Positions 1 through 64,000 of a DNA stretch of 64,000 bases are shown piece after piece. The stretch covers positions 64,001-128,000 of the forward strand of contig OZ220741.1 of NCBI GenBank assembly GCA_965116885.1. The letters are read 5' to 3'. A program made the position numbers and the translations under genes. The notes under the pieces were generated by a model, which did not search any database, was not told where the DNA came from, and saw nothing but the letters and a program-made list of their open reading frames with translations. The stretch comes from Candidatus Latescibacterota bacterium (lineage in GTDB: Bacteria > Latescibacterota > UBA2968). The stretch's first letter is position 1. Every line of letters starts with the position of its first letter.

Positions 1-1
1 C

Positions 2-313
2 GACATTGGCTTACCAGCCCTCGACGCGCTACCCGCTATTCGCAACGCACTCTCAGACCGCGACGACTGGGTACGCCACAATGCCACGCGCGCATTAACC
101 ATCTGGAGCAAAGCAGCCGAAACTGCCCGCGATGACTTGCTCACAGCACTAAAAGACCAGGAGCCTTTTGTCGGCTTCAACGCGCTAACAGCTCTGGAAC
201 ACATGGACCGCGTTGACGATGCCCAGGTACTGCCGTTGCTAAAAGCAATGCAACACCACGAACACACGCGATTGCGCTACCAGATAAACGAAATGCTCCA
301 GCGCGTAGCCTGA
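2..313 (+). CDS. HEAT-repeat protein, C-terminal part (5' truncated by window edge)
   Basis: Manual translation of frame +2 gives DIGLPALDALPAIRNALSDRDDWVRHNATRAL...LLTALKDQEPFVGFNALTAL, the HEAT L-x-D-x-D-x-x-V-R pattern; stop TGA at 311-313. Confidence 0.75.
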   Translation, partial: DIGLPALDALPAIRNALSDRDDWVRHNATRALTIWSKAAETARDDLLTALKDQEPFVGFNALTALEHMDRVDDAQVLPLLKAMQHHEHTRLRYQINEMLQRVA

Positions 314-340
314 CCGAATGTTAAATATATGTTACAGGTC

Positions 341-369
341 TTGACTTTTGCGTTGAATACTTATAATGT
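341..369 (+). promoter_or_regulatory. Putative sigma-70 promoter upstream of the CBM48 gene
   Basis: TTGACT (341-346), then TAATGT at 17-bp spacing (364-369), overlapping TATAAT (362-367). Confidence 0.45.
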
Positions 370-418
370 TGCCCGTGCTTGAGACATATTTCCACGTTTC
401 TATTCAGCGAGGACTACA

Positions 419-676
419 ATGTCAGACAAAAAACGGGTTTACTTTCAAGTGGAAGCACCCAGGGCGGGTGCTGTTGTCGTATCGGGCGACTTTAACAACT
501 GGGAACAACGGTCTTTGAAACTCAATAAAAAGGGCCAGTGGACAACCTGGACAACGCTAACACCGGGGCGGTATGAATATCGGTATCAGATCGACGGTGA
601 ATGGCGCAATGATCCTGAAGCACCTGCTGTACCCAATGATTTTGGGTCGGAGAACAATGTCGTGGTTGTAGGATAA
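419..676 (+). CDS. Glycogen-binding CBM48 / isoamylase early-set domain protein
   Basis: VVVSGDFNNW...GRYEYRYQIDGEWRNDP...NDFGSENNV motifs; GAGG RBS upstream. Confidence 0.85.
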   Translation: MSDKKRVYFQVEAPRAGAVVVSGDFNNWEQRSLKLNKKGQWTTWTTLTPGRYEYRYQIDGEWRNDPEAPAVPNDFGSENNVVVVG

Positions 677-700
677 AACCCACTCAAAATTCCAATACAG

Positions 701-743
701 AATCGCCTGCCTCTATCTCGGGCAGGCGATTTTTGCGTTTTTT
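701..743 (+). terminator. Rho-independent terminator
   Basis: AATCGCCTGCC / GGCAGGCGATT stem followed by a T-rich tract. Confidence 0.8.
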
Positions 744-806
744 AACACTTTCATATATTTTCTCGTATGCGTATTTTGCACAACCATCAGGCATTGAGGA
801 GGTATA

Positions 807-1634
807 ATGTATTCCAAACGCGAGCAATTAATTCAAGAGGGATTCTGTGTATTTGAAAATGTGCTCACTCCCGAGATGGTTGCGCGTACAAACGCGGTAT
901 CCAATCGCCTGTTAGACGCGCAAGACGCCGAGTATTTTGAGGCACAAAAATCGACGGGCAGTTTGATCAGCATTTACAATGACGACTTTTTTGCCGAACT
1001 GGTCACATGGCCAAAAGCACTAAGTGCTCTGCGAGAAATGGGCTTTGATCACCCCACCTTTTCATCGGGTTTCATAATCAGCAAACCCCCGCACAGCCCA
1101 CCCCTATTCTGGCATCAGGATTGGTGGGGATGGAACGATCCCATCAGCTACGAACCCCTACCGCAACAGGTATTTTTAATGTACTATCTCGTAGATACCT
1201 CGCGTGAAAACGGGTGTTTGAGATTAATCGAAGGCTCGCACTTAAAACGACATCCCCTGCACGATCTGGCCCCCGAAGCACATACCGAAGATCTGAGGCG
1301 CGTATCTGACCCAGACCATCCGGCCTATCAGTCGTATCCCGACGAGCGCGATGTACCCGTACGCGCTGGCGACCTGGTCATCGGAGATTCGCGGTTATTG
1401 CACAGCGCACACGCCAACAAAACGGATCAGCGGCGGACAGTGATCACACTGTGGTACCACCCGATATACAACGAATTGCCCGACGGCATGCGCGCCCGCC
1501 TGGCGAACCGGCACCCGATTCCAGATTACTGGTCTGAAGAAGCCGCCCACAAAATCGTGTCCTTAATGCCCATTTACGAAGGCGATGGCGAAGAACTCGA
1601 ATGGAATCGTGTCCCAGGACCAGCGTTGGTGTGA
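807..1634 (+). CDS. Phytanoyl-CoA dioxygenase (PhyH) family Fe(II)/2-oxoglutarate oxygenase
   Basis: WHQD, ENGCLRLIEGSH, GDLVIGDSRLLHSA..N...RR motifs; GAGGAG RBS. Confidence 0.9.
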   Translation: MYSKREQLIQEGFCVFENVLTPEMVARTNAVSNRLLDAQDAEYFEAQKSTGSLISIYNDDFFAELVTWPKALSALREMGFDHPTFSSGFIISKPPHSPPLFWHQDWWGWNDPISYEPLPQQVFLMYYLVDTSRENGCLRLIEGSHLKRHPLHDLAPEAHTEDLRRVSDPDHPAYQSYPDERDVPVRAGDLVIGDSRLLHSAHANKTDQRRTVITLWYHPIYNELPDGMRARLANRHPIPDYWSEEAAHKIVSLMPIYEGDGEELEWNRVPGPALV

Positions 1635-1894
1635 TGATTATGACCAAACCAAAACTATATGAAGAAGTGGCAATAGCGCGCAACATACCGGAAGAAAACT
1701 TAAAACAGGGTGATGTTGCTGTCGTGGTCGAGTACATACCGCATCCTGCAGGTGGAGAAGAAGGGGCAATTTTAGAGATTTTTAATGCTATTGACGAATC
1801 CGTAGCCGTGGCCACAGTGCCCATCTCTGCGATTAAATCGCTGCGTGCGGATCAAGTGCTGATGGTGCGGGAGATGGCCCCTGCAGGATCGTAA
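1634..1894 (+). CDS. DUF4926-like small protein
   Basis: LYEEVAIARNIPEENLKQGDVAVVVE...LEIFNA..SVAVATV pattern; ATG overlaps the upstream stop (alternative start 1640). Confidence 0.7.
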   Translation: MIMTKPKLYEEVAIARNIPEENLKQGDVAVVVEYIPHPAGGEEGAILEIFNAIDESVAVATVPISAIKSLRADQVLMVREMAPAGS

Positions 1895-1914
1895 AAACCA
1901 CAAAGCGAAAAGAT

Positions 1915-2967
1915 ATGAAAATCGCCGTCCTCATCTCTGGTGGTGTCGATAGTTCGGTGGCTTTGAACATATTAAAAAACGAAGGCCACGACCTGACGGC
2001 ATTTTACTTAAAAGTATGGCTCGAAGACGAACTCGCTTTCCTGGGGGAGTGTCCCTGGGAAGCCGACCTGAAATTTGTCCGTGCCGTATGCGATCAACTC
2101 GATGTACCGCTACAAGTGATCTCCCTGCAATCGGAATACCTCGAACGCGTCGTATCTTATGCACTCGACGAACTGCGCGCTGGACGCACACCCAGTCCCG
2201 ATATATTTTGCAACCAGCGGATCAAATTTGGTGCATTCTTTGACCACATAGACAGCAGCTATGAAAAAGTGGCAACCGGGCACTACGCACAAATCGCACG
2301 GAGCAACGGAACTTATCATCTAAAACGCGCCCCCGACCCCATCAAAGATCAGACCTACTTCTTATCCGGCATGTATCAATCGCAGGTCGCGCGGGCATTA
2401 TTTCCCATCGGAAACATGATGAAAAACGAAGTGCGCCAACTCGCGCGGGATTTTGACCTGCCAAATCAAGCGCGAAAAGACAGCCAAGGAATATGCTTCT
2501 TAGGCAAAATCAGATACCCAGACTTTATCGCATTTCATCTTGGCGAAAAAAAAGGCGACATTATCGACAGAGAAACCGGACAAATCCTGGGACCTCATCG
2601 GGGCTACTATTATTACACAATTGGACAGCGGTATGGCCTGGGATTGGGCGGGGGCCCCTGGTACGTCGTGCAAAAAGATATCGAGCGCAACATCATCTAT
2701 GTATCCCACGCCACGAAGCACCAGAACACATCGCGCAACCAATTTGTCGCCACAAATCCCAATTGGATAGCAGAACCACCTGACAAAAACGCCCTGCAAT
2801 TAAAACTGCGTCACGGTCCAGAACTGATCAACTGTGAAATCGAAGCAATGAATAACAACCAATTATCCGTAACCATAGCAGAAAAAGACTCCGGCATAGC
2901 GCCCGGACAATTCGCCGTATTTTACGACGGCGACCTCTGCCTCGGTAGCGCGGTAATTAACCAATAA
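1915..2967 (+). CDS. mnmA: tRNA-specific 2-thiouridylase MnmA
   Basis: SGGVDS PP-loop, TPSPDIFCN..IKF, ATGHYA, KDQTYFL, DSQGICF, PGQFAVFY. Confidence 0.97.
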   Translation: MKIAVLISGGVDSSVALNILKNEGHDLTAFYLKVWLEDELAFLGECPWEADLKFVRAVCDQLDVPLQVISLQSEYLERVVSYALDELRAGRTPSPDIFCNQRIKFGAFFDHIDSSYEKVATGHYAQIARSNGTYHLKRAPDPIKDQTYFLSGMYQSQVARALFPIGNMMKNEVRQLARDFDLPNQARKDSQGICFLGKIRYPDFIAFHLGEKKGDIIDRETGQILGPHRGYYYYTIGQRYGLGLGGGPWYVVQKDIERNIIYVSHATKHQNTSRNQFVATNPNWIAEPPDKNALQLKLRHGPELINCEIEAMNNNQLSVTIAEKDSGIAPGQFAVFYDGDLCLGSAVINQ

Positions 2968-2981
2968 AAGAAGAGGGTATA

Positions 2982-3731
2982 ATGAGCATTGAACAGGCGC
3001 GTGCCGCCGTTGAATCCGGCGATATAGATACATTGAAAAGACTGATGGCAGAAGATCCGCAACTGGTCAATAAAACCACAGCGGACAATCCCCGCACACT
3101 TTTGCACACCCTCTGCGACTATCCCGCACACAGACCCAGATGCCGCGAATCCGCAGAAATTTTGATACGCTCAGGTGCAGATGTCAATGCGCGGGCAAAA
3201 TTCGCGGGAAAAACCGACCCTGGCGAAACACCCCTGCATTGGGCAGCCAGCAGCGACGATGCGAAAATGATAGAAGTGCTACTCGACAGCGGTGCGGAAA
3301 TCGACATCGATGGCGGGAATATTGCAAACGGCACACCGCTCTGGGAAGCCGTGATATTCGGCATGCAAAACGCCGCGGCAAAACTGATCGAGCGCGGGGC
3401 AACCTGCAATCTGATGATCGCTGCCGGCGTGGGGCGACTGGATCTCGTTGAGAAATTTTTCGATAAGAAAGGCAATATAACCGATACGGCGGGCATTCTG
3501 CCCGGATGGTCAGAACCCCGACCTGTGCGAGACTGTATCGACAGTGCCTTCGGAATGGCATGCCGCAATGGACACCTCAAAACCGCCAGATGGTTGCTGG
3601 AAAAAAAACCGGATATCAACCGCAAAAATCCCGTTGGCGAAACGCCTCTGGATCAAGCCGTGGACAGAAAACACACCGAAGTTGCGAACTGGTTGATGAC
3701 AATTGGCGCAAAACGATCCGCAAACCTGTAA
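2982..3731 (+). CDS. Ankyrin repeat protein
   Basis: GETPLHWAA, GADVNAR, GTPLWEA, GETPLDQA ankyrin units. Confidence 0.9.
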   Translation: MSIEQARAAVESGDIDTLKRLMAEDPQLVNKTTADNPRTLLHTLCDYPAHRPRCRESAEILIRSGADVNARAKFAGKTDPGETPLHWAASSDDAKMIEVLLDSGAEIDIDGGNIANGTPLWEAVIFGMQNAAAKLIERGATCNLMIAAGVGRLDLVEKFFDKKGNITDTAGILPGWSEPRPVRDCIDSAFGMACRNGHLKTARWLLEKKPDINRKNPVGETPLDQAVDRKHTEVANWLMTIGAKRSANL

Positions 3732-3757
3732 TGCCATCGCATTGAAGGAAACCCAAC

Positions 3758-4702
3758 ATGAACAAAGTAGGACTGGTACAACATCCCGATTTTCAAAAAC
3801 ACGACACAGGAGGCGCGCATCCCGAGCGACCCGAGCGACTACAAACACTACATGCCCATCTGGATGCAACGGGCTTGACAAAAGACCTCATCACACTCGA
3901 ACCCCGACATGTCGATATCTCCTATTTGGAAAAAGCGCACACCCCCGAGCACATTGCAAATGTAAAATCCCGATGTACACAGGGCATCACGTACATGGAC
4001 GATTTTGACACCAGGATCTGTCCACTATCTTTTGACATAGCCCGACTCGCTGTTGGCGCCACATTTGAAGCGATTGACGCAGTTATGGACGCACGCGTAC
4101 ACACGGCTTTTTGTGCCGTACGCCCCCCCGGACACCACGCCGAACGCAATCACGCAATGGGATTTTGTCTATTTAGCAATGCGGTCATAGCCGCGCGATA
4201 TATACAAGAAACATATTCCCTTGAACGCGTGACAATTGTAGATTGGGACGTACATCACGGCAATGGCACACAGCACATATTAGAAACTGATCCCTCGGTA
4301 TTCTTCTTTAGCATCCACCAATACCCCCATTATCCCGGCACGGGGCGGGATGACGAAACAGGTATTGGCGCAGGAGAAGGATTCACACTAAATGCACCCG
4401 TGCCCGCAGGCAGCGATGACGCAGTGTACTTGCGTATATTCGACGACGTATTTTTACCCGCTATGAACGCATTTAAACCGCAATTTGTCATTATCTCCGC
4501 TGGATTTGACGCGCATCGGTCCGATCCCTTATCGGCCACTCAAGTGACGGAATCCGGTTTTGCCGAAATGACAAAACGCGTGATGGCTGTCGCACAAGAT
4601 CACGCAGAAGGACGGTTAATCTCCCTCCTGGAAGGCGGGTATGATCTGGGTGGCCTCTCGCGCAGCGTCGAATCCCATATAAAGGAACTCATGAATGGGT
4701 AA
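3758..4702 (+). CDS. Histone deacetylase family (class II-like) amidohydrolase
   Basis: HPERPERL, RPPGHHA, MGFCLF, DWDVHHGNGTQ, SAGFDAH..DPL, LEGGY. Confidence 0.95.
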   Translation: MNKVGLVQHPDFQKHDTGGAHPERPERLQTLHAHLDATGLTKDLITLEPRHVDISYLEKAHTPEHIANVKSRCTQGITYMDDFDTRICPLSFDIARLAVGATFEAIDAVMDARVHTAFCAVRPPGHHAERNHAMGFCLFSNAVIAARYIQETYSLERVTIVDWDVHHGNGTQHILETDPSVFFFSIHQYPHYPGTGRDDETGIGAGEGFTLNAPVPAGSDDAVYLRIFDDVFLPAMNAFKPQFVIISAGFDAHRSDPLSATQVTESGFAEMTKRVMAVAQDHAEGRLISLLEGGYDLGGLSRSVESHIKELMNG

Positions 4703-5582
4703 TACGAAAAAAGTTGTAGCATTTCAAGGTGAACCCGGTGCATTCAGTGAAATGGCCGCGCGCTCGTACTTTGGCAAAGACGTCGAAGTCGTACCGCAAC
4801 GCAATTTCTCAGCCCTGTTTGCCGCCGTCGAACACGAAGAATGTACACACGGCATGGTACCCATTGAAAATTCATTAATGGGCAGCATCCACGAAAATTA
4901 CGATCACCTGTCGGCGCACCATTTACAGATCGTCGGCGAACTGAAGTTGCGCATCGTACACAATCTAATTGTAAACCCCGGAGTAAAATTAGAAGACATC
5001 CGCCATATCTATTCCCAGGCACCAGCACTGGCGCAATGTACGCAATTCACTGCATCTCTATCGCAAGCCGAAACAGTTATGACCTCCGACACCGCAGGAG
5101 CCGTAAAAGCTTTGAAAACATCGGGCGCACGCGATGCGGCTGCAATAGCGAGTGCCCAGGCAGCCTGGGATTACGATCTGGAAATTTTGCAGACGGGTAT
5201 TGAAGACGACCATCAAAACTACACGCGATTTTTAGTCGTCACATCCGAAGCGCTATCACCTGAAAATCCAGACATCCAAATGCCCGCAAAAACATCGATC
5301 GTATTCGCCATGAAAAACGTGCCCGGCGCATTGTTTAAAAGTCTAAGCGTATTTGCATTGCGCGACCTCAACCTGCTCAAAATCGAATCTCGCCCCCTCG
5401 CGGGCAAACCCTGGGAATACGCCTTCTCGCTCGACTTTGAGGGCCATATCCATCAAGAACCCTGTGCCCGCGCCATTGAACACCTGCGCGAAATCGCCAC
5501 CTTTGTAAAAATTCTCGGTTCTTATCGACAAGGGGACATGGTCGAAGGCAAAGTTTGGAAACGCGAAAAAAATAAAGTATGA
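4695..5582 (+). CDS. pheA: Prephenate dehydratase (PDT plus ACT domain)
   Basis: AFQGEPGAFSEMA, VPIENS, NYTRF, KIESRP motifs. Confidence 0.93.
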   Translation: MGNTKKVVAFQGEPGAFSEMAARSYFGKDVEVVPQRNFSALFAAVEHEECTHGMVPIENSLMGSIHENYDHLSAHHLQIVGELKLRIVHNLIVNPGVKLEDIRHIYSQAPALAQCTQFTASLSQAETVMTSDTAGAVKALKTSGARDAAAIASAQAAWDYDLEILQTGIEDDHQNYTRFLVVTSEALSPENPDIQMPAKTSIVFAMKNVPGALFKSLSVFALRDLNLLKIESRPLAGKPWEYAFSLDFEGHIHQEPCARAIEHLREIATFVKILGSYRQGDMVEGKVWKREKNKV

Positions 5583-7720
5583 AAGGATTCTACATGGCAA
5601 GCCAAAGGTACAAAAACCTGTATGCACAAATAGAAACATCATTGCGAGAAAAACCAAAACGCACACAACTCTACAACGCAGTCAAACGGGCGCGAGATGC
5701 GCGACGCACGGCAATTGATATTTTGCCACAAGGAGAGGCATTTCGCAAAGAAGTCCGCGACATCAAAGTGCGGTGCCTGCACAATCTGGACGACCTGGTC
5801 GATCAATTTGCCGCAAAAGTTGAATCGCGCGGAGCAAAAGTATTTCTCGCAAAAGACGGTGCTGCTGCGATTGACTATATCTTAAAACTATCAGCAGAGA
5901 AAAACGCCGAGACCGTGGCAAAATCAAAATCGCTAACAAGCGAAGAGATTGAAGTCAATCACCCGATGGAGGACGCGGGCTTAGAAGTCATAGAAACCGA
6001 CCTCGGCGAGCTTATTATCCAGAAAGTCCACGAAAAACCATTCCATCTCGTATTTCCCGCTGTCCATAAAACCGCAGTTGAAGTAGCCGAAATATTCAAA
6101 AAAGAAACAGGTGAAGACGTCCCCAACGATGTAGATGCCATCATGAAAATCGTGCGCAAATACCTGCGACCGATTTTTCTCAACGCCGACATCGGCATGA
6201 CAGGCGCGAACGTGGGCGTCGCCGAATCCGGCACAATCCTGATCGAAACCAACGAAGGCAATGCCCGTCTCGTATCGAGCATCCCCGATGTACACATCTG
6301 CATTATGGGACGCGAAAAAGTAGTGGAAACAGTAGAAGACGCATTGCAAATGATGCTGGCGCATCCCGTCAGCGCAGTCGGCCAACACACGACAACCTAT
6401 GTAACCTGGATGAGTGGCAGATCGCCCCTGGGCGAGGGAGAGGGACGCGCGCCGCGAGAATCGCATATCATCATCCTGGACAATGGCCGAACCAGAATGC
6501 AAGAAGACCCCCTCTTCTCAGACGCGCTCAACTGCATCCGCTGCGGCGCCTGCATGAATATCTGCCCGACATACGGCGTAGTCGGCGGCCATGCATTTGG
6601 ATACATATACCCCGGACCGATAGGCATACCGTGGACAGCTGAAGTTCACGGCGTGGATAAAGCTGGCGACTTCGCCCCACTGTGTATTTCGTGTGGATTG
6701 TGCAAAGAAATATGTCCAGCAGAAATCGACATCCCAATGATGATAGCCGGGGTAAAAGACCGCGACAGCGAAGCCAATCCGCATCCACGCGTCAACAAAA
6801 TGCTGATGGCCGCTGAAAAAGCCGCAAAAATGAGCAGTTTGACAGCACCCATATCCAACTGGATGATGGACAATGGACTGGTGCGATGGGCAATGGAAAA
6901 AGTGATGGGCATTGACCGGCGGCGCCAGCTACCCAAATTCAGCCGAAAAACACTCGTAAAACGCTTCGCAAAACGCGGGCCATCTCCCGTAGCGAATCCC
7001 ATTCGCAAAGTGGCTTTTTTCACAGACCTGTTTGCCAATTACAACGACCCCGACCTGGGAATGGCGGCAATTGAACGACTGGAAGCACTCGGTTGCGAAG
7101 TCATCATCCCCCCGCAAAAAAGCAGCGGATACCCCTACATCGGCTACGGCGACCTGAAAAACGCGAAAAAAATTGCACGCGAGAACGTAGATCTCCTCCT
7201 CCCCTATATACAGCAGGGCTATGAGGTGGTTGCAACAGAACCCACGGCAGCGTATTGCCTGAAAATCTCATACCCCAAATTGCTCGATAAAGCAGACGAC
7301 GCCGTCTCTGTCGCCGAGCACACATACGAGTTTTTCGAGTTCCTATCCCTGCTCGAAAGCAATATTTCAGATGAAGAGCAAAATACCCTACGCGGACGCG
7401 CATTTGGATTCCACATCCCCTGCCACCAGCGTCCCCTGGGAGCGGGAGAACACGCAATGGCATTCTTGCGCCAGCGCGGTGCAGACGTCGCCCTCATCGA
7501 AACGGGCACCTGTTGTGGCATGGCGGGAACATTTGGCCTGAAAGCCGGACCACTCGGCTACGAACTCGCACAGGCTGTTGGAGAACCACTCTTCGAAGGC
7601 TTCCGCGAAGCCGATGTAGAAGCCATCGTCACAGAAAGCAGCGTGTGCGCCATCCACCTATCTGAAGGAACTGAACTCGAAGTCTGGCATCCCTTAAATC
7701 TGCTTCGTCTCCTGGAATAG
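5579..7720 (+). CDS. LutB/LldF-type LUD + 4Fe-4S protein fused to a C-terminal CCG (GlpC-like) domain
   Basis: KSKSLTSEEI, ETDLGE, TNEGNAR, CIRCGACMNICP, CISCGLCKEICP; C-terminal HIPCHQR and TCCGMAGTFG. Confidence 0.85.
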   Translation: MKGFYMASQRYKNLYAQIETSLREKPKRTQLYNAVKRARDARRTAIDILPQGEAFRKEVRDIKVRCLHNLDDLVDQFAAKVESRGAKVFLAKDGAAAIDYILKLSAEKNAETVAKSKSLTSEEIEVNHPMEDAGLEVIETDLGELIIQKVHEKPFHLVFPAVHKTAVEVAEIFKKETGEDVPNDVDAIMKIVRKYLRPIFLNADIGMTGANVGVAESGTILIETNEGNARLVSSIPDVHICIMGREKVVETVEDALQMMLAHPVSAVGQHTTTYVTWMSGRSPLGEGEGRAPRESHIIILDNGRTRMQEDPLFSDALNCIRCGACMNICPTYGVVGGHAFGYIYPGPIGIPWTAEVHGVDKAGDFAPLCISCGLCKEICPAEIDIPMMIAGVKDRDSEANPHPRVNKMLMAAEKAAKMSSLTAPISNWMMDNGLVRWAMEKVMGIDRRRQLPKFSRKTLVKRFAKRGPSPVANPIRKVAFFTDLFANYNDPDLGMAAIERLEALGCEVIIPPQKSSGYPYIGYGDLKNAKKIARENVDLLLPYIQQGYEVVATEPTAAYCLKISYPKLLDKADDAVSVAEHTYEFFEFLSLLESNISDEEQNTLRGRAFGFHIPCHQRPLGAGEHAMAFLRQRGADVALIETGTCCGMAGTFGLKAGPLGYELAQAVGEPLFEGFREADVEAIVTESSVCAIHLSEGTELEVWHPLNLLRLLE

Positions 7721-7739
7721 ATCATATCCTGTCCTGTAG

Positions 7740-7813
7740 GACCTACCCCCCTAACCCCCCTTCCTGCGAGGAAGGGGGGATCATGTCTCCCCTCTTCGTC
7801 TCGGGGAGAGGTC
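7740..7813. repeat. REP-like composite palindromic element / possible terminator
   Basis: Hairpin CCCCCCTTCCT-GCG-AGGAAGGGGGG (7755-7779), second stem TCTCCCC/GGGGAGA (7786-7809), outer GACCT/AGGTC. Confidence 0.6.
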
Positions 7814-7844
7814 AGAATTATTTTTGAAACAATTCAAAAAAAAC

Positions 7845-7881
7845 TTGCATTTTAACACAAGTGTATTATATTAGTAATACA
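7845..7881 (+). promoter_or_regulatory. Promoter overlapped by a YtrA-type GntR operator
   Basis: TTGCAT (7845-7850) and TATATT (7867-7872); perfect palindrome TGTATTA-N6-TAATACA (7862-7881). Confidence 0.75.
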
Positions 7882-7908
7882 GTAATTCACTTATTGAGAG
7901 AATACCTC

Positions 7909-8304
7909 ATGTTGATCTCGATTGACCACCACAATGGCATACCCGTTTTTCGCCAGATCATCGACCAGGTGAAATTCCACGTAGTCAGCGGGCTACTCGC
8001 GCCGGGAGACGAATTGCCCTCGACCCGTGCATTATCGGGACAACTGGGACTCAACCCAATGACAGTAAGCAAAGCGTACAGCCTGTTGGAAGCAGAGGGA
8101 TTGGTCGAGCGGCGGCGCGGACGACCTTTAACCGTAAAACCCTTACGAGATCAGACCGTACACGCTGAAAAACTGGCACAACTCAAACCACAACTCACGC
8201 AATTGGCAACAATGGTTCGGCAGTTGGGGATTGATCGGGCGGAAGTCGTAGATCTTTTTCTCTCCATCTTAGATACCCTGGAGGAAGACAATGATGGCAC
8301 ATAA
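7909..8304 (+). CDS. GntR family regulator, YtrA subfamily
   Basis: IPVFRQIIDQVK...PGDELPSTRALS..LGLNPMTVSKAY..LE.EG; short C-terminal domain; followed by an ABC ATPase. Confidence 0.92.
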   Translation: MLISIDHHNGIPVFRQIIDQVKFHVVSGLLAPGDELPSTRALSGQLGLNPMTVSKAYSLLEAEGLVERRRGRPLTVKPLRDQTVHAEKLAQLKPQLTQLATMVRQLGIDRAEVVDLFLSILDTLEEDNDGT

Positions 8305-9184
8305 CCAGACATCTGTATTTGAAGCCACATCTTTAACTAAAAAATTCAGTGACACCACAGCGCTCAACTCCGTAACGCTCTCTCTCGGGGCGCATCGCGT
8401 AATTGGATTGATCGGACGCAATGGCGGAGGCAAAACCACCTTGATCCAGCACATGATCGGCCTGTATTTGCCCACAGAGGGAACGTGTCAAACACTGGGA
8501 CAAACGTGTGATCAGTTGGGGGCAAACGAACTCTCGCGCATAGGCGTAGTACACCAGGAAAATCGCTTTTTTGAATGGATGACCGTCAAACAGCATCTGC
8601 GCTATGTGTCCTCATTTTACGAAATATGGGACCGCGACCTGGAAGCGCATCTGCTGCGCGAACTCGAACTGGAAACCTCCGCGCGCGTGGGCAACCTGTC
8701 TTCGGGGAATATGCAAAAATTGGGAATCATTCTGGCAGTATGTCATCATCCCGAATTATTGATCTTAGATGAGCCGGTCAGTGGCCTGGACCCTATCGCG
8801 AGAGAGACATTGTTGAAATTTCTAATGACACTCCTATCTGAAGACGAAAACACAATCGTGATCTCCTCCCACATTCTGCGGGACATCGAAAAAATAGTAG
8901 ATTGGGTCGTATGCCTCGACGAAGGTGTGGTCAAAGCCGACAAATCACTGGACGATCTGCACCAGACCTACGCAAAATGGACAGTCACAGGAAACAATCT
9001 GCCCCAGCAATTTTCTGAACCTTATATCCTGTCGCAAACAGTGAACGGAGTACAGGCACAATTGATCGTCAACCAGACACTGGGCAACGCAGACCAATTC
9101 AAACAGACTTATCAGGCTGATGTCACCAGTCAGTCCCTGAACCTCGACCAGCTATTTCCCATCCTGATTCGGGAGGGCGCGTAA
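8291..9184 (+). CDS. ABC transporter ATP-binding protein (YtrB-like)
   Basis: GRNGGGKTT Walker A, LSSGN signature, LILDEP Walker B, SSH switch. Confidence 0.93.
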   Translation: MMAHNQTSVFEATSLTKKFSDTTALNSVTLSLGAHRVIGLIGRNGGGKTTLIQHMIGLYLPTEGTCQTLGQTCDQLGANELSRIGVVHQENRFFEWMTVKQHLRYVSSFYEIWDRDLEAHLLRELELETSARVGNLSSGNMQKLGIILAVCHHPELLILDEPVSGLDPIARETLLKFLMTLLSEDENTIVISSHILRDIEKIVDWVVCLDEGVVKADKSLDDLHQTYAKWTVTGNNLPQQFSEPYILSQTVNGVQAQLIVNQTLGNADQFKQTYQADVTSQSLNLDQLFPILIREGA

Positions 9185-10650
9185 TGGGTATTCTTCCATT
9201 TTTCACATTTTGGCGAAGCCCCGTTTACATTATCATCGCCTCTTGTGTAGGCTGGTTTCTCTTCCAAAACGCGCTGTCTTCCCACGCACATCAGTTCTCT
9301 GTATTCTTTTTATTTTTCTTTATTGAACTTTACGGTGGGATTATTGGCGATATTGTAGGAGAGAACCAGCATCGGATGCTCACATGGACCCTGCCACATT
9401 TTCGCAAGCGTCTTATGATCTGGTCAATAATTGTCGGACTATTTTCCGTTGTGGCGTGGACGATTGTGCTGACTTATGCACCCCTCAATGCGTCCTGGTC
9501 AACGATTTTGCTCCTGAATATGTGCCTCTATTGTTTGGGATTTACCCTTTTTGGGGGATGGAGTTTAGATACTAATCGCCCCGGGTTGATTTACAAGTGT
9601 CGAGTTCCCCTCTCATTGCTGGTGTTGGCATTAGCCTATTTGTGGCAAGAGGTGCTCGCTTTTGGAGAGCAACAAAAGTTGGGATTGGCTCTCATCGCAT
9701 TCGCTATCGCAATTGGAACTCATTATTTCGCCTTTAACCAGACAGCTTTTCGCAGTAGGCCATTTTCTTTTTTTGTTGGTTCATTCTACTCGGGTTTTGA
9801 TCCTCAAACCCGGGAGATTCAAAAGAATGCAATGAAGATGCGAAAGACGAGTACCAGGGTATGGCATATCGATCACATCGGTACAGGCATCTTCAACTGG
9901 CTGCGTGCCGGTCAGTACGAAAATTCTGGTCTGGGCGGGTGGAGATGGCCACTTTCCGCGTTTGGCGCAGCATTGGTAATGGTATTCATTTTTTTGAGCA
10001 TGGAGACGAATTTCTTAGGATTGTTGGGTCAATCTCCCTACGATTTTGAGACCGTCTCGAAAATGATTTATCACATGATCTTTTATTGTGACCAGTTAGA
10101 TCCCAAGATCGCCCTTAATATATCGTTTTCTGTGTGCTTCGGCATTTATATGTTTATTTTTTTCTCTGCTTTTTTCTTAAAAAGAGGGTATGTCTATCCG
10201 CTTTCCCGCACCCAGCGGATGCGAATTCAGTATTGCGATTTGCTGGTGCAAAATATTTCTTTTATTGCCGCATCTATTCTGGTGTTGGGCGTTCTGGGCA
10301 TCCTATCTGGAGCAAAGGTTGGGTTTGTGTCTGAAGGAAATATTTCTCTGGGAATACTTCGCGTTTTTGGATGGGTAGTGGTTCTGATACCGATATTTCA
10401 GTGGTTGCAAGTCAAATATGACCTGTATGAATTTCAAAGAATGCTGAGACATCGGTGGAGGTTCGCTCTTGTGTTACTGATCATGATTTTGAGTATTGGA
10501 ATCGCTGGTTTTACCAGTCTGATGCGTGTCTGGTATCCCGATTTGATGCTGATCTATGAAGTGCCAATCCTATTTGTCTGTTTTATTCTCTTGCAATGGT
10601 TCCTATTGGCTCGGCTCAAACGGTATTATGCGACACAGGATCTGGTATAG
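9184..10650 (+). CDS. Polytopic membrane protein, probable ABC permease (paralog 1)
   Basis: About 12 hydrophobic segments; YPLSR motif; TAATG overlap with the ATPase stop. Confidence 0.75.
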   Translation: MGILPFFTFWRSPVYIIIASCVGWFLFQNALSSHAHQFSVFFLFFFIELYGGIIGDIVGENQHRMLTWTLPHFRKRLMIWSIIVGLFSVVAWTIVLTYAPLNASWSTILLLNMCLYCLGFTLFGGWSLDTNRPGLIYKCRVPLSLLVLALAYLWQEVLAFGEQQKLGLALIAFAIAIGTHYFAFNQTAFRSRPFSFFVGSFYSGFDPQTREIQKNAMKMRKTSTRVWHIDHIGTGIFNWLRAGQYENSGLGGWRWPLSAFGAALVMVFIFLSMETNFLGLLGQSPYDFETVSKMIYHMIFYCDQLDPKIALNISFSVCFGIYMFIFFSAFFLKRGYVYPLSRTQRMRIQYCDLLVQNISFIAASILVLGVLGILSGAKVGFVSEGNISLGILRVFGWVVVLIPIFQWLQVKYDLYEFQRMLRHRWRFALVLLIMILSIGIAGFTSLMRVWYPDLMLIYEVPILFVCFILLQWFLLARLKRYYATQDLV

Positions 10651-10678
10651 ATTTAACCTTATCAACAAGGAAGAAGAG

Positions 10679-11518
10679 ATGACGTATCCAAATCTGAAGC
10701 AGTCTATTTGGCTGCTGGTATTATTGGTCCTGATTAGCGCAGGTTTGGGGATACCGGTTGCGATCCTGGGGATGATTATTGACCAGCCGTTACACAAAAG
10801 TCCTTATGCGATCTGGCCATTGACCCTGGTGAGTTTTGTTTTGGTCGTACACTATGTTTTGCGTCGGACCGATCGAACCTGGGCTTCGTGGTCTGATATC
10901 ATGCCCATAAAAGCCATTTCGTGGCAATTGCTACTGCCACTTGTGGTATCTATCCTTGGATTGCTTATCGTCTCTTTCGAATTGGGAAAAGTGATGATGT
11001 CTTTGGCCCCAACGCCCGAGGTGGTGAAGGATACACTCCGCGGGTTGGTCGGCAAAAAAACCTCTTATTGGTTGGCCTTTTACGGCGCAGTGATTCAAAC
11101 ACCTATCATAGAAGAGGCACTTTTTAGAGGCATTATTGTGGGTGGTTTGTTGGCGTATTGGTCAAAATATCAGGCCGCTATTTGGTCGGCAATTTTGTTT
11201 GGCATATATCACCTGAACCCAGCGCAATTTCCCGTGGCCTTCATATTGGGGCTTGTATTCGCATGGTGGATTATTCAAACGGGGTCTTTGTTGCCTTGTA
11301 TGCTGGGACACGCATTGAACAATTTTCTGGCTATTACCCTGGCACGATCGGGAATACCGGGCTTTAAAAACCCAAAGGCTCTGATCTTTCTGCCGTGGTG
11401 GGTGATCGTGTGTGCCGTACTATTGGCCGCGATTGGATTGTGGTGGTTTTATCAAGTAGCAAAGCGCGAAGAAACTAATCAGCTTGAAGCGGAAGTTGAA
11501 CCCGAAAGACATTGTTGA
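10679..11518 (+). CDS. CPBP (Abi/CAAX-II) family intramembrane metalloprotease
   Basis: EEALFRG, FGIYHLN, HALNN motifs; AAGGAAG RBS. Confidence 0.92.
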   Translation: MTYPNLKQSIWLLVLLVLISAGLGIPVAILGMIIDQPLHKSPYAIWPLTLVSFVLVVHYVLRRTDRTWASWSDIMPIKAISWQLLLPLVVSILGLLIVSFELGKVMMSLAPTPEVVKDTLRGLVGKKTSYWLAFYGAVIQTPIIEEALFRGIIVGGLLAYWSKYQAAIWSAILFGIYHLNPAQFPVAFILGLVFAWWIIQTGSLLPCMLGHALNNFLAITLARSGIPGFKNPKALIFLPWWVIVCAVLLAAIGLWWFYQVAKREETNQLEAEVEPERHC

Positions 11519-11628
11519 AATTTCTAATGACACTTTTGACTGAGGACGAAAACACAATCGTGATTTCGTCACATCATGCACTAAACCTCGACCAGCTATT
11601 TCCCATCCTGATTCGGGAGGACATGTAA
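11507..11628 (+). pseudogene. Internally deleted remnant of a paralogous ABC ATPase 3' end, still in frame
   Basis: 11507-11574 aligns to 8805-8872 and 11581-11628 to 9137-9184; reads TLLKFLMTLLTEDENTIVISSHHALNLDQLFPILIREDM*. Confidence 0.85.
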
Positions 11629-13112
11629 TGGGTATTCTTCCGTTCTTCACATTTTTGCGAAGCCCTGTTCACATTATCATCGCATTTTTTGCATGTCTGT
11701 TACTCGCTCATGTCTCATGGACTGCCGACAGAGACCAGTTCTTTGTGTTTCTCGTATTTCTGCTATTCTTCTTTAGTGGATTTTGGGGCTATGCTATCGG
11801 AGGTATTGTAGCAGAGAACCAGCATCGGACGCTCACCTGGACCCTGCCACATTTTCGCAAGCGTCTGATGATCTGGTCGGCAATAGTCGGACTGTTTTCC
11901 GTAGTGGCGTGGACGATTATGTTGACTTATGCACCCCTTAATGCGTCCTGGTCAACAATCTTGCTAATAAACTTGGGCTTTTATTGTTTCGGATTTGTCT
12001 GTACAGCGGGTTGGGATTTTGGTGTTTATCATTCTCTGTTGATCCAGGCATGTCAGATCATATTAATTTTTTTATTTCTTATATTGGCTTTTTTTTGGCA
12101 AGAGGTACTCGCTTTTGGAGAGCAACAAAAATTGGGGTTGGCTCTCATCGCATTCGCCATCACAATTGCGGCTTATTATTTTTCGTTTAAACAGACAACT
12201 TTTCGGAGAAAGCCTCTTTCCTTGTTATGGTCACTGCGCTCGGTTTTTTATCCTCATACTTGGGAGATGTGGAAAAGGGATGCGATGAAGAGGCGAAAGC
12301 CGAGTACCAGGGTATGGCATCTCGATCACATCGGTACAGGCATCTTCAATTGGCTGCGTGCGGGCCGGTATGAAAATAGTGGTGGCAAGCTATGGCTATG
12401 GATGCTTCCCGGTTTTAGCGCAGCATTGGCAATGGTATTCTTTTTTTTGGGCATGGAGACGAGTTTCTTCGGGTTATTGGGTCGATCTCCTTACGATTTT
12501 GAGACCATCTCAAAAATGATTTATCACATGATCTTTTATTTCGACCAGTTGGCCCCCAAGACCGCCATTAATATATCTCTTTCAGCGTTTTTCGGCGTTT
12601 GGGCATATACGACGTATATTTGGAGTCATCCTTTTTTCTTAAAAAGAGGGTATGTGTATCCGCTTTCTCGCACCCAGCGGATGTGGATTCGGTATTGTGG
12701 TTTTCTGGTGCAAAATATTTCTTTTTTTGCATCGTCTATTCTGGTACTGGGTGTTCTGGGCATCCTGGCAGGGGCAAAGATCGGGTTTATGCATGAAGGG
12801 GATATTTCCTTGAGAATACTTTGTGTCTTTGGGTGGACAGTGGTTCTTTGGCCGATGTTTCAGTGGTTGCAAGTCAAATATCACCTGTATGAATTTCCAA
12901 GAACGCGGCGACAGATGTGGGGGGTGGTTTTTCTGGTCTTGATCATGTTTTTGGCTTGTGGAATTGCTGGTTTTGTCGGTGTGATGCGTAATCTATATCC
13001 CGACTTGTCACTGACCTATGAAGCGCCGATCCTTTTTGTCTGTTTTATTCTTTTGCAATGGTTCCTATTAGCACGGCTCAAACGGTATTACGCCACACAG
13101 GATCTAATTTAG
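11628..13112 (+). CDS. Polytopic membrane protein, probable ABC permease (paralog 2)
   Basis: Long blocks identical or near-identical to 9184-10650, e.g. LTWTLPHFRKRLMIWS, HIGTGIFNWLRAG, FFLKRGYVYPLSRTQRM, LLQWFLLARLKRYYATQDL. Confidence 0.8.
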   Translation: MGILPFFTFLRSPVHIIIAFFACLLLAHVSWTADRDQFFVFLVFLLFFFSGFWGYAIGGIVAENQHRTLTWTLPHFRKRLMIWSAIVGLFSVVAWTIMLTYAPLNASWSTILLINLGFYCFGFVCTAGWDFGVYHSLLIQACQIILIFLFLILAFFWQEVLAFGEQQKLGLALIAFAITIAAYYFSFKQTTFRRKPLSLLWSLRSVFYPHTWEMWKRDAMKRRKPSTRVWHLDHIGTGIFNWLRAGRYENSGGKLWLWMLPGFSAALAMVFFFLGMETSFFGLLGRSPYDFETISKMIYHMIFYFDQLAPKTAINISLSAFFGVWAYTTYIWSHPFFLKRGYVYPLSRTQRMWIRYCGFLVQNISFFASSILVLGVLGILAGAKIGFMHEGDISLRILCVFGWTVVLWPMFQWLQVKYHLYEFPRTRRQMWGVVFLVLIMFLACGIAGFVGVMRNLYPDLSLTYEAPILFVCFILLQWFLLARLKRYYATQDLI

Positions 13113-13333
13113 TAACCGAGAGTTTTTAAGTAGCAGAACAAAAAGCATAATTTTTGTATAATTATGCATATATGCATTTGTTTTCTAATAGTTTTTTTAA
13201 TTTTTTATACGCGTTAATAGCGTTTAATAACTTGCAGCGTGTCGCCAGGGTTACGACAATAAGAGACACGAAGTATTGGCGTATCCATTATTTTGCACAC
13301 GTATGCGTTTCTATACCTGCGAAAATAACGTGT

Positions 13334-16300
13334 ATGTTTGAAAACGGAACGATTCTCGACAAAAGATATCAAATCCAGACGCATCTGGGAACCGGGGGCA
13401 TGGGCGAAGTCTATCGGGTTTTGGACCTGGAGCAAGGTCAGGATTGTGCGCTCAAAATTTTGAATACCATGGCGGATCAGAAGGCTGTGCATCGCCGTTT
13501 TCACAGAGAATTTCAGGTGTTGAACAGATTTCAGCACCCGCGCCTGGTAAGCACCTTTGCCTGGGGCTTTGCCGAAGATCGTCCCTATTTTACAATGGAA
13601 TATTTACCCGGAAAGACATTGGAAAAAATAATTGCTGATCGTGCACATTCAGGGCAATTCCGGACATCCCACTTTTTCGATTTGATACAACAACTTGCCG
13701 AGGGATTGGCTTATATCCACGCGCAGGGTGCGGTGCATCGCGATCTCAAACCGTCCAATATTATGGTATTGGAAACAGAAGAGGGGATTGAAACCACGAT
13801 TCTGGATCTGGGACTGGCGAAACTCAGACATCTGCATAGCGTTTCCATTACGCAGACGGGCACAGCCATTGGGACAGCAGAATATATGTCGCCAGAACAG
13901 GGTAAAGGGTTGTGGGTGGATCATCGATCAGATTTGTACTCATTGGGCATAATTTTATACGAGATGCTCACAGGCACACCGCCTTTTTCGGGACAAAATC
14001 CAATATCTGTTATTATGAAGCATATTCGAGAGGTGCCGCCACCAATGGGCGAAATCAATATCGCGGTTCTCGAACAGACGCAACAAATTGTGTCGAAGTT
14101 GCTGGCAAAGGGAGCTGTTGATCGTTTTCAGTCGGCAGAAGAACTCATGCACGCCTTACCATCGGGGTCTATGCTACCCGATGACGAGCAACGCGATGTA
14201 CATAGAAAAGTTATGCGGTCGCAATTTATCGGGCGAGAATCCGAAATGAAGACATTGCGCGCAATGTTGCAGGATGTACAGGCTGGCAAACAGCGCGCGG
14301 TTCTAATCTCCGGTGAGTCCGGTGTGGGGAAAACGAGACTGGTTGAAGAACTATTGGGCGACGCTTTGATCCATGATTTTCTGTGTTTGAAAGGCACAGG
14401 TCAGGAAGAGGGAGGACAAATATACGGTGCGTTGATCAGTGCTTTTCAAGAGACAGTGGATTTGGTGGCAGAGTTGCCCGATCCAGTAGAATCGGACAAG
14501 TTTTCTGTTATGGAGCGCTGGTTGCAGTTATTAAAAACTCTGCGGCAGAAACAACCCATTGTGTTGTGTTTGGAAAATATTCAATGGCTGGATGAATTGA
14601 CATTGGAATTTTTACAGTATGTGTTGCGCGATCCAGAGCCCTGCCCGTTTTTGTTATGCCTGACCTGTCAATGGTCCAACCTGGAACCGCTTCTAGAGGA
14701 AGTTGAAAATTTTATACACAACAATGTATTTGCTAAGGCGACCCGGATTCAGTTGAAAAATCTACCCCGTGAAGAGGTGGGGTATTTAGCAGCGTCAATG
14801 TTGGGGGAGCGATCCATACCATCCGATGCATTGCAAACCCTGTTCAGGGAAACGGGTGGGCAACCCCTGTTTGTCGTGGAAGCAGTGAGGACACTGGTGA
14901 ATGCCGATGTGGTTCGGCAGAATGTGTACGGCGATTGGCAGTGGGGAGAATTTCCCGAAACACTATTATCCGATGATTTTTCAGAGATTTTGCACAGGCG
15001 CGTAGCTGCTCTTCCTACGGTACAACAGCAAGTGTTGGAATACGCCTGTGTTTTTTTAAATGATTTTTCTTTTGACTTACTGGCGGCGGTTTGGCGCGGC
15101 GATGAGTTGGAATTGCTGGATATACTGGACGAATTGATTGCAGAAGGGCTTTTGACAGCTTGTGGAGAGGATGAAGATCAATATCGTTTTGCACAGGAGT
15201 TGTGCAGACGTGCAATTTATGACCGGATGAAAAATGTGCGGCGACGACTGTTTCATCGAGAAATTGGCAATGCTCTGGAACAGACGGAAGATGTAGAAGA
15301 ATTGACGGAAGAACTGGCAGATCATTTCGCGGCAGCGGAAGAACGAGATAAGGCTATAAAATATACGCGCATAGCAGGTAAAAAAGCATTGAAAAAACAC
15401 GCCTATCGTCAGGCGAGAATGCGGTTTGAGGCTGGGCAGGACTGGACAGCTAATGACGCCTTTGAATCACAAGCAGATACCATCGATTTTTTGTGCGATT
15501 ATGCAGATGCGTTGCGCAATTGTAGTCAGCACAATAGCGCACTGGAACTTTTAGACGAGGCAAAAGCGTTATTGCCCGATGATCGAAATGATTTGAAAGC
15601 GCGTATTTTGTGGAATGAAGGCATTATTCACAGCGTACTTCAACATGGGGGAATAGCAGAAAAATATATGCTGGAGGCATTGCAGCTTTATCGGGAGTTG
15701 GATGATCTCGACGGAGAAATTCAAGCATTGGGTGGTTTGTCTTATTTGTGTGATGTATCTGGGCGACACGAAGAAGCTATTGCATATATGTATCGGGAAA
15801 TAGAGAAACATCATGCGTTGGAAGAAGCCCAGAACAAGGCTATCGTACAAGTGCGAGAAGGTATGGTTGCATTGGTGGAATTTCGGTTTGAGACAGCCAG
15901 GGCACATGTGGAAGCGGCTGTAAAGACATCTCGGCAACCTGGACTTGAACACCATCGTATTGGGGCACTCAATTTACTTTCAAGAGTTTATTTATATCTG
16001 GGTGATCTCGACCAGGCAGAAGCCGTTTGCCACGAAGCCATTGGCGAGTGGCAAAAACGAGGCGATGCTTACTGGGAAGCAATGAATCTTCTCCGGTTGG
16101 GAGAATTGGCACTGGAACGGGAACGCGGTGATTTTGCAGAGGCGTTGGAATATACTGAGATTGCATCAGAGCGATTTTTGGAAACACCGAGAAGAGATTA
16201 TGTCTATCGCGCTTATGCGATTGCGGCAACGGCTGTTGCAAGAATGGGAGATACAGAAGCGGCACTTGAATGGGCAGAAAAAGCCAGTGAAGGTGTACAG

Positions 16301-18148
16301 CAAACATCGGGTATGTACACGGGCATATTGCCTCTGGTGCATTGCGGTATTGGTGTTGCCTTAGACAAAGCTGGGCGGATAGCTGAGGCTGAAGAGGCTT
16401 TTGAGCAGGCGATTGAATGCCGAAGAGAATCCAAAGGCGACCACTGGGCGCGTGCGCTGCTGATGGCAGGGGAGTTTTATCTCCAGCGCGATGATGTATC
16501 AAAAGCGCAAGCACATCTCAAAGCGGCAAAACAGGCGTTTGAAGAAATGCAAATGTCCTATTTTTTGGAGAAAACACAGGTGTTATTAGGTCAATTATCT
16601 GGCGACAAAGATGGTCACCACAGGGATGCCGCACCCAGTTCTGAAAATTCAGTCGATACGTTGTCTGTTGATCGCTGGCGCTTGCTTTACGATGTGAGCC
16701 AGGAATTGACTACAGAGCGCGATGTCAAGGTGCTATTGGATCGGACTCTGGGTAATTTGTTGACTGTTTATCCAGCAGAGCGGGTGCTTGTTGCGATTAA
16801 AAATGAGACCCCAAAAGGCTTTGCGGTTGATGCCGTACGCCACTACAATTTAGAAGTAGATGATGCAGAAGCACTGAGTCAGGGTATTATTCGTCGGGTT
16901 ATTGAGACAAATGAGCCCGTTTTGAGCATTGATGCACAGACAGACGACAGGCTCAATCAGTACCAGAGCGTGATAGACTACGACATTCGGTCTGTATTGT
17001 GTGTACCCCTATTTCATGTTAGCGAAGGTGTGATGGGTGCGCTATATGTGGATCATCGTGGCTTGGGTAACGCATTTTCTGAAACAGACCAGACGTTTTT
17101 ACAGGCATTTGCGAATCTGGTGGGGGTGGCACTGGTCAATGCGAGGATGTACGAACAACTGGAAGAGAAAGCGCGATATTTGCAGCAACAGATTGAAAAA
17201 AGGTACCAGCTTGGCGATCTCGTCGGGCAAAGTGATGCGATGCAGACCATCTACCATCTTATAGAACGCGCGGCAAAGAGCGATATTCCCGTGCTTGTGC
17301 AGGGTGAAACAGGTACGGGCAAAGAATTGGCTGCGCGTGCCATACACTACAATAGCACGCGCAAAGACCAGCGATTTTTGTCGCAAAATTGCGCGGCTCT
17401 TTCACCAGAGTTGTTGCAGAGTGAGTTGTTTGGATACAAAAAAGGCGCGTTTACTGGCGCGACTGAAGATCATAAGGGGATTTTTGAGGCTGCCAATGGG
17501 GGTACGGTTTTTCTGGATGAAATCGCCGATGCCTCTCCACAGTTGCAAAGGAGTTTGTTGCGGGTATTGCAAGAAGGAGAGGTGCGGCGTATGGGAGAAA
17601 CAGAAGATCGTCCAGTAGATGTGCGCATTATTGCAGCGACTAATCGAGACTTAAAAAAGGAAGTTGAAAAAGGCTCTTTCCGCGAAGATTTGTATTACCG
17701 GTTGCGTGTGATTCAGATCGATATGCCGCCTTTGCGAGAACGCCTTGAAGATGTGCCATTGTTGGCCGAACTTATGCTCACCCGAGCAAAAGAAGATGCA
17801 AACAAGTCGGTTGGGGGGCTAACAGTAGGTGCAATAAAGACCCTTGTAAGTTACAACTGGCCTGGCAATGTGCGCGAGTTGGAGAATGAGATTCGACTGG
17901 CTGTGGCATTGACAAAAGAAGAGGGTGATATTACGCCCGATTTATTTTCAGAATCCATCGGGCACGCGGTGTCAGGTGTCTCTGTCGAATACCAGGGGCG
18001 TTTACAAGACCGTGTGCAGGCGTATGAAAAACGAGTAATTCGAGACGCGCTCGAAAAATGCGTGGGCAATATTACGCATACAGCCAGAGAATTGGGGATG
18101 ACGCGCGCTGGCCTACAGAAAAAGATCAATCGTTTGGAGTTGAGATAG
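13334..18148 (+). CDS. Hanks Ser/Thr kinase - STAND/AAA ATPase - TPR - GAF - sigma-54 enhancer-binding protein (AAA+, Fis HTH)
   Basis: GTGGMGEVY, HRDLKPSN, DLGLA, YMSPEQ; GESGVGKT; helical repeats; SVLCVPL...GALYVD GAF; GETGTGKE, GAFTGA, FREDLYYRL, WPGNVREL; C-terminal HTH. Start taken at MFENG. Confidence 0.93.
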   Translation: MFENGTILDKRYQIQTHLGTGGMGEVYRVLDLEQGQDCALKILNTMADQKAVHRRFHREFQVLNRFQHPRLVSTFAWGFAEDRPYFTMEYLPGKTLEKIIADRAHSGQFRTSHFFDLIQQLAEGLAYIHAQGAVHRDLKPSNIMVLETEEGIETTILDLGLAKLRHLHSVSITQTGTAIGTAEYMSPEQGKGLWVDHRSDLYSLGIILYEMLTGTPPFSGQNPISVIMKHIREVPPPMGEINIAVLEQTQQIVSKLLAKGAVDRFQSAEELMHALPSGSMLPDDEQRDVHRKVMRSQFIGRESEMKTLRAMLQDVQAGKQRAVLISGESGVGKTRLVEELLGDALIHDFLCLKGTGQEEGGQIYGALISAFQETVDLVAELPDPVESDKFSVMERWLQLLKTLRQKQPIVLCLENIQWLDELTLEFLQYVLRDPEPCPFLLCLTCQWSNLEPLLEEVENFIHNNVFAKATRIQLKNLPREEVGYLAASMLGERSIPSDALQTLFRETGGQPLFVVEAVRTLVNADVVRQNVYGDWQWGEFPETLLSDDFSEILHRRVAALPTVQQQVLEYACVFLNDFSFDLLAAVWRGDELELLDILDELIAEGLLTACGEDEDQYRFAQELCRRAIYDRMKNVRRRLFHREIGNALEQTEDVEELTEELADHFAAAEERDKAIKYTRIAGKKALKKHAYRQARMRFEAGQDWTANDAFESQADTIDFLCDYADALRNCSQHNSALELLDEAKALLPDDRNDLKARILWNEGIIHSVLQHGGIAEKYMLEALQLYRELDDLDGEIQALGGLSYLCDVSGRHEEAIAYMYREIEKHHALEEAQNKAIVQVREGMVALVEFRFETARAHVEAAVKTSRQPGLEHHRIGALNLLSRVYLYLGDLDQAEAVCHEAIGEWQKRGDAYWEAMNLLRLGELALERERGDFAEALEYTEIASERFLETPRRDYVYRAYAIAATAVARMGDTEAALEWAEKASEGVQQTSGMYTGILPLVHCGIGVALDKAGRIAEAEEAFEQAIECRRESKGDHWARALLMAGEFYLQRDDVSKAQAHLKAAKQAFEEMQMSYFLEKTQVLLGQLSGDKDGHHRDAAPSSENSVDTLSVDRWRLLYDVSQELTTERDVKVLLDRTLGNLLTVYPAERVLVAIKNETPKGFAVDAVRHYNLEVDDAEALSQGIIRRVIETNEPVLSIDAQTDDRLNQYQSVIDYDIRSVLCVPLFHVSEGVMGALYVDHRGLGNAFSETDQTFLQAFANLVGVALVNARMYEQLEEKARYLQQQIEKRYQLGDLVGQSDAMQTIYHLIERAAKSDIPVLVQGETGTGKELAARAIHYNSTRKDQRFLSQNCAALSPELLQSELFGYKKGAFTGATEDHKGIFEAANGGTVFLDEIADASPQLQRSLLRVLQEGEVRRMGETEDRPVDVRIIAATNRDLKKEVEKGSFREDLYYRLRVIQIDMPPLRERLEDVPLLAELMLTRAKEDANKSVGGLTVGAIKTLVSYNWPGNVRELENEIRLAVALTKEEGDITPDLFSESIGHAVSGVSVEYQGRLQDRVQAYEKRVIRDALEKCVGNITHTARELGMTRAGLQKKINRLELR

Positions 18149-18160
18149 GCGGTGAACAGG

Positions 18161-18283
18161 TGCATCCAGATGTATGCAGTAGTGCATCCAACTGTATGCA
18201 CTTGTTTATCTTTATATAATTCAGATAGTTATGTTTGTTTTCTTGTAAATAGAGATTATAGGTGCATCCTGTCGGATGCACCT
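18161..18283. promoter_or_regulatory. Three palindromic upstream activator (enhancer) sites
   Basis: TGCATCCAGATGTATGCA (18161-18178), TGCATCCAACTGTATGCA (18183-18200), AGGTGCATCC-TGTC-GGATGCACCT (18260-18283). Confidence 0.75.
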
Positions 18284-18342
18284 GCGCCAGAATCTCGCAG
18301 GTGTAGCACAAATAATTCTTAAATTTTATCTCTTTGTTTTTC

Positions 18343-18368
18343 AAGCACTTGAAAATTTTCAAGTGCTT
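18343..18368. promoter_or_regulatory. Perfect 26-bp palindrome overlapping an IHF-like site between enhancer and promoter
   Basis: AAGCACTTGAAAATTTTCAAGTGCTT; the overlapping TTTCAAGCACTTG resembles WATCAANNNNTTR. Confidence 0.5.
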
Positions 18369-18389
18369 TTTTTGTGCTGAGACGACCTT

Positions 18390-18404
18390 TGGCACGGATC
18401 TTGC
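18390..18404 (+). promoter_or_regulatory. Sigma-54 (-24/-12) promoter
   Basis: TGGCACGGATCTTGC matches TGGCACG-N4-TTGC exactly, 55 bp upstream of the peptide ATG. Confidence 0.9.
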
Positions 18405-18459
18405 GCTATAAAAAGGGCAAACCGTTATGGCGCAAGATTTTTCCTTAAAGGAGGATAAC

Positions 18460-18639
18460 ATGGCAACACGACGCAAGTTGACTTTGGTCAATGGAACAAT
18501 AGATCAAGAAGGTAGCATTCTTATGTATCAGACTGTAAAGAGTGTTGAGGTTCACTGCTCCCCTTATTCTTTTTCCGTTCCCCTCGTGCCTTTCCCTGAT
18601 GATGACGACGATTGGGACGATTTTGATCAAGCTGAATAA
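18460..18639 (+). CDS. Putative RiPP precursor peptide (59 aa)
   Basis: AAGGAGG RBS; MATRRKLTLVNGTIDQEGSILMYQTVKSVEVHCSPYSFSVPLVPFPDDDDDWDDFDQAE; lies directly upstream of an RRE-containing radical SAM gene. Confidence 0.75.
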   Translation: MATRRKLTLVNGTIDQEGSILMYQTVKSVEVHCSPYSFSVPLVPFPDDDDDWDDFDQAE

Positions 18640-18665
18640 ATCATCTCTATTTTGAGGAGTGTACT

Positions 18666-20096
18666 ATGCTATGCATTCAGAAATGCGACATGCATCTTTT
18701 TGAAACCGAGGAGCAAAAACAGCCGATTGTCTATCAGGTTGAGACCGGTCTGTTTTTTGAACTGGACACCCTTTTCCAGTCAATTTTAGAGTGTTGTGAG
18801 GGCTTGTCTGCTTCACAGGTTGTTCAAGTATTGGTTGATCAATACGAGGCAGAAGAAATTGCTCAGGCTATCGGGGAATTGGCGCAGGTGGGTTTGATTG
18901 CTGATGGCGCACTACCTGTAGTAGCCAATGTACCGACAACAGAAGGGGTAGCTGCCTGTGGCGTGTCGCAGACAGATCGTTTGCAGGTGTCGTTGCACAT
19001 TTCGCATACATGTAATATTCAATGTGCTTATTGCTTTGCTCACGGTGGAGATTATGGCGGTAAGGCCATGCTGATGCAACCAGATGTTGCCGAGCAAGCC
19101 ATACGCTGGATCGTCACTGAAGCTCAGGGGTTTGGGCGGTGCCAGATTGATTTTTTTGGCGGGGAGCCGCTTCTGAATTTTCCGCTGTTGCAGAAGCTCG
19201 TTCCATTTGCCAAATCCCTGGGCGCGCGATTGGATGTACAGGTTGGTTTTGGTATTGTGACCAATGGCACGCTGTTGACCGACGAGATGAAGCAATTTTT
19301 GGTCGATGAAAAGTTTCAAATTAAGGTTAGCCTGGATGGTGGGCGCAAGACACAGGATCGCATTCGCAAGTTTCACAATGGTTCCGGGACTTATGATGTT
19401 GTGGCAAAGAATGTAAAGAAATTGGCTGCTGAGGCACCTGAGCGCGTGTATTTGCAGGCTGTTATGACAGCTTATGATATGGATGAAGATCAGATTGCCA
19501 ATGCGTTGCGCTCGCTGGGTACTGATAACGCGCTTGTTGATCCGGCTGTTGTTTCACCGGATGCGCCCTATGCGATTCGGGAAGAACACATACCCGTTTT
19601 GAAGCAGCAAATTCACAAGCGGAGTAGGCGTGCGCTCAAAGCCATTCTAAATGGTGAAGAGAATGAGGAGTTTGATCCGCGGATTCAGAAACTGTTGACG
19701 CGACAAAAATCCTGTCATGGATGCCTGGGTGGTAAGCAGTATCTGGCTGTTGCAGCGGATGGGGCGATTTATTTTTGTTCGAGCTTGGCCGATGCGCCTG
19801 AGTTTAAGATGGGTGATGTGTTTGCGGGTATTGATCGCGAAAAACAGCAGCATTTTGACGCGCAGTTCAATGTCAACAATCGGCCTGAGTGCAAGACCTG
19901 CTGGGCGCGCAACCTGTGTGGTGGTGGGTGTCTTTGGGAGGCGCGGACGACGACGGGTGATCCGATGTATCCCAACCCTGTTGCTTGTGAGCAGACGCGC
20001 TATCGCTATGAACTGGCGATGGAGATGTGTATGGAAATTTCAGAGGCAGATGGTTCTTTGTTGCAACGACGTTATGATCTGGAAGTGGCATCATAA
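18666..20096 (+). CDS. RRE (PqqD-like) - radical SAM - SPASM peptide maturase, ranthipeptide (CteB/QhpD-like) type
   Basis: N-terminal three-strand plus winged-helix RRE pattern; CNIQCAYC; FFGGEPLLN; TNGTLL; SLDG; SPASM CHGC...YFC...CKTCWARNLCGGGC...C; GAGGAG RBS. Confidence 0.92.
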   Translation: MLCIQKCDMHLFETEEQKQPIVYQVETGLFFELDTLFQSILECCEGLSASQVVQVLVDQYEAEEIAQAIGELAQVGLIADGALPVVANVPTTEGVAACGVSQTDRLQVSLHISHTCNIQCAYCFAHGGDYGGKAMLMQPDVAEQAIRWIVTEAQGFGRCQIDFFGGEPLLNFPLLQKLVPFAKSLGARLDVQVGFGIVTNGTLLTDEMKQFLVDEKFQIKVSLDGGRKTQDRIRKFHNGSGTYDVVAKNVKKLAAEAPERVYLQAVMTAYDMDEDQIANALRSLGTDNALVDPAVVSPDAPYAIREEHIPVLKQQIHKRSRRALKAILNGEENEEFDPRIQKLLTRQKSCHGCLGGKQYLAVAADGAIYFCSSLADAPEFKMGDVFAGIDREKQQHFDAQFNVNNRPECKTCWARNLCGGGCLWEARTTTGDPMYPNPVACEQTRYRYELAMEMCMEISEADGSLLQRRYDLEVAS

Positions 20097-20128
20097 GCAG
20101 AATTGACTGTATATTGAGTACTTGCTTA

Positions 20129-20183
20129 AAAACGACATCCAAATGGGGAGCACTCTATTAGATGCCGTTTATTTTGCTTTTTT
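20129..20183 (+). terminator. Putative terminator after the radical SAM gene
   Basis: Imperfect long hairpin AAACGACATC...GATGCCGTTT followed by a T-rich tract. Confidence 0.45.
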
Positions 20184-20206
20184 GGGTGGGCGACAGATTG
20201 TCGGTG

Positions 20207-21199
20207 ATGGGAAAAATATACCAATCAAAAAAATCCGGTCTCTATAAATGGCCGCTCATTGGACAGCATTCCTCACTCTTAGACGTGCAAAAGCGCGCGT
20301 ACCGCGTGGCGAATAGCGAATTGCCCGTCAACATCAATGGTGAGACTGGCACGGGTAAGGAATTGCTCGCCCGTTATGTTCATGGGATTAGCCACCGCAA
20401 CAAGGGACCATTTGTAACCGTTGACTGCGGCATACTCTCTTCTGAAATGTCGCGCAGCGAGTTATTTGGACATGTTCGAGGTGCTTTTACCGGTGCCAGT
20501 GAAACGCGCACCGGACTGGTTGAATCTGCCCACGGCGGTACGCTATTCCTCGATGAAGTGGGCGAATTGCCAGCCAATCTTCAGTTGCAATTGCTACGCC
20601 TGGTACAGGAGCAGGAATTTCGCCGCGTAGGCGAAGCATCCATGCGCCGATCTGACGTGCGCCTGGTCACTGCGACACACTGCAACTTGCGAAAAATGGT
20701 GCGAAAAGGAACTTTCCGAGAAGATCTCTATTACCGCTTAAATGTCGTACCCCTGCATTTGCCACCCCTGCGGAAGCGACTGAGCGACTTACCTCTTCTG
20801 GTCACACATTTTTACAAGAACATGAACGGATACACCCGCGCGTTTTCCCCCGAAGTCATTCAAAGGATGTCGCGTTATGCATGGCCCGGCAATGTTCGGG
20901 AACTACAACACGAAGTCGCCCGATTGATGGTCATGGCCGAAGGTAAAATTATCCGCGTATCCGATCTGCACCCTCGCATTCGAGGGGCAAAGGCCGAGGT
21001 CGATGTATTTGACCTCCCCTTTAAGGAAGCCAGACAGCTGGCGAACAGCCGGTTTATGCGAGAGTATCTTCACAGAGCTTTGCAGCGAACACAGGGCAAT
21101 GTAACCCAGGCAGCGCGAGAATGCGGGATTGGCCGACAATATTTCCAATTGCGTATGTCTGAACACGGTCTAAAGTCGGCATCTTACAAACAAAAATAA
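20207..21199 (+). CDS. Sigma-54 enhancer-binding protein with no N-terminal sensor domain (PspF/HrpR-like architecture)
   Basis: AAA+ core starts about 15 aa in; GETGTGKE, ELFGHVRGAFTGA, FREDLYYRL, WPGNVREL, HTH GNVTQAARECGIGR. Confidence 0.9.
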   Translation: MGKIYQSKKSGLYKWPLIGQHSSLLDVQKRAYRVANSELPVNINGETGTGKELLARYVHGISHRNKGPFVTVDCGILSSEMSRSELFGHVRGAFTGASETRTGLVESAHGGTLFLDEVGELPANLQLQLLRLVQEQEFRRVGEASMRRSDVRLVTATHCNLRKMVRKGTFREDLYYRLNVVPLHLPPLRKRLSDLPLLVTHFYKNMNGYTRAFSPEVIQRMSRYAWPGNVRELQHEVARLMVMAEGKIIRVSDLHPRIRGAKAEVDVFDLPFKEARQLANSRFMREYLHRALQRTQGNVTQAARECGIGRQYFQLRMSEHGLKSASYKQK

Positions 21200-21216
21200 T
21201 ACCTCACGGTGTACCC

Positions 21217-21251
21217 AAAAAACGTCAATGGAAAAACCCATTGACGTTTTT
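21217..21251. terminator. Bidirectional intrinsic terminator
   Basis: AAAAAACGTCAATGG / CCATTGACGTTTTT inverted repeat. Confidence 0.75.
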
Positions 21252-21278
21252 CCTTGCAGGGTGTTTCTTGAGCGTATC

Positions 21279-24200
21279 ATGCAATACATCGCCGACATAC
21301 ACCTGCACTCGCGTTTTGCCCGCGCAACCAGCAAGACCCTGAACCCCGAAAACCTGTATCGGTGGAGCCTCATCAAAGGTCTGACCGTGGTAGGCACCGG
21401 AGATTTCACCCATCCGGTATGGTTTGAAGAACTGCGCGATCAACTCGAACCCGCCGAAGAAGGGTTATATCAACTGCGCCCAGACCTCAGGCGAGGTATC
21501 GACGCCGAGTTACCACAAGCCTGCCGCGGACAAATGCGATTTGTGCTCTCGGTCGAAATCAGCCTCATCTACAAAAAAAACGACAAAACGAGAAAAATAC
21601 ATCACGTCGTCACAATGCCGAGTTTTGACGCTGTGGCGCGCTTGAATGCCCGACTCGGCGCAATAGGCAATCTGAAATCCGACGGACGCCCCATCCTCGG
21701 CCTGGACAGCCGGGACCTGGTAGAAATTTGTCTGGAAGCGTGTGACGAGGTACTCTTTATACCCGCCCACATCTGGACCCCTCACTTCGCGGTCCTCGGC
21801 GCGAGTTCTGGATTCGACACCCTCGAAGAATGTTTTGAAGACATGCTCCCCCACATCTTCGCCGTAGAAACCGGCCTGTCTTCCGATCCGCCGATGAACT
21901 GGCGCCTATCCATGCTGGACAACTACGCAATCGTCTCCAATTCCGATGCACATTCCCCGCAAAAACTCGCCCGCGAAGCCACCTGCTTTAACACCGAATT
22001 ATCCTTTCGAGGAATGTATGACGCATTAAAAGACCGCGATCCAACGCGCTTCACCGGCACCCTGGAATTTTATCCCGAAGAAGGCAAATATCACTTTGAC
22101 GGACATCGAAAATGCGATATATGCTGGAAACCCGTACAAACCCTCGAAGCAGACGGGATCTGTCCGGTATGTAATCGCAAATTGACCGTTGGCGTACTCC
22201 ACCGCGTTGAAAAACTCGCAGACCGCGCAGAAGGCGACCGCCCCAACGTGGCGATGCCCTTTGAAAATCTGATCCCACTGCCAGAAATCATCGGTTCAGT
22301 CCTCCAGGTGGGACCGACCAGCAAACGCGTACAATCCGTGTACGAACAAATGCTCGCAACACATGGGGCAGAGCTGAAAATCTTGCGCGAACTGCCCATC
22401 GAAGAAATCGCAAAAACAGGAGACCCCCTCATCGCCGAAGGCATTCGACGCATGCGCGAAGGCACAGTTCACATAGACCCGGGATACGACGGCGTGTACG
22501 GCAAAATTCAAGTCTTCTCCGACGAAGACCGCGCACGCCTGAGCGGACAGGAATCGCTGTTTCACATACCAGTCTCAGAGCCTTCGAAAGAGAAAGAAGA
22601 GAAAGCAAGCCTGGACAAGAGCACAGAAACCGAGATCGTCAGAGATTCTCCCTTCACACTTCCCACTTCTCACTTCACACTTCTCGATCCCCACCAGCAA
22701 GCAGCCGTAACAACAGAAAAAGGTCCCGTCATCGTAACAGCGGGACCTGGCACCGGAAAAACCAGGGTACTCACCCATCGCGTAATCGACCTGATCCAGA
22801 ACCGCGGCGTATCGCCCGCTTCTGTAATGGCCGTAACATTCACCAACCGCGCCGCAACTGAAATGTGGGAACGCATCGTATCACTATCCTCGGGAGGAGA
22901 AGAACTGGTACCCATGCGCGTGGGCACATTCCACCGCCTATCACTGGACCTCCTGCGAGAATACGCCCCCGAGCGACTGGGCGCAATAGCCGACCGCGGA
23001 GAAGCCCGTGCCCTCTTGCAAGAAGTAATCGCCGACATCGACACCGAAATACCGATTGATGACGCCCTCTCTCAGATCTCCCTGTACAAAGCCTGTGCTG
23101 AAGATCAAGACATCATTTCCCCCGAACTCCAAACCATTTATACAAATTATCAACACCGCCTCACCACGTATGGACTGATGGACTTTGACGACATCTTGCT
23201 CATACTCCACGATGTACTCTGCGGCGATATATTGCGGACAGTGCAAGCGCGTTTTTCCCATGTACTCGTCGATGAATTTCAAGACGTCAACGCCGTACAA
23301 TACGCACTAATTCAAAAACTGGCTGGGGATGGTTCCGGTCTATTCGTCATCGGCGATCCCGATCAAGCTATCTACGGTTTTCGAGGCGCGAGCGCAGAAT
23401 ATTTTGCACAGTTAAAATCGGACTTTCCCGAAACAAACGAAGTCATATTGCAGCACACATTTCGCTCCACACCTCAGATTATCTCCGCAGCATCCAGCCT
23501 GCTTGGCGAGCGATCGTACGATCCCGTACGAGAAAATGGTCCTAATCTAAGAATACTATCCACACCCGGCGAAACAGGCGAAGGCATCGCCATCGTAGAA
23601 GAAATCTCCCGGATGGTCGGCGGCGCAGACTTATTGCAAGCCAACGAAGAAGGCAAACGCAGCCTGGACGACTTTGCCGTATTGTTCCGCACCGGACGCC
23701 AGGCAGACGCCCTGGAAGCGTGCTTCTTACAGGCCGGGATCCCCTATCGCGTCGTCGGACAGAAAAATTATCTGGACGCGGCCTCGGTACAGCATGCACT
23801 ATCGTTTTTTAAGTGCCTCCTGAAGGACAACATTTCCAGCACCCCAACCACCAGAGATATAACCGACCTCCTCTCCATCCCCGCATTTGACCCTGGCCGA
23901 GAAGCCCGCGCATCAATACGCCAGCAAATACAAAACAACACACTATCAGACACTGTACAGGAAAAATTGGACACCGCGATAGAAGCTGTAGATCGCTTCC
24001 GCAATGAAACATCCCACCTATCGCCTTCCGAACGCATAGCAAAGTGGGCAGAAGAATTTGCGACATCAGACGACATCGACATCGAACGACTGGGCCTATT
24101 AGCTCAAGGCGTGGATTCCATCGCAGAGCTATTGGAAATCATCACCCTCGGACAAGATGGCGACTTTGTACGTCGTGGAAAAATTGCGCGGCCCGAAGCC

Positions 24201-24509
24201 GTCACGCTCATGACCTTGCATGCGTCCAAGGGCCTGGAGTTTCCCGTAGTATTTATCAGCGGAGTTGAGGAAGGATTGATACCGCATGCCGAAGCGAATA
24301 TCGAAGAAGAGAAACGCCTATTTTTCGTCGGCATAACCCGCGGACAAGACGAAGTAATCTTAACCCGCGCCCGAAGCCGCAGACGCTTTGGCGAACGCAT
24401 CGCACCCAAAATATCGCGCTTTGTGACCGACATCCCCGAAGAAGTGATCGAATTTGTCGATCTGCGAACCGAAAGACGCAAGCCCGCCGAACAATTATCC
24501 CTATTTTAA
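21279..24509 (+). CDS. EndoQ/YqxK-type PHP nuclease fused to a UvrD/PcrA SF1 helicase
   Basis: ADIHLHSRF, GTGDFTHP, PAHIWTP, NSDAHS, GKYHFDGHRKC..C, CPVC; then AGPGTGKT, TFTNRAA, VDEFQD, GDPDQAIYGFRGA, TLHASKGLEF, EEKRLFFVGITR. Confidence 0.92.
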   Translation: MQYIADIHLHSRFARATSKTLNPENLYRWSLIKGLTVVGTGDFTHPVWFEELRDQLEPAEEGLYQLRPDLRRGIDAELPQACRGQMRFVLSVEISLIYKKNDKTRKIHHVVTMPSFDAVARLNARLGAIGNLKSDGRPILGLDSRDLVEICLEACDEVLFIPAHIWTPHFAVLGASSGFDTLEECFEDMLPHIFAVETGLSSDPPMNWRLSMLDNYAIVSNSDAHSPQKLAREATCFNTELSFRGMYDALKDRDPTRFTGTLEFYPEEGKYHFDGHRKCDICWKPVQTLEADGICPVCNRKLTVGVLHRVEKLADRAEGDRPNVAMPFENLIPLPEIIGSVLQVGPTSKRVQSVYEQMLATHGAELKILRELPIEEIAKTGDPLIAEGIRRMREGTVHIDPGYDGVYGKIQVFSDEDRARLSGQESLFHIPVSEPSKEKEEKASLDKSTETEIVRDSPFTLPTSHFTLLDPHQQAAVTTEKGPVIVTAGPGTGKTRVLTHRVIDLIQNRGVSPASVMAVTFTNRAATEMWERIVSLSSGGEELVPMRVGTFHRLSLDLLREYAPERLGAIADRGEARALLQEVIADIDTEIPIDDALSQISLYKACAEDQDIISPELQTIYTNYQHRLTTYGLMDFDDILLILHDVLCGDILRTVQARFSHVLVDEFQDVNAVQYALIQKLAGDGSGLFVIGDPDQAIYGFRGASAEYFAQLKSDFPETNEVILQHTFRSTPQIISAASSLLGERSYDPVRENGPNLRILSTPGETGEGIAIVEEISRMVGGADLLQANEEGKRSLDDFAVLFRTGRQADALEACFLQAGIPYRVVGQKNYLDAASVQHALSFFKCLLKDNISSTPTTRDITDLLSIPAFDPGREARASIRQQIQNNTLSDTVQEKLDTAIEAVDRFRNETSHLSPSERIAKWAEEFATSDDIDIERLGLLAQGVDSIAELLEIITLGQDGDFVRRGKIARPEAVTLMTLHASKGLEFPVVFISGVEEGLIPHAEANIEEEKRLFFVGITRGQDEVILTRARSRRRFGERIAPKISRFVTDIPEEVIEFVDLRTERRKPAEQLSLF
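22646..22687 (+). repeat. Degenerate heptamer tandem repeat in the interdomain linker
   Basis: ttctccc ttcacac ttcccac ttctcac ttcacac ttctcga. Confidence 0.65.
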
Positions 24510-25811
24510 AACACCGAGCATCTCGTGTACAGCGTTGTGAATGCGGTCTTCTGTATCTTCAAGGAAGGGACCCGTGCGTTTCCAGTGTTGCTGATTAAAC
24601 CAGACCTCGTAACCCCCTTCTGGAATCTGCCGTTTGACGGGAATATAACCCACGATGTCATTCGTATAAGCCGCCACCAGAAGATTGTCAAAATAAGGCC
24701 CCAGTTCTCTTTTTAAACGCAACCCGTGCTCCACATTCATCTCCGCGGCAAGCCCGACTATTGCCAGCGCATCGCCAAAACGCACGGTCTGGATCTCAAA
24801 CGGAAAACTGGTCACAACGGGAATATTGTTTTCAACGCTCTCGAACAAATGTCGCGCCCATGCCCGCACATAATCCGAACCGGCGTCCAGACTGGCCTTA
24901 ACCAGATCCATATCGATGGGTTCGGTCTCTATACTGAGAATGGTCTGCGCAATAGAAATCGGACCGCTTATGGGCTGCAGGTCTTGCGAAGCGAGTACCC
25001 GGGCAACGGACTCACCCAATTCGACGCCAATATCGCGGATCTCATCAACCTCCCGCGGAACAAAAACATTTGACATCGGATCAACGGGCTTCGTCTTCTG
25101 ATCTCCGGCACAACCCTGCAAAAAACAAGTCTCGACATCGGGATACACCGCTTCGATATGATCATAAGCAAAACACACGTAATCCCCCCCAATAAGCGTC
25201 CCGCTACGGCTGGTGGGATGACAGGCGTAAGAAAAAATAACACACCGCAACTCGCCTTCGGGAGATTCCACCGCAATAACTGGAACATCGTGGTCGTGAG
25301 GCGCTTCCAAAGAGGGCACCCACGCCACACCGCCTTTCCCATCTGGCTTGCGACGAGATCTCGCAATATCACAACTCCCCGTACCAAAACGAAGGCGCGC
25401 AGGAGACCGGTCTTCCCAGGCTATTTTTGCACAGCGCGCGACATTTTCAAAAAGATCTTCGAGATAATCGTCATCCAGTTCCCCGTGCCGCTCCCTATCC
25501 ATCTCCCGGATACAGGGACCGCAATGCGTATGCGAACCATTCAGAATAATATGCACCGGATCAATACCCGTAACCGCGTTAATCCTGCTTCTCACCTCCT
25601 CAGTCCGCTCGTAAAACCCCAGAATCTCGGCACCCACGATAAGCAGCGGTGTCAGCCCGTCGTCTATCGCAACCGCCGTAGCCTTCAAAGGGTGATAAAC
25701 CTCAGTAGAAGGCTCTTGCCGCGCCGCGAACCCGGCCAGATAAATTCCCACGGACGGGGTAATATCGACCGTGCTAACGCCGACTTGATAGGTATGATTG
25801 GACGATGACAT
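24501..25811 (-). CDS. Neutral/alkaline ceramidase-like hydrolase
   Basis: VDITP..G..LAGF..R, SHTHCGP, YACHPT, FLQGCAGDQ, GYIP...EGGYE. Confidence 0.8.
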   Translation of the reverse strand: MSSSNHTYQVGVSTVDITPSVGIYLAGFAARQEPSTEVYHPLKATAVAIDDGLTPLLIVGAEILGFYERTEEVRSRINAVTGIDPVHIILNGSHTHCGPCIREMDRERHGELDDDYLEDLFENVARCAKIAWEDRSPARLRFGTGSCDIARSRRKPDGKGGVAWVPSLEAPHDHDVPVIAVESPEGELRCVIFSYACHPTSRSGTLIGGDYVCFAYDHIEAVYPDVETCFLQGCAGDQKTKPVDPMSNVFVPREVDEIRDIGVELGESVARVLASQDLQPISGPISIAQTILSIETEPIDMDLVKASLDAGSDYVRAWARHLFESVENNIPVVTSFPFEIQTVRFGDALAIVGLAAEMNVEHGLRLKRELGPYFDNLLVAAYTNDIVGYIPVKRQIPEGGYEVWFNQQHWKRTGPFLEDTEDRIHNAVHEMLGVLK

Positions 25812-25823
25812 GACATATATTCC

Positions 25824-26957
25824 TTATAAAAATCGCGTAATTTGATACGCATCTATCTCTGTTTCGGGATCTTTCTCCAAAACCAGATCCGCAATGAGCT
25901 TGCCACTATAGGGACCGAGTTGCAAGCCCGTGGGACCGTGTCCGGTTGCGAGATAAATATTTTGAATATTGGGAACCGAACCGAGAACTGGCAAATGGTC
26001 CTCCGTGTACGGACGCAGCCCAACCCGAATCTCGCGGACCTCAGCCTGCGCCAGACCCGGCGCAACCCGCAGGGCCTCTGCCAGAACCTCGAGCACCCCC
26101 GCGGCAGTGGTGCGCGCCTCAAAACCCGATCCCGTCTCCCGCGTTGCCCCCACAACCACGCGGCCATCCGGCCAGGGAACCATGTAATGACCCCGCACAG
26201 CACTGATAATGGGCCATGACGACGTATCCGTATCACCCAGACCCAGATGGATAATCTGACCGCGCTGAGGCTCAACCGGAATATGAACACCGAGCTGATC
26301 CCCAAACCCCTGCGACCATGCCCCACCCGCGATCACAACCTTACCGGCGGAGATCGTTTCTCCATCTGTAATAACGCCCGTAACCGAATCATCCCGGATC
26401 AATAGTTGTTCAACCCCGGCGTGTTTGACCGCCAGCCCCTTCGCTTCGGCAGCCCTATGCAGAGCAGCCGATAGCAGCCGACCATCCACGCGGGCGGCAT
26501 CGCGGTAGAAAATCGCACCGCGCACATCCCCCAAAGCGGGAAAACGCCTGCGCGCCTCGTCCGAGGAAATCTCGTACAAATCCTCCTCAGCCGGTTCACC
26601 GCGTTGATCCCGGCGATTAAAAATGTGCTGCCGCGCAATAGCAAAGGACTCTATTTCATCGTACGAAACAGCGACCAGCATCATACCACAAGTTGCAAAA
26701 CCCGTATCTCCATCCTGTTCCGCCTGCAAATTATCCACCAATTGTGGATAATATTCAGAAGCAAACGCAGCAAGACGCAGCCAGGGATCCGGATCGCGGG
26801 TATTGGTAGCAGGCGAAAGAATACCCGCACCAGCATCCGTAGCGCGCCCAGCATCTCTCCGATCAACGAGCAGAGTCTTTGCACCGTCGCACACCAGATG
26901 ATACGCAGCAGAAATCCCGACAACACCACCGCCGATAACAATAGCGTCATAACTCAT
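25824..26957 (-). CDS. FAD-dependent oxidoreductase (DadA/glycine oxidase family)
   Basis: IGGGVVGISAAYHL, ATDAGAGI, PQRGQ, GLRP, ATGHG..GL..GP. Confidence 0.9.
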   Translation of the reverse strand: MSYDAIVIGGGVVGISAAYHLVCDGAKTLLVDRRDAGRATDAGAGILSPATNTRDPDPWLRLAAFASEYYPQLVDNLQAEQDGDTGFATCGMMLVAVSYDEIESFAIARQHIFNRRDQRGEPAEEDLYEISSDEARRRFPALGDVRGAIFYRDAARVDGRLLSAALHRAAEAKGLAVKHAGVEQLLIRDDSVTGVITDGETISAGKVVIAGGAWSQGFGDQLGVHIPVEPQRGQIIHLGLGDTDTSSWPIISAVRGHYMVPWPDGRVVVGATRETGSGFEARTTAAGVLEVLAEALRVAPGLAQAEVREIRVGLRPYTEDHLPVLGSVPNIQNIYLATGHGPTGLQLGPYSGKLIADLVLEKDPETEIDAYQITRFL

Positions 26958-26975
26958 TTTTTATCTCTTTCCGTA

Positions 26976-27818
26976 TTATCCTGACAGACTCCATATCTCA
27001 GCCGCGGTCCCGCCCAGAATGCGTTCTATATCCCCATCCGTCAGAAAGGGCAACCCCTCGCGAATAAGGCGAAGCTCATCAGCAAGCGTGGGCCACTTGT
27101 GTCTGACCCGATGATACCCGGGATACCCAGTCCCCCAGACCGTACGCTGAGCAGTAAAAACCCCCAGCGCCGCCTCAATATACGGATGCACATCTTCGTA
27201 CGGATGGACTCTTTGCGAACGACCAGCCACATCCGAGAGTTTAAAAAACACATTGTCAAAACGCGCCAGATCCAGAACCGGCTGATAATCGGCAAGCGGA
27301 CGATCTATTTGCGGGTACCCCATATGGTCTAAAATAAGAACAGTCTCCGGACACCGCTGCGCAATAGCAGCGACCTGATCCGCATCCTCGGGCCGCAAAT
27401 GAAACTGGACAACAGCATTGAGCGCCGCAATCTCTTCCCACATCGGACCATTCTGCTCCGTAAGCAGAATCTTCTCATCGGGATAGTACATCGGATGCAA
27501 ACGGAACCCAACCAGACCGCGCTCCCGGATCCAGTAGCGCACCTGCTCGGCATTGTCGGGATCCTGGGGATCAATAAGGCCATGCCCGACAAACCGATCC
27601 GGATACCGAACAACCGAGTCCGCAATATAACCGTTATCCCATGTGGACCAGCTCGTCTGCACAAGCACCGTCCAATCCACCCCTTCGGCATCCATATCAG
27701 CCAAAAGTTCCTCAGCAGTACCCGGCTCATCCGGATAGCTATTCCACGTCGGCGCAGTGGGACCAACCGGATACTTATCCGAAATTTCCCAGATATGAAC
27801 GTGCGTATCTACAATCAT
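26976..27818 (-). CDS. Amidohydrolase_2 family protein
   Basis: IVDTHVHIW, ILDHMG, FKLS, WGTGYP. Confidence 0.88.
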   Translation of the reverse strand: MIVDTHVHIWEISDKYPVGPTAPTWNSYPDEPGTAEELLADMDAEGVDWTVLVQTSWSTWDNGYIADSVVRYPDRFVGHGLIDPQDPDNAEQVRYWIRERGLVGFRLHPMYYPDEKILLTEQNGPMWEEIAALNAVVQFHLRPEDADQVAAIAQRCPETVLILDHMGYPQIDRPLADYQPVLDLARFDNVFFKLSDVAGRSQRVHPYEDVHPYIEAALGVFTAQRTVWGTGYPGYHRVRHKWPTLADELRLIREGLPFLTDGDIERILGGTAAEIWSLSG

Positions 27819-27831
27819 AAATAAGTCCTAT

Positions 27832-27861
27832 AAGAAACAAAAGCCCGATAGAATCGGGCTT
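27832..27861 (-). terminator. Intrinsic terminator downstream of the Rpn gene
   Basis: AAGCCCGAT-AGA-ATCGGGCTT stem with a T tract on the minus strand. Confidence 0.7.
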
Positions 27862-27904
27862 ATTCATATAGTTTGCGGGATGTGCATAATTCCATATAAT
27901 CGCG

Positions 27905-28153
27905 TCACGCATCCAACGCTTGCTCAAATGCCTCAAGGCTGGGCACCTGGATCGCTGCACGATGCAACTGCTTGAGACGTTGCAAATCGTCAATCGCGGC
28001 AATGCAAGCAGATAAAGGGTGCGCTTCGCTCAGATCAAATCGAATCTCCAACACTTCGAGGATATCTTCGAGCGTGCTTTTTCTTTCGCCCTGCTCAATG
28101 CCCTGCTTCATAATGTATTGTGCAAACGACGATTCGCGCATGATTGCGTCCAT
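27905..28153 (-). CDS. Putative internally translated small C-terminal Rpn protein (RpnS-like, 82 aa)
   Basis: AGGAGG (28164-28159) lies 5 nt before an in-frame ATG (MDAIMRESSFAQY...). Confidence 0.6.
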   Translation of the reverse strand: MDAIMRESSFAQYIMKQGIEQGERKSTLEDILEVLEIRFDLSEAHPLSACIAAIDDLQRLKQLHRAAIQVPSLEAFEQALDA

Positions 28154-28786
28154 AAGCCCCTCCTGTAAGAGAATGCGATTGATCAGTGTCTGATCATACG
28201 CTAACCCACTCAATATCATCATCCTGCCTAAAATGTCAACCTTTATTGATTTATCCACCCGCAGTGCATTCGCGGCGTCAACACAGTGGCGAAACCACGC
28301 ATCCGAGTCCATCCTATCAGGACGTTTCATCAAGGTGGTAAACGGAAACAAGCCCGAAGGCCCGCCATCAAGAATATCCTGTCCCTCTATCTCACTCAGC
28401 CGAACCACTGTGTATTCTATCACAACGGGACGGCCGGATATTTCCTGAACAAAGTACCCTGGATCGCGCCGACCTGCACTGCGCCGCAAGTAGATCACAC
28501 TCGAATAAATCGGCAGGTTGTGCTGCTCAATCGCACGTATCATATAGCCCGCCATGCGGAGCGGCATAGAGGGATCGTCAGTCGTTTGAAACTCCGTATG
28601 GATCAATGTCTCCTTGCCCGCAATATGGACGCGGATAAGGCTATCGGTATGTCGTATTTCAACCGTGTTTTGCTCTGTGTCGAGTATGTCCAGGACTTCT
28701 ACATCGTCCTGTTCAAGTGTGAGGCGGATAAAGTCTTTGGGATAGGTCTGAATCAGATCTTTGGAGACAGAATCATATTCGGCCAT
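27905..28786 (-). CDS. Rpn/YhgA-like PD-(D/E)XK family protein (recombination-promoting nuclease / putative transposase family)
   Basis: YDSVSKDL, RHTDSL, LIHTEFQT, MPLRMAGY, SVIYL; C-terminal QGIEQGE...LEIRF...DLQRLKQLH. Confidence 0.85.
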   Translation of the reverse strand: MAEYDSVSKDLIQTYPKDFIRLTLEQDDVEVLDILDTEQNTVEIRHTDSLIRVHIAGKETLIHTEFQTTDDPSMPLRMAGYMIRAIEQHNLPIYSSVIYLRRSAGRRDPGYFVQEISGRPVVIEYTVVRLSEIEGQDILDGGPSGLFPFTTLMKRPDRMDSDAWFRHCVDAANALRVDKSIKVDILGRMMILSGLAYDQTLINRILLQEGLMDAIMRESSFAQYIMKQGIEQGERKSTLEDILEVLEIRFDLSEAHPLSACIAAIDDLQRLKQLHRAAIQVPSLEAFEQALDA

Positions 28787-29095
28787 GAGGGATGCCCAGG
28801 GTCTGATGGGTGAATTTGATCAGACACAAAGCAAATATCAGGCCAACATCACAGAAATTGAGCGATACATTGTATGGACAGAAACTCAAGTACCCTCATC
28901 AGGCTTTTAATATACTGTATTGCGCCCTTACCTTAAATATACGGATCGCATCTGGAGGCACATACAAACGGAACGCGCCGGGATACAAAAGTGTACGTTT
29001 TGATCCATGAATGATGGGATTCGTGAAAGATTTTTACATTTGGGAAAAAGGGACTAAACCTTGTTTTAAAAAGTGATTCCGTAAGGGACATCACC

Positions 29096-30007
29096 CTATT
29101 CAAGGTAATTTCCTTTAAACACCTCTTTAACATGCCAACCTATGAAACTCGCATTCGGATAAAAGGACACCCTTTGAGGAAAGTTGATTTTTTTACCGTG
29201 AAATCTCAGAAGCCATTCTTTAAAACCCACTGAACCGCAAGCATCCTTCGATACCCGTATTTCTAATTGCTCTAACAGCGCAAACGCCCCACGGTCAAAT
29301 AGCTTATGATGTAGCGAACATAGAGCCAATCCATTTACTTCTATATCGGGACCACCCGCCTGATGCCATTTGATATGGGCAGCTTCTAATCCAACGGGTT
29401 TGTCGCCTAATTTTACATCAAAACCACAGATAGCACATTTATACTCATAGGCTTTCAGTATATTTGTCCGGAAGTGAGGGGAACGCTTTCGCGCCTTAGA
29501 AATCTGGGGAGCAAACACAATTTCCGTGACCTGTAAAATGTCTTCAATTCCAGCAGCCTGTAAAATATCTTCATGAATCGAAGCAGGAAAATGAGCGTAT
29601 AGCAAGCCATGAATTATTTCAGACGCCAGTTTAGAATCATGTTGAAGCTGCTGGGCAATAGCTTCGAGAAAACCACCAGAAACATTGTAACTATCAAGAT
29701 CCCCTTTTAAGGCATCGCCACTTTTTGTTAGTCCAATCTTGTCGGCATCAGATACTTCCCAAACGCTATCTTTGCGGAGCCGCCAAAATGGATATTCTGT
29801 TCGATAATTAGCTCGTTTGGGGCCAAACTCTCTCAGTAATTCTTCAAGATCCCTGTCTATTTCGGAGTAGGGAATCAGTCGGCGGTTATCTTGTCGCAAT
29901 TTTCCAATTGCATAGAGAACCAGTAAAGGTTTGTGAGGTGCTCTTTCTCCACTTCTTTTCCATATATTCAAATTCGCGAATTTCTGAAGAATTAATTTCC
30001 TATTCAT
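29096..30007 (-). CDS. SBD-HNH phosphorothioate-dependent (type IV) restriction endonuclease-like protein
   Basis: RAPHKPLLVLYA and YPFWRL (sulfur-binding-domain motifs); YEYKCAICG, LEAAHIKW, NGLALCSLHHKLFDRG (HNH); AT-rich. Confidence 0.85.
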   Translation of the reverse strand: MNRKLILQKFANLNIWKRSGERAPHKPLLVLYAIGKLRQDNRRLIPYSEIDRDLEELLREFGPKRANYRTEYPFWRLRKDSVWEVSDADKIGLTKSGDALKGDLDSYNVSGGFLEAIAQQLQHDSKLASEIIHGLLYAHFPASIHEDILQAAGIEDILQVTEIVFAPQISKARKRSPHFRTNILKAYEYKCAICGFDVKLGDKPVGLEAAHIKWHQAGGPDIEVNGLALCSLHHKLFDRGAFALLEQLEIRVSKDACGSVGFKEWLLRFHGKKINFPQRVSFYPNASFIGWHVKEVFKGNYLE

Positions 30008-30211
30008 TTTGTACGCTCTTTTGTTTGGGAGAATCTGAATGTGGTAGTTGCTGAGTCATAAAGGTTCAATCCAATTAGCAAATCGGCGAATCTCCTCCGC
30101 TTCATCAGAAGTAAATAAAATTTGCCGACCGCGACACCGATGCACGGCAGGCACTAATCAATATACTCAAGGGGTTGAGATTCCACAAATTGGCAGGCAG
30201 ACCCACATAAC

Positions 30212-30254
30212 AAAAGCCCGATGAATAACTGGATCCACCGGGCTTTTTTATTTT
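30212..30254. terminator. Intrinsic terminator downstream of the MacB-type permease
   Basis: AAAAGCCCG...CGGGCTTTT stem with A/T tracts on both sides. Confidence 0.65.
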
Positions 30255-30266
30255 CATTATACCAAC

Positions 30267-32702
30267 CTATTCATGCCGTAACACTTCCACCGGATTGGAC
30301 AGCGCCGCGCGAAGGGCGTGAAAACTCACAGTAAACAACGCAATCGCCAGGGCAACCGCGCCACTCAACACAAATACCCACCACGAAAGATCCGTGCGAT
30401 ATTCAAAGCCGTCCAGCCAACTTCGCATCGCAAAATACGCAACCGGCCAGGCAAACAGATTTGCAATCAAAACCATAATCGCAAATGTCCTGGAAACCAA
30501 AATCACAATATTTGACACACTCGCACCCAACACCTTGCGCACCCCAATCTCTTTCACCCGCTGCTCAACCGTAAATGCCGCAAGACCAAAAAGCCCCATA
30601 CACGCGAGCAAAATCGCCATCCCCGAAGAGAGCAATGTCAGCGCCTGCGCCCGCTGTTCTGCAGAGTACATATATTCAAACTGCTGATCCCACATCATAT
30701 ATTCAAAAGGCTGATCTGCGGGAGCGAATTGCTTCCAGGTCTTTTCAAAAAAAGCGAGCGTCTCTTCCATGTTTTCGGCTTTGGCGCGTACGCCCAAGCT
30801 GTAAAACTGCTGGTGCCGAAGCGTCAGTGCAATGGGGCCAATTTTTTCGTGCAACGGACTATAGTGAAAGTCCTGCACAACGCCAATCACCGTTCCCTTC
30901 CGATTTATCCCCCGATCAACCCACTCAAAAGACTTGCCAATAGGATCGTCCCAGCCGAGCCGCGCAACCGCCGTTTCATTGATAATAAAGGCTTTTGACG
31001 TATCTGTGGGAAATGCCATCGGATCAAATTTTCGTCCTTCTACCAGTCCAATTTGAAACACATCGAGATAATCTTCATCGACCTCCAGAAGGGGCATACG
31101 CCAGTCCGTGCCCTCGTGTCCCTCTGCCCGAATGGTCCGGATAATCCCCCCACTCCATCCAACCCGCCAGCGATAAGCCGTTGCTTCGAGCGCGTTCGGA
31201 TGGTCGAGAAATGCCTGTTTCACTGTGGCATAACGGGCGGCGAGCTTTTGCCCCGGATCCAATTTTGTTTCCTGATCGAGAACAAAGATGGGCATGAGAA
31301 CCATCTGCTCCATATTAAAACCCAGATTCTTGTTTTTAATATAGTCGAGTTGCTGATAGATCACCCCCGTACTCGCAATTAGAGTAATTGAAATTGCAAA
31401 TTGGGCCACCACCAATCCCCTTCGAATCCACTGCCCTTGAGAACCCGCGCGAAACGCCCCCTTTAGCGTTTCAGTCGGTTCATACGCAGAAAGAAAAAAT
31501 GCGGGATAGACACCAGCCAACAGCCCGACGAATACAGCAATACCGAGCAAAGCAATTATAAACAAGGGATCGCTCGAAAAATTCAACTCAATCTGCTTGG
31601 AGAAAAAGGCATTAAACTCGGGAAGCACGAACTTAACAGCAACAAGCGCGAGCACAAGCGCGACCAATGCCGTGAGAACAGACTCGCCCAAAAACTGACC
31701 CATCAGTTGTGAGCGATACGCTCCCGACACCTTTCGCAAACCCACCTCGTGCGCCCTGCGAGCCGATTGCGCCGTCGTCAAATTCGTGAAATTAATACAT
31801 CCAATCGCAAGCACCAGAACCGCAATGGCCCCAAATTGATACACGCGGTCAATATCGCCGTACCAATCCAGACCGTAATCCTGTCTCGAATAGAGATAAA
31901 TGCGTTTGAGAGGCTGGAGATGATACGCATTTGTGCGTGCGATCTCTGCCCCCATATAGCGATCAATCAATTCGGGAAATTTTGCGGACAGCGCCTTTGG
32001 ATCCGCCCCTTCTCGCAGCAGAAAATACGTATTGACGGGACGCCAGCCAGTGGTTGGTTGCCAATTTTCCCAGAGATATTTTGCGCCTCCGGACGTAAAT
32101 CCACCTGTTGAAACATAATCGAATTGCAGTGTAGAATTGTGGGGCACATCTTTTAATACCGCTGTGATGGTGCGCTCGCCTCCGTGGTGATTGCTCTCAG
32201 CGGTGATGGTCTTGCCAATCGGATCTTCGTCTCCAAACAACCGTTTTGCCGCCGATTCTGTTATCGCGATCGCATTGGGATTGGGAAATGCCGTTTCGAG
32301 ATTGCCGCGCACAAATGGAAAATCGAAAATTTCAAACAACTCGGGATCGGCAACACAGACACCCATCTCAAACTTTTTTTTCTTTAAACGCACATCTGGG
32401 AACAACAACATCACGCGCACGGCTTTTTCTACTTCGGGAAAGTCCCGCTCAAGCGCTCCTGCCAGCGCACCCGACGTATATGGTAGATAATCCGATTGCC
32501 CTCCGGCTCTGGTCTCCCGGATAACCTGATAGATCCGATCTCCTTTTGCATGCCAGCTATCAAAACTCAACTCATCCTGAATATAGAGCACGATCAAAAT
32601 GCACGTACCCAGACCAATGGCAAGCCCCAAAATATTGATGGCACTAAAGGTCTTTTGCCGCTTGAGATTTCTCAGCGCGATAATCAGATAATTTCTAAAC
32701 AC
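30267..32702 (-). CDS. MacB/FtsX-family ABC permease (duplicated MacB-PCD + FtsX architecture)
   Basis: Likely GTG start (FRNYLIIALRNL); INILGLAIG, INFTNL...RAHEVGLRKVSGA, KEIGVRKVLGAS, NPVEVLRHE. Confidence 0.92.
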   Translation of the reverse strand: MFRNYLIIALRNLKRQKTFSAINILGLAIGLGTCILIVLYIQDELSFDSWHAKGDRIYQVIRETRAGGQSDYLPYTSGALAGALERDFPEVEKAVRVMLLFPDVRLKKKKFEMGVCVADPELFEIFDFPFVRGNLETAFPNPNAIAITESAAKRLFGDEDPIGKTITAESNHHGGERTITAVLKDVPHNSTLQFDYVSTGGFTSGGAKYLWENWQPTTGWRPVNTYFLLREGADPKALSAKFPELIDRYMGAEIARTNAYHLQPLKRIYLYSRQDYGLDWYGDIDRVYQFGAIAVLVLAIGCINFTNLTTAQSARRAHEVGLRKVSGAYRSQLMGQFLGESVLTALVALVLALVAVKFVLPEFNAFFSKQIELNFSSDPLFIIALLGIAVFVGLLAGVYPAFFLSAYEPTETLKGAFRAGSQGQWIRRGLVVAQFAISITLIASTGVIYQQLDYIKNKNLGFNMEQMVLMPIFVLDQETKLDPGQKLAARYATVKQAFLDHPNALEATAYRWRVGWSGGIIRTIRAEGHEGTDWRMPLLEVDEDYLDVFQIGLVEGRKFDPMAFPTDTSKAFIINETAVARLGWDDPIGKSFEWVDRGINRKGTVIGVVQDFHYSPLHEKIGPIALTLRHQQFYSLGVRAKAENMEETLAFFEKTWKQFAPADQPFEYMMWDQQFEYMYSAEQRAQALTLLSSGMAILLACMGLFGLAAFTVEQRVKEIGVRKVLGASVSNIVILVSRTFAIMVLIANLFAWPVAYFAMRSWLDGFEYRTDLSWWVFVLSGAVALAIALFTVSFHALRAALSNPVEVLRHE

Positions 32703-32774
32703 AATAACCCTTCCCGCAACAAGAGACAAACCTGATAAATAATTGGGTGGAAAGTTTTCCACCCCAAAAAGAAA

Positions 32775-32789
32775 GCAATTTCTATGCCA
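32775..32789 (-). promoter_or_regulatory. Sigma-54 (-24/-12) promoter for the MacB-type permease
   Basis: Minus strand reads TGGCATAGAAATTGC, about 70 bp upstream of the start. Confidence 0.8.
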
Positions 32790-32865
32790 AAATTCTCTTC
32801 TCTATATTTTACAATTAGTTATGAAAATATGCCTGCTGTATTATCCGTTTTAAACCACACAACAT

Positions 32866-33664
32866 TCAAATCACCAACCGCTTCATCTCGTGCTTCTTAG
32901 CGAAATACACATTATTCCCCATCACAGGACCGGGGACTTGGAAGGCGTCTTCTTCCTCGTACAAAGGCGTAATAGCGCGGTGGGCTGGATCGAATTCATA
33001 AAAAGATGCAGTCGTAAAACCGTATAGCTTCCCATCGGGTCCGTTCTGAAGACCCAGATCCAGCGGACGATCATCTAATGGAATCGCACAGAGAAACGCC
33101 CGTGAAACAGGATCAAACGCAAACAGAACAGGACCCCCATCGCCCAGAGCCGTACCGTAAAGCAAACCATCCTCACCCACCACAAGCGCATTAATCGCTG
33201 AAATCCGCCTATCAAGCGTCCCCTCCCACACCTTCTCTTCCCGTTCATAATCCCACAAAAACAACACCGCCTGAGAAACCCGCGGACGGGTACCGGACCC
33301 GCCGTTAATCGTCGTCCCCACCGCGAGCAAATCCTGGCGAGACAGCCATGCCAGCGACCAGCTACTCGCCTCCCCGGCGATATCGCGGTAAGACCCAAAC
33401 TGCTCCGTACCCGGATCGAACCACGACAACGGACCACCCCACAAACCGTAATCCGGAACAGACGCAATCCACACCCGCGCCACCGGACATCGTCGGTAGC
33501 GGTTCAGACTCGGGAAGCGACGCCACCTTCACCACCATAAAACCATCTGCCTGCTGGCCCATCACAGCCACCAGACAATCGCGGTCCTCTGCATCCAGCG
33601 TTGGGAAAATACGCACCCAATTGACACTGCGGATCGGCACGCCAAGAGTATGGACAGAAGACAT
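32866..33664 (-). pseudogene. Probable disrupted beta-propeller-like protein (frameshifted, possibly internally deleted)
   Basis: N-terminal piece MSSVHTLGVPIRSVNW... (start 33664) is out of frame with the C-terminal piece RVWIASVPDYGLWGGPL...DGLLYG...GPDGKLYG (33483-32866). Confidence 0.55.
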
Positions 33665-33718
33665 ATTTACATTCCAAAAAAATATGGGATGACCCGTTTT
33701 TGGATCACCCCACAGAAA

Positions 33719-35914
33719 TCAAAACTGATATTCCCGCTTAGTCCTCGGCTTTTTCGGTTGACTGGGCGAGGGCAAAGACTGCGGATTCGACGTATGGATG
33801 TGACACGGGTGTTTGGGTTCAGTACCCGGCTTAAACACCTCGGTATAGCGCTTAGAACAATAAATAGACGCCACCTCATAAGTCTCCCCACAAACCTCCA
33901 CCTTTGGAATATCCTCTGGCAGCACAAAATCTTCAACCGGCAGCCTCAGCATGGCATGGGCACGCTGCATAAACTCCGCCCAAATCGGCAACGCCACAGC
34001 CGCACCCGACATTCTGCTCCCCATCGACACCTTGGAATCAAACCCCACCCAAACCCCACACACAATCTGCGGCGTAAACCCGATAAACCACGCATCGGCA
34101 TACTCCTGCGTCGTACCCGTCTTCCCCGCGGCGGGACGACGAAATCCATAAGCCGTACGCGCACTCCACCCGGTACCCGTCAAAACCGCGTAATTTTCCC
34201 CCGCCCGCATATCCAGAATCGACTGCATCAGATTCACTGTCACAGCCGCAGTCTCCTCACTCAACACAACCTGTTCGCGCCCCTGCACATTCTCCTCGAG
34301 CACATTGCCATTCTTATCCTCAATCTTCAAAATCGACATCGGCACCACGCGAATACCCTTATTCGCCAGCGTACCATAAGCCGACACCAATTCCAACAAC
34401 TTGACCTCACTCGTCCCCATCCCCAAAGACAAAACCGGTTGAATCTGCGAATCAATACCCATCTTCATCGCGTAATCCACCACCGTCTTCGGTCCTACCG
34501 CTCGCAACACCTGAGTCGTCACCACATTGCGAGAACCCGCAAGCCCCTCGCGCATCGTCATCCACCCCAAAAATTTTCGGTCGTAATTCTCCGGCTGCCA
34601 ATACGTCCCGTCATACATCTCAACCGACACAGCCGTATCGGGCAACCGCCACGTCGGCGTATGGCCCTTATCAACCGCAGCTGTATAAATAAAAGGCTTA
34701 AAAGCAGACCCCGGCTGACGCATAGCCTGCGTTGCGCGATTGAACTTACTCTCTTCAAAATTGCGCCCGCCCACCAGCGCCAAAACATGTCCCGTATGCG
34801 GATCCAGCGCCACCAGCGCCCCCTGCAACACCAGATTGGCCAGCGTATCCTGATGCGTCTTAATCTTCGCAAAAAACGCCGCCCCCGGGGGATCGCGCTT
34901 CCATTTGTCAGCCACGCGATCTTTTAGCGCCATCAATTTTTCCGACACCACATCCTCTGCAATCTCCTGCAACCGACTATCCAGCGTCGTAGTAACAGTC
35001 GCGCCATCGTAAAGTACACTCAGACCATAGGTATGCTCCAAATACTTGCGGATATCCTCTGTAAAATAAGGGGCTTCTCCCGTCTCCTCGCGATTCTCCT
35101 TCAAAACAATTGGACGCTGGGCAGTCGAATCGTATTCTGCCGCCGTAATCTTGCCCGACCCCCGCAAATTGTACAATACCACATTATTGCGCCTATCCAG
35201 CGACCGCTCGGGATGATAAATCGGCGAATAGGGCATCGGCCCCTTCAAAAGCCCGACCAACAACGCCCCCTCATCCAGCGTCAAACTTTCGACATTCTTC
35301 CCAAAAAAACGACGCGCAGCAGTCTGAATACCATAAGCACTATTGCCAAAATACATCTGATTAAAATACATCGTAATAATCTCACGCTTGGTATAGGTGC
35401 GCTCCAAAAGCACGGCGGTCAACTGCTCCTGAATTTTGCGCGTCCACGTTGGATCCAGCGTCAGAAAAATATTGCGCGCCAGTTGTTGTGTCAGCGTACT
35501 CGCACCGTGCCCTTTTAAGGTACCCGACGTATAAACATTGCGGAACACCACGCGAATAATATCGGGGACACTCACACCCCAATGCCCCCAAAAACGCTGA
35601 TCTTCTGTGACAATCAGAGCGTCAATCACAGCACGCGGCAATTGCTCAAACGCGATGGGATCGCGTCTCTGCACCCAGAACTTTTTCAACTCCACCCCAT
35701 CTCGGGAAAAAATATTAGTCGTCTGTGCGGGATCCACATCCTCCAGCTTGTCAAAAGACGGCAAGCCATCTTTGTACCCATAAATCACCGCAACAGCAAT
35801 GCCCAAATACCCCACCGCGCAAATCGCACAATAGATCGCCATACGGGAAAGATGGGGCCTTATCCCGTAGATATAAGGTTTCAGGCGATCAATATATGGT
35901 TTTATCCTATCCAT
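33719..35914 (-). CDS. Penicillin-binding protein 1A family (class A PBP)
   Basis: EDQRFWGH, GASTLTQQLARN, RKIQE (transglycosylase); SAFK, SRN, KTG (transpeptidase). Confidence 0.95.
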   Translation of the reverse strand: MDRIKPYIDRLKPYIYGIRPHLSRMAIYCAICAVGYLGIAVAVIYGYKDGLPSFDKLEDVDPAQTTNIFSRDGVELKKFWVQRRDPIAFEQLPRAVIDALIVTEDQRFWGHWGVSVPDIIRVVFRNVYTSGTLKGHGASTLTQQLARNIFLTLDPTWTRKIQEQLTAVLLERTYTKREIITMYFNQMYFGNSAYGIQTAARRFFGKNVESLTLDEGALLVGLLKGPMPYSPIYHPERSLDRRNNVVLYNLRGSGKITAAEYDSTAQRPIVLKENREETGEAPYFTEDIRKYLEHTYGLSVLYDGATVTTTLDSRLQEIAEDVVSEKLMALKDRVADKWKRDPPGAAFFAKIKTHQDTLANLVLQGALVALDPHTGHVLALVGGRNFEESKFNRATQAMRQPGSAFKPFIYTAAVDKGHTPTWRLPDTAVSVEMYDGTYWQPENYDRKFLGWMTMREGLAGSRNVVTTQVLRAVGPKTVVDYAMKMGIDSQIQPVLSLGMGTSEVKLLELVSAYGTLANKGIRVVPMSILKIEDKNGNVLEENVQGREQVVLSEETAAVTVNLMQSILDMRAGENYAVLTGTGWSARTAYGFRRPAAGKTGTTQEYADAWFIGFTPQIVCGVWVGFDSKVSMGSRMSGAAVALPIWAEFMQRAHAMLRLPVEDFVLPEDIPKVEVCGETYEVASIYCSKRYTEVFKPGTEPKHPCHIHTSNPQSLPSPSQPKKPRTKREYQF

Positions 35915-35920
35915 CCTGAT

Positions 35921-37528
35921 CTAATCCGGGTAAAGCCACGGCACGCGGCTGATGAGATAATCGCGCTGTTCCTGCATCATCACCTCAATCACAGTAGGAC
36001 CTTCCAAACCCAGCGTATCCGCAAAAACCGCTTCAAAACGGTCTGGATCATCCACGCGAATACCCCTTGCCCCCAGAGACCGCGCGAGATCTGCAAGACG
36101 AGGCGTCTTCATATCTGTATCGATCACCCGACCATTAAAAGCCCTGGCCTGAGCGCCGCGAATCGCCGAAAGACTGCCATCATTGGAAACAACCGAAACC
36201 GTCCCAACACCGTGTTCAGCTGCAGTAGCGAGTTCGCTCGCCGTCATCTGAAACCCACCATCGCCACAAAACGCAATAACCAGCCGATCTGGACACGCGA
36301 GCTTCGCGCCAATAGCAGCGGGAACTGCAAAACCCAGCGTAACCGAATGACTGGGATAGAGAAACGTACGCGGAATAGCAATCGGATATTCGTCAAACGC
36401 GCGATACCCAATAGACGTAACATCCACCACAATAATCGCATCCTCTGGAAGCGAATTGCGCGTAACGCCCATAATAGGCACTGGCGCGCGATTGGACGCG
36501 GCCTCGGCCCGCGTGCGATCAATAAAATCGCCCCAATCAGCCGCATAACCAGCCGCTACCTCGGCGAGTTGGGGAATCGATTGCGCCAAATCGCCCGAAG
36601 CTCCCGCCTCAATCGGATACTCGCGCCCAAGCTCGCGCGGATCGGGATCGAGTTGAACCTTGAGATCCGGCAGAGGAAGCGACCAACTCCGCGTATCGAT
36701 CTGCGTAAAGCGACAGCCAATACCGAGCAGCAAATCCGCACTACCGAGAATAGTCTTACCCGCCTGAGCAGAACAATGCCCCACAGTCAGAGGATGACCA
36801 TCTGGCATAACCCCCTTCCCCAAACGGGAATAAACAACCGGAATATTGAGACCCTCTGCGAGAGAACAAAGCGCGTCGGTAGCATTGGCGTGAATAACCG
36901 CACTACCCGCCAGAATAGCCGGACGCTTCGCCGTGCGAAGCACTCGGGCCACGCGGTCAATATCCGCGCCATCGGGACACAGGCGATCCCCTTCAACCAC
37001 AGGTGGAATATCCGCCATACCCTCCTCTGCAGCCACATCAGTCGGCACTTCAATAACCGCAGGACCAGGACGCGGCGCGCGCAATGCTTTGAAAGCACCA
37101 ACGACCGCATCGGGAATTTCATCAATAGATTTGGGACGTGCAAAAAAGTGCGTAATTGACTTAAAAAAAGTCTCCTGATCCAAACCGTGAAAACACTTGG
37201 CGCGATCCCGCCCGTCAAAAGCCACCTCTGTCCCCCCGGTAATCAACAGCACGGGAACGCAATCCGTATGGGCATCCACCAGACCCGTAGAAGCATTTGT
37301 CGAACCGGGACCCGGAACAGTAAGCGCGACACCAACGCGCCCAGACGCACGCGCATACCCATTCGCAATCAGAGTCGCACCCTGTTCGTGGCGGATGAGC
37401 AAATGGCGAATCCCACCAGCGCGCAGCACCGCATCGTAAAGATGAATATTCTGATTGCCGGGCATACCTGTAAGCGTATCAACACCCTGCGCTTTCAGAC
37501 TTTGAATAAGAACATCGGCACCTGTCAT
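35921..37528 (-). CDS. Thiamine diphosphate-dependent enzyme (acetolactate synthase large subunit-like)
   Basis: MTGADVL, RHEQGA, GPGSTN, GDGGFQM...SND. Confidence 0.9.
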   Translation of the reverse strand: MTGADVLIQSLKAQGVDTLTGMPGNQNIHLYDAVLRAGGIRHLLIRHEQGATLIANGYARASGRVGVALTVPGPGSTNASTGLVDAHTDCVPVLLITGGTEVAFDGRDRAKCFHGLDQETFFKSITHFFARPKSIDEIPDAVVGAFKALRAPRPGPAVIEVPTDVAAEEGMADIPPVVEGDRLCPDGADIDRVARVLRTAKRPAILAGSAVIHANATDALCSLAEGLNIPVVYSRLGKGVMPDGHPLTVGHCSAQAGKTILGSADLLLGIGCRFTQIDTRSWSLPLPDLKVQLDPDPRELGREYPIEAGASGDLAQSIPQLAEVAAGYAADWGDFIDRTRAEAASNRAPVPIMGVTRNSLPEDAIIVVDVTSIGYRAFDEYPIAIPRTFLYPSHSVTLGFAVPAAIGAKLACPDRLVIAFCGDGGFQMTASELATAAEHGVGTVSVVSNDGSLSAIRGAQARAFNGRVIDTDMKTPRLADLARSLGARGIRVDDPDRFEAVFADTLGLEGPTVIEVMMQEQRDYLISRVPWLYPD

Positions 37529-37541
37529 AAAAAAATTCCTT

Positions 37542-38627
37542 TCAACGCACAAAAAGATCGAAATATTCTGCAGCAGTCTTATCCCAGGTAAACTCAGAAC
37601 GCACATAATCGCGGGCTTCGCGTTCTATTTCCTCGCGCTCTGTTGCGGGCAACTCAAAAAATGCGTGAATCTGATTGACAAACGCCTGGTAATCATTAGG
37701 CGGGATCAAATAACCGCCCTTGCTCACACTCTCCGTAAGCGCATCCACAGCAAAAGCAACAACAGGCGTGCCATCGTGCATACATTCGAGATGGGTAATG
37801 CCAAACCCTTCCACATCGTTGGGATAGGGCACATTGGGCATAATAAAAAGATCGGCTTCTCCTCTGATAAAACCCAATTCTCGATCGCTTAGATAAAGCA
37901 ACAACACCCGATCTCGAAGATCGTTTTCTTCCCAAATCTCGCGAATGCGCTCGGCATCTGGCCCAGAACCGCTCACGATCAGTTTGATATCTCGATTGAG
38001 CAAAGGCACGCCGCATGCCAAAAATTTGGCCACACCTTTGCGGGGCACCTGCCTGCCAAAATTCAAAACAATCTTATCCCGTCCAAATTGAACACTGTGT
38101 TCGGCTTCAAATCGCGCTTTGAGAGCCTCGCGCTGCGCCCTGGAAATACTGGGCGGATCGATACCGAGATAAATAATATCAATTTTTTCAGCGGGCACAC
38201 CTGCCTGAATACTAACTGTCCTGGTAATTTGACTGATAACAGCCACCCTGTCACAAAACGAAACCCCAAAGCGCATCATGCGGCTAAATATTGGGTTGGA
38301 AAACGTCATCTCCAAACCGTAAATAGTCACCACAAAACGCATGCGCGTGAACAACCTCAAAAATGGCGCAATAGAACAAATCACGCCATCGCTAAAATAA
38401 ATCGCATCAACCCGCCTGAAAAGAACACAAAAAAAAGAAACAAAAAACGCATAAGGCACGAACCAGATCAGATGCAAAAGCGAATCTCTACCCAGTGCGA
38501 CCAGTCTGACCGAACACATCTCAATCAAACGATGATAGAGATTATAACAATGCGTCTGAATACCGCCCACGCTGGGCGGATAGCGACGCGCGAGAAAAAG
38601 GATGCGGAAGTTGTTTTTAGAAGACAT
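37542..38627 (-). CDS. GT4 family glycosyltransferase
   Basis: YPPSVGGIQ, GRQVPRKG, EGFGITHLE...GTPVVA. Confidence 0.9.
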   Translation of the reverse strand: MSSKNNFRILFLARRYPPSVGGIQTHCYNLYHRLIEMCSVRLVALGRDSLLHLIWFVPYAFFVSFFCVLFRRVDAIYFSDGVICSIAPFLRLFTRMRFVVTIYGLEMTFSNPIFSRMMRFGVSFCDRVAVISQITRTVSIQAGVPAEKIDIIYLGIDPPSISRAQREALKARFEAEHSVQFGRDKIVLNFGRQVPRKGVAKFLACGVPLLNRDIKLIVSGSGPDAERIREIWEENDLRDRVLLLYLSDRELGFIRGEADLFIMPNVPYPNDVEGFGITHLECMHDGTPVVAFAVDALTESVSKGGYLIPPNDYQAFVNQIHAFFELPATEREEIEREARDYVRSEFTWDKTAAEYFDLFVR

Positions 38628-38629
38628 AA

Positions 38630-39685
38630 CTATGCAATATCCGCCTGCTCACTGCGCTGGACGAGTTCTCGTTCGGCTCGCTCGCGGTCCGCTGCGTTTT
38701 CAAGCGGAATAACAGTCGCACCGGGACGGGGTTTGGGATACAAAATGCGACTGGCACCAGCATGGTTCATAGCCTCAACAACGGGTTTCGTATCGCATGC
38801 AAGCGCGATAATAGTACCACCACCCCCCGCGCCAGCGAGCTTTGCGCCCAGTGCGCCGCCATCCAATGCAGCCTGAATCAGCCGCTCATTTTCCGGACCA
38901 GACCCGCCCAGATCGCGCTGAATCTCGTGGTTCTCTATCATCAGCGCGCCCAGATGCGCCCAATCTTTGGCGAGAATCGCGCGTTTGCCCATACGCGCCA
39001 GATGGGCAATCCGCAAATAGCAACGCCTGACCTCTCGATCGCCCTCTAACCAGCGCTCTCGAATCGGCAGATGAACAGTACCCGACGAGCGCTGGACACC
39101 CGTATGTCCCAGCACAAAGGGATAATCCCCAACGTATTCGTGGAGCGGTTCAACAGTCGCATAAGGTTCATCGCCAAATGCGCGATAAAACTGCTTGCCA
39201 TTAAAATCCATATAATTCAAACCGCCAAACATGCACATATACGCATCTTGGTACCCGCATAACGCCATATAGTTCAATTCAATATGCCGCGCCATCTCAG
39301 CGCAAAAAAACGGATGCTCATCGCGTCCCAGAAATGCAAAAATCGCGTTGAGAATAGACACACTCATAGCTGACGAACTGGAAAGCCCGGCGGCAAAGGG
39401 CACATTGCAGGCCCAGCGCAGAGCAAATTTTGCACTGCCGAGATCCAAAAAATGGACAATGGCCCTGGCCACATCAAAATAGTCGCCATCCGGATACAAA
39501 TCTTCGGGGCGATGCACTTCAAAGCGTTGCCCGGCAACCTCAAAACTAAGCACATCGGACGGCTCAATCAAAACCGCGGCGCGTTCCTGCGTTGAACACG
39601 AAATAACGCTACCGCCGTACATATCGGTGGGATTGCCAATAATGCCACACCGCCCTGGGGCAGTGGAAAAAAACGCATGCGTCAT
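38630..39685 (-). CDS. GHMP family sugar kinase (glucuronokinase-like)
   Basis: APGRCGIIGNPTD, PFAAGLSSSSA, GYQD, GAKLAGAGGGG. Confidence 0.85.
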   Translation of the reverse strand: MTHAFFSTAPGRCGIIGNPTDMYGGSVISCSTQERAAVLIEPSDVLSFEVAGQRFEVHRPEDLYPDGDYFDVARAIVHFLDLGSAKFALRWACNVPFAAGLSSSSAMSVSILNAIFAFLGRDEHPFFCAEMARHIELNYMALCGYQDAYMCMFGGLNYMDFNGKQFYRAFGDEPYATVEPLHEYVGDYPFVLGHTGVQRSSGTVHLPIRERWLEGDREVRRCYLRIAHLARMGKRAILAKDWAHLGALMIENHEIQRDLGGSGPENERLIQAALDGGALGAKLAGAGGGGTIIALACDTKPVVEAMNHAGASRILYPKPRPGATVIPLENAADRERAERELVQRSEQADIA

Positions 39686-40605
39686 TAGAATTGTCTCAAG
39701 CGCTTTTGCAGGTACTGGCGAAGAAGGTACCCATAGCGCTGATCAAAGAGGGTAAAATCGATGAAAGATTTAAAATACGATTCAAAATCGCCGATATCAT
39801 AGCGCAATTCTTCGGGATACAACTTGATACAGCGAACAGGGTGCCCCATTTTGATAAGCGTCGAAATCGCATCTGTAAGCTCGAGCTTGCCCCTGTAACT
39901 GGGAGATGTGCGTTTGAGAGCGGTAAAAATTTCGGGATTAAAAACATAACGCGCGGCCACGCCGAGATTGCTCGGTGCATTTTCCGGCGCGGGCTTCTCC
40001 ACAATATGCGCGATTTCAAAATCGTCTTCAGGCTCGCCATTCACAGGCTCGACAATACCATACTGGTTTTCTTCGCCCCGGGGCACTTCGACAACCGCAA
40101 TAGTACAACTGGACCCATTTTCTCGGTGCGATTTGATCATCCGCCGCACGAGACCCGCATGATTGCCCGACTTTATAATCGTATCGCCAAACGCAACCAC
40201 AAAAGGCTCGCCTGCAACAAAATCCTCAGCCCTGCCAATGGCATCCCCTATACCCCCGGGCGTAATATGCCCGGTGGGAATAATTTGTCGCGTATAAAAA
40301 AATTTAACCCCTTCTTTTTCATAATCAAGCTCATCGAGTGTGTGATCGCTCTCCGAGAGATAATTTTGCAATTCCGGATCCCGGTCAAAGTGATCTTCTA
40401 TCGTTCGCTTATCCTTTCCCGTCACAAAGAGTATCTTTTTTAACCCTTGCTCAACCACCTCTTCAACCACATACTGAACCACGGGTTTTCGCCCCACGGG
40501 CAACATCTCTTTGGGCTGAGATTTGGTCGCTGGTAACAGACTCGTGCCCAATCCAGCAACCGGAATAACGACTTTTTCAATCTCCATAGCGCGATGCTCC
40601 TCCAA
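39685..40605 (-). CDS. galU: UTP-glucose-1-phosphate uridylyltransferase-like protein (GalU/GalF family)
   Basis: VIPVAGLGTSLLPATK..PKEMLP, IEDHFD, VEKP, ELTDAI, RYDIG; alternative start 40587. Confidence 0.85.
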   Translation of the reverse strand: MEEHRAMEIEKVVIPVAGLGTSLLPATKSQPKEMLPVGRKPVVQYVVEEVVEQGLKKILFVTGKDKRTIEDHFDRDPELQNYLSESDHTLDELDYEKEGVKFFYTRQIIPTGHITPGGIGDAIGRAEDFVAGEPFVVAFGDTIIKSGNHAGLVRRMIKSHRENGSSCTIAVVEVPRGEENQYGIVEPVNGEPEDDFEIAHIVEKPAPENAPSNLGVAARYVFNPEIFTALKRTSPSYRGKLELTDAISTLIKMGHPVRCIKLYPEELRYDIGDFESYFKSFIDFTLFDQRYGYLLRQYLQKRLRQF

Positions 40606-40616
40606 ATGCCAAATGC

Positions 40617-40645
40617 TTGACAGAGTGCAATTTGTCCCTTAGAAT
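40617..40645 (+). promoter_or_regulatory. Sigma-70 promoter for the TauD operon
   Basis: TTGACA-17 bp-TAGAAT. Confidence 0.75.
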
Positions 40646-40703
40646 ATCAATCAAAATAACGGTAGAGCCTTGTAGAACGCAAGGTAAAAGCTGAGAACTT
40701 ATC

Positions 40704-41651
40704 ATGTTAAACAAACAAATAACAGATTCCCGCGCGTGGACTGCTGAAACAATTGATGCGCCTTCTGAATGGTATTACACATTATCCGAACGCTATTTGT
40801 CTGCATTGAACAGCGAAGTGCGGAAAGCGGACGCAATATTTGATCTCCGCGCTTCCGATACCATCGCCTGTGCGCCGTGTCTCCAGCCCGTTCTGGACGC
40901 ATTGCAAACCGGGCGCGGATTTGCCATCATCGAGCGCTTGCCCGTAGAATATTACACGCGGGACCAGGCGCGAGCCGCATATTGGATGATCGGACAGTGT
41001 TTGGGCGTACCCTTTGAACAAAATATCGAGGGCACACTACTATACGACGTACGGGACACCGGGCGAGATGTAAAATCGGGCGCGCGTTTTTCTGTAACCA
41101 ATGCAGAAAGTTCGTTTCACACAGATGGCGCATTCGGAACGCAAGTACCTGAAATAGTCGGCCTGTTATGTATCAAAACCGCGCGGTCGGGTGGGCGCAG
41201 TCAACTGATCAGTTCCTATGCAGTACACAATATATTACACCAACAAGCGCCCAATGTTCTAAACGCGCTCTACTCATCTTTCTATTTTGACCGACGCGGA
41301 CAATATCTCCCGGGCGAAGCACCTGTAAAAAAGACCCCTGTTTTTTCCTGGGATAAACAAACACTAATGATGCGCTACCTGCATTATTATATCCAGATGG
41401 GACATCGAGAAGCAGGAGTGCCACTCACATTAGAACAAGAGCGCGCACTACAAGCCATAGAAGACGTATTAAAACGTCCCGAAATGCGTGTGGAATTTGA
41501 TCTCGCACCCGGACAAATGCTATTTACCAACAACAACTGGATCCTGCACAATCGAACGGCTTTTGAAGATGACGAGCAGAAACGCCACTATGTGCGACTG
41601 TGGTTGATGCAAAAGGACAATGTAGATGGCTGCACTGAGAACCGCGATTGA
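40704..41651 (+). CDS. TauD/TfdA family dioxygenase
   Basis: FHTDG, GLLC, SGGRS, NNWILHNRTAF, RHYVRLW. Confidence 0.9.
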   Translation: MLNKQITDSRAWTAETIDAPSEWYYTLSERYLSALNSEVRKADAIFDLRASDTIACAPCLQPVLDALQTGRGFAIIERLPVEYYTRDQARAAYWMIGQCLGVPFEQNIEGTLLYDVRDTGRDVKSGARFSVTNAESSFHTDGAFGTQVPEIVGLLCIKTARSGGRSQLISSYAVHNILHQQAPNVLNALYSSFYFDRRGQYLPGEAPVKKTPVFSWDKQTLMMRYLHYYIQMGHREAGVPLTLEQERALQAIEDVLKRPEMRVEFDLAPGQMLFTNNNWILHNRTAFEDDEQKRHYVRLWLMQKDNVDGCTENRD

Positions 41652-42750
41652 AGATCGCAAAAGCCGGTGGCAGATCAGTCTGTTGTTGGGCGAGCAGGCT
41701 GTCAGTGGTCTCGGTGTGGTAAAAAAACACATGCAGATCGATTCCGCTGTTGTGAAAATGGGTGGTATTGCTGGTGTATGGACGGATATCAATCATCGCC
41801 GGAAAGGATATGCCAGTCAGGCCATGTGGGAATCGATTGCATTGATGGAGCGCCAGAACTGCGACATGAGCATTTTGTTTGGCATTGACGATTTTTACCA
41901 TCGATATGGGTATGCCGTGGTATTTGCCAATCAGTCTATGAGTTTGAAAACATCGCAATTATTATCGCTGAACGACCCTTTGAAAGCGCGGAGAGGGCGC
42001 AGGGCTGATCACGAGGCAATGCGCCGATTGTACAGAAATTACAATGCCGCGCGCTCAGGCATGGACGCACGTCAAAAGAACTGGAAGCCGAGATGGTATA
42101 TGCCAAATCTGGGCAAAGATACGGTTCGCCGTGCGGGAAAATTTCTGGTAGTGTGTGACGCTCGGGACCGGGTGTGTGGATATGCAGTTTACGACATACA
42201 AGCGGAGCGCACTGTGGTAACAGAAGTGTGCGGAAAGGACCGCGAAGCACTTGCCTCTGTTGGGAAAACCATCGCAAGACGAGCAAAACGTGCAGGCGCT
42301 GAAGAAGTACTCTTTCATCTGCCTTGCGATGATCCATTTATCTCGCTATGCATACCCCTGGGATGTGCGTGTTTGATTGCGTATCCGTTTAATCAAAGCG
42401 CAATGGGACGCATTATCCACCTAAATCGTCTGATGAAAAAATTGCTGCCCGTACTCCAAAAACGATGGGCGCATTCAGAATTGAATTGGACAGGTGAATT
42501 TGCCATTGATACGGACATTGGGCGCGTGGGCTTCGAGATCTCCGAGTCGGATATTGTCATGGCCGATGTTGGTGGCCGTGCCCAGGTGTCAATGTCTCAA
42601 ATGGCGTTGACCCAACTGGTAATGGGGTATCGACAGGTGATGGACATTGCTTATAATGATGAAATAAAAATAGCCAGACAACTGCTACCCGTGCTGGATA
42701 TCCTATTTCCCAAAGGCAATCCGTATATGTGGTGGACAGATCGATTTTAG
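41626..42750 (+). CDS. GNAT acetyltransferase, Eis-like
   Basis: GGIAGVWT...HRRKGYA, LFGIDDFYHRYGY; Eis-type C-terminal LTQLVMGYR. Confidence 0.85.
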   Translation: MAALRTAIEDRKSRWQISLLLGEQAVSGLGVVKKHMQIDSAVVKMGGIAGVWTDINHRRKGYASQAMWESIALMERQNCDMSILFGIDDFYHRYGYAVVFANQSMSLKTSQLLSLNDPLKARRGRRADHEAMRRLYRNYNAARSGMDARQKNWKPRWYMPNLGKDTVRRAGKFLVVCDARDRVCGYAVYDIQAERTVVTEVCGKDREALASVGKTIARRAKRAGAEEVLFHLPCDDPFISLCIPLGCACLIAYPFNQSAMGRIIHLNRLMKKLLPVLQKRWAHSELNWTGEFAIDTDIGRVGFEISESDIVMADVGGRAQVSMSQMALTQLVMGYRQVMDIAYNDEIKIARQLLPVLDILFPKGNPYMWWTDRF

Positions 42751-42768
42751 TTAAGAAAGGAGAGAGCA

Positions 42769-43653
42769 ATGTCAACCTTCACAGTCGGCTTACTGAGTCC
42801 CGGAGACATGGGACACGTCGTTGGCCAAGTGGCGATTGCCAATGGCGCCCGGGTAATAACCTGCCTGAATGGCCGCAGTGAGCGCACGCGCAAACTCGCA
42901 GAAATAGCGGGAATCGAAGACGTACCCACATATTCCGACCTCGTGCGCGAAGCTTCACTCGTAATATGCATTCTCGTCCCCGCAGCAGCCGAATCGGTAG
43001 CCACTCGCGTGGCTGACGCCCTGAAAGAAACGAATGAACAAATTGTATATACCGATTGCAATGCAATAGCGCCTGCAACAACTGTACGCATTGGTAAAAC
43101 AATAGAAAACGCGGGCAGTGTATTTGTCGATGCGGGTATTATCGGCGGACCGCCGCGCCAGCCTGGAGGCACGCGGTTTTACTGTTCTGGCCCAGACACA
43201 TCGGTCTTTGAAAAACTGAACGACTACGGGCTGGACGCGCGAAAAGTCGGCGATGAAATCGGGCAGGCGTCGGGCTTGAAAATGTGCTATGCCGCGCAGA
43301 CCAAAGGGACGACCGCGCTACAAACGGAATTGCTCATCGCCGCGCGGCGCATGGGCCTGTACGATGGATTGATCGCAGAGTGGGAAATGAGTCAGCAAGA
43401 CAGGTTGGCGGGCATGGAGCGGGGCTTGCCGGGAATGCCGACCAAAGCAAAGCGGTGGATAGGTGAAATGGAAGAAATCGCCAAAACCTTCGGCGATCTG
43501 GGACTCACGCCAAAAATATACGAAGGCGCCGCAGACATGTACCGCCTCGTCAGCGAAACACCACTGGCAGACGAAGCACCTGAAACGCGAGATAGAAACC
43601 GAACACTCGCGCAGGTCATCGATATCTTTGCCGAGCAATCAAAGGGTAAATAG
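42769..43653 (+). CDS. NAD(P)-dependent oxidoreductase (beta-hydroxyacid dehydrogenase-like, DUF1932 C-terminus)
   Basis: GLLSPGDMG, DCNAIAP, DAGIIGGPP, ASGLKMCYA, RWIGEMEEIA. Confidence 0.85.
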   Translation: MSTFTVGLLSPGDMGHVVGQVAIANGARVITCLNGRSERTRKLAEIAGIEDVPTYSDLVREASLVICILVPAAAESVATRVADALKETNEQIVYTDCNAIAPATTVRIGKTIENAGSVFVDAGIIGGPPRQPGGTRFYCSGPDTSVFEKLNDYGLDARKVGDEIGQASGLKMCYAAQTKGTTALQTELLIAARRMGLYDGLIAEWEMSQQDRLAGMERGLPGMPTKAKRWIGEMEEIAKTFGDLGLTPKIYEGAADMYRLVSETPLADEAPETRDRNRTLAQVIDIFAEQSKGK

Positions 43654-43655
43654 AT

Positions 43656-43877
43656 TTAAAGACTATTAATAATGGGCAGTTCATCACCGTGACGCAACGC
43701 AGAGAGAATCCAATCTTGAAGTGCCGAATCAAGTTCCTGGCGGCATTCTTCGAGTGTCTGTCCAAAAGCAATCGTACCTGGACATTTGGGAATTTCGCCA
43801 GAGAATGAGTTATCATCCAACTCTTCATAGATGGCGTATGTTAATGCCGCATTGATGTAGTCTTGAACCATCCTCAT
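43656..43877 (-). CDS. hicB: HicB family antitoxin (no adjacent HicA seen)
   Basis: FSGEIPKCPGTIAFGQTLEECRQEL...W...L..GDELP. Confidence 0.82.
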   Translation of the reverse strand: MRMVQDYINAALTYAIYEELDDNSFSGEIPKCPGTIAFGQTLEECRQELDSALQDWILSALRHGDELPIINSL

Positions 43878-44006
43878 CTCCTTTGAAGTGTTTGGTAAGT
43901 TTACGCGATTTGTGAAGTGATAGCAAGGAATATCCCTTCTCCTATCAAATGTAGAAGGGGATTTTATTTTTTATTTATTTTTTATAAACATATGCCCAAT
44001 GGTAAA

Positions 44007-44035
44007 TTGACTTTTCGATTGTGACAAGCTATATT
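44007..44035 (+). promoter_or_regulatory. Sigma-70 promoter
   Basis: TTGACT-17 bp-TATATT upstream of the Zn-dehydrogenase gene. Confidence 0.7.
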
Positions 44036-44080
44036 ACGCGTTCTAAAAAATAGTGGGTAAATTTAAACCGGGAGATGTAA

Positions 44081-45124
44081 GTGAAAGCAGCACAAATCGT
44101 CGCACCCAGACGCATTGTGGTCGTCGAAACAGACGAACCACAACTCCTGGGTGCCGGGCAAGTAAAAATTCAACTTGAACGGGCGTGTCTTTGCGGTTCA
44201 GACGTGCCATTATGGGATTACGACCACAACGAACTGGCAGAAAGGGCGCGACTCAACCCGCGCAAAGCAAAACGCGCACCATTTGTCGATTACGTCAACG
44301 GAGACCCGTATCCCCTGCGCGTTGGCCTCTCAATTCACGAATGCCTGGGCACAGTCGTTGAATCGACATCTGACCAATTTCAAACCGGCGATTTTGTCCT
44401 TGCACTACCCGATGCACAAAAGGGATTGTGCGAATATATTTGCGCTCCCGATAGCCGAACCATTCCACTGCCCAAAGGAATTGTCCCCGACGAACAAATT
44501 CTGATGACACAACCCCTGGGCACAGTCGTATGGGCGTGTCAAAAACTCGGCAACATCGTCGATAGTGATGTGGCAATTGTCGGACAAGGCCCTATGGGAT
44601 TGATGTTCACGCGCATGCTGGCCAATCTGGGCGCGCGAACCGTAATTGGACTCGACAAATTGGATTACCGCTTACACACCGCAAAAAAAATGCACGCAAC
44701 CCATACCGTCAACGTCGATAAAGACGATCCTGTAGAAACCATCCGCGAGATCACAAACGGCAAAATGGCGGACCTGGTAGTCGAAGCAGTCGGTCACCAG
44801 ACAAAAACGCTCAATTCGTGCATGAAACTCGTGCGCCACATGGGCACACTGCTGTGCTTTGGCGTACCCGACGATGCGTATTACCCATTTGCATATCCCG
44901 AATTTTTCAGATTAAATCTCAACCTGATCTCCACAGTTGGTCCCAATGTAGTGCCCAACTTTTCCCTTGCCCGCGACCTGATCGCACAAGGACGTGTTGA
45001 CATGGCACCTCTGGTAACGCATGTATTGCCCTTTGAAGAGATTCAGCACGGGTATGAGTTATTTACCGATCGCCTTGACGGGGCCATTAAAGTGGTTATC
45101 GATTACAATTCGCTGCGAACCTGA
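44081..45124 (+). CDS. Zinc-binding medium-chain dehydrogenase
   Basis: CLCGSD, HECLG, GQGPMG, AIKVVI. Confidence 0.88.
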   Translation: MKAAQIVAPRRIVVVETDEPQLLGAGQVKIQLERACLCGSDVPLWDYDHNELAERARLNPRKAKRAPFVDYVNGDPYPLRVGLSIHECLGTVVESTSDQFQTGDFVLALPDAQKGLCEYICAPDSRTIPLPKGIVPDEQILMTQPLGTVVWACQKLGNIVDSDVAIVGQGPMGLMFTRMLANLGARTVIGLDKLDYRLHTAKKMHATHTVNVDKDDPVETIREITNGKMADLVVEAVGHQTKTLNSCMKLVRHMGTLLCFGVPDDAYYPFAYPEFFRLNLNLISTVGPNVVPNFSLARDLIAQGRVDMAPLVTHVLPFEEIQHGYELFTDRLDGAIKVVIDYNSLRT

Positions 45125-45167
45125 CCAGCGGGATAACTTTGACAAATACAAAAGGAGGTTTTTGCCT

Positions 45168-46754
45168 GTGGCAGCAATGTTTGAGTACGGTGCAGTAGTT
45201 GGACAACCCGAATCCGATTCTGCCGCTGTAAGCATATTGAGAAAGGGTGGTAATGCCGTCGATGCCGCTGTAACAGCGGCATTTCTCGCCTGTGTTCTAT
45301 CACCTAAATCGTGCGGAATCGGAGGTTATGGCGGCGCGATGACCGCCTATATTGGCGGCGAAGTCGTCTGCGTTGACTTTAATACAGTCGCGCCCAAAGA
45401 GGCTCATGACAGGATGTTTCGCGTAACGCGCTCCGACGGGCGATTTGGTTCTGCTGTCAGCGGTTATGCCAATTCAATCGGTTATAAAGCCATCTCCGTT
45501 CCCGGCGTACTGTCGGGTCTGGCTCTGGCTCTGGAAAAATTTGGCAAAATGCCACTGTCCGAAGTACTCGCACCCGCTATTCGCGCATGTGAACGCGGGT
45601 TTCGGGTATCTGCAAACTTCGCTACGGGCGTTGCTCGAAGCGAAGCGCGCATTCGCGAGTTTCCAGAAACAACCCGCTTATTGACGATCAGTGGCGAAGT
45701 GCCCAAAAGTGGAGATCGTGCGCAAAATCCCTATTTGGGCAGAATGCTCAGTCAGGTTGCAGACAAAGGGGTGCGTGAATTTTATGAGGGACGCATCGCA
45801 GAGCGCATTGTCAAACACATTCAAGATAACGGTGGGATTTTATCACGAGATGATCTGGCAAATTACGAAGCTCAGATCGTTGACCCCGTAAAAACGGCTT
45901 GTATGGAATACGATGTGTACAGCTCGCCCCTTTGCAGTGCTGGATTGAGCCTGGCACAAATGTGTGCCATAGCCGACGAAGCCGAATTAGACCTCTACGC
46001 GAGAGATTCCGCCCGGTTGGCCCATGGCATGGTCGAAATTATCCGTGCAGCCTGGATGGACCGATACCGGCATTTTGGCGATCCAAAGCAAATGCCGGTA
46101 GATACAGACATGCTGATGTCGGATATCAATATCGGTGCAAATGCAAAAGAAATTGCCACCTATATTGCCGAAGGAAAACGCGGACAATCTCTGTTGCGAC
46201 CGTTTTATACGGGTGGCACGACGCATATTTGCACAATAGACGCGCAAAGCAATATGGTCGCCCTGACCCTCACGCATGGACCGGGCTATGGGTCTTTTGT
46301 AACAATTCCCCGCATGGGCTTGTTGATGAATGCGGGCATGTCGCGATTTGACCCCGGTTCGGGCTTAAAAAACTCTATTGCCCCTGGCAAAGCCCCTATT
46401 ATGAACATGTGCCCAACCATTGTGTTGCAAGATGGCGAACCCGTCCTGACTGTGGGTGCATCCGGCGGAACACGCATCCCATCGTCTGTCTTTCAGGTTT
46501 TGGCGCGAAGATTAGTGCTCGACGAAGACCCCGAATGGTCGGTCGCAGCCCCTCGGGTACACTCAGAGGGCAATGAATGGGTAAGTATAGAAGAAGAGTT
46601 CGGCGAGGCCGCGCCGGATTATCTGAGTTCAGTCGGATACACAATTAACAAAAAGGGCGCGGCTGCAGCCAGTGTTCGGATGATTGAGATCGTTGAAGAA
46701 GGATTGCTGGCCCTGTACGATCCGCGCATGAAGGCGCGAGAAAAAGGGTATTAG
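45168..46754 (+). CDS. ggt: Gamma-glutamyltransferase family protein
   Basis: AGGAGG RBS before GTG; GGNAVDAAV, GIGGYGG, TTH (autocleavage Thr), GASGG, APRVH. Confidence 0.88.
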   Translation: MAAMFEYGAVVGQPESDSAAVSILRKGGNAVDAAVTAAFLACVLSPKSCGIGGYGGAMTAYIGGEVVCVDFNTVAPKEAHDRMFRVTRSDGRFGSAVSGYANSIGYKAISVPGVLSGLALALEKFGKMPLSEVLAPAIRACERGFRVSANFATGVARSEARIREFPETTRLLTISGEVPKSGDRAQNPYLGRMLSQVADKGVREFYEGRIAERIVKHIQDNGGILSRDDLANYEAQIVDPVKTACMEYDVYSSPLCSAGLSLAQMCAIADEAELDLYARDSARLAHGMVEIIRAAWMDRYRHFGDPKQMPVDTDMLMSDINIGANAKEIATYIAEGKRGQSLLRPFYTGGTTHICTIDAQSNMVALTLTHGPGYGSFVTIPRMGLLMNAGMSRFDPGSGLKNSIAPGKAPIMNMCPTIVLQDGEPVLTVGASGGTRIPSSVFQVLARRLVLDEDPEWSVAAPRVHSEGNEWVSIEEEFGEAAPDYLSSVGYTINKKGAAAASVRMIEIVEEGLLALYDPRMKAREKGY

Positions 46755-46791
46755 TGCAGCCAGCGAATTCAAATACTCAGGAGAAAATCAC

Positions 46792-47910
46792 ATGGAGAGA
46801 TATCCTTTTGGCAGCGGGCGTCCCGATCCGTCATCGTTTCCCAAGCGGGAATTGGCCGAGGCCGCCATGCGTATCTTGCCCGAAATGGGCAATGAACTGG
46901 CACTTTATCCCGGCACATTGGGATATCAACCGATGCGACAGGTCCTGGCCGATCGCTTGTTGCGACGCGAAGGAATCGCCCCTCCCGTTGAAGAAATCGC
47001 ATTGACCAATGGCTCAATGCAGCCCGTGACCCTGATGGCGCAGATGTTTATCGATCAACCCGGTGACGGGGTGGTGATGGAGGAATTTTGCTATTCCGGC
47101 ACAATTGGTGCGTATAACAAAGAAGGTGCAGAATTGGTGGGCATTCCCGTGGATGAGCACGGCATGCGTATGGACGCGCTGTCCGACGAATTAAAAAAAC
47201 GGGGCGCCAATGGGAAACTGCCCAAATTCATTTATGTACTGGCGACATTCCAAAATCCCACAGGTGCGATCATGCCCCTCGAACGGCGAAAAGAACTGTT
47301 GCAAATAGCCGCACAGTACGAGATCCCCGTCGTCGAAGATCACTGCTATGCCGACACGGTGTACGAAGACGATTATTACGTCCCTTCCCTCTATACCCTC
47401 CCAGCAGAAGTGCCCGTAGTACATATTGAATCCCTCTCCAAAATTTTGGGGCCAGGTGTGCGCCTGGGGTGCTTTTTCACCAAACAACCCCTCCTGGGCA
47501 AAATTTTGCAGATTCGTCGAGATGGCGGCACGAGTTCGCTCGCCGCAGCCATTGTGTACGAATACTTCCGCGAACATCTGTGGACCCATGTCAATAACAT
47601 CAACGCAATCGTAAAAGAAAAGCGCGACTTGATGTTTGAAATGCTGGGACAGTCTCCCGACGCTTTTGAATGGTTCAGCCGTCCCAAAGGCGGATTATTC
47701 ATATGGGTCAAATTGCCCGATGCCACCGATGTGATCAAATGCGAACAAATCGCCGAATCCCACGGGATCGACTACGCCACTGGCAAAGCATTTCACGTAC
47801 ACCACGACGACGTGCCCTACCTGCGCCTCGCATTTGGCTACGCATCACTCGCACAAATCCGAGAAGGTATTCCAAAACTGGCAGAATGCGTCATGGCAAC
47901 GCAGAAATGA
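46792..47910 (+). CDS. PLP-dependent aminotransferase class I (ARO8/LysN-like)
   Basis: FQNPTG, VVEDHCY, SLSKILGPGVRLG, PKGGLFIW, LRLAF. Confidence 0.9.
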   Translation: MERYPFGSGRPDPSSFPKRELAEAAMRILPEMGNELALYPGTLGYQPMRQVLADRLLRREGIAPPVEEIALTNGSMQPVTLMAQMFIDQPGDGVVMEEFCYSGTIGAYNKEGAELVGIPVDEHGMRMDALSDELKKRGANGKLPKFIYVLATFQNPTGAIMPLERRKELLQIAAQYEIPVVEDHCYADTVYEDDYYVPSLYTLPAEVPVVHIESLSKILGPGVRLGCFFTKQPLLGKILQIRRDGGTSSLAAAIVYEYFREHLWTHVNNINAIVKEKRDLMFEMLGQSPDAFEWFSRPKGGLFIWVKLPDATDVIKCEQIAESHGIDYATGKAFHVHHDDVPYLRLAFGYASLAQIREGIPKLAECVMATQK

Positions 47911-47949
47911 GGTCGCATTTTTTGAGTCGCTGATTGGTATTTTAATAAT

Positions 47950-50900
47950 GTGGACATCGCTATGGTCCCAGGTCTTTCCCCCAACTTTCTCTCTCTGGAC
48001 CTCGAAGTCAGCAAGCAAGATCACCGCATTCGCGCATTTGCTGCGGTGCGTACGGACGTTGACCAACCACTGGTCTTCCACGGCGGAGACCTGACAGCGG
48101 CGTTGGAAAAACTCGACGACTTCGCTGATGGCGCGGACTTCCTGCTCGGTCACAACCTGATCGCCTTCGATCTGCCATATCTGAAAGCCGCGAAGTCCGA
48201 TCTACGGATATTGAAGCTACCGCCGGTAGATACATTGCGGCTCAATCCCCTCGCCTTTCCTCGCAATCCCTATCACCACCTCGTCAAACACTATCAGGAT
48301 GGACAGCTCAAACGCGGGCGATTGAACGACCCAGAACTCGACGCCCGGCTCGCGCTGGAAGTCTTTGACAGTCAACAAACCGCGTTACGCGATGCACCAC
48401 TGAGCTTGCTCGCTGCATGGCATTGGTTGACAGGAACAGGACCCGGCAGCGCGGGGTTCGACGCCGTATTCGCTACCATAAGGTACTCACCCCGGCCAAC
48501 CGAAGCAGCAGCCAACGCGGCGATCCGCGAGCGACTTGCGGGCATCGCCTGCCAGAATCGCGGTCAAGAAATTCTCAAAAATGCCACCCAAAGCGGCTGG
48601 CCACTGGCTTACGCGCTGGCCTGGCTATCAGTTTCCGGCGGCAATTCCGTGATGCCCCCGTGGGTTCGACACCAGTTTCCAGAAGCCGGTAAACTGGTTC
48701 GCCAACTACGGGATATGCCCTGTGGCGAGTCGGACTGCGACTGGTGCGGGGAGAGACACAATCCACGCAAAGAGCTTAAACGCTGGTTCGGATTTGATGA
48801 CTTCCGCTCGGAACCGAAGGACGAGGAAGGTCGCCCCCTGCAGCAGACCATCGTCGAGGCAGCGATGGTCGGGGAGCACATCCTGGGCATTCTGCCCACC
48901 GGCACCGGCAAGTCGCTCTGCTACCAGATCCCAGCTTTATCTCGCTATGACAAGACCGGTGCTCTCACAGTGGTGATTTCGCCTCTGGTCGCGCTCATGG
49001 CGGATCAAGTGGCGGGGCTGGAGGCACACGGAATCGGCTCCTGTGTGGCTATCAATGGGTTGCTGTCCATGCCCGAGCGAGCCGATGCGTTGGACCGGGT
49101 TCGACTCGGGGACGCAGGCATCCTCATCATCTCACCGGAGCAACTCCGCAATCGATCTCTGCACAGGGTACTGGATCAACGCGAAATCGGTGTCTGGGTG
49201 CTGGACGAAGCCCACTGCCTCTCAAAGTGGGGACACACCTTTCGACCCGATTATCGCTACATAGGACGCGTCATCCGCAAAAAGGCGGGACAGGACCCGA
49301 TCCCGCCGGTGCTATGCCTGACCGCAACCGCCAAGCCCGATGTGGTAGCGGACATCAAGCAATATTTTCAGGACGAACTCGGTATAAGACTAAAGGTTTT
49401 TGATGGCGGTTCTCATCGCACCAATCTGGAGTTCATAGTAGTGCCGACGACCGGGGGCGAGAAGTTCTCGCACATCCACCAGATTCTAATGGCCGACTTG
49501 CCACCGGACATGCCCGGAGGTGCCATCGTCTATTGTGCTACGCGCCGTCAGACCGAAGAGGTGGCGAAGTTCCTGCAGGACAAAGAGATCGCGGCAGACT
49601 ACTTTCACGCGGGGCTACAGCCCGAGACCAAGAAGAATGTGCAGCAGTGCTTCATCAGCGGCGAACTACGCGTAATCGCGGCCACCAATGCCTTCGGCAT
49701 GGGCATCGACAAACCGGATGTGCGTCTGGTAATCCACGCCGATATTCCCGGGTCGCTGGAGAACTACCTGCAGGAGGCAGGTCGCGCCGGACGAGACCGG
49801 CAGATGGCGCGCTGCGTACTTCTCTATACGACGGACGATGTGGAGAGACAGTTCGGCTTGTCGGCGCGTTCGCGGCTCACCCGGCGGGAGATTCACGGCG
49901 TCCTGAGAGCGCTGCGCAACCTGGATCGAAAAAAACGTCTGGACGGCGAGGTCGTGGCCACTGCAGGCGAAATCCTTAGCGAGGACGACGAAAAGGTATT
50001 CGAACGAGACTCAACCACCGACGATACCCGCGTGCGAACCGCCATATCCTGGCTTGAGGAGGCGATACTATTGACCAGAGATGAGAACCGGGTGCAGGTG
50101 TTTCCCTCGTCTCTTCGGGTGGATTCGGTGGAAGAAGCAAGCAGTCGGTTGGCGAAGGCACCCATGACCAACAATCACCGGAGACGGCTACTCAGAATCG
50201 CCGAGACACTGATCGATGCCGATCCCGATGAGGGCATCTCCACCGACGAACTGATGGGTGTATCCGGTCTGAGTGCCGAAGGCGTTCGCAGTGCTCTGTA
50301 CGACCTGGAGCGGCTGGGCATCGCCAGCAACGATACGGCATTGACCGCCTTTGTACACGCGGGAGTAGTACGTAACTCGCTCAAGCGCTTTGATGAAGCA
50401 GCAGAGTTGGAGACTGCCCTGATCGCGCAGATGCGCGAAGTGGCACCGGATATGGGCAAAGGAGACACCTCAATCCTGCATTTGCGCGTCGCCGCGCAAA
50501 CTCTGAGGGATGAGGGAGTGACCGATCCCCTGCCGGAACGACTATGGCGCATTCTCCGCAGCATCGCCAACGACGGACGCGGCGAAGAGGGCGACGCTGG
50601 CAGCCTCGGGGTACGACGACGAGACGCAGAGACAGTGCAGGTAATGTTGCGACGCGAATGGTCGGATTTGGAAGAACTCGCGTCGCGTCGGCGCGAGGGG
50701 GCAAAGCGCCTGCTAGATCACTTACTCGCCTGTCTGCCACCCGGAAGTCGGGGCCTGGATCTACTAGCGGAGACCACCCTTGGCAAACTATTGGAAGCGA
50801 TCACATCCGACCTGTTTCTAGAAAGCAGGAATCCTGAGAAGTTGCTGGATCGCGCGCTCCTGTGGCTGCACGAGCAGGAAATCATTCGTCTCAACAAGGG

Positions 50901-53127
50901 CCTGGCGGTATTCCGTCCGGCCATGACCATCCGGCTGGAGGAGGAAAGGCGCGGCTTTGCCACCGCCGACTTTGCACCACTCGATTTCCACTACAAAGGA
51001 CAAGTACTACAGATCCATGTGATGGTGGAATTCGCGCAACGGGGTCTCAACAACATGGCCGATGCTCTGCGTTTAGCGATTGACTACTTCAGTCTTAAGC
51101 AGGAGGATTTCCTTCGCCGTTGGCTACCAGATCGGGATAAGGAAATTGCGAGAGAGACCACGCCCGAATCGTGGCGAGCCATCGTCGAAAGTCTGAAAAA
51201 TCCTATCCAGCAGCGCATCGTCGCGGATGATCGGGAGCAGACGAACGTGCTGGTGCTCGCCGGTCCCGGCTCCGGTAAAACGCGCGTGCTGGTGCATCGC
51301 ATCGCCTACCTCATACGCGCAAGGCGCGAAAATCCCCGCGGTATTCTGGCCCTGGCCTATAACCGACACGCGGCGGTCGAGATCCGGCGACGCCTCATAG
51401 ATTTGATCGGCGACGACGCCCGCGGGGTAACCGTGCTCACCTGTCACGCGCTGGCCATGCGACTGGTCGGTGTCAGCTTTCAAGATAGAGAACGCCAGCT
51501 ACTCGACGACGATGCATTCCGAGAGGTTTTGCGCCAGGCAACGGCACTGCTGCGCGGCGAGGGGCTGGAGCCGGAAGAAGCAGACGATCAGAGAGAACGG
51601 CTCCTCGCGGGTTTCCGCTGGATTCTGGTAGATGAATACCAGGACATTGGCGCAGATCAATACGAGTTGATATCCGCTCTGGCCGGACGAACCCTGAAAG
51701 ATGAAGATCGCAAGCTCACCCTCTTCGCAGTAGGCGACGACGATCAGAATATCTACGCCTTCAACGGTGCTTCGGTGGAGTTCATCCGTCGTTTCGAAGC
51801 GGATTACGGGCCAAAGCCCACCTACCTGATCGACAACTATCGCTCCACTGACCACATCATCGCAACGGCCAACGCGCTGATCAACCCAGCGCGCCAACGG
51901 ATGAAGACCGGACATCCCATCCGCATTGACCGGGCGCGTGCGAAGAATCCGCCCGGCGGCGACTGGGATGCGCTGGACCCGATCTCTCGCGGTCGAGTCC
52001 AGATTCTATCTACCTGGCGCGATCCGATCTCGCAAGCGCAGGTCGCAATGGCGGAGTTACAGCGTCTCGCCGCACTCTCTCCGAATTGGGATTGGTCCAC
52101 ATGTGCGGTGATCGCCCGCGAGTGGAAATATTTGGATCCGGTACAAGCGTTTTGCGAAGTCCACCATATCCCGGTGCAAATGGGAAACGAAGAAATCCCG
52201 AGCTTTTGGCACCTGCGGGAAACCCGGAAATTTGTTGAATGGCTACGTGGACGAGATACCCGCCTGGTAGAAGGTGCGGATCTGAGCAATTGGGCAGATG
52301 CACATCCTTCAGGACCCTGGATTGAGCTACTGCAGCAAGCCCTGGAGGAGCACACCCTGGAAACCGGTGGCGCGGAAGTACCGGTGGACCACTTCATCGA
52401 GTGGCTGGCCGAGTGGGGGCGAGAGATACGCCGCCGCCAGCGCGGACTCTTGCTGTTGACCGCGCACCGTGCCAAAGGATTGGAGTTTGATCACATAGCA
52501 GTACTAGACGGAGGCTGGAACAAAGTCGATAGGGGCGAAGATCCGGACGCACCGCGCAGACTCTACTACGTAGCCATGACGCGCGCCCGACAAACTCTTG
52601 CGCTCGTGCGTTTTCAAGGATCGCGCCCGGCAGGAGGTACACGACCGAATTTCGTAATGGAGTCTGAACCCCCGGTGTACGGACGCTTGCACTCGCTACC
52701 TTATGCCTTTCCAAACAACGGCTCGGTTCTGCACCGCACATCCGGTGACTCGCAACCGGAAACCCTGGAACTCGCACGTCAATATCGGCGGCCCAGTCTG
52801 CGCGAAGTCAATCTGGGATTCGCAGGGCGTTACTACACCAACCATCCAGTCCATCGCGCGATAGCTGCCCTGTCGCCCGGCGATCCGATAGAGACGCGGA
52901 TTGCCAAAACTGGCTCCTGGGAATTGCTGAACCAGTCAGGGATGGTGGTGGGGCGTCTTGCTCAGGCGTTTGAACCCCCACCGGGAATGCGGTGCAGGTC
53001 TTCCACAGTCTTCGCCATCGTGGATTGGAGTCGCGAAGCATCGGAACCGCAGTACCGCGATCACGCGAAATGCGATGCCTGGGAGGTTGTGGTGCCGGAG
53101 TTGGTGTTCGAACCGGAGCGCGAGTAG
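47950..53127 (+). CDS. Large fusion: N-terminal exonuclease-like domain + RecQ SF2 helicase + UvrD SF1 helicase
   Basis: LDLEV...GHNLIAFD...DTL; PTGTGKS, DEAHC, ATNAFGMGIDKPDVR, QEAGRAGRD; AGPGSGKT, VDEYQD, GDDDQNIY, HRAKGLEF, RRLYYVAMTRA; alternative start 47962. Confidence 0.9.
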   Translation: MDIAMVPGLSPNFLSLDLEVSKQDHRIRAFAAVRTDVDQPLVFHGGDLTAALEKLDDFADGADFLLGHNLIAFDLPYLKAAKSDLRILKLPPVDTLRLNPLAFPRNPYHHLVKHYQDGQLKRGRLNDPELDARLALEVFDSQQTALRDAPLSLLAAWHWLTGTGPGSAGFDAVFATIRYSPRPTEAAANAAIRERLAGIACQNRGQEILKNATQSGWPLAYALAWLSVSGGNSVMPPWVRHQFPEAGKLVRQLRDMPCGESDCDWCGERHNPRKELKRWFGFDDFRSEPKDEEGRPLQQTIVEAAMVGEHILGILPTGTGKSLCYQIPALSRYDKTGALTVVISPLVALMADQVAGLEAHGIGSCVAINGLLSMPERADALDRVRLGDAGILIISPEQLRNRSLHRVLDQREIGVWVLDEAHCLSKWGHTFRPDYRYIGRVIRKKAGQDPIPPVLCLTATAKPDVVADIKQYFQDELGIRLKVFDGGSHRTNLEFIVVPTTGGEKFSHIHQILMADLPPDMPGGAIVYCATRRQTEEVAKFLQDKEIAADYFHAGLQPETKKNVQQCFISGELRVIAATNAFGMGIDKPDVRLVIHADIPGSLENYLQEAGRAGRDRQMARCVLLYTTDDVERQFGLSARSRLTRREIHGVLRALRNLDRKKRLDGEVVATAGEILSEDDEKVFERDSTTDDTRVRTAISWLEEAILLTRDENRVQVFPSSLRVDSVEEASSRLAKAPMTNNHRRRLLRIAETLIDADPDEGISTDELMGVSGLSAEGVRSALYDLERLGIASNDTALTAFVHAGVVRNSLKRFDEAAELETALIAQMREVAPDMGKGDTSILHLRVAAQTLRDEGVTDPLPERLWRILRSIANDGRGEEGDAGSLGVRRRDAETVQVMLRREWSDLEELASRRREGAKRLLDHLLACLPPGSRGLDLLAETTLGKLLEAITSDLFLESRNPEKLLDRALLWLHEQEIIRLNKGLAVFRPAMTIRLEEERRGFATADFAPLDFHYKGQVLQIHVMVEFAQRGLNNMADALRLAIDYFSLKQEDFLRRWLPDRDKEIARETTPESWRAIVESLKNPIQQRIVADDREQTNVLVLAGPGSGKTRVLVHRIAYLIRARRENPRGILALAYNRHAAVEIRRRLIDLIGDDARGVTVLTCHALAMRLVGVSFQDRERQLLDDDAFREVLRQATALLRGEGLEPEEADDQRERLLAGFRWILVDEYQDIGADQYELISALAGRTLKDEDRKLTLFAVGDDDQNIYAFNGASVEFIRRFEADYGPKPTYLIDNYRSTDHIIATANALINPARQRMKTGHPIRIDRARAKNPPGGDWDALDPISRGRVQILSTWRDPISQAQVAMAELQRLAALSPNWDWSTCAVIAREWKYLDPVQAFCEVHHIPVQMGNEEIPSFWHLRETRKFVEWLRGRDTRLVEGADLSNWADAHPSGPWIELLQQALEEHTLETGGAEVPVDHFIEWLAEWGREIRRRQRGLLLLTAHRAKGLEFDHIAVLDGGWNKVDRGEDPDAPRRLYYVAMTRARQTLALVRFQGSRPAGGTRPNFVMESEPPVYGRLHSLPYAFPNNGSVLHRTSGDSQPETLELARQYRRPSLREVNLGFAGRYYTNHPVHRAIAALSPGDPIETRIAKTGSWELLNQSGMVVGRLAQAFEPPPGMRCRSSTVFAIVDWSREASEPQYRDHAKCDAWEVVVPELVFEPERE

Positions 53128-53167
53128 CATACTAAAATCGGTTGATTTAGAATTTTCTCTTGATGAT

Positions 53168-53196
53168 TTGACGTCTTAATGGTACACTTATAAAAT
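53168..53196 (+). promoter_or_regulatory. Sigma-70 promoter of the TA pair
   Basis: TTGACG-17 bp-TAAAAT. Confidence 0.65.
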
Positions 53197-53237
53197 TCTA
53201 CAGATTTGATTGAAAATGAATGGCAATGGAGTAAGCT

Positions 53238-53471
53238 ATGGAAACAAAAGTGAGTCAAATTCGCGTTAGCTCTGAAGAGGCTCAAGTCCATGAGATGGTT
53301 TCTGAGCCTGATAGCACATCAGACCTGCCCCCAAGCACCGCTATCATCTGGCAAGAATGGACACAAAAACGCGCCCAAGACGCGCCGACTCTTGAACAGA
53401 TCCAAGCAATCACGAAAAAAGTTAAACTCAATGTCACACAAACCATTCTGGAAGAACGCCGGAAATCGTAA
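53238..53471 (+). CDS. Putative antitoxin of the PIN toxin
   Basis: 77-aa ORF ending TQTILEERRKS, TAATG-coupled to the PIN gene. Confidence 0.65.
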   Translation: METKVSQIRVSSEEAQVHEMVSEPDSTSDLPPSTAIIWQEWTQKRAQDAPTLEQIQAITKKVKLNVTQTILEERRKS

Positions 53472-53950
53472 TGCCCAGCTATCTTTTGGATGCCAGTGGT
53501 CTATGCAAGCGTTATTTTTTTAATGAAATCGGTGCAGACCTGATCAATGAGCTATTCAGGGATACGACCAGCACGCGCTATCTTCTCAATTTTACCATCC
53601 TCGAAATCCTTAACGCCATATATCGCGTACACCGGGAAGGACATCTGAATGATACAGAACGCGATGCCTTGATTTCAGCGTTCTACAAAGATATTTCCGA
53701 TGGCTCATTGCTCATCTACAGTGTTCATGATCTGCATATTTTTAGTGCAGAATCAACTATCCAGAGGGCACAAGCAATGTCGGTAACCAAGAAACGTCCC
53801 GGACCTATGGATGCCCTCATCGTGACCTGCACACAGGATTTCGACTTGACCGACTTGATACTTGTAAGCTCAGATATCGACCTGAATGCGTTAGCCCAAC
53901 AAGCCAACATTTCGACATTTGATCCTGAAAATCCTTTTTCATTACTTTGA
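53471..53950 (+). CDS. vapC: VapC/PIN domain toxin
   Basis: YLLDASGLCKRY..E.G, EILNA, DAL, LVSSD..L. Confidence 0.85.
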   Translation: MPSYLLDASGLCKRYFFNEIGADLINELFRDTTSTRYLLNFTILEILNAIYRVHREGHLNDTERDALISAFYKDISDGSLLIYSVHDLHIFSAESTIQRAQAMSVTKKRPGPMDALIVTCTQDFDLTDLILVSSDIDLNALAQQANISTFDPENPFSLL

Positions 53951-53964
53951 AACAGGAGTATAAT

Positions 53965-54756
53965 GTGAGCGCACCACCAATTCCAGAACGTCCACCCATC
54001 CCGGGTGTTAGACACATCGTCGCCATCGCCAGTGGCAAAGGCGGCGTGGGCAAAACCACGACCGCGTCAAATCTGGCTGTGGCAATGGCACAATCGGGAC
54101 ACGCGGTGGGATTGATGGACGCGGATATTTACGGACCCAATGTACCGATCATGATGGGCAGCAAAGCGCAGCCACAAATGACACCGGAACAAAAAATTGA
54201 ACCCCTTGAGCTGTACGGTGTAAAAATGGTATCTCTGGGACTAATTGCTGGCGATGGCGTACCCATAATCTGGCGTGGACCAATGTTGGCCAAGATGGTC
54301 ACCCAATTTGTGCGCGACGTGGCCTGGGCACCGCTCGATTGCCTCGTCATCGACTTGCCCCCGGGCACCGGCGATGTGCAACTGACCCTGACCCAATCGA
54401 CCCCTTTGGATGGCGCTGTCATCGTAACAACACCACCTCTCGTCGCCCTGGAAGATGTGCGGCGCGGCGTCGAAATGTTTCACACCGTTGAAGTACCCGT
54501 ACTCGGTATAATCGAAAACATGAGCACTTATATATGCAGCAAGTGCGGCACAGAAACGCCGATCTTTGGTCAGGGAGGCGGCGAGCGCACGGCAAAAGCC
54601 TATAGCGTGCCATTTTTGGGCGCGATTCCCCTGCATCTACAGGTACAAATGGGAAGTGATACGGGAGAACCAATTGTAGCCTCTGATCCCGACTCGCCTC
54701 TGGCACAGATATACCGCGGCATCGCCGACAGCATCTGGCGATCTCTGGAGATGTAA
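53965..54756 (+). CDS. apbC: Mrp/NBP35 (ApbC) Fe-S cluster carrier ATPase
   Basis: SGKGGVGKT, DADIYGP, IIWRGP, DLPPGTGD, ENMS..ICSKC; AGGAG RBS before GTG. Confidence 0.92.
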   Translation: MSAPPIPERPPIPGVRHIVAIASGKGGVGKTTTASNLAVAMAQSGHAVGLMDADIYGPNVPIMMGSKAQPQMTPEQKIEPLELYGVKMVSLGLIAGDGVPIIWRGPMLAKMVTQFVRDVAWAPLDCLVIDLPPGTGDVQLTLTQSTPLDGAVIVTTPPLVALEDVRRGVEMFHTVEVPVLGIIENMSTYICSKCGTETPIFGQGGGERTAKAYSVPFLGAIPLHLQVQMGSDTGEPIVASDPDSPLAQIYRGIADSIWRSLEM

Positions 54757-54782
54757 AAACTGCATCCACAATCGCGTATTAC

Positions 54783-54815
54783 AAAAAGGCGATCTTTATG
54801 CGAGCGCCTTTTTTT
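54783..54815 (+). terminator. Intrinsic terminator
   Basis: AAAAAGGCG...CGCCTTTTTTT. Confidence 0.75.
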
Positions 54816-54824
54816 ATTTCTCCC

Positions 54825-54853
54825 TTGAAAACTATACACCCGTTCAGTATATT
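54825..54853 (+). promoter_or_regulatory. Sigma-70 promoter of the RND operon
   Basis: TTGAAA-17 bp-TATATT. Confidence 0.55.
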
Positions 54854-54937
54854 TAATAATGTTTTCCGAAACCAGTCTTCCCACTGGTGCGTCAAAGGTC
54901 TTGTAGAATTCAGGCATACTCCAACCTGTGAGGATAA

Positions 54938-56188
54938 ATGATGTTGCAACGTGTATCGGTCATACTCGGAATTCTAATTGCTCTTTGGGCATTTTCGGGG
55001 TGCAGTGAGGAAGCCACTGCTGACAAGGCATCTGCTGATAGCAAGGCAAAGACCACTTCGGCCAAAGCTGATTCGGCCAAAGCTGACTCTGCCAAAGTTG
55101 CCGCAAATCAGAAAAAAAACAAACAACAGAATCCAAAGGCCAAAAAGCAACCAAATCCCAGGCGCCAAAATCAAAAACCGAGAGTCGCCGAAGGGGTCCC
55201 CGTAAAAGTATCTGTCGTGGGAACGGGCAAAATCTCCCAGCATGTGCTCTACAGCGCCACAGTAGAAGCCGAAGAAACCATTGATATTTACGCACGAGGT
55301 TCCGGGTTGGTGCGGCGCGTACTGACCGAAGAAGGGGAAAATGTGCGCGAGGGCCAGGTGCTGATCGAACTGGTTGACGACGAATTAAAACTCAACGAAG
55401 CCGAGGCAAAATTGGCGTATCAAAAATTGGAAGGTCAACTCAAGCGAAAAGAAGAGTTGTTTAATCGACAACTTTTGGCAAAAGAAGAATACGAAGACCT
55501 CAAGATCAATGTTGAACAGAGCAAAATTCGGTGGGAACGCGCCCGGTTATCCCTCGATTATGCGCGCGTGCGCGCGCCAGTAAGCGGAGTCATTTCAAAG
55601 CGCTCGGTCAAGCTGGGCGACCGCATTGGAGCCAGCACAAAGCTCTACGAAATGGTCAACTTGAGCCGCCTGATCGCATATGTACACGTACCGGGGCAAG
55701 GTATGAATAATTTGGCTGTTGGGCAGCCCGCACTCATAACAACAGATTTTTTGCCCGGTACAAAATTCCAGGGAAAGATATTGCGCATCAGTCCGGTAGT
55801 CGATCCGGAGACGGGCACTTTTAAGGTAACCCTGGAACTGAAATCAAAGAATCGGATGCTGCGGCCAGGCATGTTTGTCAACGCACACATCGTCACAGCG
55901 ACTCACCCCCAGGCTGTACTCGTACCCAAGCGAGCCGTGGTGTACGACGATGGCATGCCGCATGTATTTGTCGTATCGGACAGCACAGTCAACAAAGTGC
56001 GCTTTGAAATGGGTTTTGACGACACCGAATTTGTCGAGGTGCTCGCGGGCGTAAAAAAAGGCGACCAGATTGTAGTGGTAGGACAAAATGGTTTGAAGAA
56101 TAAAGCCAAAGTACGGATCATCGAAGGTGAAGGATTGCGCATTCCCGCAAAGCCCGACTCAACCGGGGAACAGGCGGAAAAGACGTAA
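54938..56188 (+). CDS. RND efflux periplasmic adaptor (membrane fusion protein), probable lipoprotein
   Basis: FSGC lipobox; EGENVREGQVL, RAPVSG, VDPETGTF, LRPGMF. Confidence 0.92.
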   Translation: MMLQRVSVILGILIALWAFSGCSEEATADKASADSKAKTTSAKADSAKADSAKVAANQKKNKQQNPKAKKQPNPRRQNQKPRVAEGVPVKVSVVGTGKISQHVLYSATVEAEETIDIYARGSGLVRRVLTEEGENVREGQVLIELVDDELKLNEAEAKLAYQKLEGQLKRKEELFNRQLLAKEEYEDLKINVEQSKIRWERARLSLDYARVRAPVSGVISKRSVKLGDRIGASTKLYEMVNLSRLIAYVHVPGQGMNNLAVGQPALITTDFLPGTKFQGKILRISPVVDPETGTFKVTLELKSKNRMLRPGMFVNAHIVTATHPQAVLVPKRAVVYDDGMPHVFVVSDSTVNKVRFEMGFDDTEFVEVLAGVKKGDQIVVVGQNGLKNKAKVRIIEGEGLRIPAKPDSTGEQAEKT

Positions 56189-56284
56189 TGAGGTATCTTT
56201 TGTTTACCTGTCGTTTTACGAAAATAGCGAATCGCAGACTTTAATATGTGGGCGGTTCGCTGATTTTTTTATGCGGAGTGATAC

Positions 56285-59200
56285 ATGCAGAACAACGTAG
56301 AATCGGAAACTCGGGATAATATAAAACGGAACTTTTCTCGCACATTTGAGATTACGACCCGGCGGCCCGTAGCGATTTTTATGGTCGTCCTGGCCGTTGC
56401 CGTATTTGGCTATGTATCTTATCAGCAACTACCGCTAAATATGATGCCCGACATTTCATATCCAACGCTAACAGTGCGTACCGAATATCCCGATACCGCA
56501 CCAGAGGAAGTTGAAAATTTGATCTCAAGGCCAATTGAACAGCGCCTGGGGGTGGTGAGCAACCTCGTAAGCATAACATCGATCTCCAGACCTGGCATGT
56601 CCGATGTGATTTTGGAATTTGGCTGGGACACCGATATGAATGACGCCGTGCAAACAGTGCGCGAAAACCTCGACCGCCTCAATTTGCCGCGCGGAGTCAA
56701 TCGCCCATTGATATTGCGCTACGATCCCACGCAAGACCCGATAATGCGCGTGGGGATTTACGGCAACGAGAATATGTACGTATTGCGCCATCTTGCCGAA
56801 GAAGAAATCAAGCAAGAATTGGAAGCACTCAAAGGCGTAGCTGCTGCGCGTGTGAAAGGTGGACTGGAAGAAGAAATTCGAGTTGAGATCAGCGAGCGGC
56901 AATTGGCACTGATGGGACTCAATATCAACACCATCAACCGGCGGTTGCAAGAGGAAAATGTCAACCTGGCCGGCGGCAGCTTGTTAGACGGACAGACACA
57001 GTACCTCGTGCGTACGCTGAATGAATTTCGCACCATAGACGAAATTGCCAACCTGGTAGTAGGCGACCGCAACAATATTGAAATTCGGGTAAAAGATGTG
57101 GGACAGGTTTATCGCACGCACAAAGAGCGGGAGATCATCACGCGGGTCAATGGTGTAGAAAGTGTAGAAATCGAAATTTTTAAGGAAGCCGACGCCAATA
57201 TCGTAGCGACAGCACAGCGCGTGCGCGACCGCTTGTTTGGCACGCCCGAACAATTGGCATACATAGAAAAACTCAAAGCGGGCGAAATTGAAGAAGCCAA
57301 AGCCAACGACCGGCGGGAACAGGTGCGGCAATTTGTGCAGATGAAAGAAATGACGAGTTTTATCGCTTTTACATTGCCCGAAGATGTGGCTATGGAACTG
57401 CTGTCCGATCAATCGACATTTATTGAATCATCGATCAACGAGGTCAAACAAACCGCGGTGGTGGGTGGGCTACTCGCGATACTGGTCCTGTACATCTTTC
57501 TTCGCAATCCGTCTCACACCGCTATTGTGGGACTCGCCATCCCGATTTCAATTGTGGCGACATTTGCCCCTATGAACATCTTTGGCGTATCCCTGAATAT
57601 CATGTCTCTGGGCGGGTTGGCTCTCGGTATTGGAATGCTGGTTGACAATGCCATTGTCGTATTGGAAAGCATTTTTCGATGCCGCGAAGAAGGCGACGAT
57701 ATGATTGCGGCCACCATCCGAGGGACCGGGGAAGTCGGCGGGGCGGTTTTTGCATCCACGCTGACAACTGTGGCAGTATTTTTTCCCATCGTATTTGTCG
57801 AAGGCGTAGCCGGGCAGATTTTTGGCGACATGGCACTAACCGTTGTTTTCTCACTCCTGGCATCTCTGGGCGTCGCACTATTTTTTATTCCCATGCTGGC
57901 TTCGCGGCAAGTGCATTTGTCACGCGGCGATGGCGAAGGGCAAGGTGGGCGTCTGATGCAGTCTGAAGTATTGCAACTGCGTTCGGTGGCGTGGTTACTC
58001 GAGGGCATGGGCCTGAAAAACAGGGACGAAAATGCACTTCAATATCACGCCATGAACTCTCGCACGCTGTTGATGCGCGTACCAATTGGCTTTATCTATT
58101 TGTTGGTCGAATACGTCATCCGCACATTGTGGCTTGCAAGTGTAATCGCACTCGTGGCACTCAAAGCTGTCTTTACCGTATTGGCGGTTCTCCTATACCC
58201 CATTATCTATCCCGGATGGGGATTTTATTCTTGGCTCGGTTCTGGACCATTATGGCGTCAGGAAATAAATCGCCTGTGGGGACCTTTATGCGCCTGGGCT
58301 GAGGACCGCGACCTGTTTGGCAAAGCATGGGTACGGATAATATGGGATAATTTGCTGGCATTTGTGACGCCCCAAAATTTGGGACGCGACCTGAGTGTGC
58401 AAACGAAATGGACAGGCAGGACATTGAAGCGTCTGTTCCGCTGGATTTTAAAACGCGCGATCTGGAAGCGCGTCCTGGAAATCGCACCCGTGCTCCTGGG
58501 CGCGGCAGGTGTTTTGTTGCTCTTTGTCCTCGGCGCAGTTTATTTTCTTCTTCGATTCCTGATCTTTACAACACTCATCTTAATCGGCAAAATACTAATT
58601 TTGACGCTCATGTTTGTGTTTTTAACCGGATTGGTTGCATTGCTGTTGGTCGCCCTTGTCCTGTTGCCCCTCCTCGCGCCAGTGCTATTTTTGTTTGAGC
58701 GCGGTTTTGCAACGATTCGGCGTGCTTACACGCCTTTTATCCGCTGGGCTTTGCACAACAGACTGAGCATTATAGCGGGTGCTGTGGTGCCTTTTGCGAT
58801 ATGCTGGATGGTCTTGTTGCCCCGATTGGGCAATGAATTGATCCCACAGGTACATCAGGGCGAATTTAATGTGGATATTGGTTTGCCCGTGGGCACGCCG
58901 CTCGAAATGACCGACGAAACCCTGAAACTCATCGAATCGCGGGTGATGAATGCATATGATGTGGGCGCGGTTTCTTCGACAGTCGGCGTGGATAAAACCG
59001 ATATCGCATCGTCTGATCAAGGCGAGCACACCGGGGTTGTTTCCGTGGTACTCGAGGATATCGAAACAGAGGGACGAGAAAATGTACTGGCGAGTTGGGG
59101 ACAAGACCTGCTGACATTGCCCACACGTATTTGGGGCGGCATCAGTGGGGAAAGTGTTTTGGCACAGCGCGAAGACGCATTGATGGCTGATTTGCGAAGC

Positions 59201-60325
59201 AGACTCTCGGATTTACCGCAGATAAAAGCCGATTTTTCACGCCCCGAACTATTTAGTTTTAAGACGCCTATAGAAGTGGAAATTCGCGGTTATGATTTGC
59301 CAACATTGACCCAATTAGGACGCGAGGCCGAGCGGGTGATGAGCGAAATTCCCGGACTTTACGATGTAAAATCGAGCCTTCAGCGCGGCAATCCGGAAGT
59401 GCAAATCGTCTATAAGCGCGACTTGTTGGCAAAATACAACTTAAATGTGCGTCAGGTCGCCTCGCTGGTGCGCGAAAAAGTACAGGGCAATGTGGTAACG
59501 CGATTTCGAGAAGCCGACCGGCGCATTGATGTACTGGTGCGCGTAGATGAGGCTGACCGCGCCGGAGTAACTGAGTTGCGTCGGCTGGTGGTGAACCCGG
59601 GGCGACAGCAAGTGCCCATTCGCCTATCTTCAGTGGCCAACATCGAAGTACACGAAGGACCCAGTGAAATTCGGCGCATAGATCAACAGCGCGCGGTTCT
59701 GATTTCGGCCAATGTGAGCGGTATAGATCTGGGAACAATGACCGCTATGATTCAGCAGACATTGGAAACAATGGAAGTCCCTCAGGACGTATCGATGGTC
59801 ATTGGCGGACAAAACAAGGAAATGGAGACATCGTTGAACAGTTTGACCTTTGCATTGGGTCTTGCAATTTTTCTCGTGTACATCGTAATGGCCTCCCAAT
59901 TTGAATCATTCCTCCATCCATTCGTAATTATGTTTAGCATCCCGCTGGCACTGATTGGCGTAATAGTCATTCTATTTCTCACCGGCATACCTCTCTCAGT
60001 CGTGGTCTTTTTGGGCGTTATCATGCTGGCGGGCATTGTCGTGAACAATGCCATTGTGCTCGTAGATTATATCAACCACCTGCGGCGCAGTGGTCTGTCC
60101 AAATTGGAAGCAATTGTCCAGGCTGGCGAAGTGCGGTTGCGCCCCATCTTGATGACCACATCGACAACCGTGCTGGGATTATTGCCCATGGCACTCGGCC
60201 TGGGCGATGGCGCAGAAATCCGCACGCCAATGGCCATCACCGTCGTCGCCGGGCTAATCAGTTCCACCATTTTAACACTGGTAATTATTCCAACGGTATA
60301 TTCTCTAATGGACCGCGGCGAATGA
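56285..60325 (+). CDS. AcrB/AcrD/AcrF family RND permease with a large insertion
   Basis: RRPVA, PEEVE..ISRPIE, GMLVDNAIVVLE, ASTLTT.AVF.P, GIVVNNAIVLVD, RLRPILMT. Confidence 0.93.
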   Translation: MQNNVESETRDNIKRNFSRTFEITTRRPVAIFMVVLAVAVFGYVSYQQLPLNMMPDISYPTLTVRTEYPDTAPEEVENLISRPIEQRLGVVSNLVSITSISRPGMSDVILEFGWDTDMNDAVQTVRENLDRLNLPRGVNRPLILRYDPTQDPIMRVGIYGNENMYVLRHLAEEEIKQELEALKGVAAARVKGGLEEEIRVEISERQLALMGLNINTINRRLQEENVNLAGGSLLDGQTQYLVRTLNEFRTIDEIANLVVGDRNNIEIRVKDVGQVYRTHKEREIITRVNGVESVEIEIFKEADANIVATAQRVRDRLFGTPEQLAYIEKLKAGEIEEAKANDRREQVRQFVQMKEMTSFIAFTLPEDVAMELLSDQSTFIESSINEVKQTAVVGGLLAILVLYIFLRNPSHTAIVGLAIPISIVATFAPMNIFGVSLNIMSLGGLALGIGMLVDNAIVVLESIFRCREEGDDMIAATIRGTGEVGGAVFASTLTTVAVFFPIVFVEGVAGQIFGDMALTVVFSLLASLGVALFFIPMLASRQVHLSRGDGEGQGGRLMQSEVLQLRSVAWLLEGMGLKNRDENALQYHAMNSRTLLMRVPIGFIYLLVEYVIRTLWLASVIALVALKAVFTVLAVLLYPIIYPGWGFYSWLGSGPLWRQEINRLWGPLCAWAEDRDLFGKAWVRIIWDNLLAFVTPQNLGRDLSVQTKWTGRTLKRLFRWILKRAIWKRVLEIAPVLLGAAGVLLLFVLGAVYFLLRFLIFTTLILIGKILILTLMFVFLTGLVALLLVALVLLPLLAPVLFLFERGFATIRRAYTPFIRWALHNRLSIIAGAVVPFAICWMVLLPRLGNELIPQVHQGEFNVDIGLPVGTPLEMTDETLKLIESRVMNAYDVGAVSSTVGVDKTDIASSDQGEHTGVVSVVLEDIETEGRENVLASWGQDLLTLPTRIWGGISGESVLAQREDALMADLRSRLSDLPQIKADFSRPELFSFKTPIEVEIRGYDLPTLTQLGREAERVMSEIPGLYDVKSSLQRGNPEVQIVYKRDLLAKYNLNVRQVASLVREKVQGNVVTRFREADRRIDVLVRVDEADRAGVTELRRLVVNPGRQQVPIRLSSVANIEVHEGPSEIRRIDQQRAVLISANVSGIDLGTMTAMIQQTLETMEVPQDVSMVIGGQNKEMETSLNSLTFALGLAIFLVYIVMASQFESFLHPFVIMFSIPLALIGVIVILFLTGIPLSVVVFLGVIMLAGIVVNNAIVLVDYINHLRRSGLSKLEAIVQAGEVRLRPILMTTSTTVLGLLPMALGLGDGAEIRTPMAITVVAGLISSTILTLVIIPTVYSLMDRGE

Positions 60326-60512
60326 CCAGCCCCCAGCCCTACTGAACTCCCCGAAAATTTTTTTCAATTGACTTTTGATAACTTTCCATTTTCTTAAACA
60401 CTTGAAATTTTTTGTGGCAAGTAAGCAAATACCCGGTAACTTTTTGGGCGTTTTTTCGTCTAACCCTTGTAACAACGATAGTCACCCTATTTGCCGAAAC
60501 ATGGAGAATTGA

Positions 60513-61886
60513 ATGATGCGTTTTAGATATATCGCAGTATTGGCAATAATCTTTGCCCATGTGAATACAAGTGCCCAAGAAGAGCGCAGAGAAATGCGCC
60601 TGACGCTAAATGAGTGTGTGGAGATCTCGCTGACGAGCAGTGCCCAAATTGAGCAATTTAAGTACACAGTTGCGATTGCTGAGACCCAGGTAGATAATGC
60701 GCGGAATAGTTTCTTCCCGACCAATTCGACCATGTCATGGAATATCAGCAGACAGGTTCAAGGACCTCGTGAGGGGCAAGTTCTGGATCAGACAACCGGT
60801 ACTCTGGTGCAGTTATTGGGGGAAGACCGCATTACCGGTGGACAGAATTTCAGGATTGGTGGATTGACAATGCCGATTTATGACGGTCAGATCATCTCCC
60901 AGCTATCGAGTGCGAAAAACAGTCTGATGCAGACGCAAATGCAACAAACTGGCAATCGCCAAACGATCATTTTTCAGACCAAACAGCGCTATTTTCAACT
61001 TTTGCAGACGATTAAACTATTGGAAGTCCAGCAAGAGCGCGTACGAGTATCTGAAGAAAGCCTGCGTCGCGCAGAAACATTGTATGAGATTGGGTCCGCG
61101 GCAATTTTACAGGTGACGAATGCAAGATCGAATCTGGCGGGTTTGCGCGCAACCCTGATTCAGCGAGAAAATGATGTGCGCATCGCCCAGTCGAATCTGG
61201 CATTTACAATGGGTCTGGGCACGGATGTAGATATTATTCCATCAGAAGAAGAGTTTGAACTTCTGTCTCCTCAATATTCAGAGTCTGATGCACTGTCTAT
61301 AGCCCTTAAAGAACACCCCGACATCCTGGACAGCAAGTACGGTATGCTGGCATCCCGAGACACTTATAATGCAACGAGGAAAAGTTTGTACCATCCCAGA
61401 ATAACAATGAACATGAATGCCTATAGCTGGAGTATCGGTAAGGATGAGGAATTTGGCGGTATAGAAGACCTATTCCTCAAGAACTATGGCTATGGTATTG
61501 GTCTCAGTGTGAACATGCCCATTTTTAACTTCAACACGAGCAACAACTTGAAACGCCAAAAGCTACAATACTTGCTCAGCCAGGAGCGGTTAGACCAGGC
61601 CAAACGACAAAAAGCATTAACCATTCGACAGCGCTATCTCAACCTGGAGCGCTTTCGGCGTTTGATTGAAGCGAATGAAGTGGCAGTGGAAGCGGCTGAA
61701 GAAAATTTCAAGCTGGAAGAAGAGCGGTATAATTTTGGCGGGGGAACATTTCTGGAACGATTGACTGCTCAGCGCGATTTGTTTGATGCGCGCAATAATC
61801 TCGTGCAGTCAAAATACAACTATTTGATCGAGATGGCGAATTTGGAAAACGAAGTCGGCACACCTGTTGTCGGAAATCCTGAATAA
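60513..61886 (+). CDS. TolC family outer membrane efflux protein
   Basis: Signal peptide; LTLNECVEISL; two OEP-like repeats (LYEIG, ERYNFG); follows the RND genes. Confidence 0.88.
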   Translation: MMRFRYIAVLAIIFAHVNTSAQEERREMRLTLNECVEISLTSSAQIEQFKYTVAIAETQVDNARNSFFPTNSTMSWNISRQVQGPREGQVLDQTTGTLVQLLGEDRITGGQNFRIGGLTMPIYDGQIISQLSSAKNSLMQTQMQQTGNRQTIIFQTKQRYFQLLQTIKLLEVQQERVRVSEESLRRAETLYEIGSAAILQVTNARSNLAGLRATLIQRENDVRIAQSNLAFTMGLGTDVDIIPSEEEFELLSPQYSESDALSIALKEHPDILDSKYGMLASRDTYNATRKSLYHPRITMNMNAYSWSIGKDEEFGGIEDLFLKNYGYGIGLSVNMPIFNFNTSNNLKRQKLQYLLSQERLDQAKRQKALTIRQRYLNLERFRRLIEANEVAVEAAEENFKLEEERYNFGGGTFLERLTAQRDLFDARNNLVQSKYNYLIEMANLENEVGTPVVGNPE

Positions 61887-61901
61887 TACGGAGGCGAGTT
61901 T

Positions 61902-62360
61902 ATGGGTATGTTTCATCGAACTGGTATGGGATTGGTTGCGGCTGCTCTGCTCTTGAGCATGGCTGTACCTGCCCAGGCTGTGGGTAAGGACTTTTTGATG
62001 CGATCAAAATTTCACGGCGCGTTAATGTTAGGTCTGGGCGGCGTTCTGGTTAAGCAAGCAGTAGATGCAAAAAAAGAAGCCAATGATGCTTATGATCTTT
62101 ACAAACAAGCCGGCACCTCTGCATTAGCGCGAGAATTTTACGATAATTCCAAGCGCCATGACACCCGCGCCGCAGTATTGGGTGTGGCCGGCGGTGCAAC
62201 CATTCTTTTTGCCGTGCATCTATTTATGAAAGAAGATGAGAGTGGTTTACCGCCTCCGAAGATGGATCGAGGCATCGTGAACATCAAGGGTGTGGCATTA
62301 GATATAAAAGGCGATGTGTTTCAGAGAAAGATGCAGCTACAGTTAAAAAAAGGATTTTGA
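61902..62360 (+). CDS. Hypothetical exported/membrane protein
   Basis: GGAGG RBS, signal peptide ending AQA, two hydrophobic helices. Confidence 0.65.
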   Translation: MGMFHRTGMGLVAAALLLSMAVPAQAVGKDFLMRSKFHGALMLGLGGVLVKQAVDAKKEANDAYDLYKQAGTSALAREFYDNSKRHDTRAAVLGVAGGATILFAVHLFMKEDESGLPPPKMDRGIVNIKGVALDIKGDVFQRKMQLQLKKGF

Positions 62361-62371
62361 AGAAAAAAAAC

Positions 62372-62412
62372 AAAAAAAGGGTCAATGCTCGCGTGAGCGT
62401 TGACCCTTTTTT
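62372..62412. terminator. Intrinsic (bidirectional) terminator
   Basis: AAAAAAAGGGTCAATGCTC-GCGT-GAGCGTTGACCCTTTTTT. Confidence 0.85.
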
Positions 62413-62439
62413 GCATGGTATTTGTGGAGGGCGTTTGAC

Positions 62440-62934
62440 ATGCCGTCGGGTAAGACACATACGCGGATTGATCTTTTTTTCTTAGTGGTCATCATCGGCA
62501 TAGGAGCCTGTTTTTGGGGATCTCTCGTCGAATATTTCGGACGCGATGAAATGGTCGAATACGGAACTGTCTTTGTGATTGCCTATTTATTTGGCACATT
62601 TTTATTATCGCCCGATCTGGACTTAAAGGCCAGTGATCCATTGAAAAACTGGGGGATTTTGCGTTTGCTGTGGCGGCCTTATTCCCATATTTTCAAACAC
62701 AGAGGGCTTTCCCATACGCCGATTGTGGGCACCTTGACCCGCGTGATTTATATTTTCGTGGTGGTGTACGCACTCGCAGCTATGACGAATGCATTCTTTG
62801 ATCTGGGTTGGAAAATGTCGTTTGACGACTTGAAGGACATGGATTTCAAAATCGTGATATGGGCACTTGCTGGGCTGTGTTTGCCCGATCTTTTTCACAT
62901 TTTGGCCGATCACACACTTAAAAACGCCCGTTGA
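62440..62934 (+). CDS. DUF2227-type putative metal-binding membrane protein
   Basis: MPSGKTH, LSPDLD, WG.LR.LW.PY, HRGLSH, HILAD. Confidence 0.85.
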   Translation: MPSGKTHTRIDLFFLVVIIGIGACFWGSLVEYFGRDEMVEYGTVFVIAYLFGTFLLSPDLDLKASDPLKNWGILRLLWRPYSHIFKHRGLSHTPIVGTLTRVIYIFVVVYALAAMTNAFFDLGWKMSFDDLKDMDFKIVIWALAGLCLPDLFHILADHTLKNAR

Positions 62935-62959
62935 CTTCTGGTTTAGTGCCCCTTATATT
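62931..62959 (+). promoter_or_regulatory. Sigma-70 promoter for the M23-bactofilin pair
   Basis: TTGACT-17 bp-TATATT. Confidence 0.6.
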
Positions 62960-62970
62960 GCACACCCGCT

Positions 62971-63825
62971 GTGCTAAAAACATTGGGAGACATGTTGAAC
63001 TGGCAACGCAAAAACTTTTCTGTGCTGGTCATTCCAGACGATGGCTCGAGAACCCTGAAGTTTAAGCTCAGTTATCACATGCTATTGGGGATAGGTCTGG
63101 GATCGGCCTTTGCGCTGTGTATGGTACTTCTCGGCCTGTTTTTTTTCTGGAGAGCCACGTATTGGAAACACACCGCACAAATGCTTGAACAGGATAATGA
63201 ACGCCTGTACGCCGATGTTACCCGCGTGGAGGAATTGGCGCAAGTGGTAACGCGCATGAAGGTCGAAGAGCAAACACTGCGTTCTATATTGGCCAGTCAC
63301 ACCGGCTTGTCGCCGACACCTGTTGAAGCACGGGACCTTGAGGGGGACTATCCAGTTGCAACGCTATTGGTGCAAAACAAGCCACGTGGTGGTCTGGATA
63401 TGCACTGGGTTCCCGCAATCTGGCCTGTATCCCCTTCTGTTGGATGGGTGGCACGCGAGTTTGAAGCGAGTGACAATTGCGTCAACGGACTATTTCCGGC
63501 GGGCATATTCAAAAACCGTCATTCGGGGATTGATATCGCAGCCAGTGAAGGGACGCCTGTGCAGGCTACAGCCGATGGGCAGGTGACATTTGCAGATTTC
63601 GATCCCGAGTTGGGGTATATGGTGGTTATTGATCACGGTGGAATTTATACGACGCGGTATGGTCACAATCGCACACTGCTGGTCAAAGAAGGAGAGTATG
63701 TCAGACAAGGGCAATACATTGCACTGGTAGGCACCTCAACGCAAAGCCGTGAACCTCATTTACACTACGAAGTTATCGAAGGGGGACGGGCATGCAATCC
63801 GCACGATTTCTTACCTCAAAATTAG
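62971..63825 (+). CDS. M23 family metallopeptidase with N-terminal TM and coiled coil
   Basis: HSGIDIA, YGH, PHLHYEV; alternative start 62992. Confidence 0.92.
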   Translation: MLKTLGDMLNWQRKNFSVLVIPDDGSRTLKFKLSYHMLLGIGLGSAFALCMVLLGLFFFWRATYWKHTAQMLEQDNERLYADVTRVEELAQVVTRMKVEEQTLRSILASHTGLSPTPVEARDLEGDYPVATLLVQNKPRGGLDMHWVPAIWPVSPSVGWVAREFEASDNCVNGLFPAGIFKNRHSGIDIAASEGTPVQATADGQVTFADFDPELGYMVVIDHGGIYTTRYGHNRTLLVKEGEYVRQGQYIALVGTSTQSREPHLHYEVIEGGRACNPHDFLPQN

Positions 63826-63830
63826 CGAAG

Positions 63831-64000
63831 TTGAACAAACAAAACCACGTAGAAGCCATCAATACAATTGTGGGCGAAAGATCGGTTGTGGAAGGGCATT
63901 TTCAGATCGCCGATAGTATCCGAGTAGATGGGACTTTTCGCGGAAAAATCACGTCTTCTGGTTCACTGATCGTCAGTACTCAGGGAGAGGTAGATGCCGA
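63831..64000 (+). CDS. Bactofilin (polymer-forming cytoskeletal protein), 3' truncated by window edge
   Basis: Manual translation gives INTIVGERSVVEGHFQIADSIRVDGTFRGKITSSGSLIVSTQGEVDA; follows an M23 peptidase, a known pairing. Confidence 0.85.
   Translation, partial: MNKQNHVEAINTIVGERSVVEGHFQIADSIRVDGTFRGKITSSGSLIVSTQGEVDA

Follow-up and report, generated by a model that had tools for sequence, protein, structure and literature searches.

Radical SAM/SPASM maturases of the CteB/SCIFF type (TIGR03974) are represented by PDB entries 5wgg and 5why, which we take to be CteB and which bear the PDB title 'Thioether Bond Formation in the Biosynthesis of Sactipeptides'. The maturase encoded in the window, as we call the whole 64,000-nucleotide stretch of Candidatus Latescibacterota DNA analysed, resembles this type in a full-length homology that takes in the putative N-terminal peptide-binding domain, in its CX3CX2C motif and seven SPASM cysteines, and in the small precursor gene directly upstream. 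It differs in sequence (29-32% identity), in its precursor, which is of another family and has one Cys where the SCIFF precursor has six, in its regulation by sigma-54 and a giant activator, and in its occurrence in Latescibacterota, not Firmicutes. The PapB/freyrasin-type (NF047865) and QhpD (TIGR03906) enzymes, radical SAM/SPASM proteins that cross-link Cys to carbon, share the clade by score, at values below their cut-offs. PapB-type ranthipeptide precursors carry a repeated Cys-x3-acid motif, which the module peptide lacks, and no qhp genes were found nearby among the window's ORFs.

On the regulatory side, MalT/LAL-type STAND regulators and the kinase PknK combine an AAA_16 NTPase with subsequent MalT-like TPRs, an order also found in the giant activator of this locus (EBP1), and LAL regulators activate natural-product clusters in a pathway-specific way. 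Whereas the MalT/LAL proteins act through a LuxR HTH on sigma-70 promoters, EBP1 ends in a sigma-54 enhancer-binding module. The 490 C-terminal residues of EBP1 show the GAF, AAA+, Fis-HTH order of NifA, NorR, and FhlA, and its best NCBIfam scores, both below cut-off, were obtained with NifA (TIGR01817; 382.7 bits vs. 528.85) and NorR (360 vs. 476). Unlike these proteins, EBP1 has ~1100 extra N-terminal residues (kinase, STAND NTPase, and TPR) and a peptide operon as its predicted target.

In Myxococcus, genes of secondary metabolism are under the direct control of enhancer-binding proteins and -24/-12 promoters (PMC7910581); these are PKS/NRPS genes under a response-regulator EBP, and a term search of that text gave no RiPP. 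One family of TOMM precursors, NHLP-Burk, occurs together with a large Ser/Thr kinase according to a figure legend of PMC2887384. The TOMM system kinase/cyclase (TIGR03903) resembles EBP1 as a very large kinase with a STAND-like region and a RiPP precursor cluster alongside; EBP1 matched this model in three stretches with 290.1 bits, below the cut-off of 705.75. The TOMM protein has a cyclase as output and EBP1 has GAF, sigma-54 AAA+, and HTH, with no cyclase domain among the best 25 of 33 Pfam families; the maturase is a cyclodehydratase in the TOMM case and a radical SAM enzyme here. For Latescibacterota MAGs, antiSMASH 'ranthipeptide' and 'RRE' clusters are listed without further analysis in passages of PMC12993501. 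No paper describing the architecture was found in the literature, in line with the earlier, sequence-only reading of this DNA, which did not recognise the pairing from described RiPP clusters; the TOMM kinase and the Latescibacterota listings, however, are partial precedents.

Anatomy and conservation of the module

The co-oriented module described in the sequence-only reading was found with all its parts by ORF calling, Pfam searches, and motif scans of the window. The unit of EBP1, peptide, and maturase spans positions 13334-20096 on the plus strand. Downstream of EBP1 lie three palindromes, then a terminator hairpin, a TGGCAC-N5-TTGC promoter, the gene of a 59-aa peptide, and that of a 476-aa maturase (Table 1).

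Table 1. Features of the locus (window positions; aa, residues of EBP1)
Feature	Position	Strand	Evidence or remark
GntR/ABC/CPBP neighbouring unit	7861-13112	+	Pfam/NCBIfam; varying composition, only in the window's locus type
GntR regulator	7861-8304	+	
ABC ATPase	8291-9184	+	
Membrane protein	9184-10650	+	
CPBP protease	about 10679-11518	+	
Membrane protein	11628-13112	+	Paralogous to that at 9184-10650
EBP1, 1604 aa	13334-18148	+	Pfam domains; start ATG 13334 agrees with all orthologues
EBP1 Ser/Thr kinase	aa 12-272		Pkinase, 8.6e-48 (Pfam)
EBP1 STAND NTPase	aa 297-436		AAA_16, 3.9e-27, 96 bits (Pfam)
EBP1 TPR region	about aa 640-1100		TPR_12/TPR_MalT (Pfam)
EBP1 GAF	aa 1129-1267		GAF, 1.5e-13 (Pfam)
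EBP1 sigma-54 AAA+	aa 1296-1543		Sigma54_activat, 2.2e-75, 252 bits (Pfam)
EBP1 Fis-type HTH	aa 1565-1600		HTH_8 (Pfam)
Palindrome site 1, predicted upstream activator site	18160-18179	+	TGCAT-N8-ATGCA core; kept in position in 18/18 aligned close loci
Palindrome site 2, predicted upstream activator site	18182-18201	+	22 bp from site 1
Palindrome site 3, predicted activator site	18262-18281	+	Perfect; ~120 bp upstream of the -24 element
Intrinsic-terminator-like hairpin and T-run	18343-18375	+	Stem 18343-18368, 11 pairs
Predicted sigma-54 -24/-12 promoter	18390-18404	+	TGGCAC-N5-TTGC; sole 0-mismatch match in 64 kb
Putative precursor peptide gene, 59 aa	18460-18639	+	SD AAGGAGG at 18448-18454, six bases upstream
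Radical SAM-SPASM maturase with putative RRE, 476 aa	18666-20096	+	Radical_SAM, Fer4_12, SPASM (Pfam)
EBP2, sensor-less sigma-54 activator	20207-21199	+	AAA+ (217 bits), lid, and HTH_8 only (Pfam)

For comparison, 26 related loci from Candidatus Latescibacterota genomes were assembled, 25 of them with upstream sequence; the set comprises 19 close modules and deep relatives. The trio of EBP1, peptide, and maturase was kept across these loci: EBP1 lies upstream of the maturase in 24 of the 25 loci (40-86% identity), and the peptide ORF is likewise present in 24 of 25. Genomes often hold two to three modules. In one locus (L044) the maturase is in two frames, a transposase lies upstream, and EBP1 is absent, and five of the 19 close loci (L007, L010, L013, L017, and L020) show a split or frameshifted EBP1 reading. 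The closest maturase homologues retain the peptide upstream along with the activator and a -24/-12 site, so the refuting condition named in the sequence-only reading, loss of these parts in the nearest relatives, does not apply. Its proposal that a peptide/maturase unit is under sigma-54 control and has its own kinase/STAND/TPR/GAF activator is supported.

Motif counts in the window are at chance level: TGGCAC-N5-TTGC with at most one mismatch occurs six times (5.97 expected), and TGCATCC-N6-ATGCA with at most two mismatches gave nine strand-counted matches (8.57 expected). All three 0-mismatch copies of the latter in the window lie inside 18161-18280. It is because of its conservation in related loci, not because of these counts, that the arrangement goes beyond chance. 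The GGCAC and TTGC of the promoter are unchanged in 18/18 close loci, and in each of the six deep relatives examined a GG-N10-GC site that agrees with the consensus at 9-10 of 11 positions precedes the start of the peptide by 97-206 bp. The three palindromes are kept throughout the related loci, and both the palindromes and the consensus promoter of the sequence-only reading are present and conserved in the aligned close loci.

The hairpin stem folds with -14.1 kcal/mol (z -3.5), and none of 200 shuffles was equally stable. A hairpin with a U-run directly 5' of the -24 element was found in 8/8 loci folded (-11.4 to -18.8 kcal/mol), and deep relatives have one at the matching position with differing stem sequences. 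Placed between activator sites and promoter, it likely stops read-through from EBP1. It is the one clear case among the terminator-like hairpins proposed earlier; a window scan found no terminator between maturase and EBP2.

In EBP1, the kinase residues K41, E59, H135/D137, N142, and D158 did not vary in 18 sequences; we take them to be the catalytic Lys and Glu, the HRD Asp motif, the Asn, and the DFG-type Asp of a Hanks-type kinase, and with them in place EBP1 is predicted to be a Hanks-type Ser/Thr kinase. The STAND Walker A (G327-K333) was kept in 18/18 sequences, with G327, G330, G332, and K333 invariant, and EBP1 has the Walker A NTPase and following repeat sensor expected of a STAND NTPase regulator. 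Equally invariant in 18 sequences were the AAA+ Walker A (G1324-K1330), D1395/E1396, and the GAFTGA residues except the first A, which is absent from the invariant list. Both EBP1 and EBP2 qualify as sigma-54 activators by a Sigma54_activat AAA+ domain, GAFTGA in the translation, and HTH_8. The EBP1-type family comprises at least 120 clusters at 90% identity, with several per genome. Among 13 intact paralogues, divergence peaks in the TPR stretch aa 695-893, where identity is 65-74%, and in the HTH, where it is 78%, as against 83-87% elsewhere.

The variation in the HTH is matched in the DNA. Three recognition-helix classes (Q, H, or Y in a G/S-L-x-K/R-K stretch) correspond to three palindrome half-site classes (TGCATCC, TGTATCC-type, and TGTATCA-type) in 19/19 close modules, although these classes form only three clades, i.e. 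two independent changes, a concordance that common descent could yield. EBP1 is thus predicted to have a cognate -24/-12 promoter with upstream binding sites.

The second activator fared differently. EBP2, which starts at 20207 and not at 20162 according to indels in the alignment of six loci, had been counted as part of the module, but is confined to the window's locus type and missing from the other 10 close modules and all deep relatives. It directly follows the maturase in five loci, lies behind 1.1-1.4 kb inserts in two (L009 and L020), and is 6.7 kb away in one (L014), with a transposase-like gene in between. That both activators serve one promoter, EBP2 either adding a further input without a sensor or, produced by read-through from the sigma-54 promoter, acting as an amplifier, seems improbable to us. 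EBP2 is co-oriented, starts 110 nt past the maturase without a terminator found between, carries GAFTGA, and shares a conserved spacer with the maturase in 6/6 loci of the window's type. Set against this are its patchy occurrence, the inserts, an HTH unlike that of EBP1, its membership of a wider family of activators (324-345 aa, 52-91% identical), and its persistence alongside a PHP-UvrD gene.

Putative precursor peptide and maturase

The peptide consists of a conserved N-terminal leader, one invariant Cys, a variable stretch, a Pro-rich motif, and an acidic tail. In the 24 sequences compared, N11, G18, C33, P44, and P46 never vary; besides the prolines there is no invariant acceptor residue, and the SCIFF and PapB substrates differ in this respect. 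For the whole peptide dN/dS was 0.35; it reached 0.67 in the residues immediately following the Cys and fell to 0.14 in the Pro motif. Selection is purifying on leader, Pro motif, and tail and relaxed after the Cys. The family had no match in Pfam or NCBIfam.

The CX3CX2C motif of the maturase lies at aa 116-123, and C116, C120, and C123 as well as the SPASM cysteines C353, C371, C409, C412, C418, C422, and C441 do not vary among the 18 sequences compared. The Pfam SPASM model was matched with 22.4 (cut-off 21.5) and PqqD only weakly (E 0.0043; 17.8 bits, under the 23.4 cut-off); PF05402 is precomputed on many homologues. The maturase aligns to 5wgg over residues 9-456 (E 2e-87). An AF2 model with a mean pLDDT of 73.8 and low confidence in the SPASM part shows an N-terminal domain of three strands and three helices at aa 9-74, and Foldseek ranked 5wgg/5why first (E 1.6e-28) and anSME structures next.

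The best NCBIfam scores (SCIFF 266, Nif11 255, QhpD 247, and PapB 230) all belong to thioether-forming or Cys-modifying maturases. Assignment to a named family was nevertheless rejected for the SCIFF maturase (TIGR03974; 266.4 bits vs. 425, and a precursor with one invariant Cys, not six), the PapB ranthipeptide maturase (NF047865; 229.6 vs. 340), QhpD (TIGR03906; 246.9 vs. 453, with no qhp subunit genes among the window ORFs), and the anaerobic sulfatase maturase (TIGR03942; 114.1 vs. 349, and an extra N-terminal domain). As the scores fall below every curated NCBIfam cut-off, no family chemistry can be transferred to the maturase. From synteny in 24/25 loci the adjacent peptide is its putative substrate, which it probably cross-links.

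Proposed mechanism and alternative readings

We consider it fairly probable that the module is a self-contained sigma-54 switch dedicated to one pathway, that of a Cys-cross-linked peptide resembling ranthipeptides. The analysis shows the anatomy and its conservation, the co-variation of HTH and site, and the homology of the maturase, and from there we infer how activation works, the substrate relation, the chemistry, and the product's fate. The kinase/STAND/TPR/GAF part of EBP1 would read a signal, and its C-terminal HTH would bind the three palindromes, which precede the promoter by 110-230 bp. STAND-driven oligomerisation, we infer, may then assemble the AAA+ ring and open the sigma-54 promoter. 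Since the hairpin just upstream would keep EBP1 read-through out, peptide and maturase would be made on activation only. The putative N-terminal RRE of the maturase would bind the leader at L-x-L-(I/V)-N-G ... G-x-(I/V), and the radical SAM/SPASM core would act on the single invariant Cys. Most likely it would form a thioether between the Cys and a carbon atom of a residue close by, within the variable or Pro-rich core, to give a ranthipeptide- or sactipeptide-like ring. Individual genomes have several modules, diversified in their cores and with private pairs of DNA site and HTH.

A rather doubtful alternative is that the maturase makes no thioether but a C-C cyclophane on the aromatic or Pro-rich core, or oxidises the Cys as anSME does, at C-x-P-x-R sites. 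Scores under all curated cut-offs leave room for this, as do the second-ranked anSME folds, the scores with cyclophane maturases (YhhB 90 and FxsB 78 bits), and the cores themselves, in which aromatic residues are common and, in much of the close group, C-x-P occurs. Yet thioether-forming maturases are the best matches in sequence and fold (230-266 bits vs. 114 for anSME), the Cys is the sole invariant reactive residue, no aromatic residue is invariant, and C-x-P is not kept, some cores having C-P-S-G and the deep group C-x-W-P. The relatedness to anSME and QhpD could also mean that the small ORF is no substrate and that the enzyme matures an unlinked protein, e.g. a sulfatase or a quinohemoprotein subunit. 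We give this reading hardly any weight: the ORF is retained with an SD site and under purifying selection, the N-terminal domain aligned to that of 5wgg, and no sulfatase or qhp genes lie nearby among the window ORFs.

The product could, as the sequence-only reading proposed, be an intracellular signal, a cofactor, or an activator ligand. The module had been thought to lack a dedicated protease or exporter, which holds between the start of EBP1 and the end of EBP2; the GntR/ABC/CPBP unit, however, lies directly upstream, and some relatives have a CPBP protease or ABC exporter gene downstream. From its adjacency this unit may export or process the peptide. The product is possibly, though not likely, an exported antimicrobial or competition peptide, with the unit providing export, processing, or self-protection. 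The ABC ATPase is most like the PSM exporter PmtA (169 bits, under the 350 cut-off) and lantibiotic-protection ATPases, the CPBP protease is Rce1-like (72.5 bits), a further CPBP homologue lies 7 kb downstream of L006 and a CPBP gene in L023, L021 and L022 have an ABC exporter with a membrane domain, and a hypervariable core behind a conserved leader is typical of diversifying RiPPs. Against it, the unit is missing from the 10 other close modules, has its own GntR regulator, and is tied to the module by adjacency alone; neither a C39 peptidase nor a conserved double-glycine site in the peptide alignment was found. It is also conceivable, if unlikely, that the module is an autoinducing circuit in which the TPRs of EBP1 recognise, in an RRNPP-like manner, the matured product of the neighbouring peptide gene or a piece of it; sigma-54 would then provide positive feedback, and the several modules of a genome would act as private channels. 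RRNPP receptors bind peptides through their TPRs, and here the peptide gene always adjoins a TPR-bearing sensor-activator. Divergence is greatest in the TPR stretch of EBP1 and, within the peptide, in the stretch following the Cys; HTH/site pairs are private among modules, and in L018 and L019 a gene for an OppA-type binding protein precedes EBP1. Core and TPR distances correlate best of seven domains (Spearman 0.37, others -0.03 to 0.29), but the correlation is weak and the statistic ignores shared ancestry. Moreover, cores are mosaic with respect to EBP1 (the L014 core is nearest to L008, its EBP1 to L004), and since EBP1 carries neither a membrane nor a secretion signal, a peptide that had been exported would have to be taken up again. 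The fuller form of this autoinduction, in which putative ligand-TPR binding lets each module sense its own radical SAM-cross-linked peptide through TPR and STAND and make more of it, is speculative, and we hold it to be doubtful. If true, one genome would hold several mutually insulated circuits that differ in core, TPRs, HTH, and DNA sites. They would amount to a quorum-sensing-like system that uses STAND and sigma-54 components in place of two-component or RRNPP ones.

The trio of kinase/STAND/TPR/GAF-EBP, putative precursor, and radical SAM enzyme is an undescribed one that recurs in one little-studied phylum, often with several copies in a genome. For RiPP research it offers a predicted precursor family without a curated model, with one invariant Cys and a Pro-rich core, and a possibly new cross-link, because the maturase clade lies outside every named family. 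To transcription research it adds a large, expanded EBP family whose members join an NLR-like STAND sensor and a eukaryote-like kinase to a sigma-54 engine of the NifA kind and are each tied to a single small operon. The matched helix and site changes are natural, possibly orthogonal activator/promoter pairs with which the insulation of paralogous sigma-54 circuits could be tested. As the Latescibacterota hosts are uncultured, heterologous tests of this compact module are among the few ways into their regulation and chemistry.

Anatomy of the module in the window

All parts of the module that had been described from the sequence alone were located in the window by Pfam, ORF, and motif searches and are summarized in the table. 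The module is a genuine feature, and its first description was right at the core, with two corrections that concern the second activator and an adjacent exporter/protease unit. For the large activator, EBP1, the ATG at 13334 was identified as the true start, in agreement with the start of every orthologue. Pfam assigned to EBP1 a protein kinase domain (aa 12–272, 8.6e-48), AAA_16 (aa 297–436), TPR_12 and MalT-like TPRs, GAF (aa 1132–1267), the sigma-54 interaction domain (aa 1296–1462, 2.2e-75), an AAA lid, and HTH_8. For EBP2, the sensor-less activator 3' of the maturase, the Pfam matches were limited to the sigma-54 AAA+ domain, its lid, and HTH_8. The GAFTGA motif is present in both activators. 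EBP1 and the maturase gene are separated by 517 bases, the gap between peptide and maturase is 26 nt, and a Shine-Dalgarno (SD) sequence stands ahead of each of the latter two.

Features of the module, its surroundings in the window, and the second rSAM-like genes of related loci
Feature	Position	Strand	Source
ABC ATPase	8291-9184	+	ORF listing
Membrane protein, 488 aa	between ABC ATPase and CPBP-type protease	+	ORF listing
CPBP-type protease	between the two membrane protein genes	+	ORF listing
Membrane protein, 494 aa, paralogue of the 488-aa protein	5' of EBP1	+	ORF listing
EBP1, 1604 aa (1664-aa ORF before start correction)	13334-18148	+	Pfam, orthologue starts
Three palindromes	starts 18160, 18182, 18262	+	517-base EBP1-to-maturase interval
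Hairpin and T-run	18343-18375	+	517-base EBP1-to-maturase interval
Sigma-54 promoter TGGCAC-N5-TTGC	18390-18404	+	exact consensus match
SD AAGGAGG	18448-18454	+	5' of peptide ORF
Peptide ORF, 59 codons	18460-18639	+	517-base EBP1-to-maturase interval
Maturase, 476 aa	18666-20096	+	Pfam
EBP2, 345-aa ORF	end 21199	+	Pfam
PHP-UvrD fusion, 1093 aa	21228-24509, directly 3' of EBP2	+	ORF listing, domain matches
Second rSAM-like gene	L023 12298-13686; L024 1216-2502; L025 6141-7634; L044 10655-12118		

Within the 64-kb window, the sigma-54 pattern with up to one mismatch occurred at 6 sites (5.97 expected), the site at 18390 being the only exact match; the other one-mismatch sites were dropped because their frequency is at chance level. 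One of this quality, TGGCAT-N5-TTGC at 32775–32789 (minus strand), lies in a short intergenic region just upstream of a gene for an 831-aa MacB/FtsX-type permease (30267–32762). When up to two mismatches were allowed, the palindrome pattern gave 9 strand-counted matches (8.57 expected), with the three exact matches all inside 18161–18280, and terminator-like sites were not enriched (24 vs. 18.8 expected). Motif counts within the window alone are thus not decisive, and the weight lies on the comparison with related loci. An inverted repeat across the -12 element (18398–18411/18425–18438) was dropped, as by eye it is not conserved in the other close loci. The exact IHF site WATCARNNNNTTR was absent from the intergenic region (2 in the whole window, 4.5 expected), and an Rfam scan of 7500–25000 returned nothing near the gathering score, neither a riboswitch nor a known leader RNA. 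Elsewhere, the window encodes a 249-aa ankyrin-repeat protein (2982–3731) and a 1725-aa DEAD-box and UvrD double helicase (47950–53127).

The conserved trio and its variable surroundings

A search with the maturase returned 60 clusters of 39–92% identity (296–1020 bits); after a drop in score, the next matches, at 248 bits and 31% identity, mark the start of the named SCIFF maturases. A genome scan gave at least 598 pattern matches; among the matches listed, 125 were confirmed relatives and 80 were kept. These 80 include 26 family loci (L001–L025 and L044, 42–93% identity), the other 54 being 24–38% identical and belonging to other rSAM families. Most family loci are labelled Candidatus Latescibacterota; L023 and L025 are labelled Gemmatimonadota. 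Copy numbers per genome are lower bounds among the matches listed, with at least three loci in OZ242195.1 and at least two each in OX638317.1, OZ242311.1, OZ244847.1, OX638329.1, OZ220733.1, and the JAJDYX01 assembly.

By tblastn of the window proteins against the 26 loci, 24 of the 25 with upstream sequence have EBP1 directly ahead of the maturase; L024 begins inside the maturase and could not be scored. The exception is L044, where EBP1 is absent, a transposase lies upstream, and the maturase is in two frames. EBP1 identity was 79–86% in the 19 close modules and 40–44% in the deep relatives. Likewise, 24 of 25 loci have a peptide ORF with an SD in the interval from EBP1 to the maturase; its start codon in L019 is TTG. 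Because the trio is kept across loci and EBP2 occurs in one locus type only, the conserved system consists of EBP1, peptide, and maturase, and EBP2, which the sequence-only reading had counted as a member, is a neighbour.

In L007, L010, L013, L017, and L020, EBP1 is in two frames or carries an internal deletion (L013); the cause is either decay of these copies or faulty assembly. Integrase, PD-(D/E)XK nuclease, or transposase genes were seen near modules in L006 (427–4267), L003 (12441–13796), L018 (2619–3701), L044 (7144–8418), and L014 (15100–16644). Some module copies may be located in variable or mobile regions.

EBP2 and the PHP-UvrD fusion were found 3' of the maturase only in the window's locus type. 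In L001, L004, L008, L012, and L016, EBP2 follows the maturase directly; in L009 and L020, 1.1–1.4 kb of inserted DNA separates the two, and in L014 the distance is 6.7 kb, an interval that holds a transposase-like gene among others. EBP2 is one of a broader series of sensor-less activators (324–345 aa, 52–91% identical), and no sigma-54 promoter for EBP2 was seen in the conserved maturase-EBP2 spacer. The initial statement that the module contains no protease or exporter stands for its interior and has to be corrected for its surroundings, since an exporter/protease unit adjoins it upstream. The ABC, membrane protein, and CPBP genes are limited to the window's locus type and vary in composition. 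In the window, 7861–13112 encodes a GntR regulator, the ABC ATPase, and two paralogous membrane proteins of ~490 aa without Pfam family, with the CPBP/Rce1-like protease between them; in some orthologous loci, the protease gene or that for the second membrane protein is missing. The best NCBIfam match of the ABC ATPase was PmtA (169 bits, under the cut-off of 350), and the nearest named atlas cluster of the membrane protein was 'putative ABC exporter' (0.86), which is a lead only.

Eight close loci (L002, L003, L005, L006, L010, L011, L013, and L015) have a conserved ~300-aa protein downstream instead, 77–86% identical among them (L002 copy at 11587–12492) and without Pfam or NCBIfam match. 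By eye, a methyltransferase-like glycine-rich motif was seen in it. L007 and L017 show neither arrangement. In the deep relatives L023, L024, L025, and L044, the maturase is followed by a gene for a second rSAM-like protein and by one for a GT4 glycosyltransferase, and L018 is similar. None of these four second rSAM-like genes encodes CX3CX2C, and the SPASM motif CX2CX5CX3C is retained in three of them; their products may be catalytically dead partner proteins, and GT4 may perform a glycosylation step. Two deep relatives, L018 (934–2619) and L019 (1881–3734), have a gene for a family-5 (OppA-type) solute-binding protein 5' of EBP1.

The activator, its sites, and the promoter

When 17 close loci were aligned with the window, the promoter elements GGCAC and TTGC were invariant; the SD, ATG, and hairpin were kept as well, as were all three palindromes in their positions. 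Six deep relatives have a GG-N10-GC site with 9–10 of 11 consensus positions 97–206 bp ahead of the peptide start, in each case with a hairpin and T-run within ~10–30 bp on its 5' side. Stem sequences vary from lineage to lineage; in the eight loci folded, the hairpins reached -11.4 to -18.8 kcal/mol, and 0 to 3 of 200 shuffles per hairpin were equally stable. We read the hairpin as a putative intrinsic terminator, which would insulate the sigma-54 promoter from EBP1 transcription.

All EBP1 domains are present in an 18-sequence alignment, in which the kinase catalytic residues, the STAND Walker A, and the AAA+ Walker A/B and GAFTGA motifs (except the first A of GAFTGA) are invariant down to 41% identity. 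Judged by these residues, the kinase, STAND NTPase, and AAA+ domains all look functional. Among 13 intact copies, the TPR stretch aa 695–893 was the most divergent part (65–74% mean pairwise identity), followed by the HTH (78%), with the kinase, NTPase, GAF, and AAA+ parts at 83–87%. The architecture is much expanded: it was found in at least 120 clusters (79–100% identity), with the same domain set in all listed, among which some chromosomes recur two or three times.

The last 48 residues of EBP1 were compared with the first 150 bases past its stop codon across the 19 close modules. TGCAT-type half-sites occur in all nine modules that have Q in the stretch G-L-Q-K-K, TGTATCC/TGTATCT-type sites in the seven with H at this Q position, and TGTATCA-type sites in the three with S-L-Y-R-K, so that HTH class and half-site class agree in 19 of 19. 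This pattern would be expected if each HTH binds the palindromes next to it and paralogous modules are mutually insulated. Since the classes are three clades, the number of independent changes is just two, and descent from a common ancestor could explain the match. Identity within a locus type was 0.795 for the intergenic region (0.70–0.72 otherwise) and 0.848 for the HTH (0.80–0.84 otherwise); mean maturase identity was 0.900 for pairs from one genome, 0.896 for pairs of one locus type, and 0.890 for pairs sharing neither. The intergenic region and HTH thus sort by locus type, whereas the maturase does not. In the maturase tree, the close group was poorly resolved and some same-genome copies paired; gene conversion among such copies is not claimed, as the identity signal is too small.

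A further palindrome, ATGCATATATGCAT (13166–13180), was observed in the AT-rich region 5' of EBP1 and is kept in seven of seven loci of the window's type; its half-site TGCAT is the same as in the activator sites, with a spacing of 2 nt. Autoregulation of EBP1 through it was set aside: the upstream regions of other locus types are unrelated, which makes the palindrome uninformative as evidence.

Peptide, maturase, and proposed working

In the 24-sequence peptide alignment, N11, G18, C33, P44, and P46 are invariant and L7, G12, I20, and P41 nearly so. A family-wide N-terminal leader is followed by one invariant cysteine, 6–8 variable residues, and a proline-rich motif; an acidic tail with one tryptophan is restricted to the close group. 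Among the 19 close copies, dN/dS (Nei-Gojobori) was 0.31 for the leader, 0.47 for the middle, 0.67 after the cysteine, 0.14 for the proline motif, and 0.32 for the tail. These ratios mark the peptide ORF as a true gene whose core is diversifying. None of the 24 peptides was matched by a Pfam or NCBIfam model. A peptide profile searched against 1.84 billion representatives matched 24 proteins at E ≤0.001, namely 19 peptides of 47–121 aa and five large repeat proteins of 642–2689 aa (P0129, P0134, P0136, P0141, and P0144). Homology of the leader to the latter was rejected: in P0129 and the start of P0134, stretches score ~2–10 bits each and totals are sums over 5–18 repeats, and we read the match as a generic beta-hairpin motif. 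The shared motif is a short L-x-L-x-N-G ... G-x-I-x-x-Y hairpin; by eye, one repeat protein resembles an animal-type SRCR-repeat protein and one a cadherin-type repeat protein. The peptide family is small and, on the labels seen, confined to the lineage of the window.

The maturase matched Radical_SAM, Fer4_12, SPASM, and, weakly, PqqD in Pfam; its invariant residues include the cysteines of CX3CX2C (C116, C120, and C123) and seven in the SPASM part. The family profile aligned residues 9–456 with PDB 5wgg/5why (E 2e-87; anSME next, 3e-25); the single sequence gave E 2.1e-61. An AF2 model (mean pLDDT 73.8, pTM 0.67, SPASM part weak) showed an N-terminal domain of three strands and three helices, and Foldseek ranked 5wgg/5why on top (E 1.6e-28, TM 0.62–0.70), followed by anSME, ChlB, TigE, and SuiB. 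No NCBIfam model reached its cut-off for this maturase or for those of three deep relatives; the best (bits/cut-off) were SCIFF (266/425), Nif11-type (255/519), QhpD (247/453), 'not ScfB' (237/855), and PapB (230/340). By architecture and nearest kin, the maturase is a predicted member of the thioether-forming RRE-rSAM-SPASM group, in no named family.

In the literature searched, no description of a sigma-54/kinase-STAND activator combined with an rSAM peptide unit was found. Among the nearest items, sigma-54 drives PKS/NRPS genes in Myxococcus (PMC7910581), and a term search of the part of that article available did not return RiPP. Others are antiSMASH 'ranthipeptide' and 'RRE' clusters listed for Latescibacterota MAGs in PMC12993501, which calls the function of ranthipeptides unknown, and PMC10288494, a compendium of rSAM RiPP enzymes, where a term search of the main text returned neither Latescibacteria nor Gemmatimonadota nor kinase. 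In its peptide/maturase half, the module follows the usual RiPP layout, with enzyme and precursor both unclassified; what is unusual is the regulatory half.

Beyond the anatomy of the module, its conservation, the HTH/site co-variation, and the homology of the enzyme, which the comparisons show, we infer that EBP1 would occupy its three predicted palindromic sites and that a signal would act on the kinase/STAND/TPR/GAF part, upon which oligomerisation would build the AAA+ ring. This ring would open the sigma-54 polymerase pre-bound at the promoter, and peptide and maturase would be co-transcribed. The RRE of the maturase would then hold the leader while the cysteine would be cross-linked to a core carbon, presumably as a thioether. 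A self-sensing circuit, in which the peptide is sensed by its own EBP1, is attractive but unsupported: the correlation between core and TPR distances was only 0.37, and the cores are mosaic relative to EBP1. A complex prediction of EBP1 aa 640–1275 (TPR and GAF) with the peptide from 18-row alignments (score 0.00, mark 0.32) speaks neither for nor against it. Core types were also seen to be mosaic with respect to locus type; a window-like core occurs in L013, of another locus type, and the L014 core is closest to L008 while its EBP1 is closest to L004. This mosaicism suggests that core segments were swapped between modules. The later fate of the product probably differs by locus: in the window, the GntR/ABC/CPBP genes are adjacent, and other modules have the 300-aa protein or the second rSAM-like protein and glycosyltransferase.

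Follow-up and report, generated by a model that had tools for sequence, protein, structure and literature searches.

A predicted single-Cys ranthipeptide-type precursor family with a hypervariable loop and a putative dedicated sigma-54 circuit in Candidatus Latescibacterota

We examined a short ORF in a window of Ca. Latescibacterota DNA (the window being the whole stretch that was analyzed, 64,000 nt in length) and found that it belongs to a family of short peptides that combine one invariant Cys with a hypervariable six-residue loop and that are encoded between a giant putative sigma-54 activator and a radical-SAM/SPASM maturase. We consider it moderately probable that the whole is explained by a ranthipeptide-type (radical non-alpha thioether) precursor, which is switched on through sigma-54 and receives one thioether macrocycle at Cys33. 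According to this proposal, the kinase-STAND-TPR-GAF-sigma-54 activator would bind three palindromes upstream of the peptide (18161–18280), and the bound activator would turn on the -24/-12 promoter at 18390–18404, giving a transcript of peptide and maturase. Leader residues ~5–14 (RKLTLVNGTI) would then pair as a beta-strand with the N-terminal RRE of the maturase, and the three-cluster radical-SAM/SPASM enzyme would remove a hydrogen atom from the carbon that acts as acceptor and bond this carbon to the sulfur of Cys33, so that the product would be one macrocycle displaying the hypervariable loop. We infer each of these steps, and we propose the cross-link, its acceptor, and the Cys as donor on the strength of family resemblance. 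The features concerned are collected in the table.

Table. Features of the cassette and of the genes upstream of it (positions in the window; residue numbers refer to the protein named)
Feature	Position	Strand	Description
ABC ATPase	8291–9184	+	Upstream module, possible export/processing
Unclassified polytopic membrane proteins (two, ~490 aa)	9184–10650, 11628–13112	+	
CPBP/Rce1-like intramembrane protease	10556–11518	+	
Regulator, 1664 aa	13154–18148	+	Ser/Thr kinase, AAA_16 (STAND) NTPase, MalT-like TPR, GAF, sigma-54 AAA+, Fis-type HTH (Pfam, NCBIfam)
Three 18-bp palindromes, TGCATCC-N4-GKATGCA	18161–18178, 18183–18200, 18263–18280	.	Candidate upstream activator sites
Hairpin, 11-bp stem and T run	18343–18375	+	Between regulator gene and promoter; stem conserved, loop varies among loci
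Sigma-54 type -24/-12 promoter (predicted)	18390–18404	+	TGGCACGGATCTTGC; only match in the window
Shine-Dalgarno sequence, AAGGAGG	18448–18454	+	5 nt 5' of the ATG
Precursor peptide, 59 aa	18460–18639	+	ATG at 18460, TAA at 18637–18639
Precursor parts			Leader 1–32 (recognition strand ~5–14), invariant Cys33, hypervariable loop 34–39, Pro-rich V40–P46, acidic tail D47–E59
Maturase, 476 aa, RRE/radical-SAM/SPASM	18666–20096	+	CX3CX2C at C116/C120/C123; seven conserved SPASM-region Cys
Sensor-less sigma-54 activator, 345 aa	20162–21199	+	AAA+ and HTH only; possible accessory part of the cassette type

The precursor ORF (18460–18639, plus strand) translates to MATRRKLTLVNGTIDQEGSILMYQTVKSVEVHCSPYSFSVPLVPFPDDDDDWDDFDQAE. 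The frame, the translation, and the AAGGAGG ribosome-binding site, which an earlier note had read from the DNA, are all borne out by the sequence at 18448–18639. An alternative in-frame ATG at 18427, which lacks a ribosome-binding site, would extend the peptide to 70 aa, the version found in some databases (P0002); the form kept across the aligned loci is the 59-aa start together with its ribosome-binding site. A protein database search (5.8 billion proteins) returned 99 matches, 97 of them at E ≤ 3.7e-11 and the two weaker ones resembling frameshifted copies. When species-representative genomes were scanned, 27 peptide loci were found, all in metagenome-assembled genomes (MAGs) of Ca. Latescibacterota, one record of which bears the label Poribacteria. 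In the genome from which the window was taken (a single 5.56-Mb contig), peptide and maturase genes each occur three times, every peptide being paired with a maturase. Furthermore, four RNA-library runs labelled as sponge metagenome, from two studies, contained contigs 90–99% similar to the maturase gene, which was covered in all four runs, and one 306-nt contig (18453–18757, five mismatches) spans the entire peptide ORF and extends into the maturase; this evidence is at the level of contigs, which may derive from DNA carry-over and can neither prove transcription nor give transcript ends. The same contigs left 18322–18408 nearly uncovered and 20149–20400 uncovered, and such holes in contig data are not interpretable. 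The contig-level nature of the RNA evidence would be compatible with the ORF being open by chance or lying untranslated within the leader RNA of the maturase, but this is contradicted by the 97 homologues, by the conservation of frame, start, and ribosome-binding site, by dN/dS values of 0.12–0.25 outside the loop, and by the fact that even the hypervariable cassette keeps its reading frame. Because the conservation is at the codon level, we regard this rival as effectively refuted and give it almost no credence. Judged from these comparisons, the 59-aa ORF is real, conserved, and under selection, and conservation of the ORF was one of the points on which the earlier note had let its proposal stand or fall.

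For the analysis of individual residues, 86 of the 99 database matches were aligned; the 13 omitted sequences were ten with N-terminal extensions, including the Cys-less P0026, and three that were frameshift-like. Nine positions were invariant in this alignment (M1, L7, L9, N11, G12, C33, P41, F45, and P46), and V40, P44, D49–D51, D53, and F55 were conserved in at least 90% of the sequences. In other words, among the Cys, Pro, Tyr, Phe, Trp, and Asp residues for which invariance had been in question, C33, P41, F45, and P46 are invariant, but those of the tail (D49–D51, D53, and F55) reach only the 90% level. Of the aromatic residues, proposed earlier as sites of cross-linking, those in the C-x6 loop are not conserved; the conserved ones are F45 and F55 only. 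The spacing C-x6-[VI]P was present in 123 of 129 sequences and C-x5 in two; the other four (P0026, P0079, P0098, and P0099) are frameshift-like or Cys-less, with an unrecognizable loop. Exactly one Cys was found in 84 of the 99 database matches (two in 12, three in one, and none in two), and C33 occurred in 86 of the 86 aligned sequences. The single Cys that had been noticed in the one peptide is thus a property of the family, and since only one Cys is invariant, the accompanying argument that at most one thioether can form also holds.

The codons of the precursor are under very different degrees of constraint. Nei-Gojobori estimates over 30 loci gave a dN/dS of 0.25 for leader codons 1–20, 0.40 for the remaining leader codons, 1.03 for the six loop codons (from Cys33 to V40, both excluded), 0.12 for the VPxLPFP segment, and 0.22 for the acidic tail. 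The limits of the hypervariability coincide exactly with C33 and V40–P41, and 81 distinct loop sequences were counted; by contrast, the maturases are 89–94% identical in all 30 loci. Because of this dN/dS pattern, and because loops of such constant length and high diversity accompany such similar maturases, the peptide is, on the evidence of its codons, a fixed scaffold (leader, Cys, Pro-rich arm, and acidic tail) with a freely diversifying six-residue cassette. No conserved acidic residue lies within six positions of Cys33, the nearest conserved Asp being at Cys+14.

The order regulator (~1,650 aa), peptide, and maturase was found in 30 of 30 loci (the 27 from the scan and the three of the window's own genome), with the regulator truncated by a contig end in three, and this synteny supports the role of the peptide as a precursor for the adjacent radical-SAM/SPASM maturase. 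Pfam recognized Radical_SAM, Fer4_12, and SPASM domains in the maturase and, below threshold, a PqqD/RRE match at residues 22–69; the Cys residues expected to ligate its clusters are invariant or nearly so among 70 homologues. The best NCBIfam score was obtained with the SCIFF maturase model TIGR03974 (266.4 bits against a cut-off of 425, E = 4.4e-79), and other high scores were obtained with the nif11-type maturase (255 bits, cut-off 519, E = 1.3e-75), QhpD (247 bits, cut-off 453, E = 3.5e-73), the "not_ScfB" orphan (237 bits, cut-off 855), and PapB (229.6 bits, cut-off 340, E = 5.5e-68). That is, the top family scores, including the five best, belong to thioether formers (E = 1e-79 to 1e-49), every one of them below its curated cut-off, whereas the cyclophane/ether formers YhhB, FxsB, and DynA reached only 1e-22 to 1e-27. 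By these profile scores, the maturase probably falls in the thioether-forming neighborhood, outside every curated family. Its best solved relative is CteB (5WGG/5WHY, E = 2.1e-61), with an alignment over maturase residues 20–452 that takes in the RRE, CX3CX2C, and the cysteines of the SPASM region. Among the representatives of a library clustered at 50% identity, the three closest to the maturase were 59%, 42%, and 40% identical to it, followed by a plateau at ≤34%, and the closest database relatives outside the family share ~30–34% identity.

The RKLTLVNG stretch, which the earlier note had taken to be the RRE recognition sequence, proved to be the best-conserved stretch of the leader, and modelling of the complex supports that assignment. 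In the model, leader residues 5–14 are placed as a strand on maturase residues 28–34, in the N-terminal RRE-like domain, with an ipSAE of 0.77 in three of three runs (best of three controls, 0.00); the mark applied to this score is reached by 116 of 157 solved pairs and by two of 215 mismatched pairs. The partner pLDDT was 47–50, and the runs shared at least 59% of their contacts. Because the structure of CteB with CteA residues 1–21 has already been solved, the pass may stem from likeness to, or memory of, that complex (5WGG), in which, as an excerpt of PMC8326336 describes, the CteA leader is bound by the CteB RRE as a strand. Confident peptide contacts were limited to residues 5–14, 18, and 20–27. 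As neither the core nor the tail was placed with confidence, the model is silent on the acceptor.

The acceptor was considered in the light of published precedents. Excerpts of PMC8326336 give Asp, Glu, Thr, and Asn as known acceptors (Asp, Asn, and Thr in RiPPs, and Asp or Glu for QhpD) and mention ranthipeptides with a single thioether, and part of PMC9413430 reports that PapB forms links between Cys and either Asp or Glu, Cys-Xn-Asp being tolerated for n = 0–6. The Asp run is the only conserved residue type with acceptor precedent within the genus of the window, but its nearest conserved Asp lies at least 13 residues from Cys33, beyond the range of PapB. We tentatively favor an Asp of D47–D53 as the acceptor, in which case a large ring would be braced by the Pro-rich arm. 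A residue at the conserved C-terminal border of the loop, V40/P41, is a rather unlikely candidate; ring closure there fits the pattern of selection but is without acceptor precedent in this clade. The remaining probability falls to some other acceptor. Should the acceptor turn out to be an Asp far from the Cys, or else a backbone-proximal carbon where the loop ends, the ring sizes or the acceptor range of this enzyme clade would be wider than those now recognized.

The wider family bears on the Asp run. With P0100, the 59%-identical maturase representative, as the reference, maturase relatives at E ≤ 1e-60 occur in 15 of 20 other genomes of the window's genus and in 27 of 168 genomes of the phylum. 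The maturases of sister genera are 42–53% identical to that of the window, and a sigma-54 activator again lies upstream. Their precursors have an N-terminal strand of the L-x-(I/V)-N-G type, one conserved Cys, and a Pro/aromatic segment, and Cys33 is the sole core residue conserved across all sister subfamilies; the poly-Asp tail is lacking. This tail, for which the earlier note had suggested a role as a follower or a metal/partner-binding segment, is strongly conserved within the genus but absent from the sister-genus precursors. Because of that absence, the Asp run is not a family-wide acceptor or follower; as a genus-level feature of the sequences compared here, it is weakened as a universal acceptor. 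A Thr after the poly-Pro of the sister-genus precursors was considered as a counterpart of the Asp run, but it is present in most of only a handful of sequences and missing from P0267, and we rejected it as weak. A metagenome scan with P0100 yielded 14 loci, all of them distant radical-SAM genes (22–34% identity), and so added nothing on the precursors of that subfamily. At four sister-genus loci (L041, L057, L058, and L059), a second radical-SAM/SPASM gene, 23–27% identical, follows the first maturase, and at L055 the precursor is divided over two frames.

These observations also bear on whether the Cys is a donor at all. The maturase might instead form a C-C or C-O cross-link at an invariant Phe or Pro, or epimerize a residue, with Cys33 only anchoring the peptide on the auxiliary cluster; such contact of a non-cross-linked substrate Cys with the auxiliary cluster is described for CteB in an excerpt of PMC8326336. 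The core is rich in invariant or conserved Pro and Phe (P41, P44, F45, P46, and F55), the sister subfamilies retain the Cys and the aromatic/Pro segment without the acidic run, and the maturase scores under all curated cut-offs. Nevertheless, we consider a chemistry that spares the Cys improbable, in view of the lead that the thioether formers have over YhhB, FxsB, and DynA among the family scores, and of the donor-like character of one invariant Cys held at a fixed distance from a conserved segment.

The DNA upstream of the peptide has the features of a sigma-54-dependent operon with an enhancer-binding protein: a candidate promoter, rpoN in the genome (427.9 bits, above the cut-off), and an AAA+ protein with GAFTGA and an HTH. 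Pfam found the Sigma54_activat and HTH_8 domains of the regulator, and GAFTGA was read in the translations of both activators, i.e., the regulator and the 345-aa protein. Shuffled windows gave a mean of 0.26 matches to the -24/-12 pattern. The promoter has the form [TA]GGCA[CT]N5TTGC in 25 of the 30 loci and GGGCAC-N5-TTGC in the other five, so that all 30 are accounted for. Three sites of the 18-bp palindrome (four strand matches) occur in the 64-kb window, against none in 100 shuffles, and loci of the same regulator clade have this palindrome as well, at identical offsets for all three sites; in other clades, palindromes of the TGTAAAC-N4-GTTTACA or TGTATC type are found instead. Because the palindromes are clade-specific, each cassette type seems to have a private operator, to which its regulator would bind. 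On these motifs, dependence on sigma-54 and binding of the regulator to the DNA are probable, and the giant sensor protein appears to switch the precursor on. The hairpin between the regulator gene and the promoter is probably the terminator of the former; alternatively, it may be a protein-binding site. Downstream of the maturase, a 37–42%-identical match to the AAA+/HTH part of the regulator occurs in 11 of the 30 loci, adjacent in eight and 1.2–4.5 kb away in three (L008, L017, and L020). Some regulators have internal deletions (L012 and L028) or split frames, while the peptide and maturase are intact (L012, L028, L008, L019, L023, and L026); these regulators may be assembly errors or decaying genes.

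In all nine sister pairs examined, the substitution pace of the TPR region of the regulator (residues ~868–947) is 1.5–2.5 times that of the remaining protein. Matrix correlations between loop divergence and TPR divergence looked positive, with r = 0.44 (21 loci) and r = 0.60 (one clade) and a partial Mantel p of ~0.0005, and among nine independent sister pairs, the loop diverges in step with the TPR region (rho 0.79) and with the other parts of the regulator (rho 0.62) alike. It does not track the TPR/rest ratio (rho only 0.05 in the nine sister pairs), so that no specific signal of co-variation between loop and TPR region is seen. Three variants, each apparently under its own regulation, coexist in the window's own genome, and it is conceivable, if doubtful, that the three cassettes are insulated, pherotype-like circuits of peptide signalling, in which each activator would sense its own cyclized peptide, directly or after export, through the fast-evolving TPR/STAND region and drive its own operon through the private operator, the ring being a strain-specific signal among sponge symbionts. 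The layout of leader, conserved Cys, variable ring, and acidic tail recalls the staphylococcal AgrD autoinducer precursor, with ring closure here by a radical-SAM enzyme, as predicted, instead.

The maturase paralogues (window 18666–20096; L004 7737–9182, minus strand; L005 9089–10540, plus strand; and 27 further loci) do not track the regulator clades. Mean maturase identity was 0.922 within one genome (17 pairs), 0.907 across genomes within the same regulator clade (116 pairs), and 0.907 between different clades (272 pairs), and the nearest maturase came from the same genome for nine of 25 loci and from the same clade for only two of 25. The regulators behave normally, with an identity of 0.848 within a clade and 0.82 otherwise. 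Because the regulators track the clades and the maturases do not, maturase and leader may have undergone concerted evolution or gene conversion.

Several further genes accompany the cassettes. In 13 of the 30 (L005 10544–11452, plus strand, and 12 further loci), the gene after the maturase encodes a protein of 302 aa whose GxGxG-type motif resembles that of class I methyltransferases. The window's cassette lacks this gene; its product had no Pfam match at 1e-5, and its single NCBIfam match was a weak one to a methyltransferase (E = 0.02). A 1,093-aa fusion of a TIGR00375-family N-terminal domain with a UvrD/PcrA-type helicase (window 21228–24509) is conserved in 10 loci, where it lies downstream of this cassette type. 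A 419-aa protein near the second cassette (L004 3374–4633, minus strand) gave a weak match to the contractile-injection-system model CIS12 (E = 7.7e-8, far below the cut-off), and a MacB-like permease adjoins it. Upstream of the regulator, the ABC, membrane-protein, and protease genes at 8291–13112 may form a module for export, processing, or immunity, whose link to the cassette we infer. The CPBP protease lies 5.6–7.2 kb upstream of a maturase in six genomes of the genus, including that of the window (G000). In the ESM Atlas, the 494-aa membrane protein matched unnamed clusters only, with a weak look-alike (0.86) to an ABC-exporter domain, and we set this lead aside.

No protease or exporter common to all 30 cassettes was found. 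This would suit a modified peptide that remains intracellular, where it would partner a protein or act as a cofactor-like subunit, like QhpC or as debated for SCIFF, with the acidic-aromatic tail serving to bind a protein or a metal; the best matches of the maturase include QhpD, and selection on the tail is purifying (dN/dS 0.22). However, a loop with a dN/dS of ~1 and 81 versions fits a diversifying interaction surface better than a housekeeping partner, and the ABC ATPase, membrane proteins, and CPBP protease stand beside this cassette type in the six genomes, so that we regard a purely intracellular role as unlikely. Under the preferred reading, a sigma-54-switched precursor with one Cys33 thioether macrocycle, the family would extend ranthipeptide-type biosynthesis to a minimal one-Cys scaffold, and the six-residue loop, naturally hypervariable between fixed anchors, would be a ready-made natural library of 81 versions. 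For a RiPP, the regulatory design would be unusually explicit: up to three times in one genome, a giant kinase/STAND/TPR/GAF enhancer-binding protein dedicated to the cassette would be combined with a private operator and a promoter of sigma-54 type. The hosts are uncultivated, sponge-associated Latescibacterota, which are, to our knowledge, a candidate phylum without cultured members. For sponge Latescibacterota, generic "ranthipeptide" clusters at the antiSMASH level are mentioned in part of PMC12993501; our literature search on ranthipeptides and Latescibacter* found only mentions at that level, and our search for work linking ranthipeptides with sigma-54 found none.

Among known systems, SCIFF (ScfA/ScfB; CteA/CteB of Clostridium thermocellum) is similar in that a short precursor directly precedes an RRE/radical-SAM/SPASM maturase, an adjacency present in 30 of 30 loci here. 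CteB is moreover the best solved relative of the maturase, TIGR03974 gives the best family score, the leader pairs with the RRE as a strand in the complex model, and the core cassette is likewise without a dedicated protease or exporter. Unlike SCIFF, which has six Cys and is hosted by Clostridia, the present family has one Cys and is hosted by Latescibacterota, with a hypervariable loop, a Pro-rich segment, and an acidic tail in the precursor and, in the cassettes, a predicted sigma-54 system with a giant kinase activator and three paralogous copies per genome. The SCIFF precursor model TIGR03973 (six_Cys_in_45) remained unmatched throughout the genome at E ≤ 10, and the peptide itself matched no NCBIfam family at E ≤ 0.01 and no Pfam model. 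When a profile of the peptide alignment was run against PDB chains, the top match was SgdX2 (E = 0.011, over a 38-residue stretch), which was judged to be chance, and the ESM Atlas offered no usable match for the peptide. Membership in SCIFF was rejected, given the unmatched TIGR03973, one conserved Cys rather than six, and a maturase under the TIGR03974 cut-off; the "SCIFF-like" leader of the earlier note holds loosely, in that the recognition strand is supported, but no SCIFF model is matched and the maturase scores 266 against 425 bits.

The Cys-Asp/Glu thioether formers PapA/PapB (freyrasin) and QhpC/QhpD resemble the present pair in that PapB and QhpD are among the top matches of the maturase and that a conserved Asp run is available. 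The family differs from PapA/PapB in lacking repeated C-X3-D motifs, in having its nearest conserved Asp at Cys+14, and in a score of 230 against 340 bits, and from QhpC/QhpD in a score of 247 against 453 bits and in showing no amine-dehydrogenase context among the ORFs examined around the cassette. NxxcA/NxxcB of streptococci, according to an excerpt of PMC8326336, likewise combine one Cys with one thioether per peptide, the thioether here being predicted; the precursors are unrelated, the host and the regulation differ, and the NxxcB model is absent among the best 25 of the 71 NCBIfam matches of the maturase. On the side of the regulator, the closest parallel noted is with the TOMM system kinase/cyclase fusions TIGR03903, which are also giant Ser/Thr-kinase-STAND-TPR proteins (2.8e-86, 290 bits); the score is below the cut-off of 706, and the output here is GAF, sigma-54 AAA+, and HTH instead of a cyclase. 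TIGR03903 proteins are encoded beside RiPP precursors. Taken together, these comparisons point to a family of single-Cys, hypervariable-loop precursors of ranthipeptide type under a dedicated sigma-54 circuit, which resembles the SCIFF and other ranthipeptide pairs yet fails the SCIFF tests and probably represents an undescribed branch of a known class.
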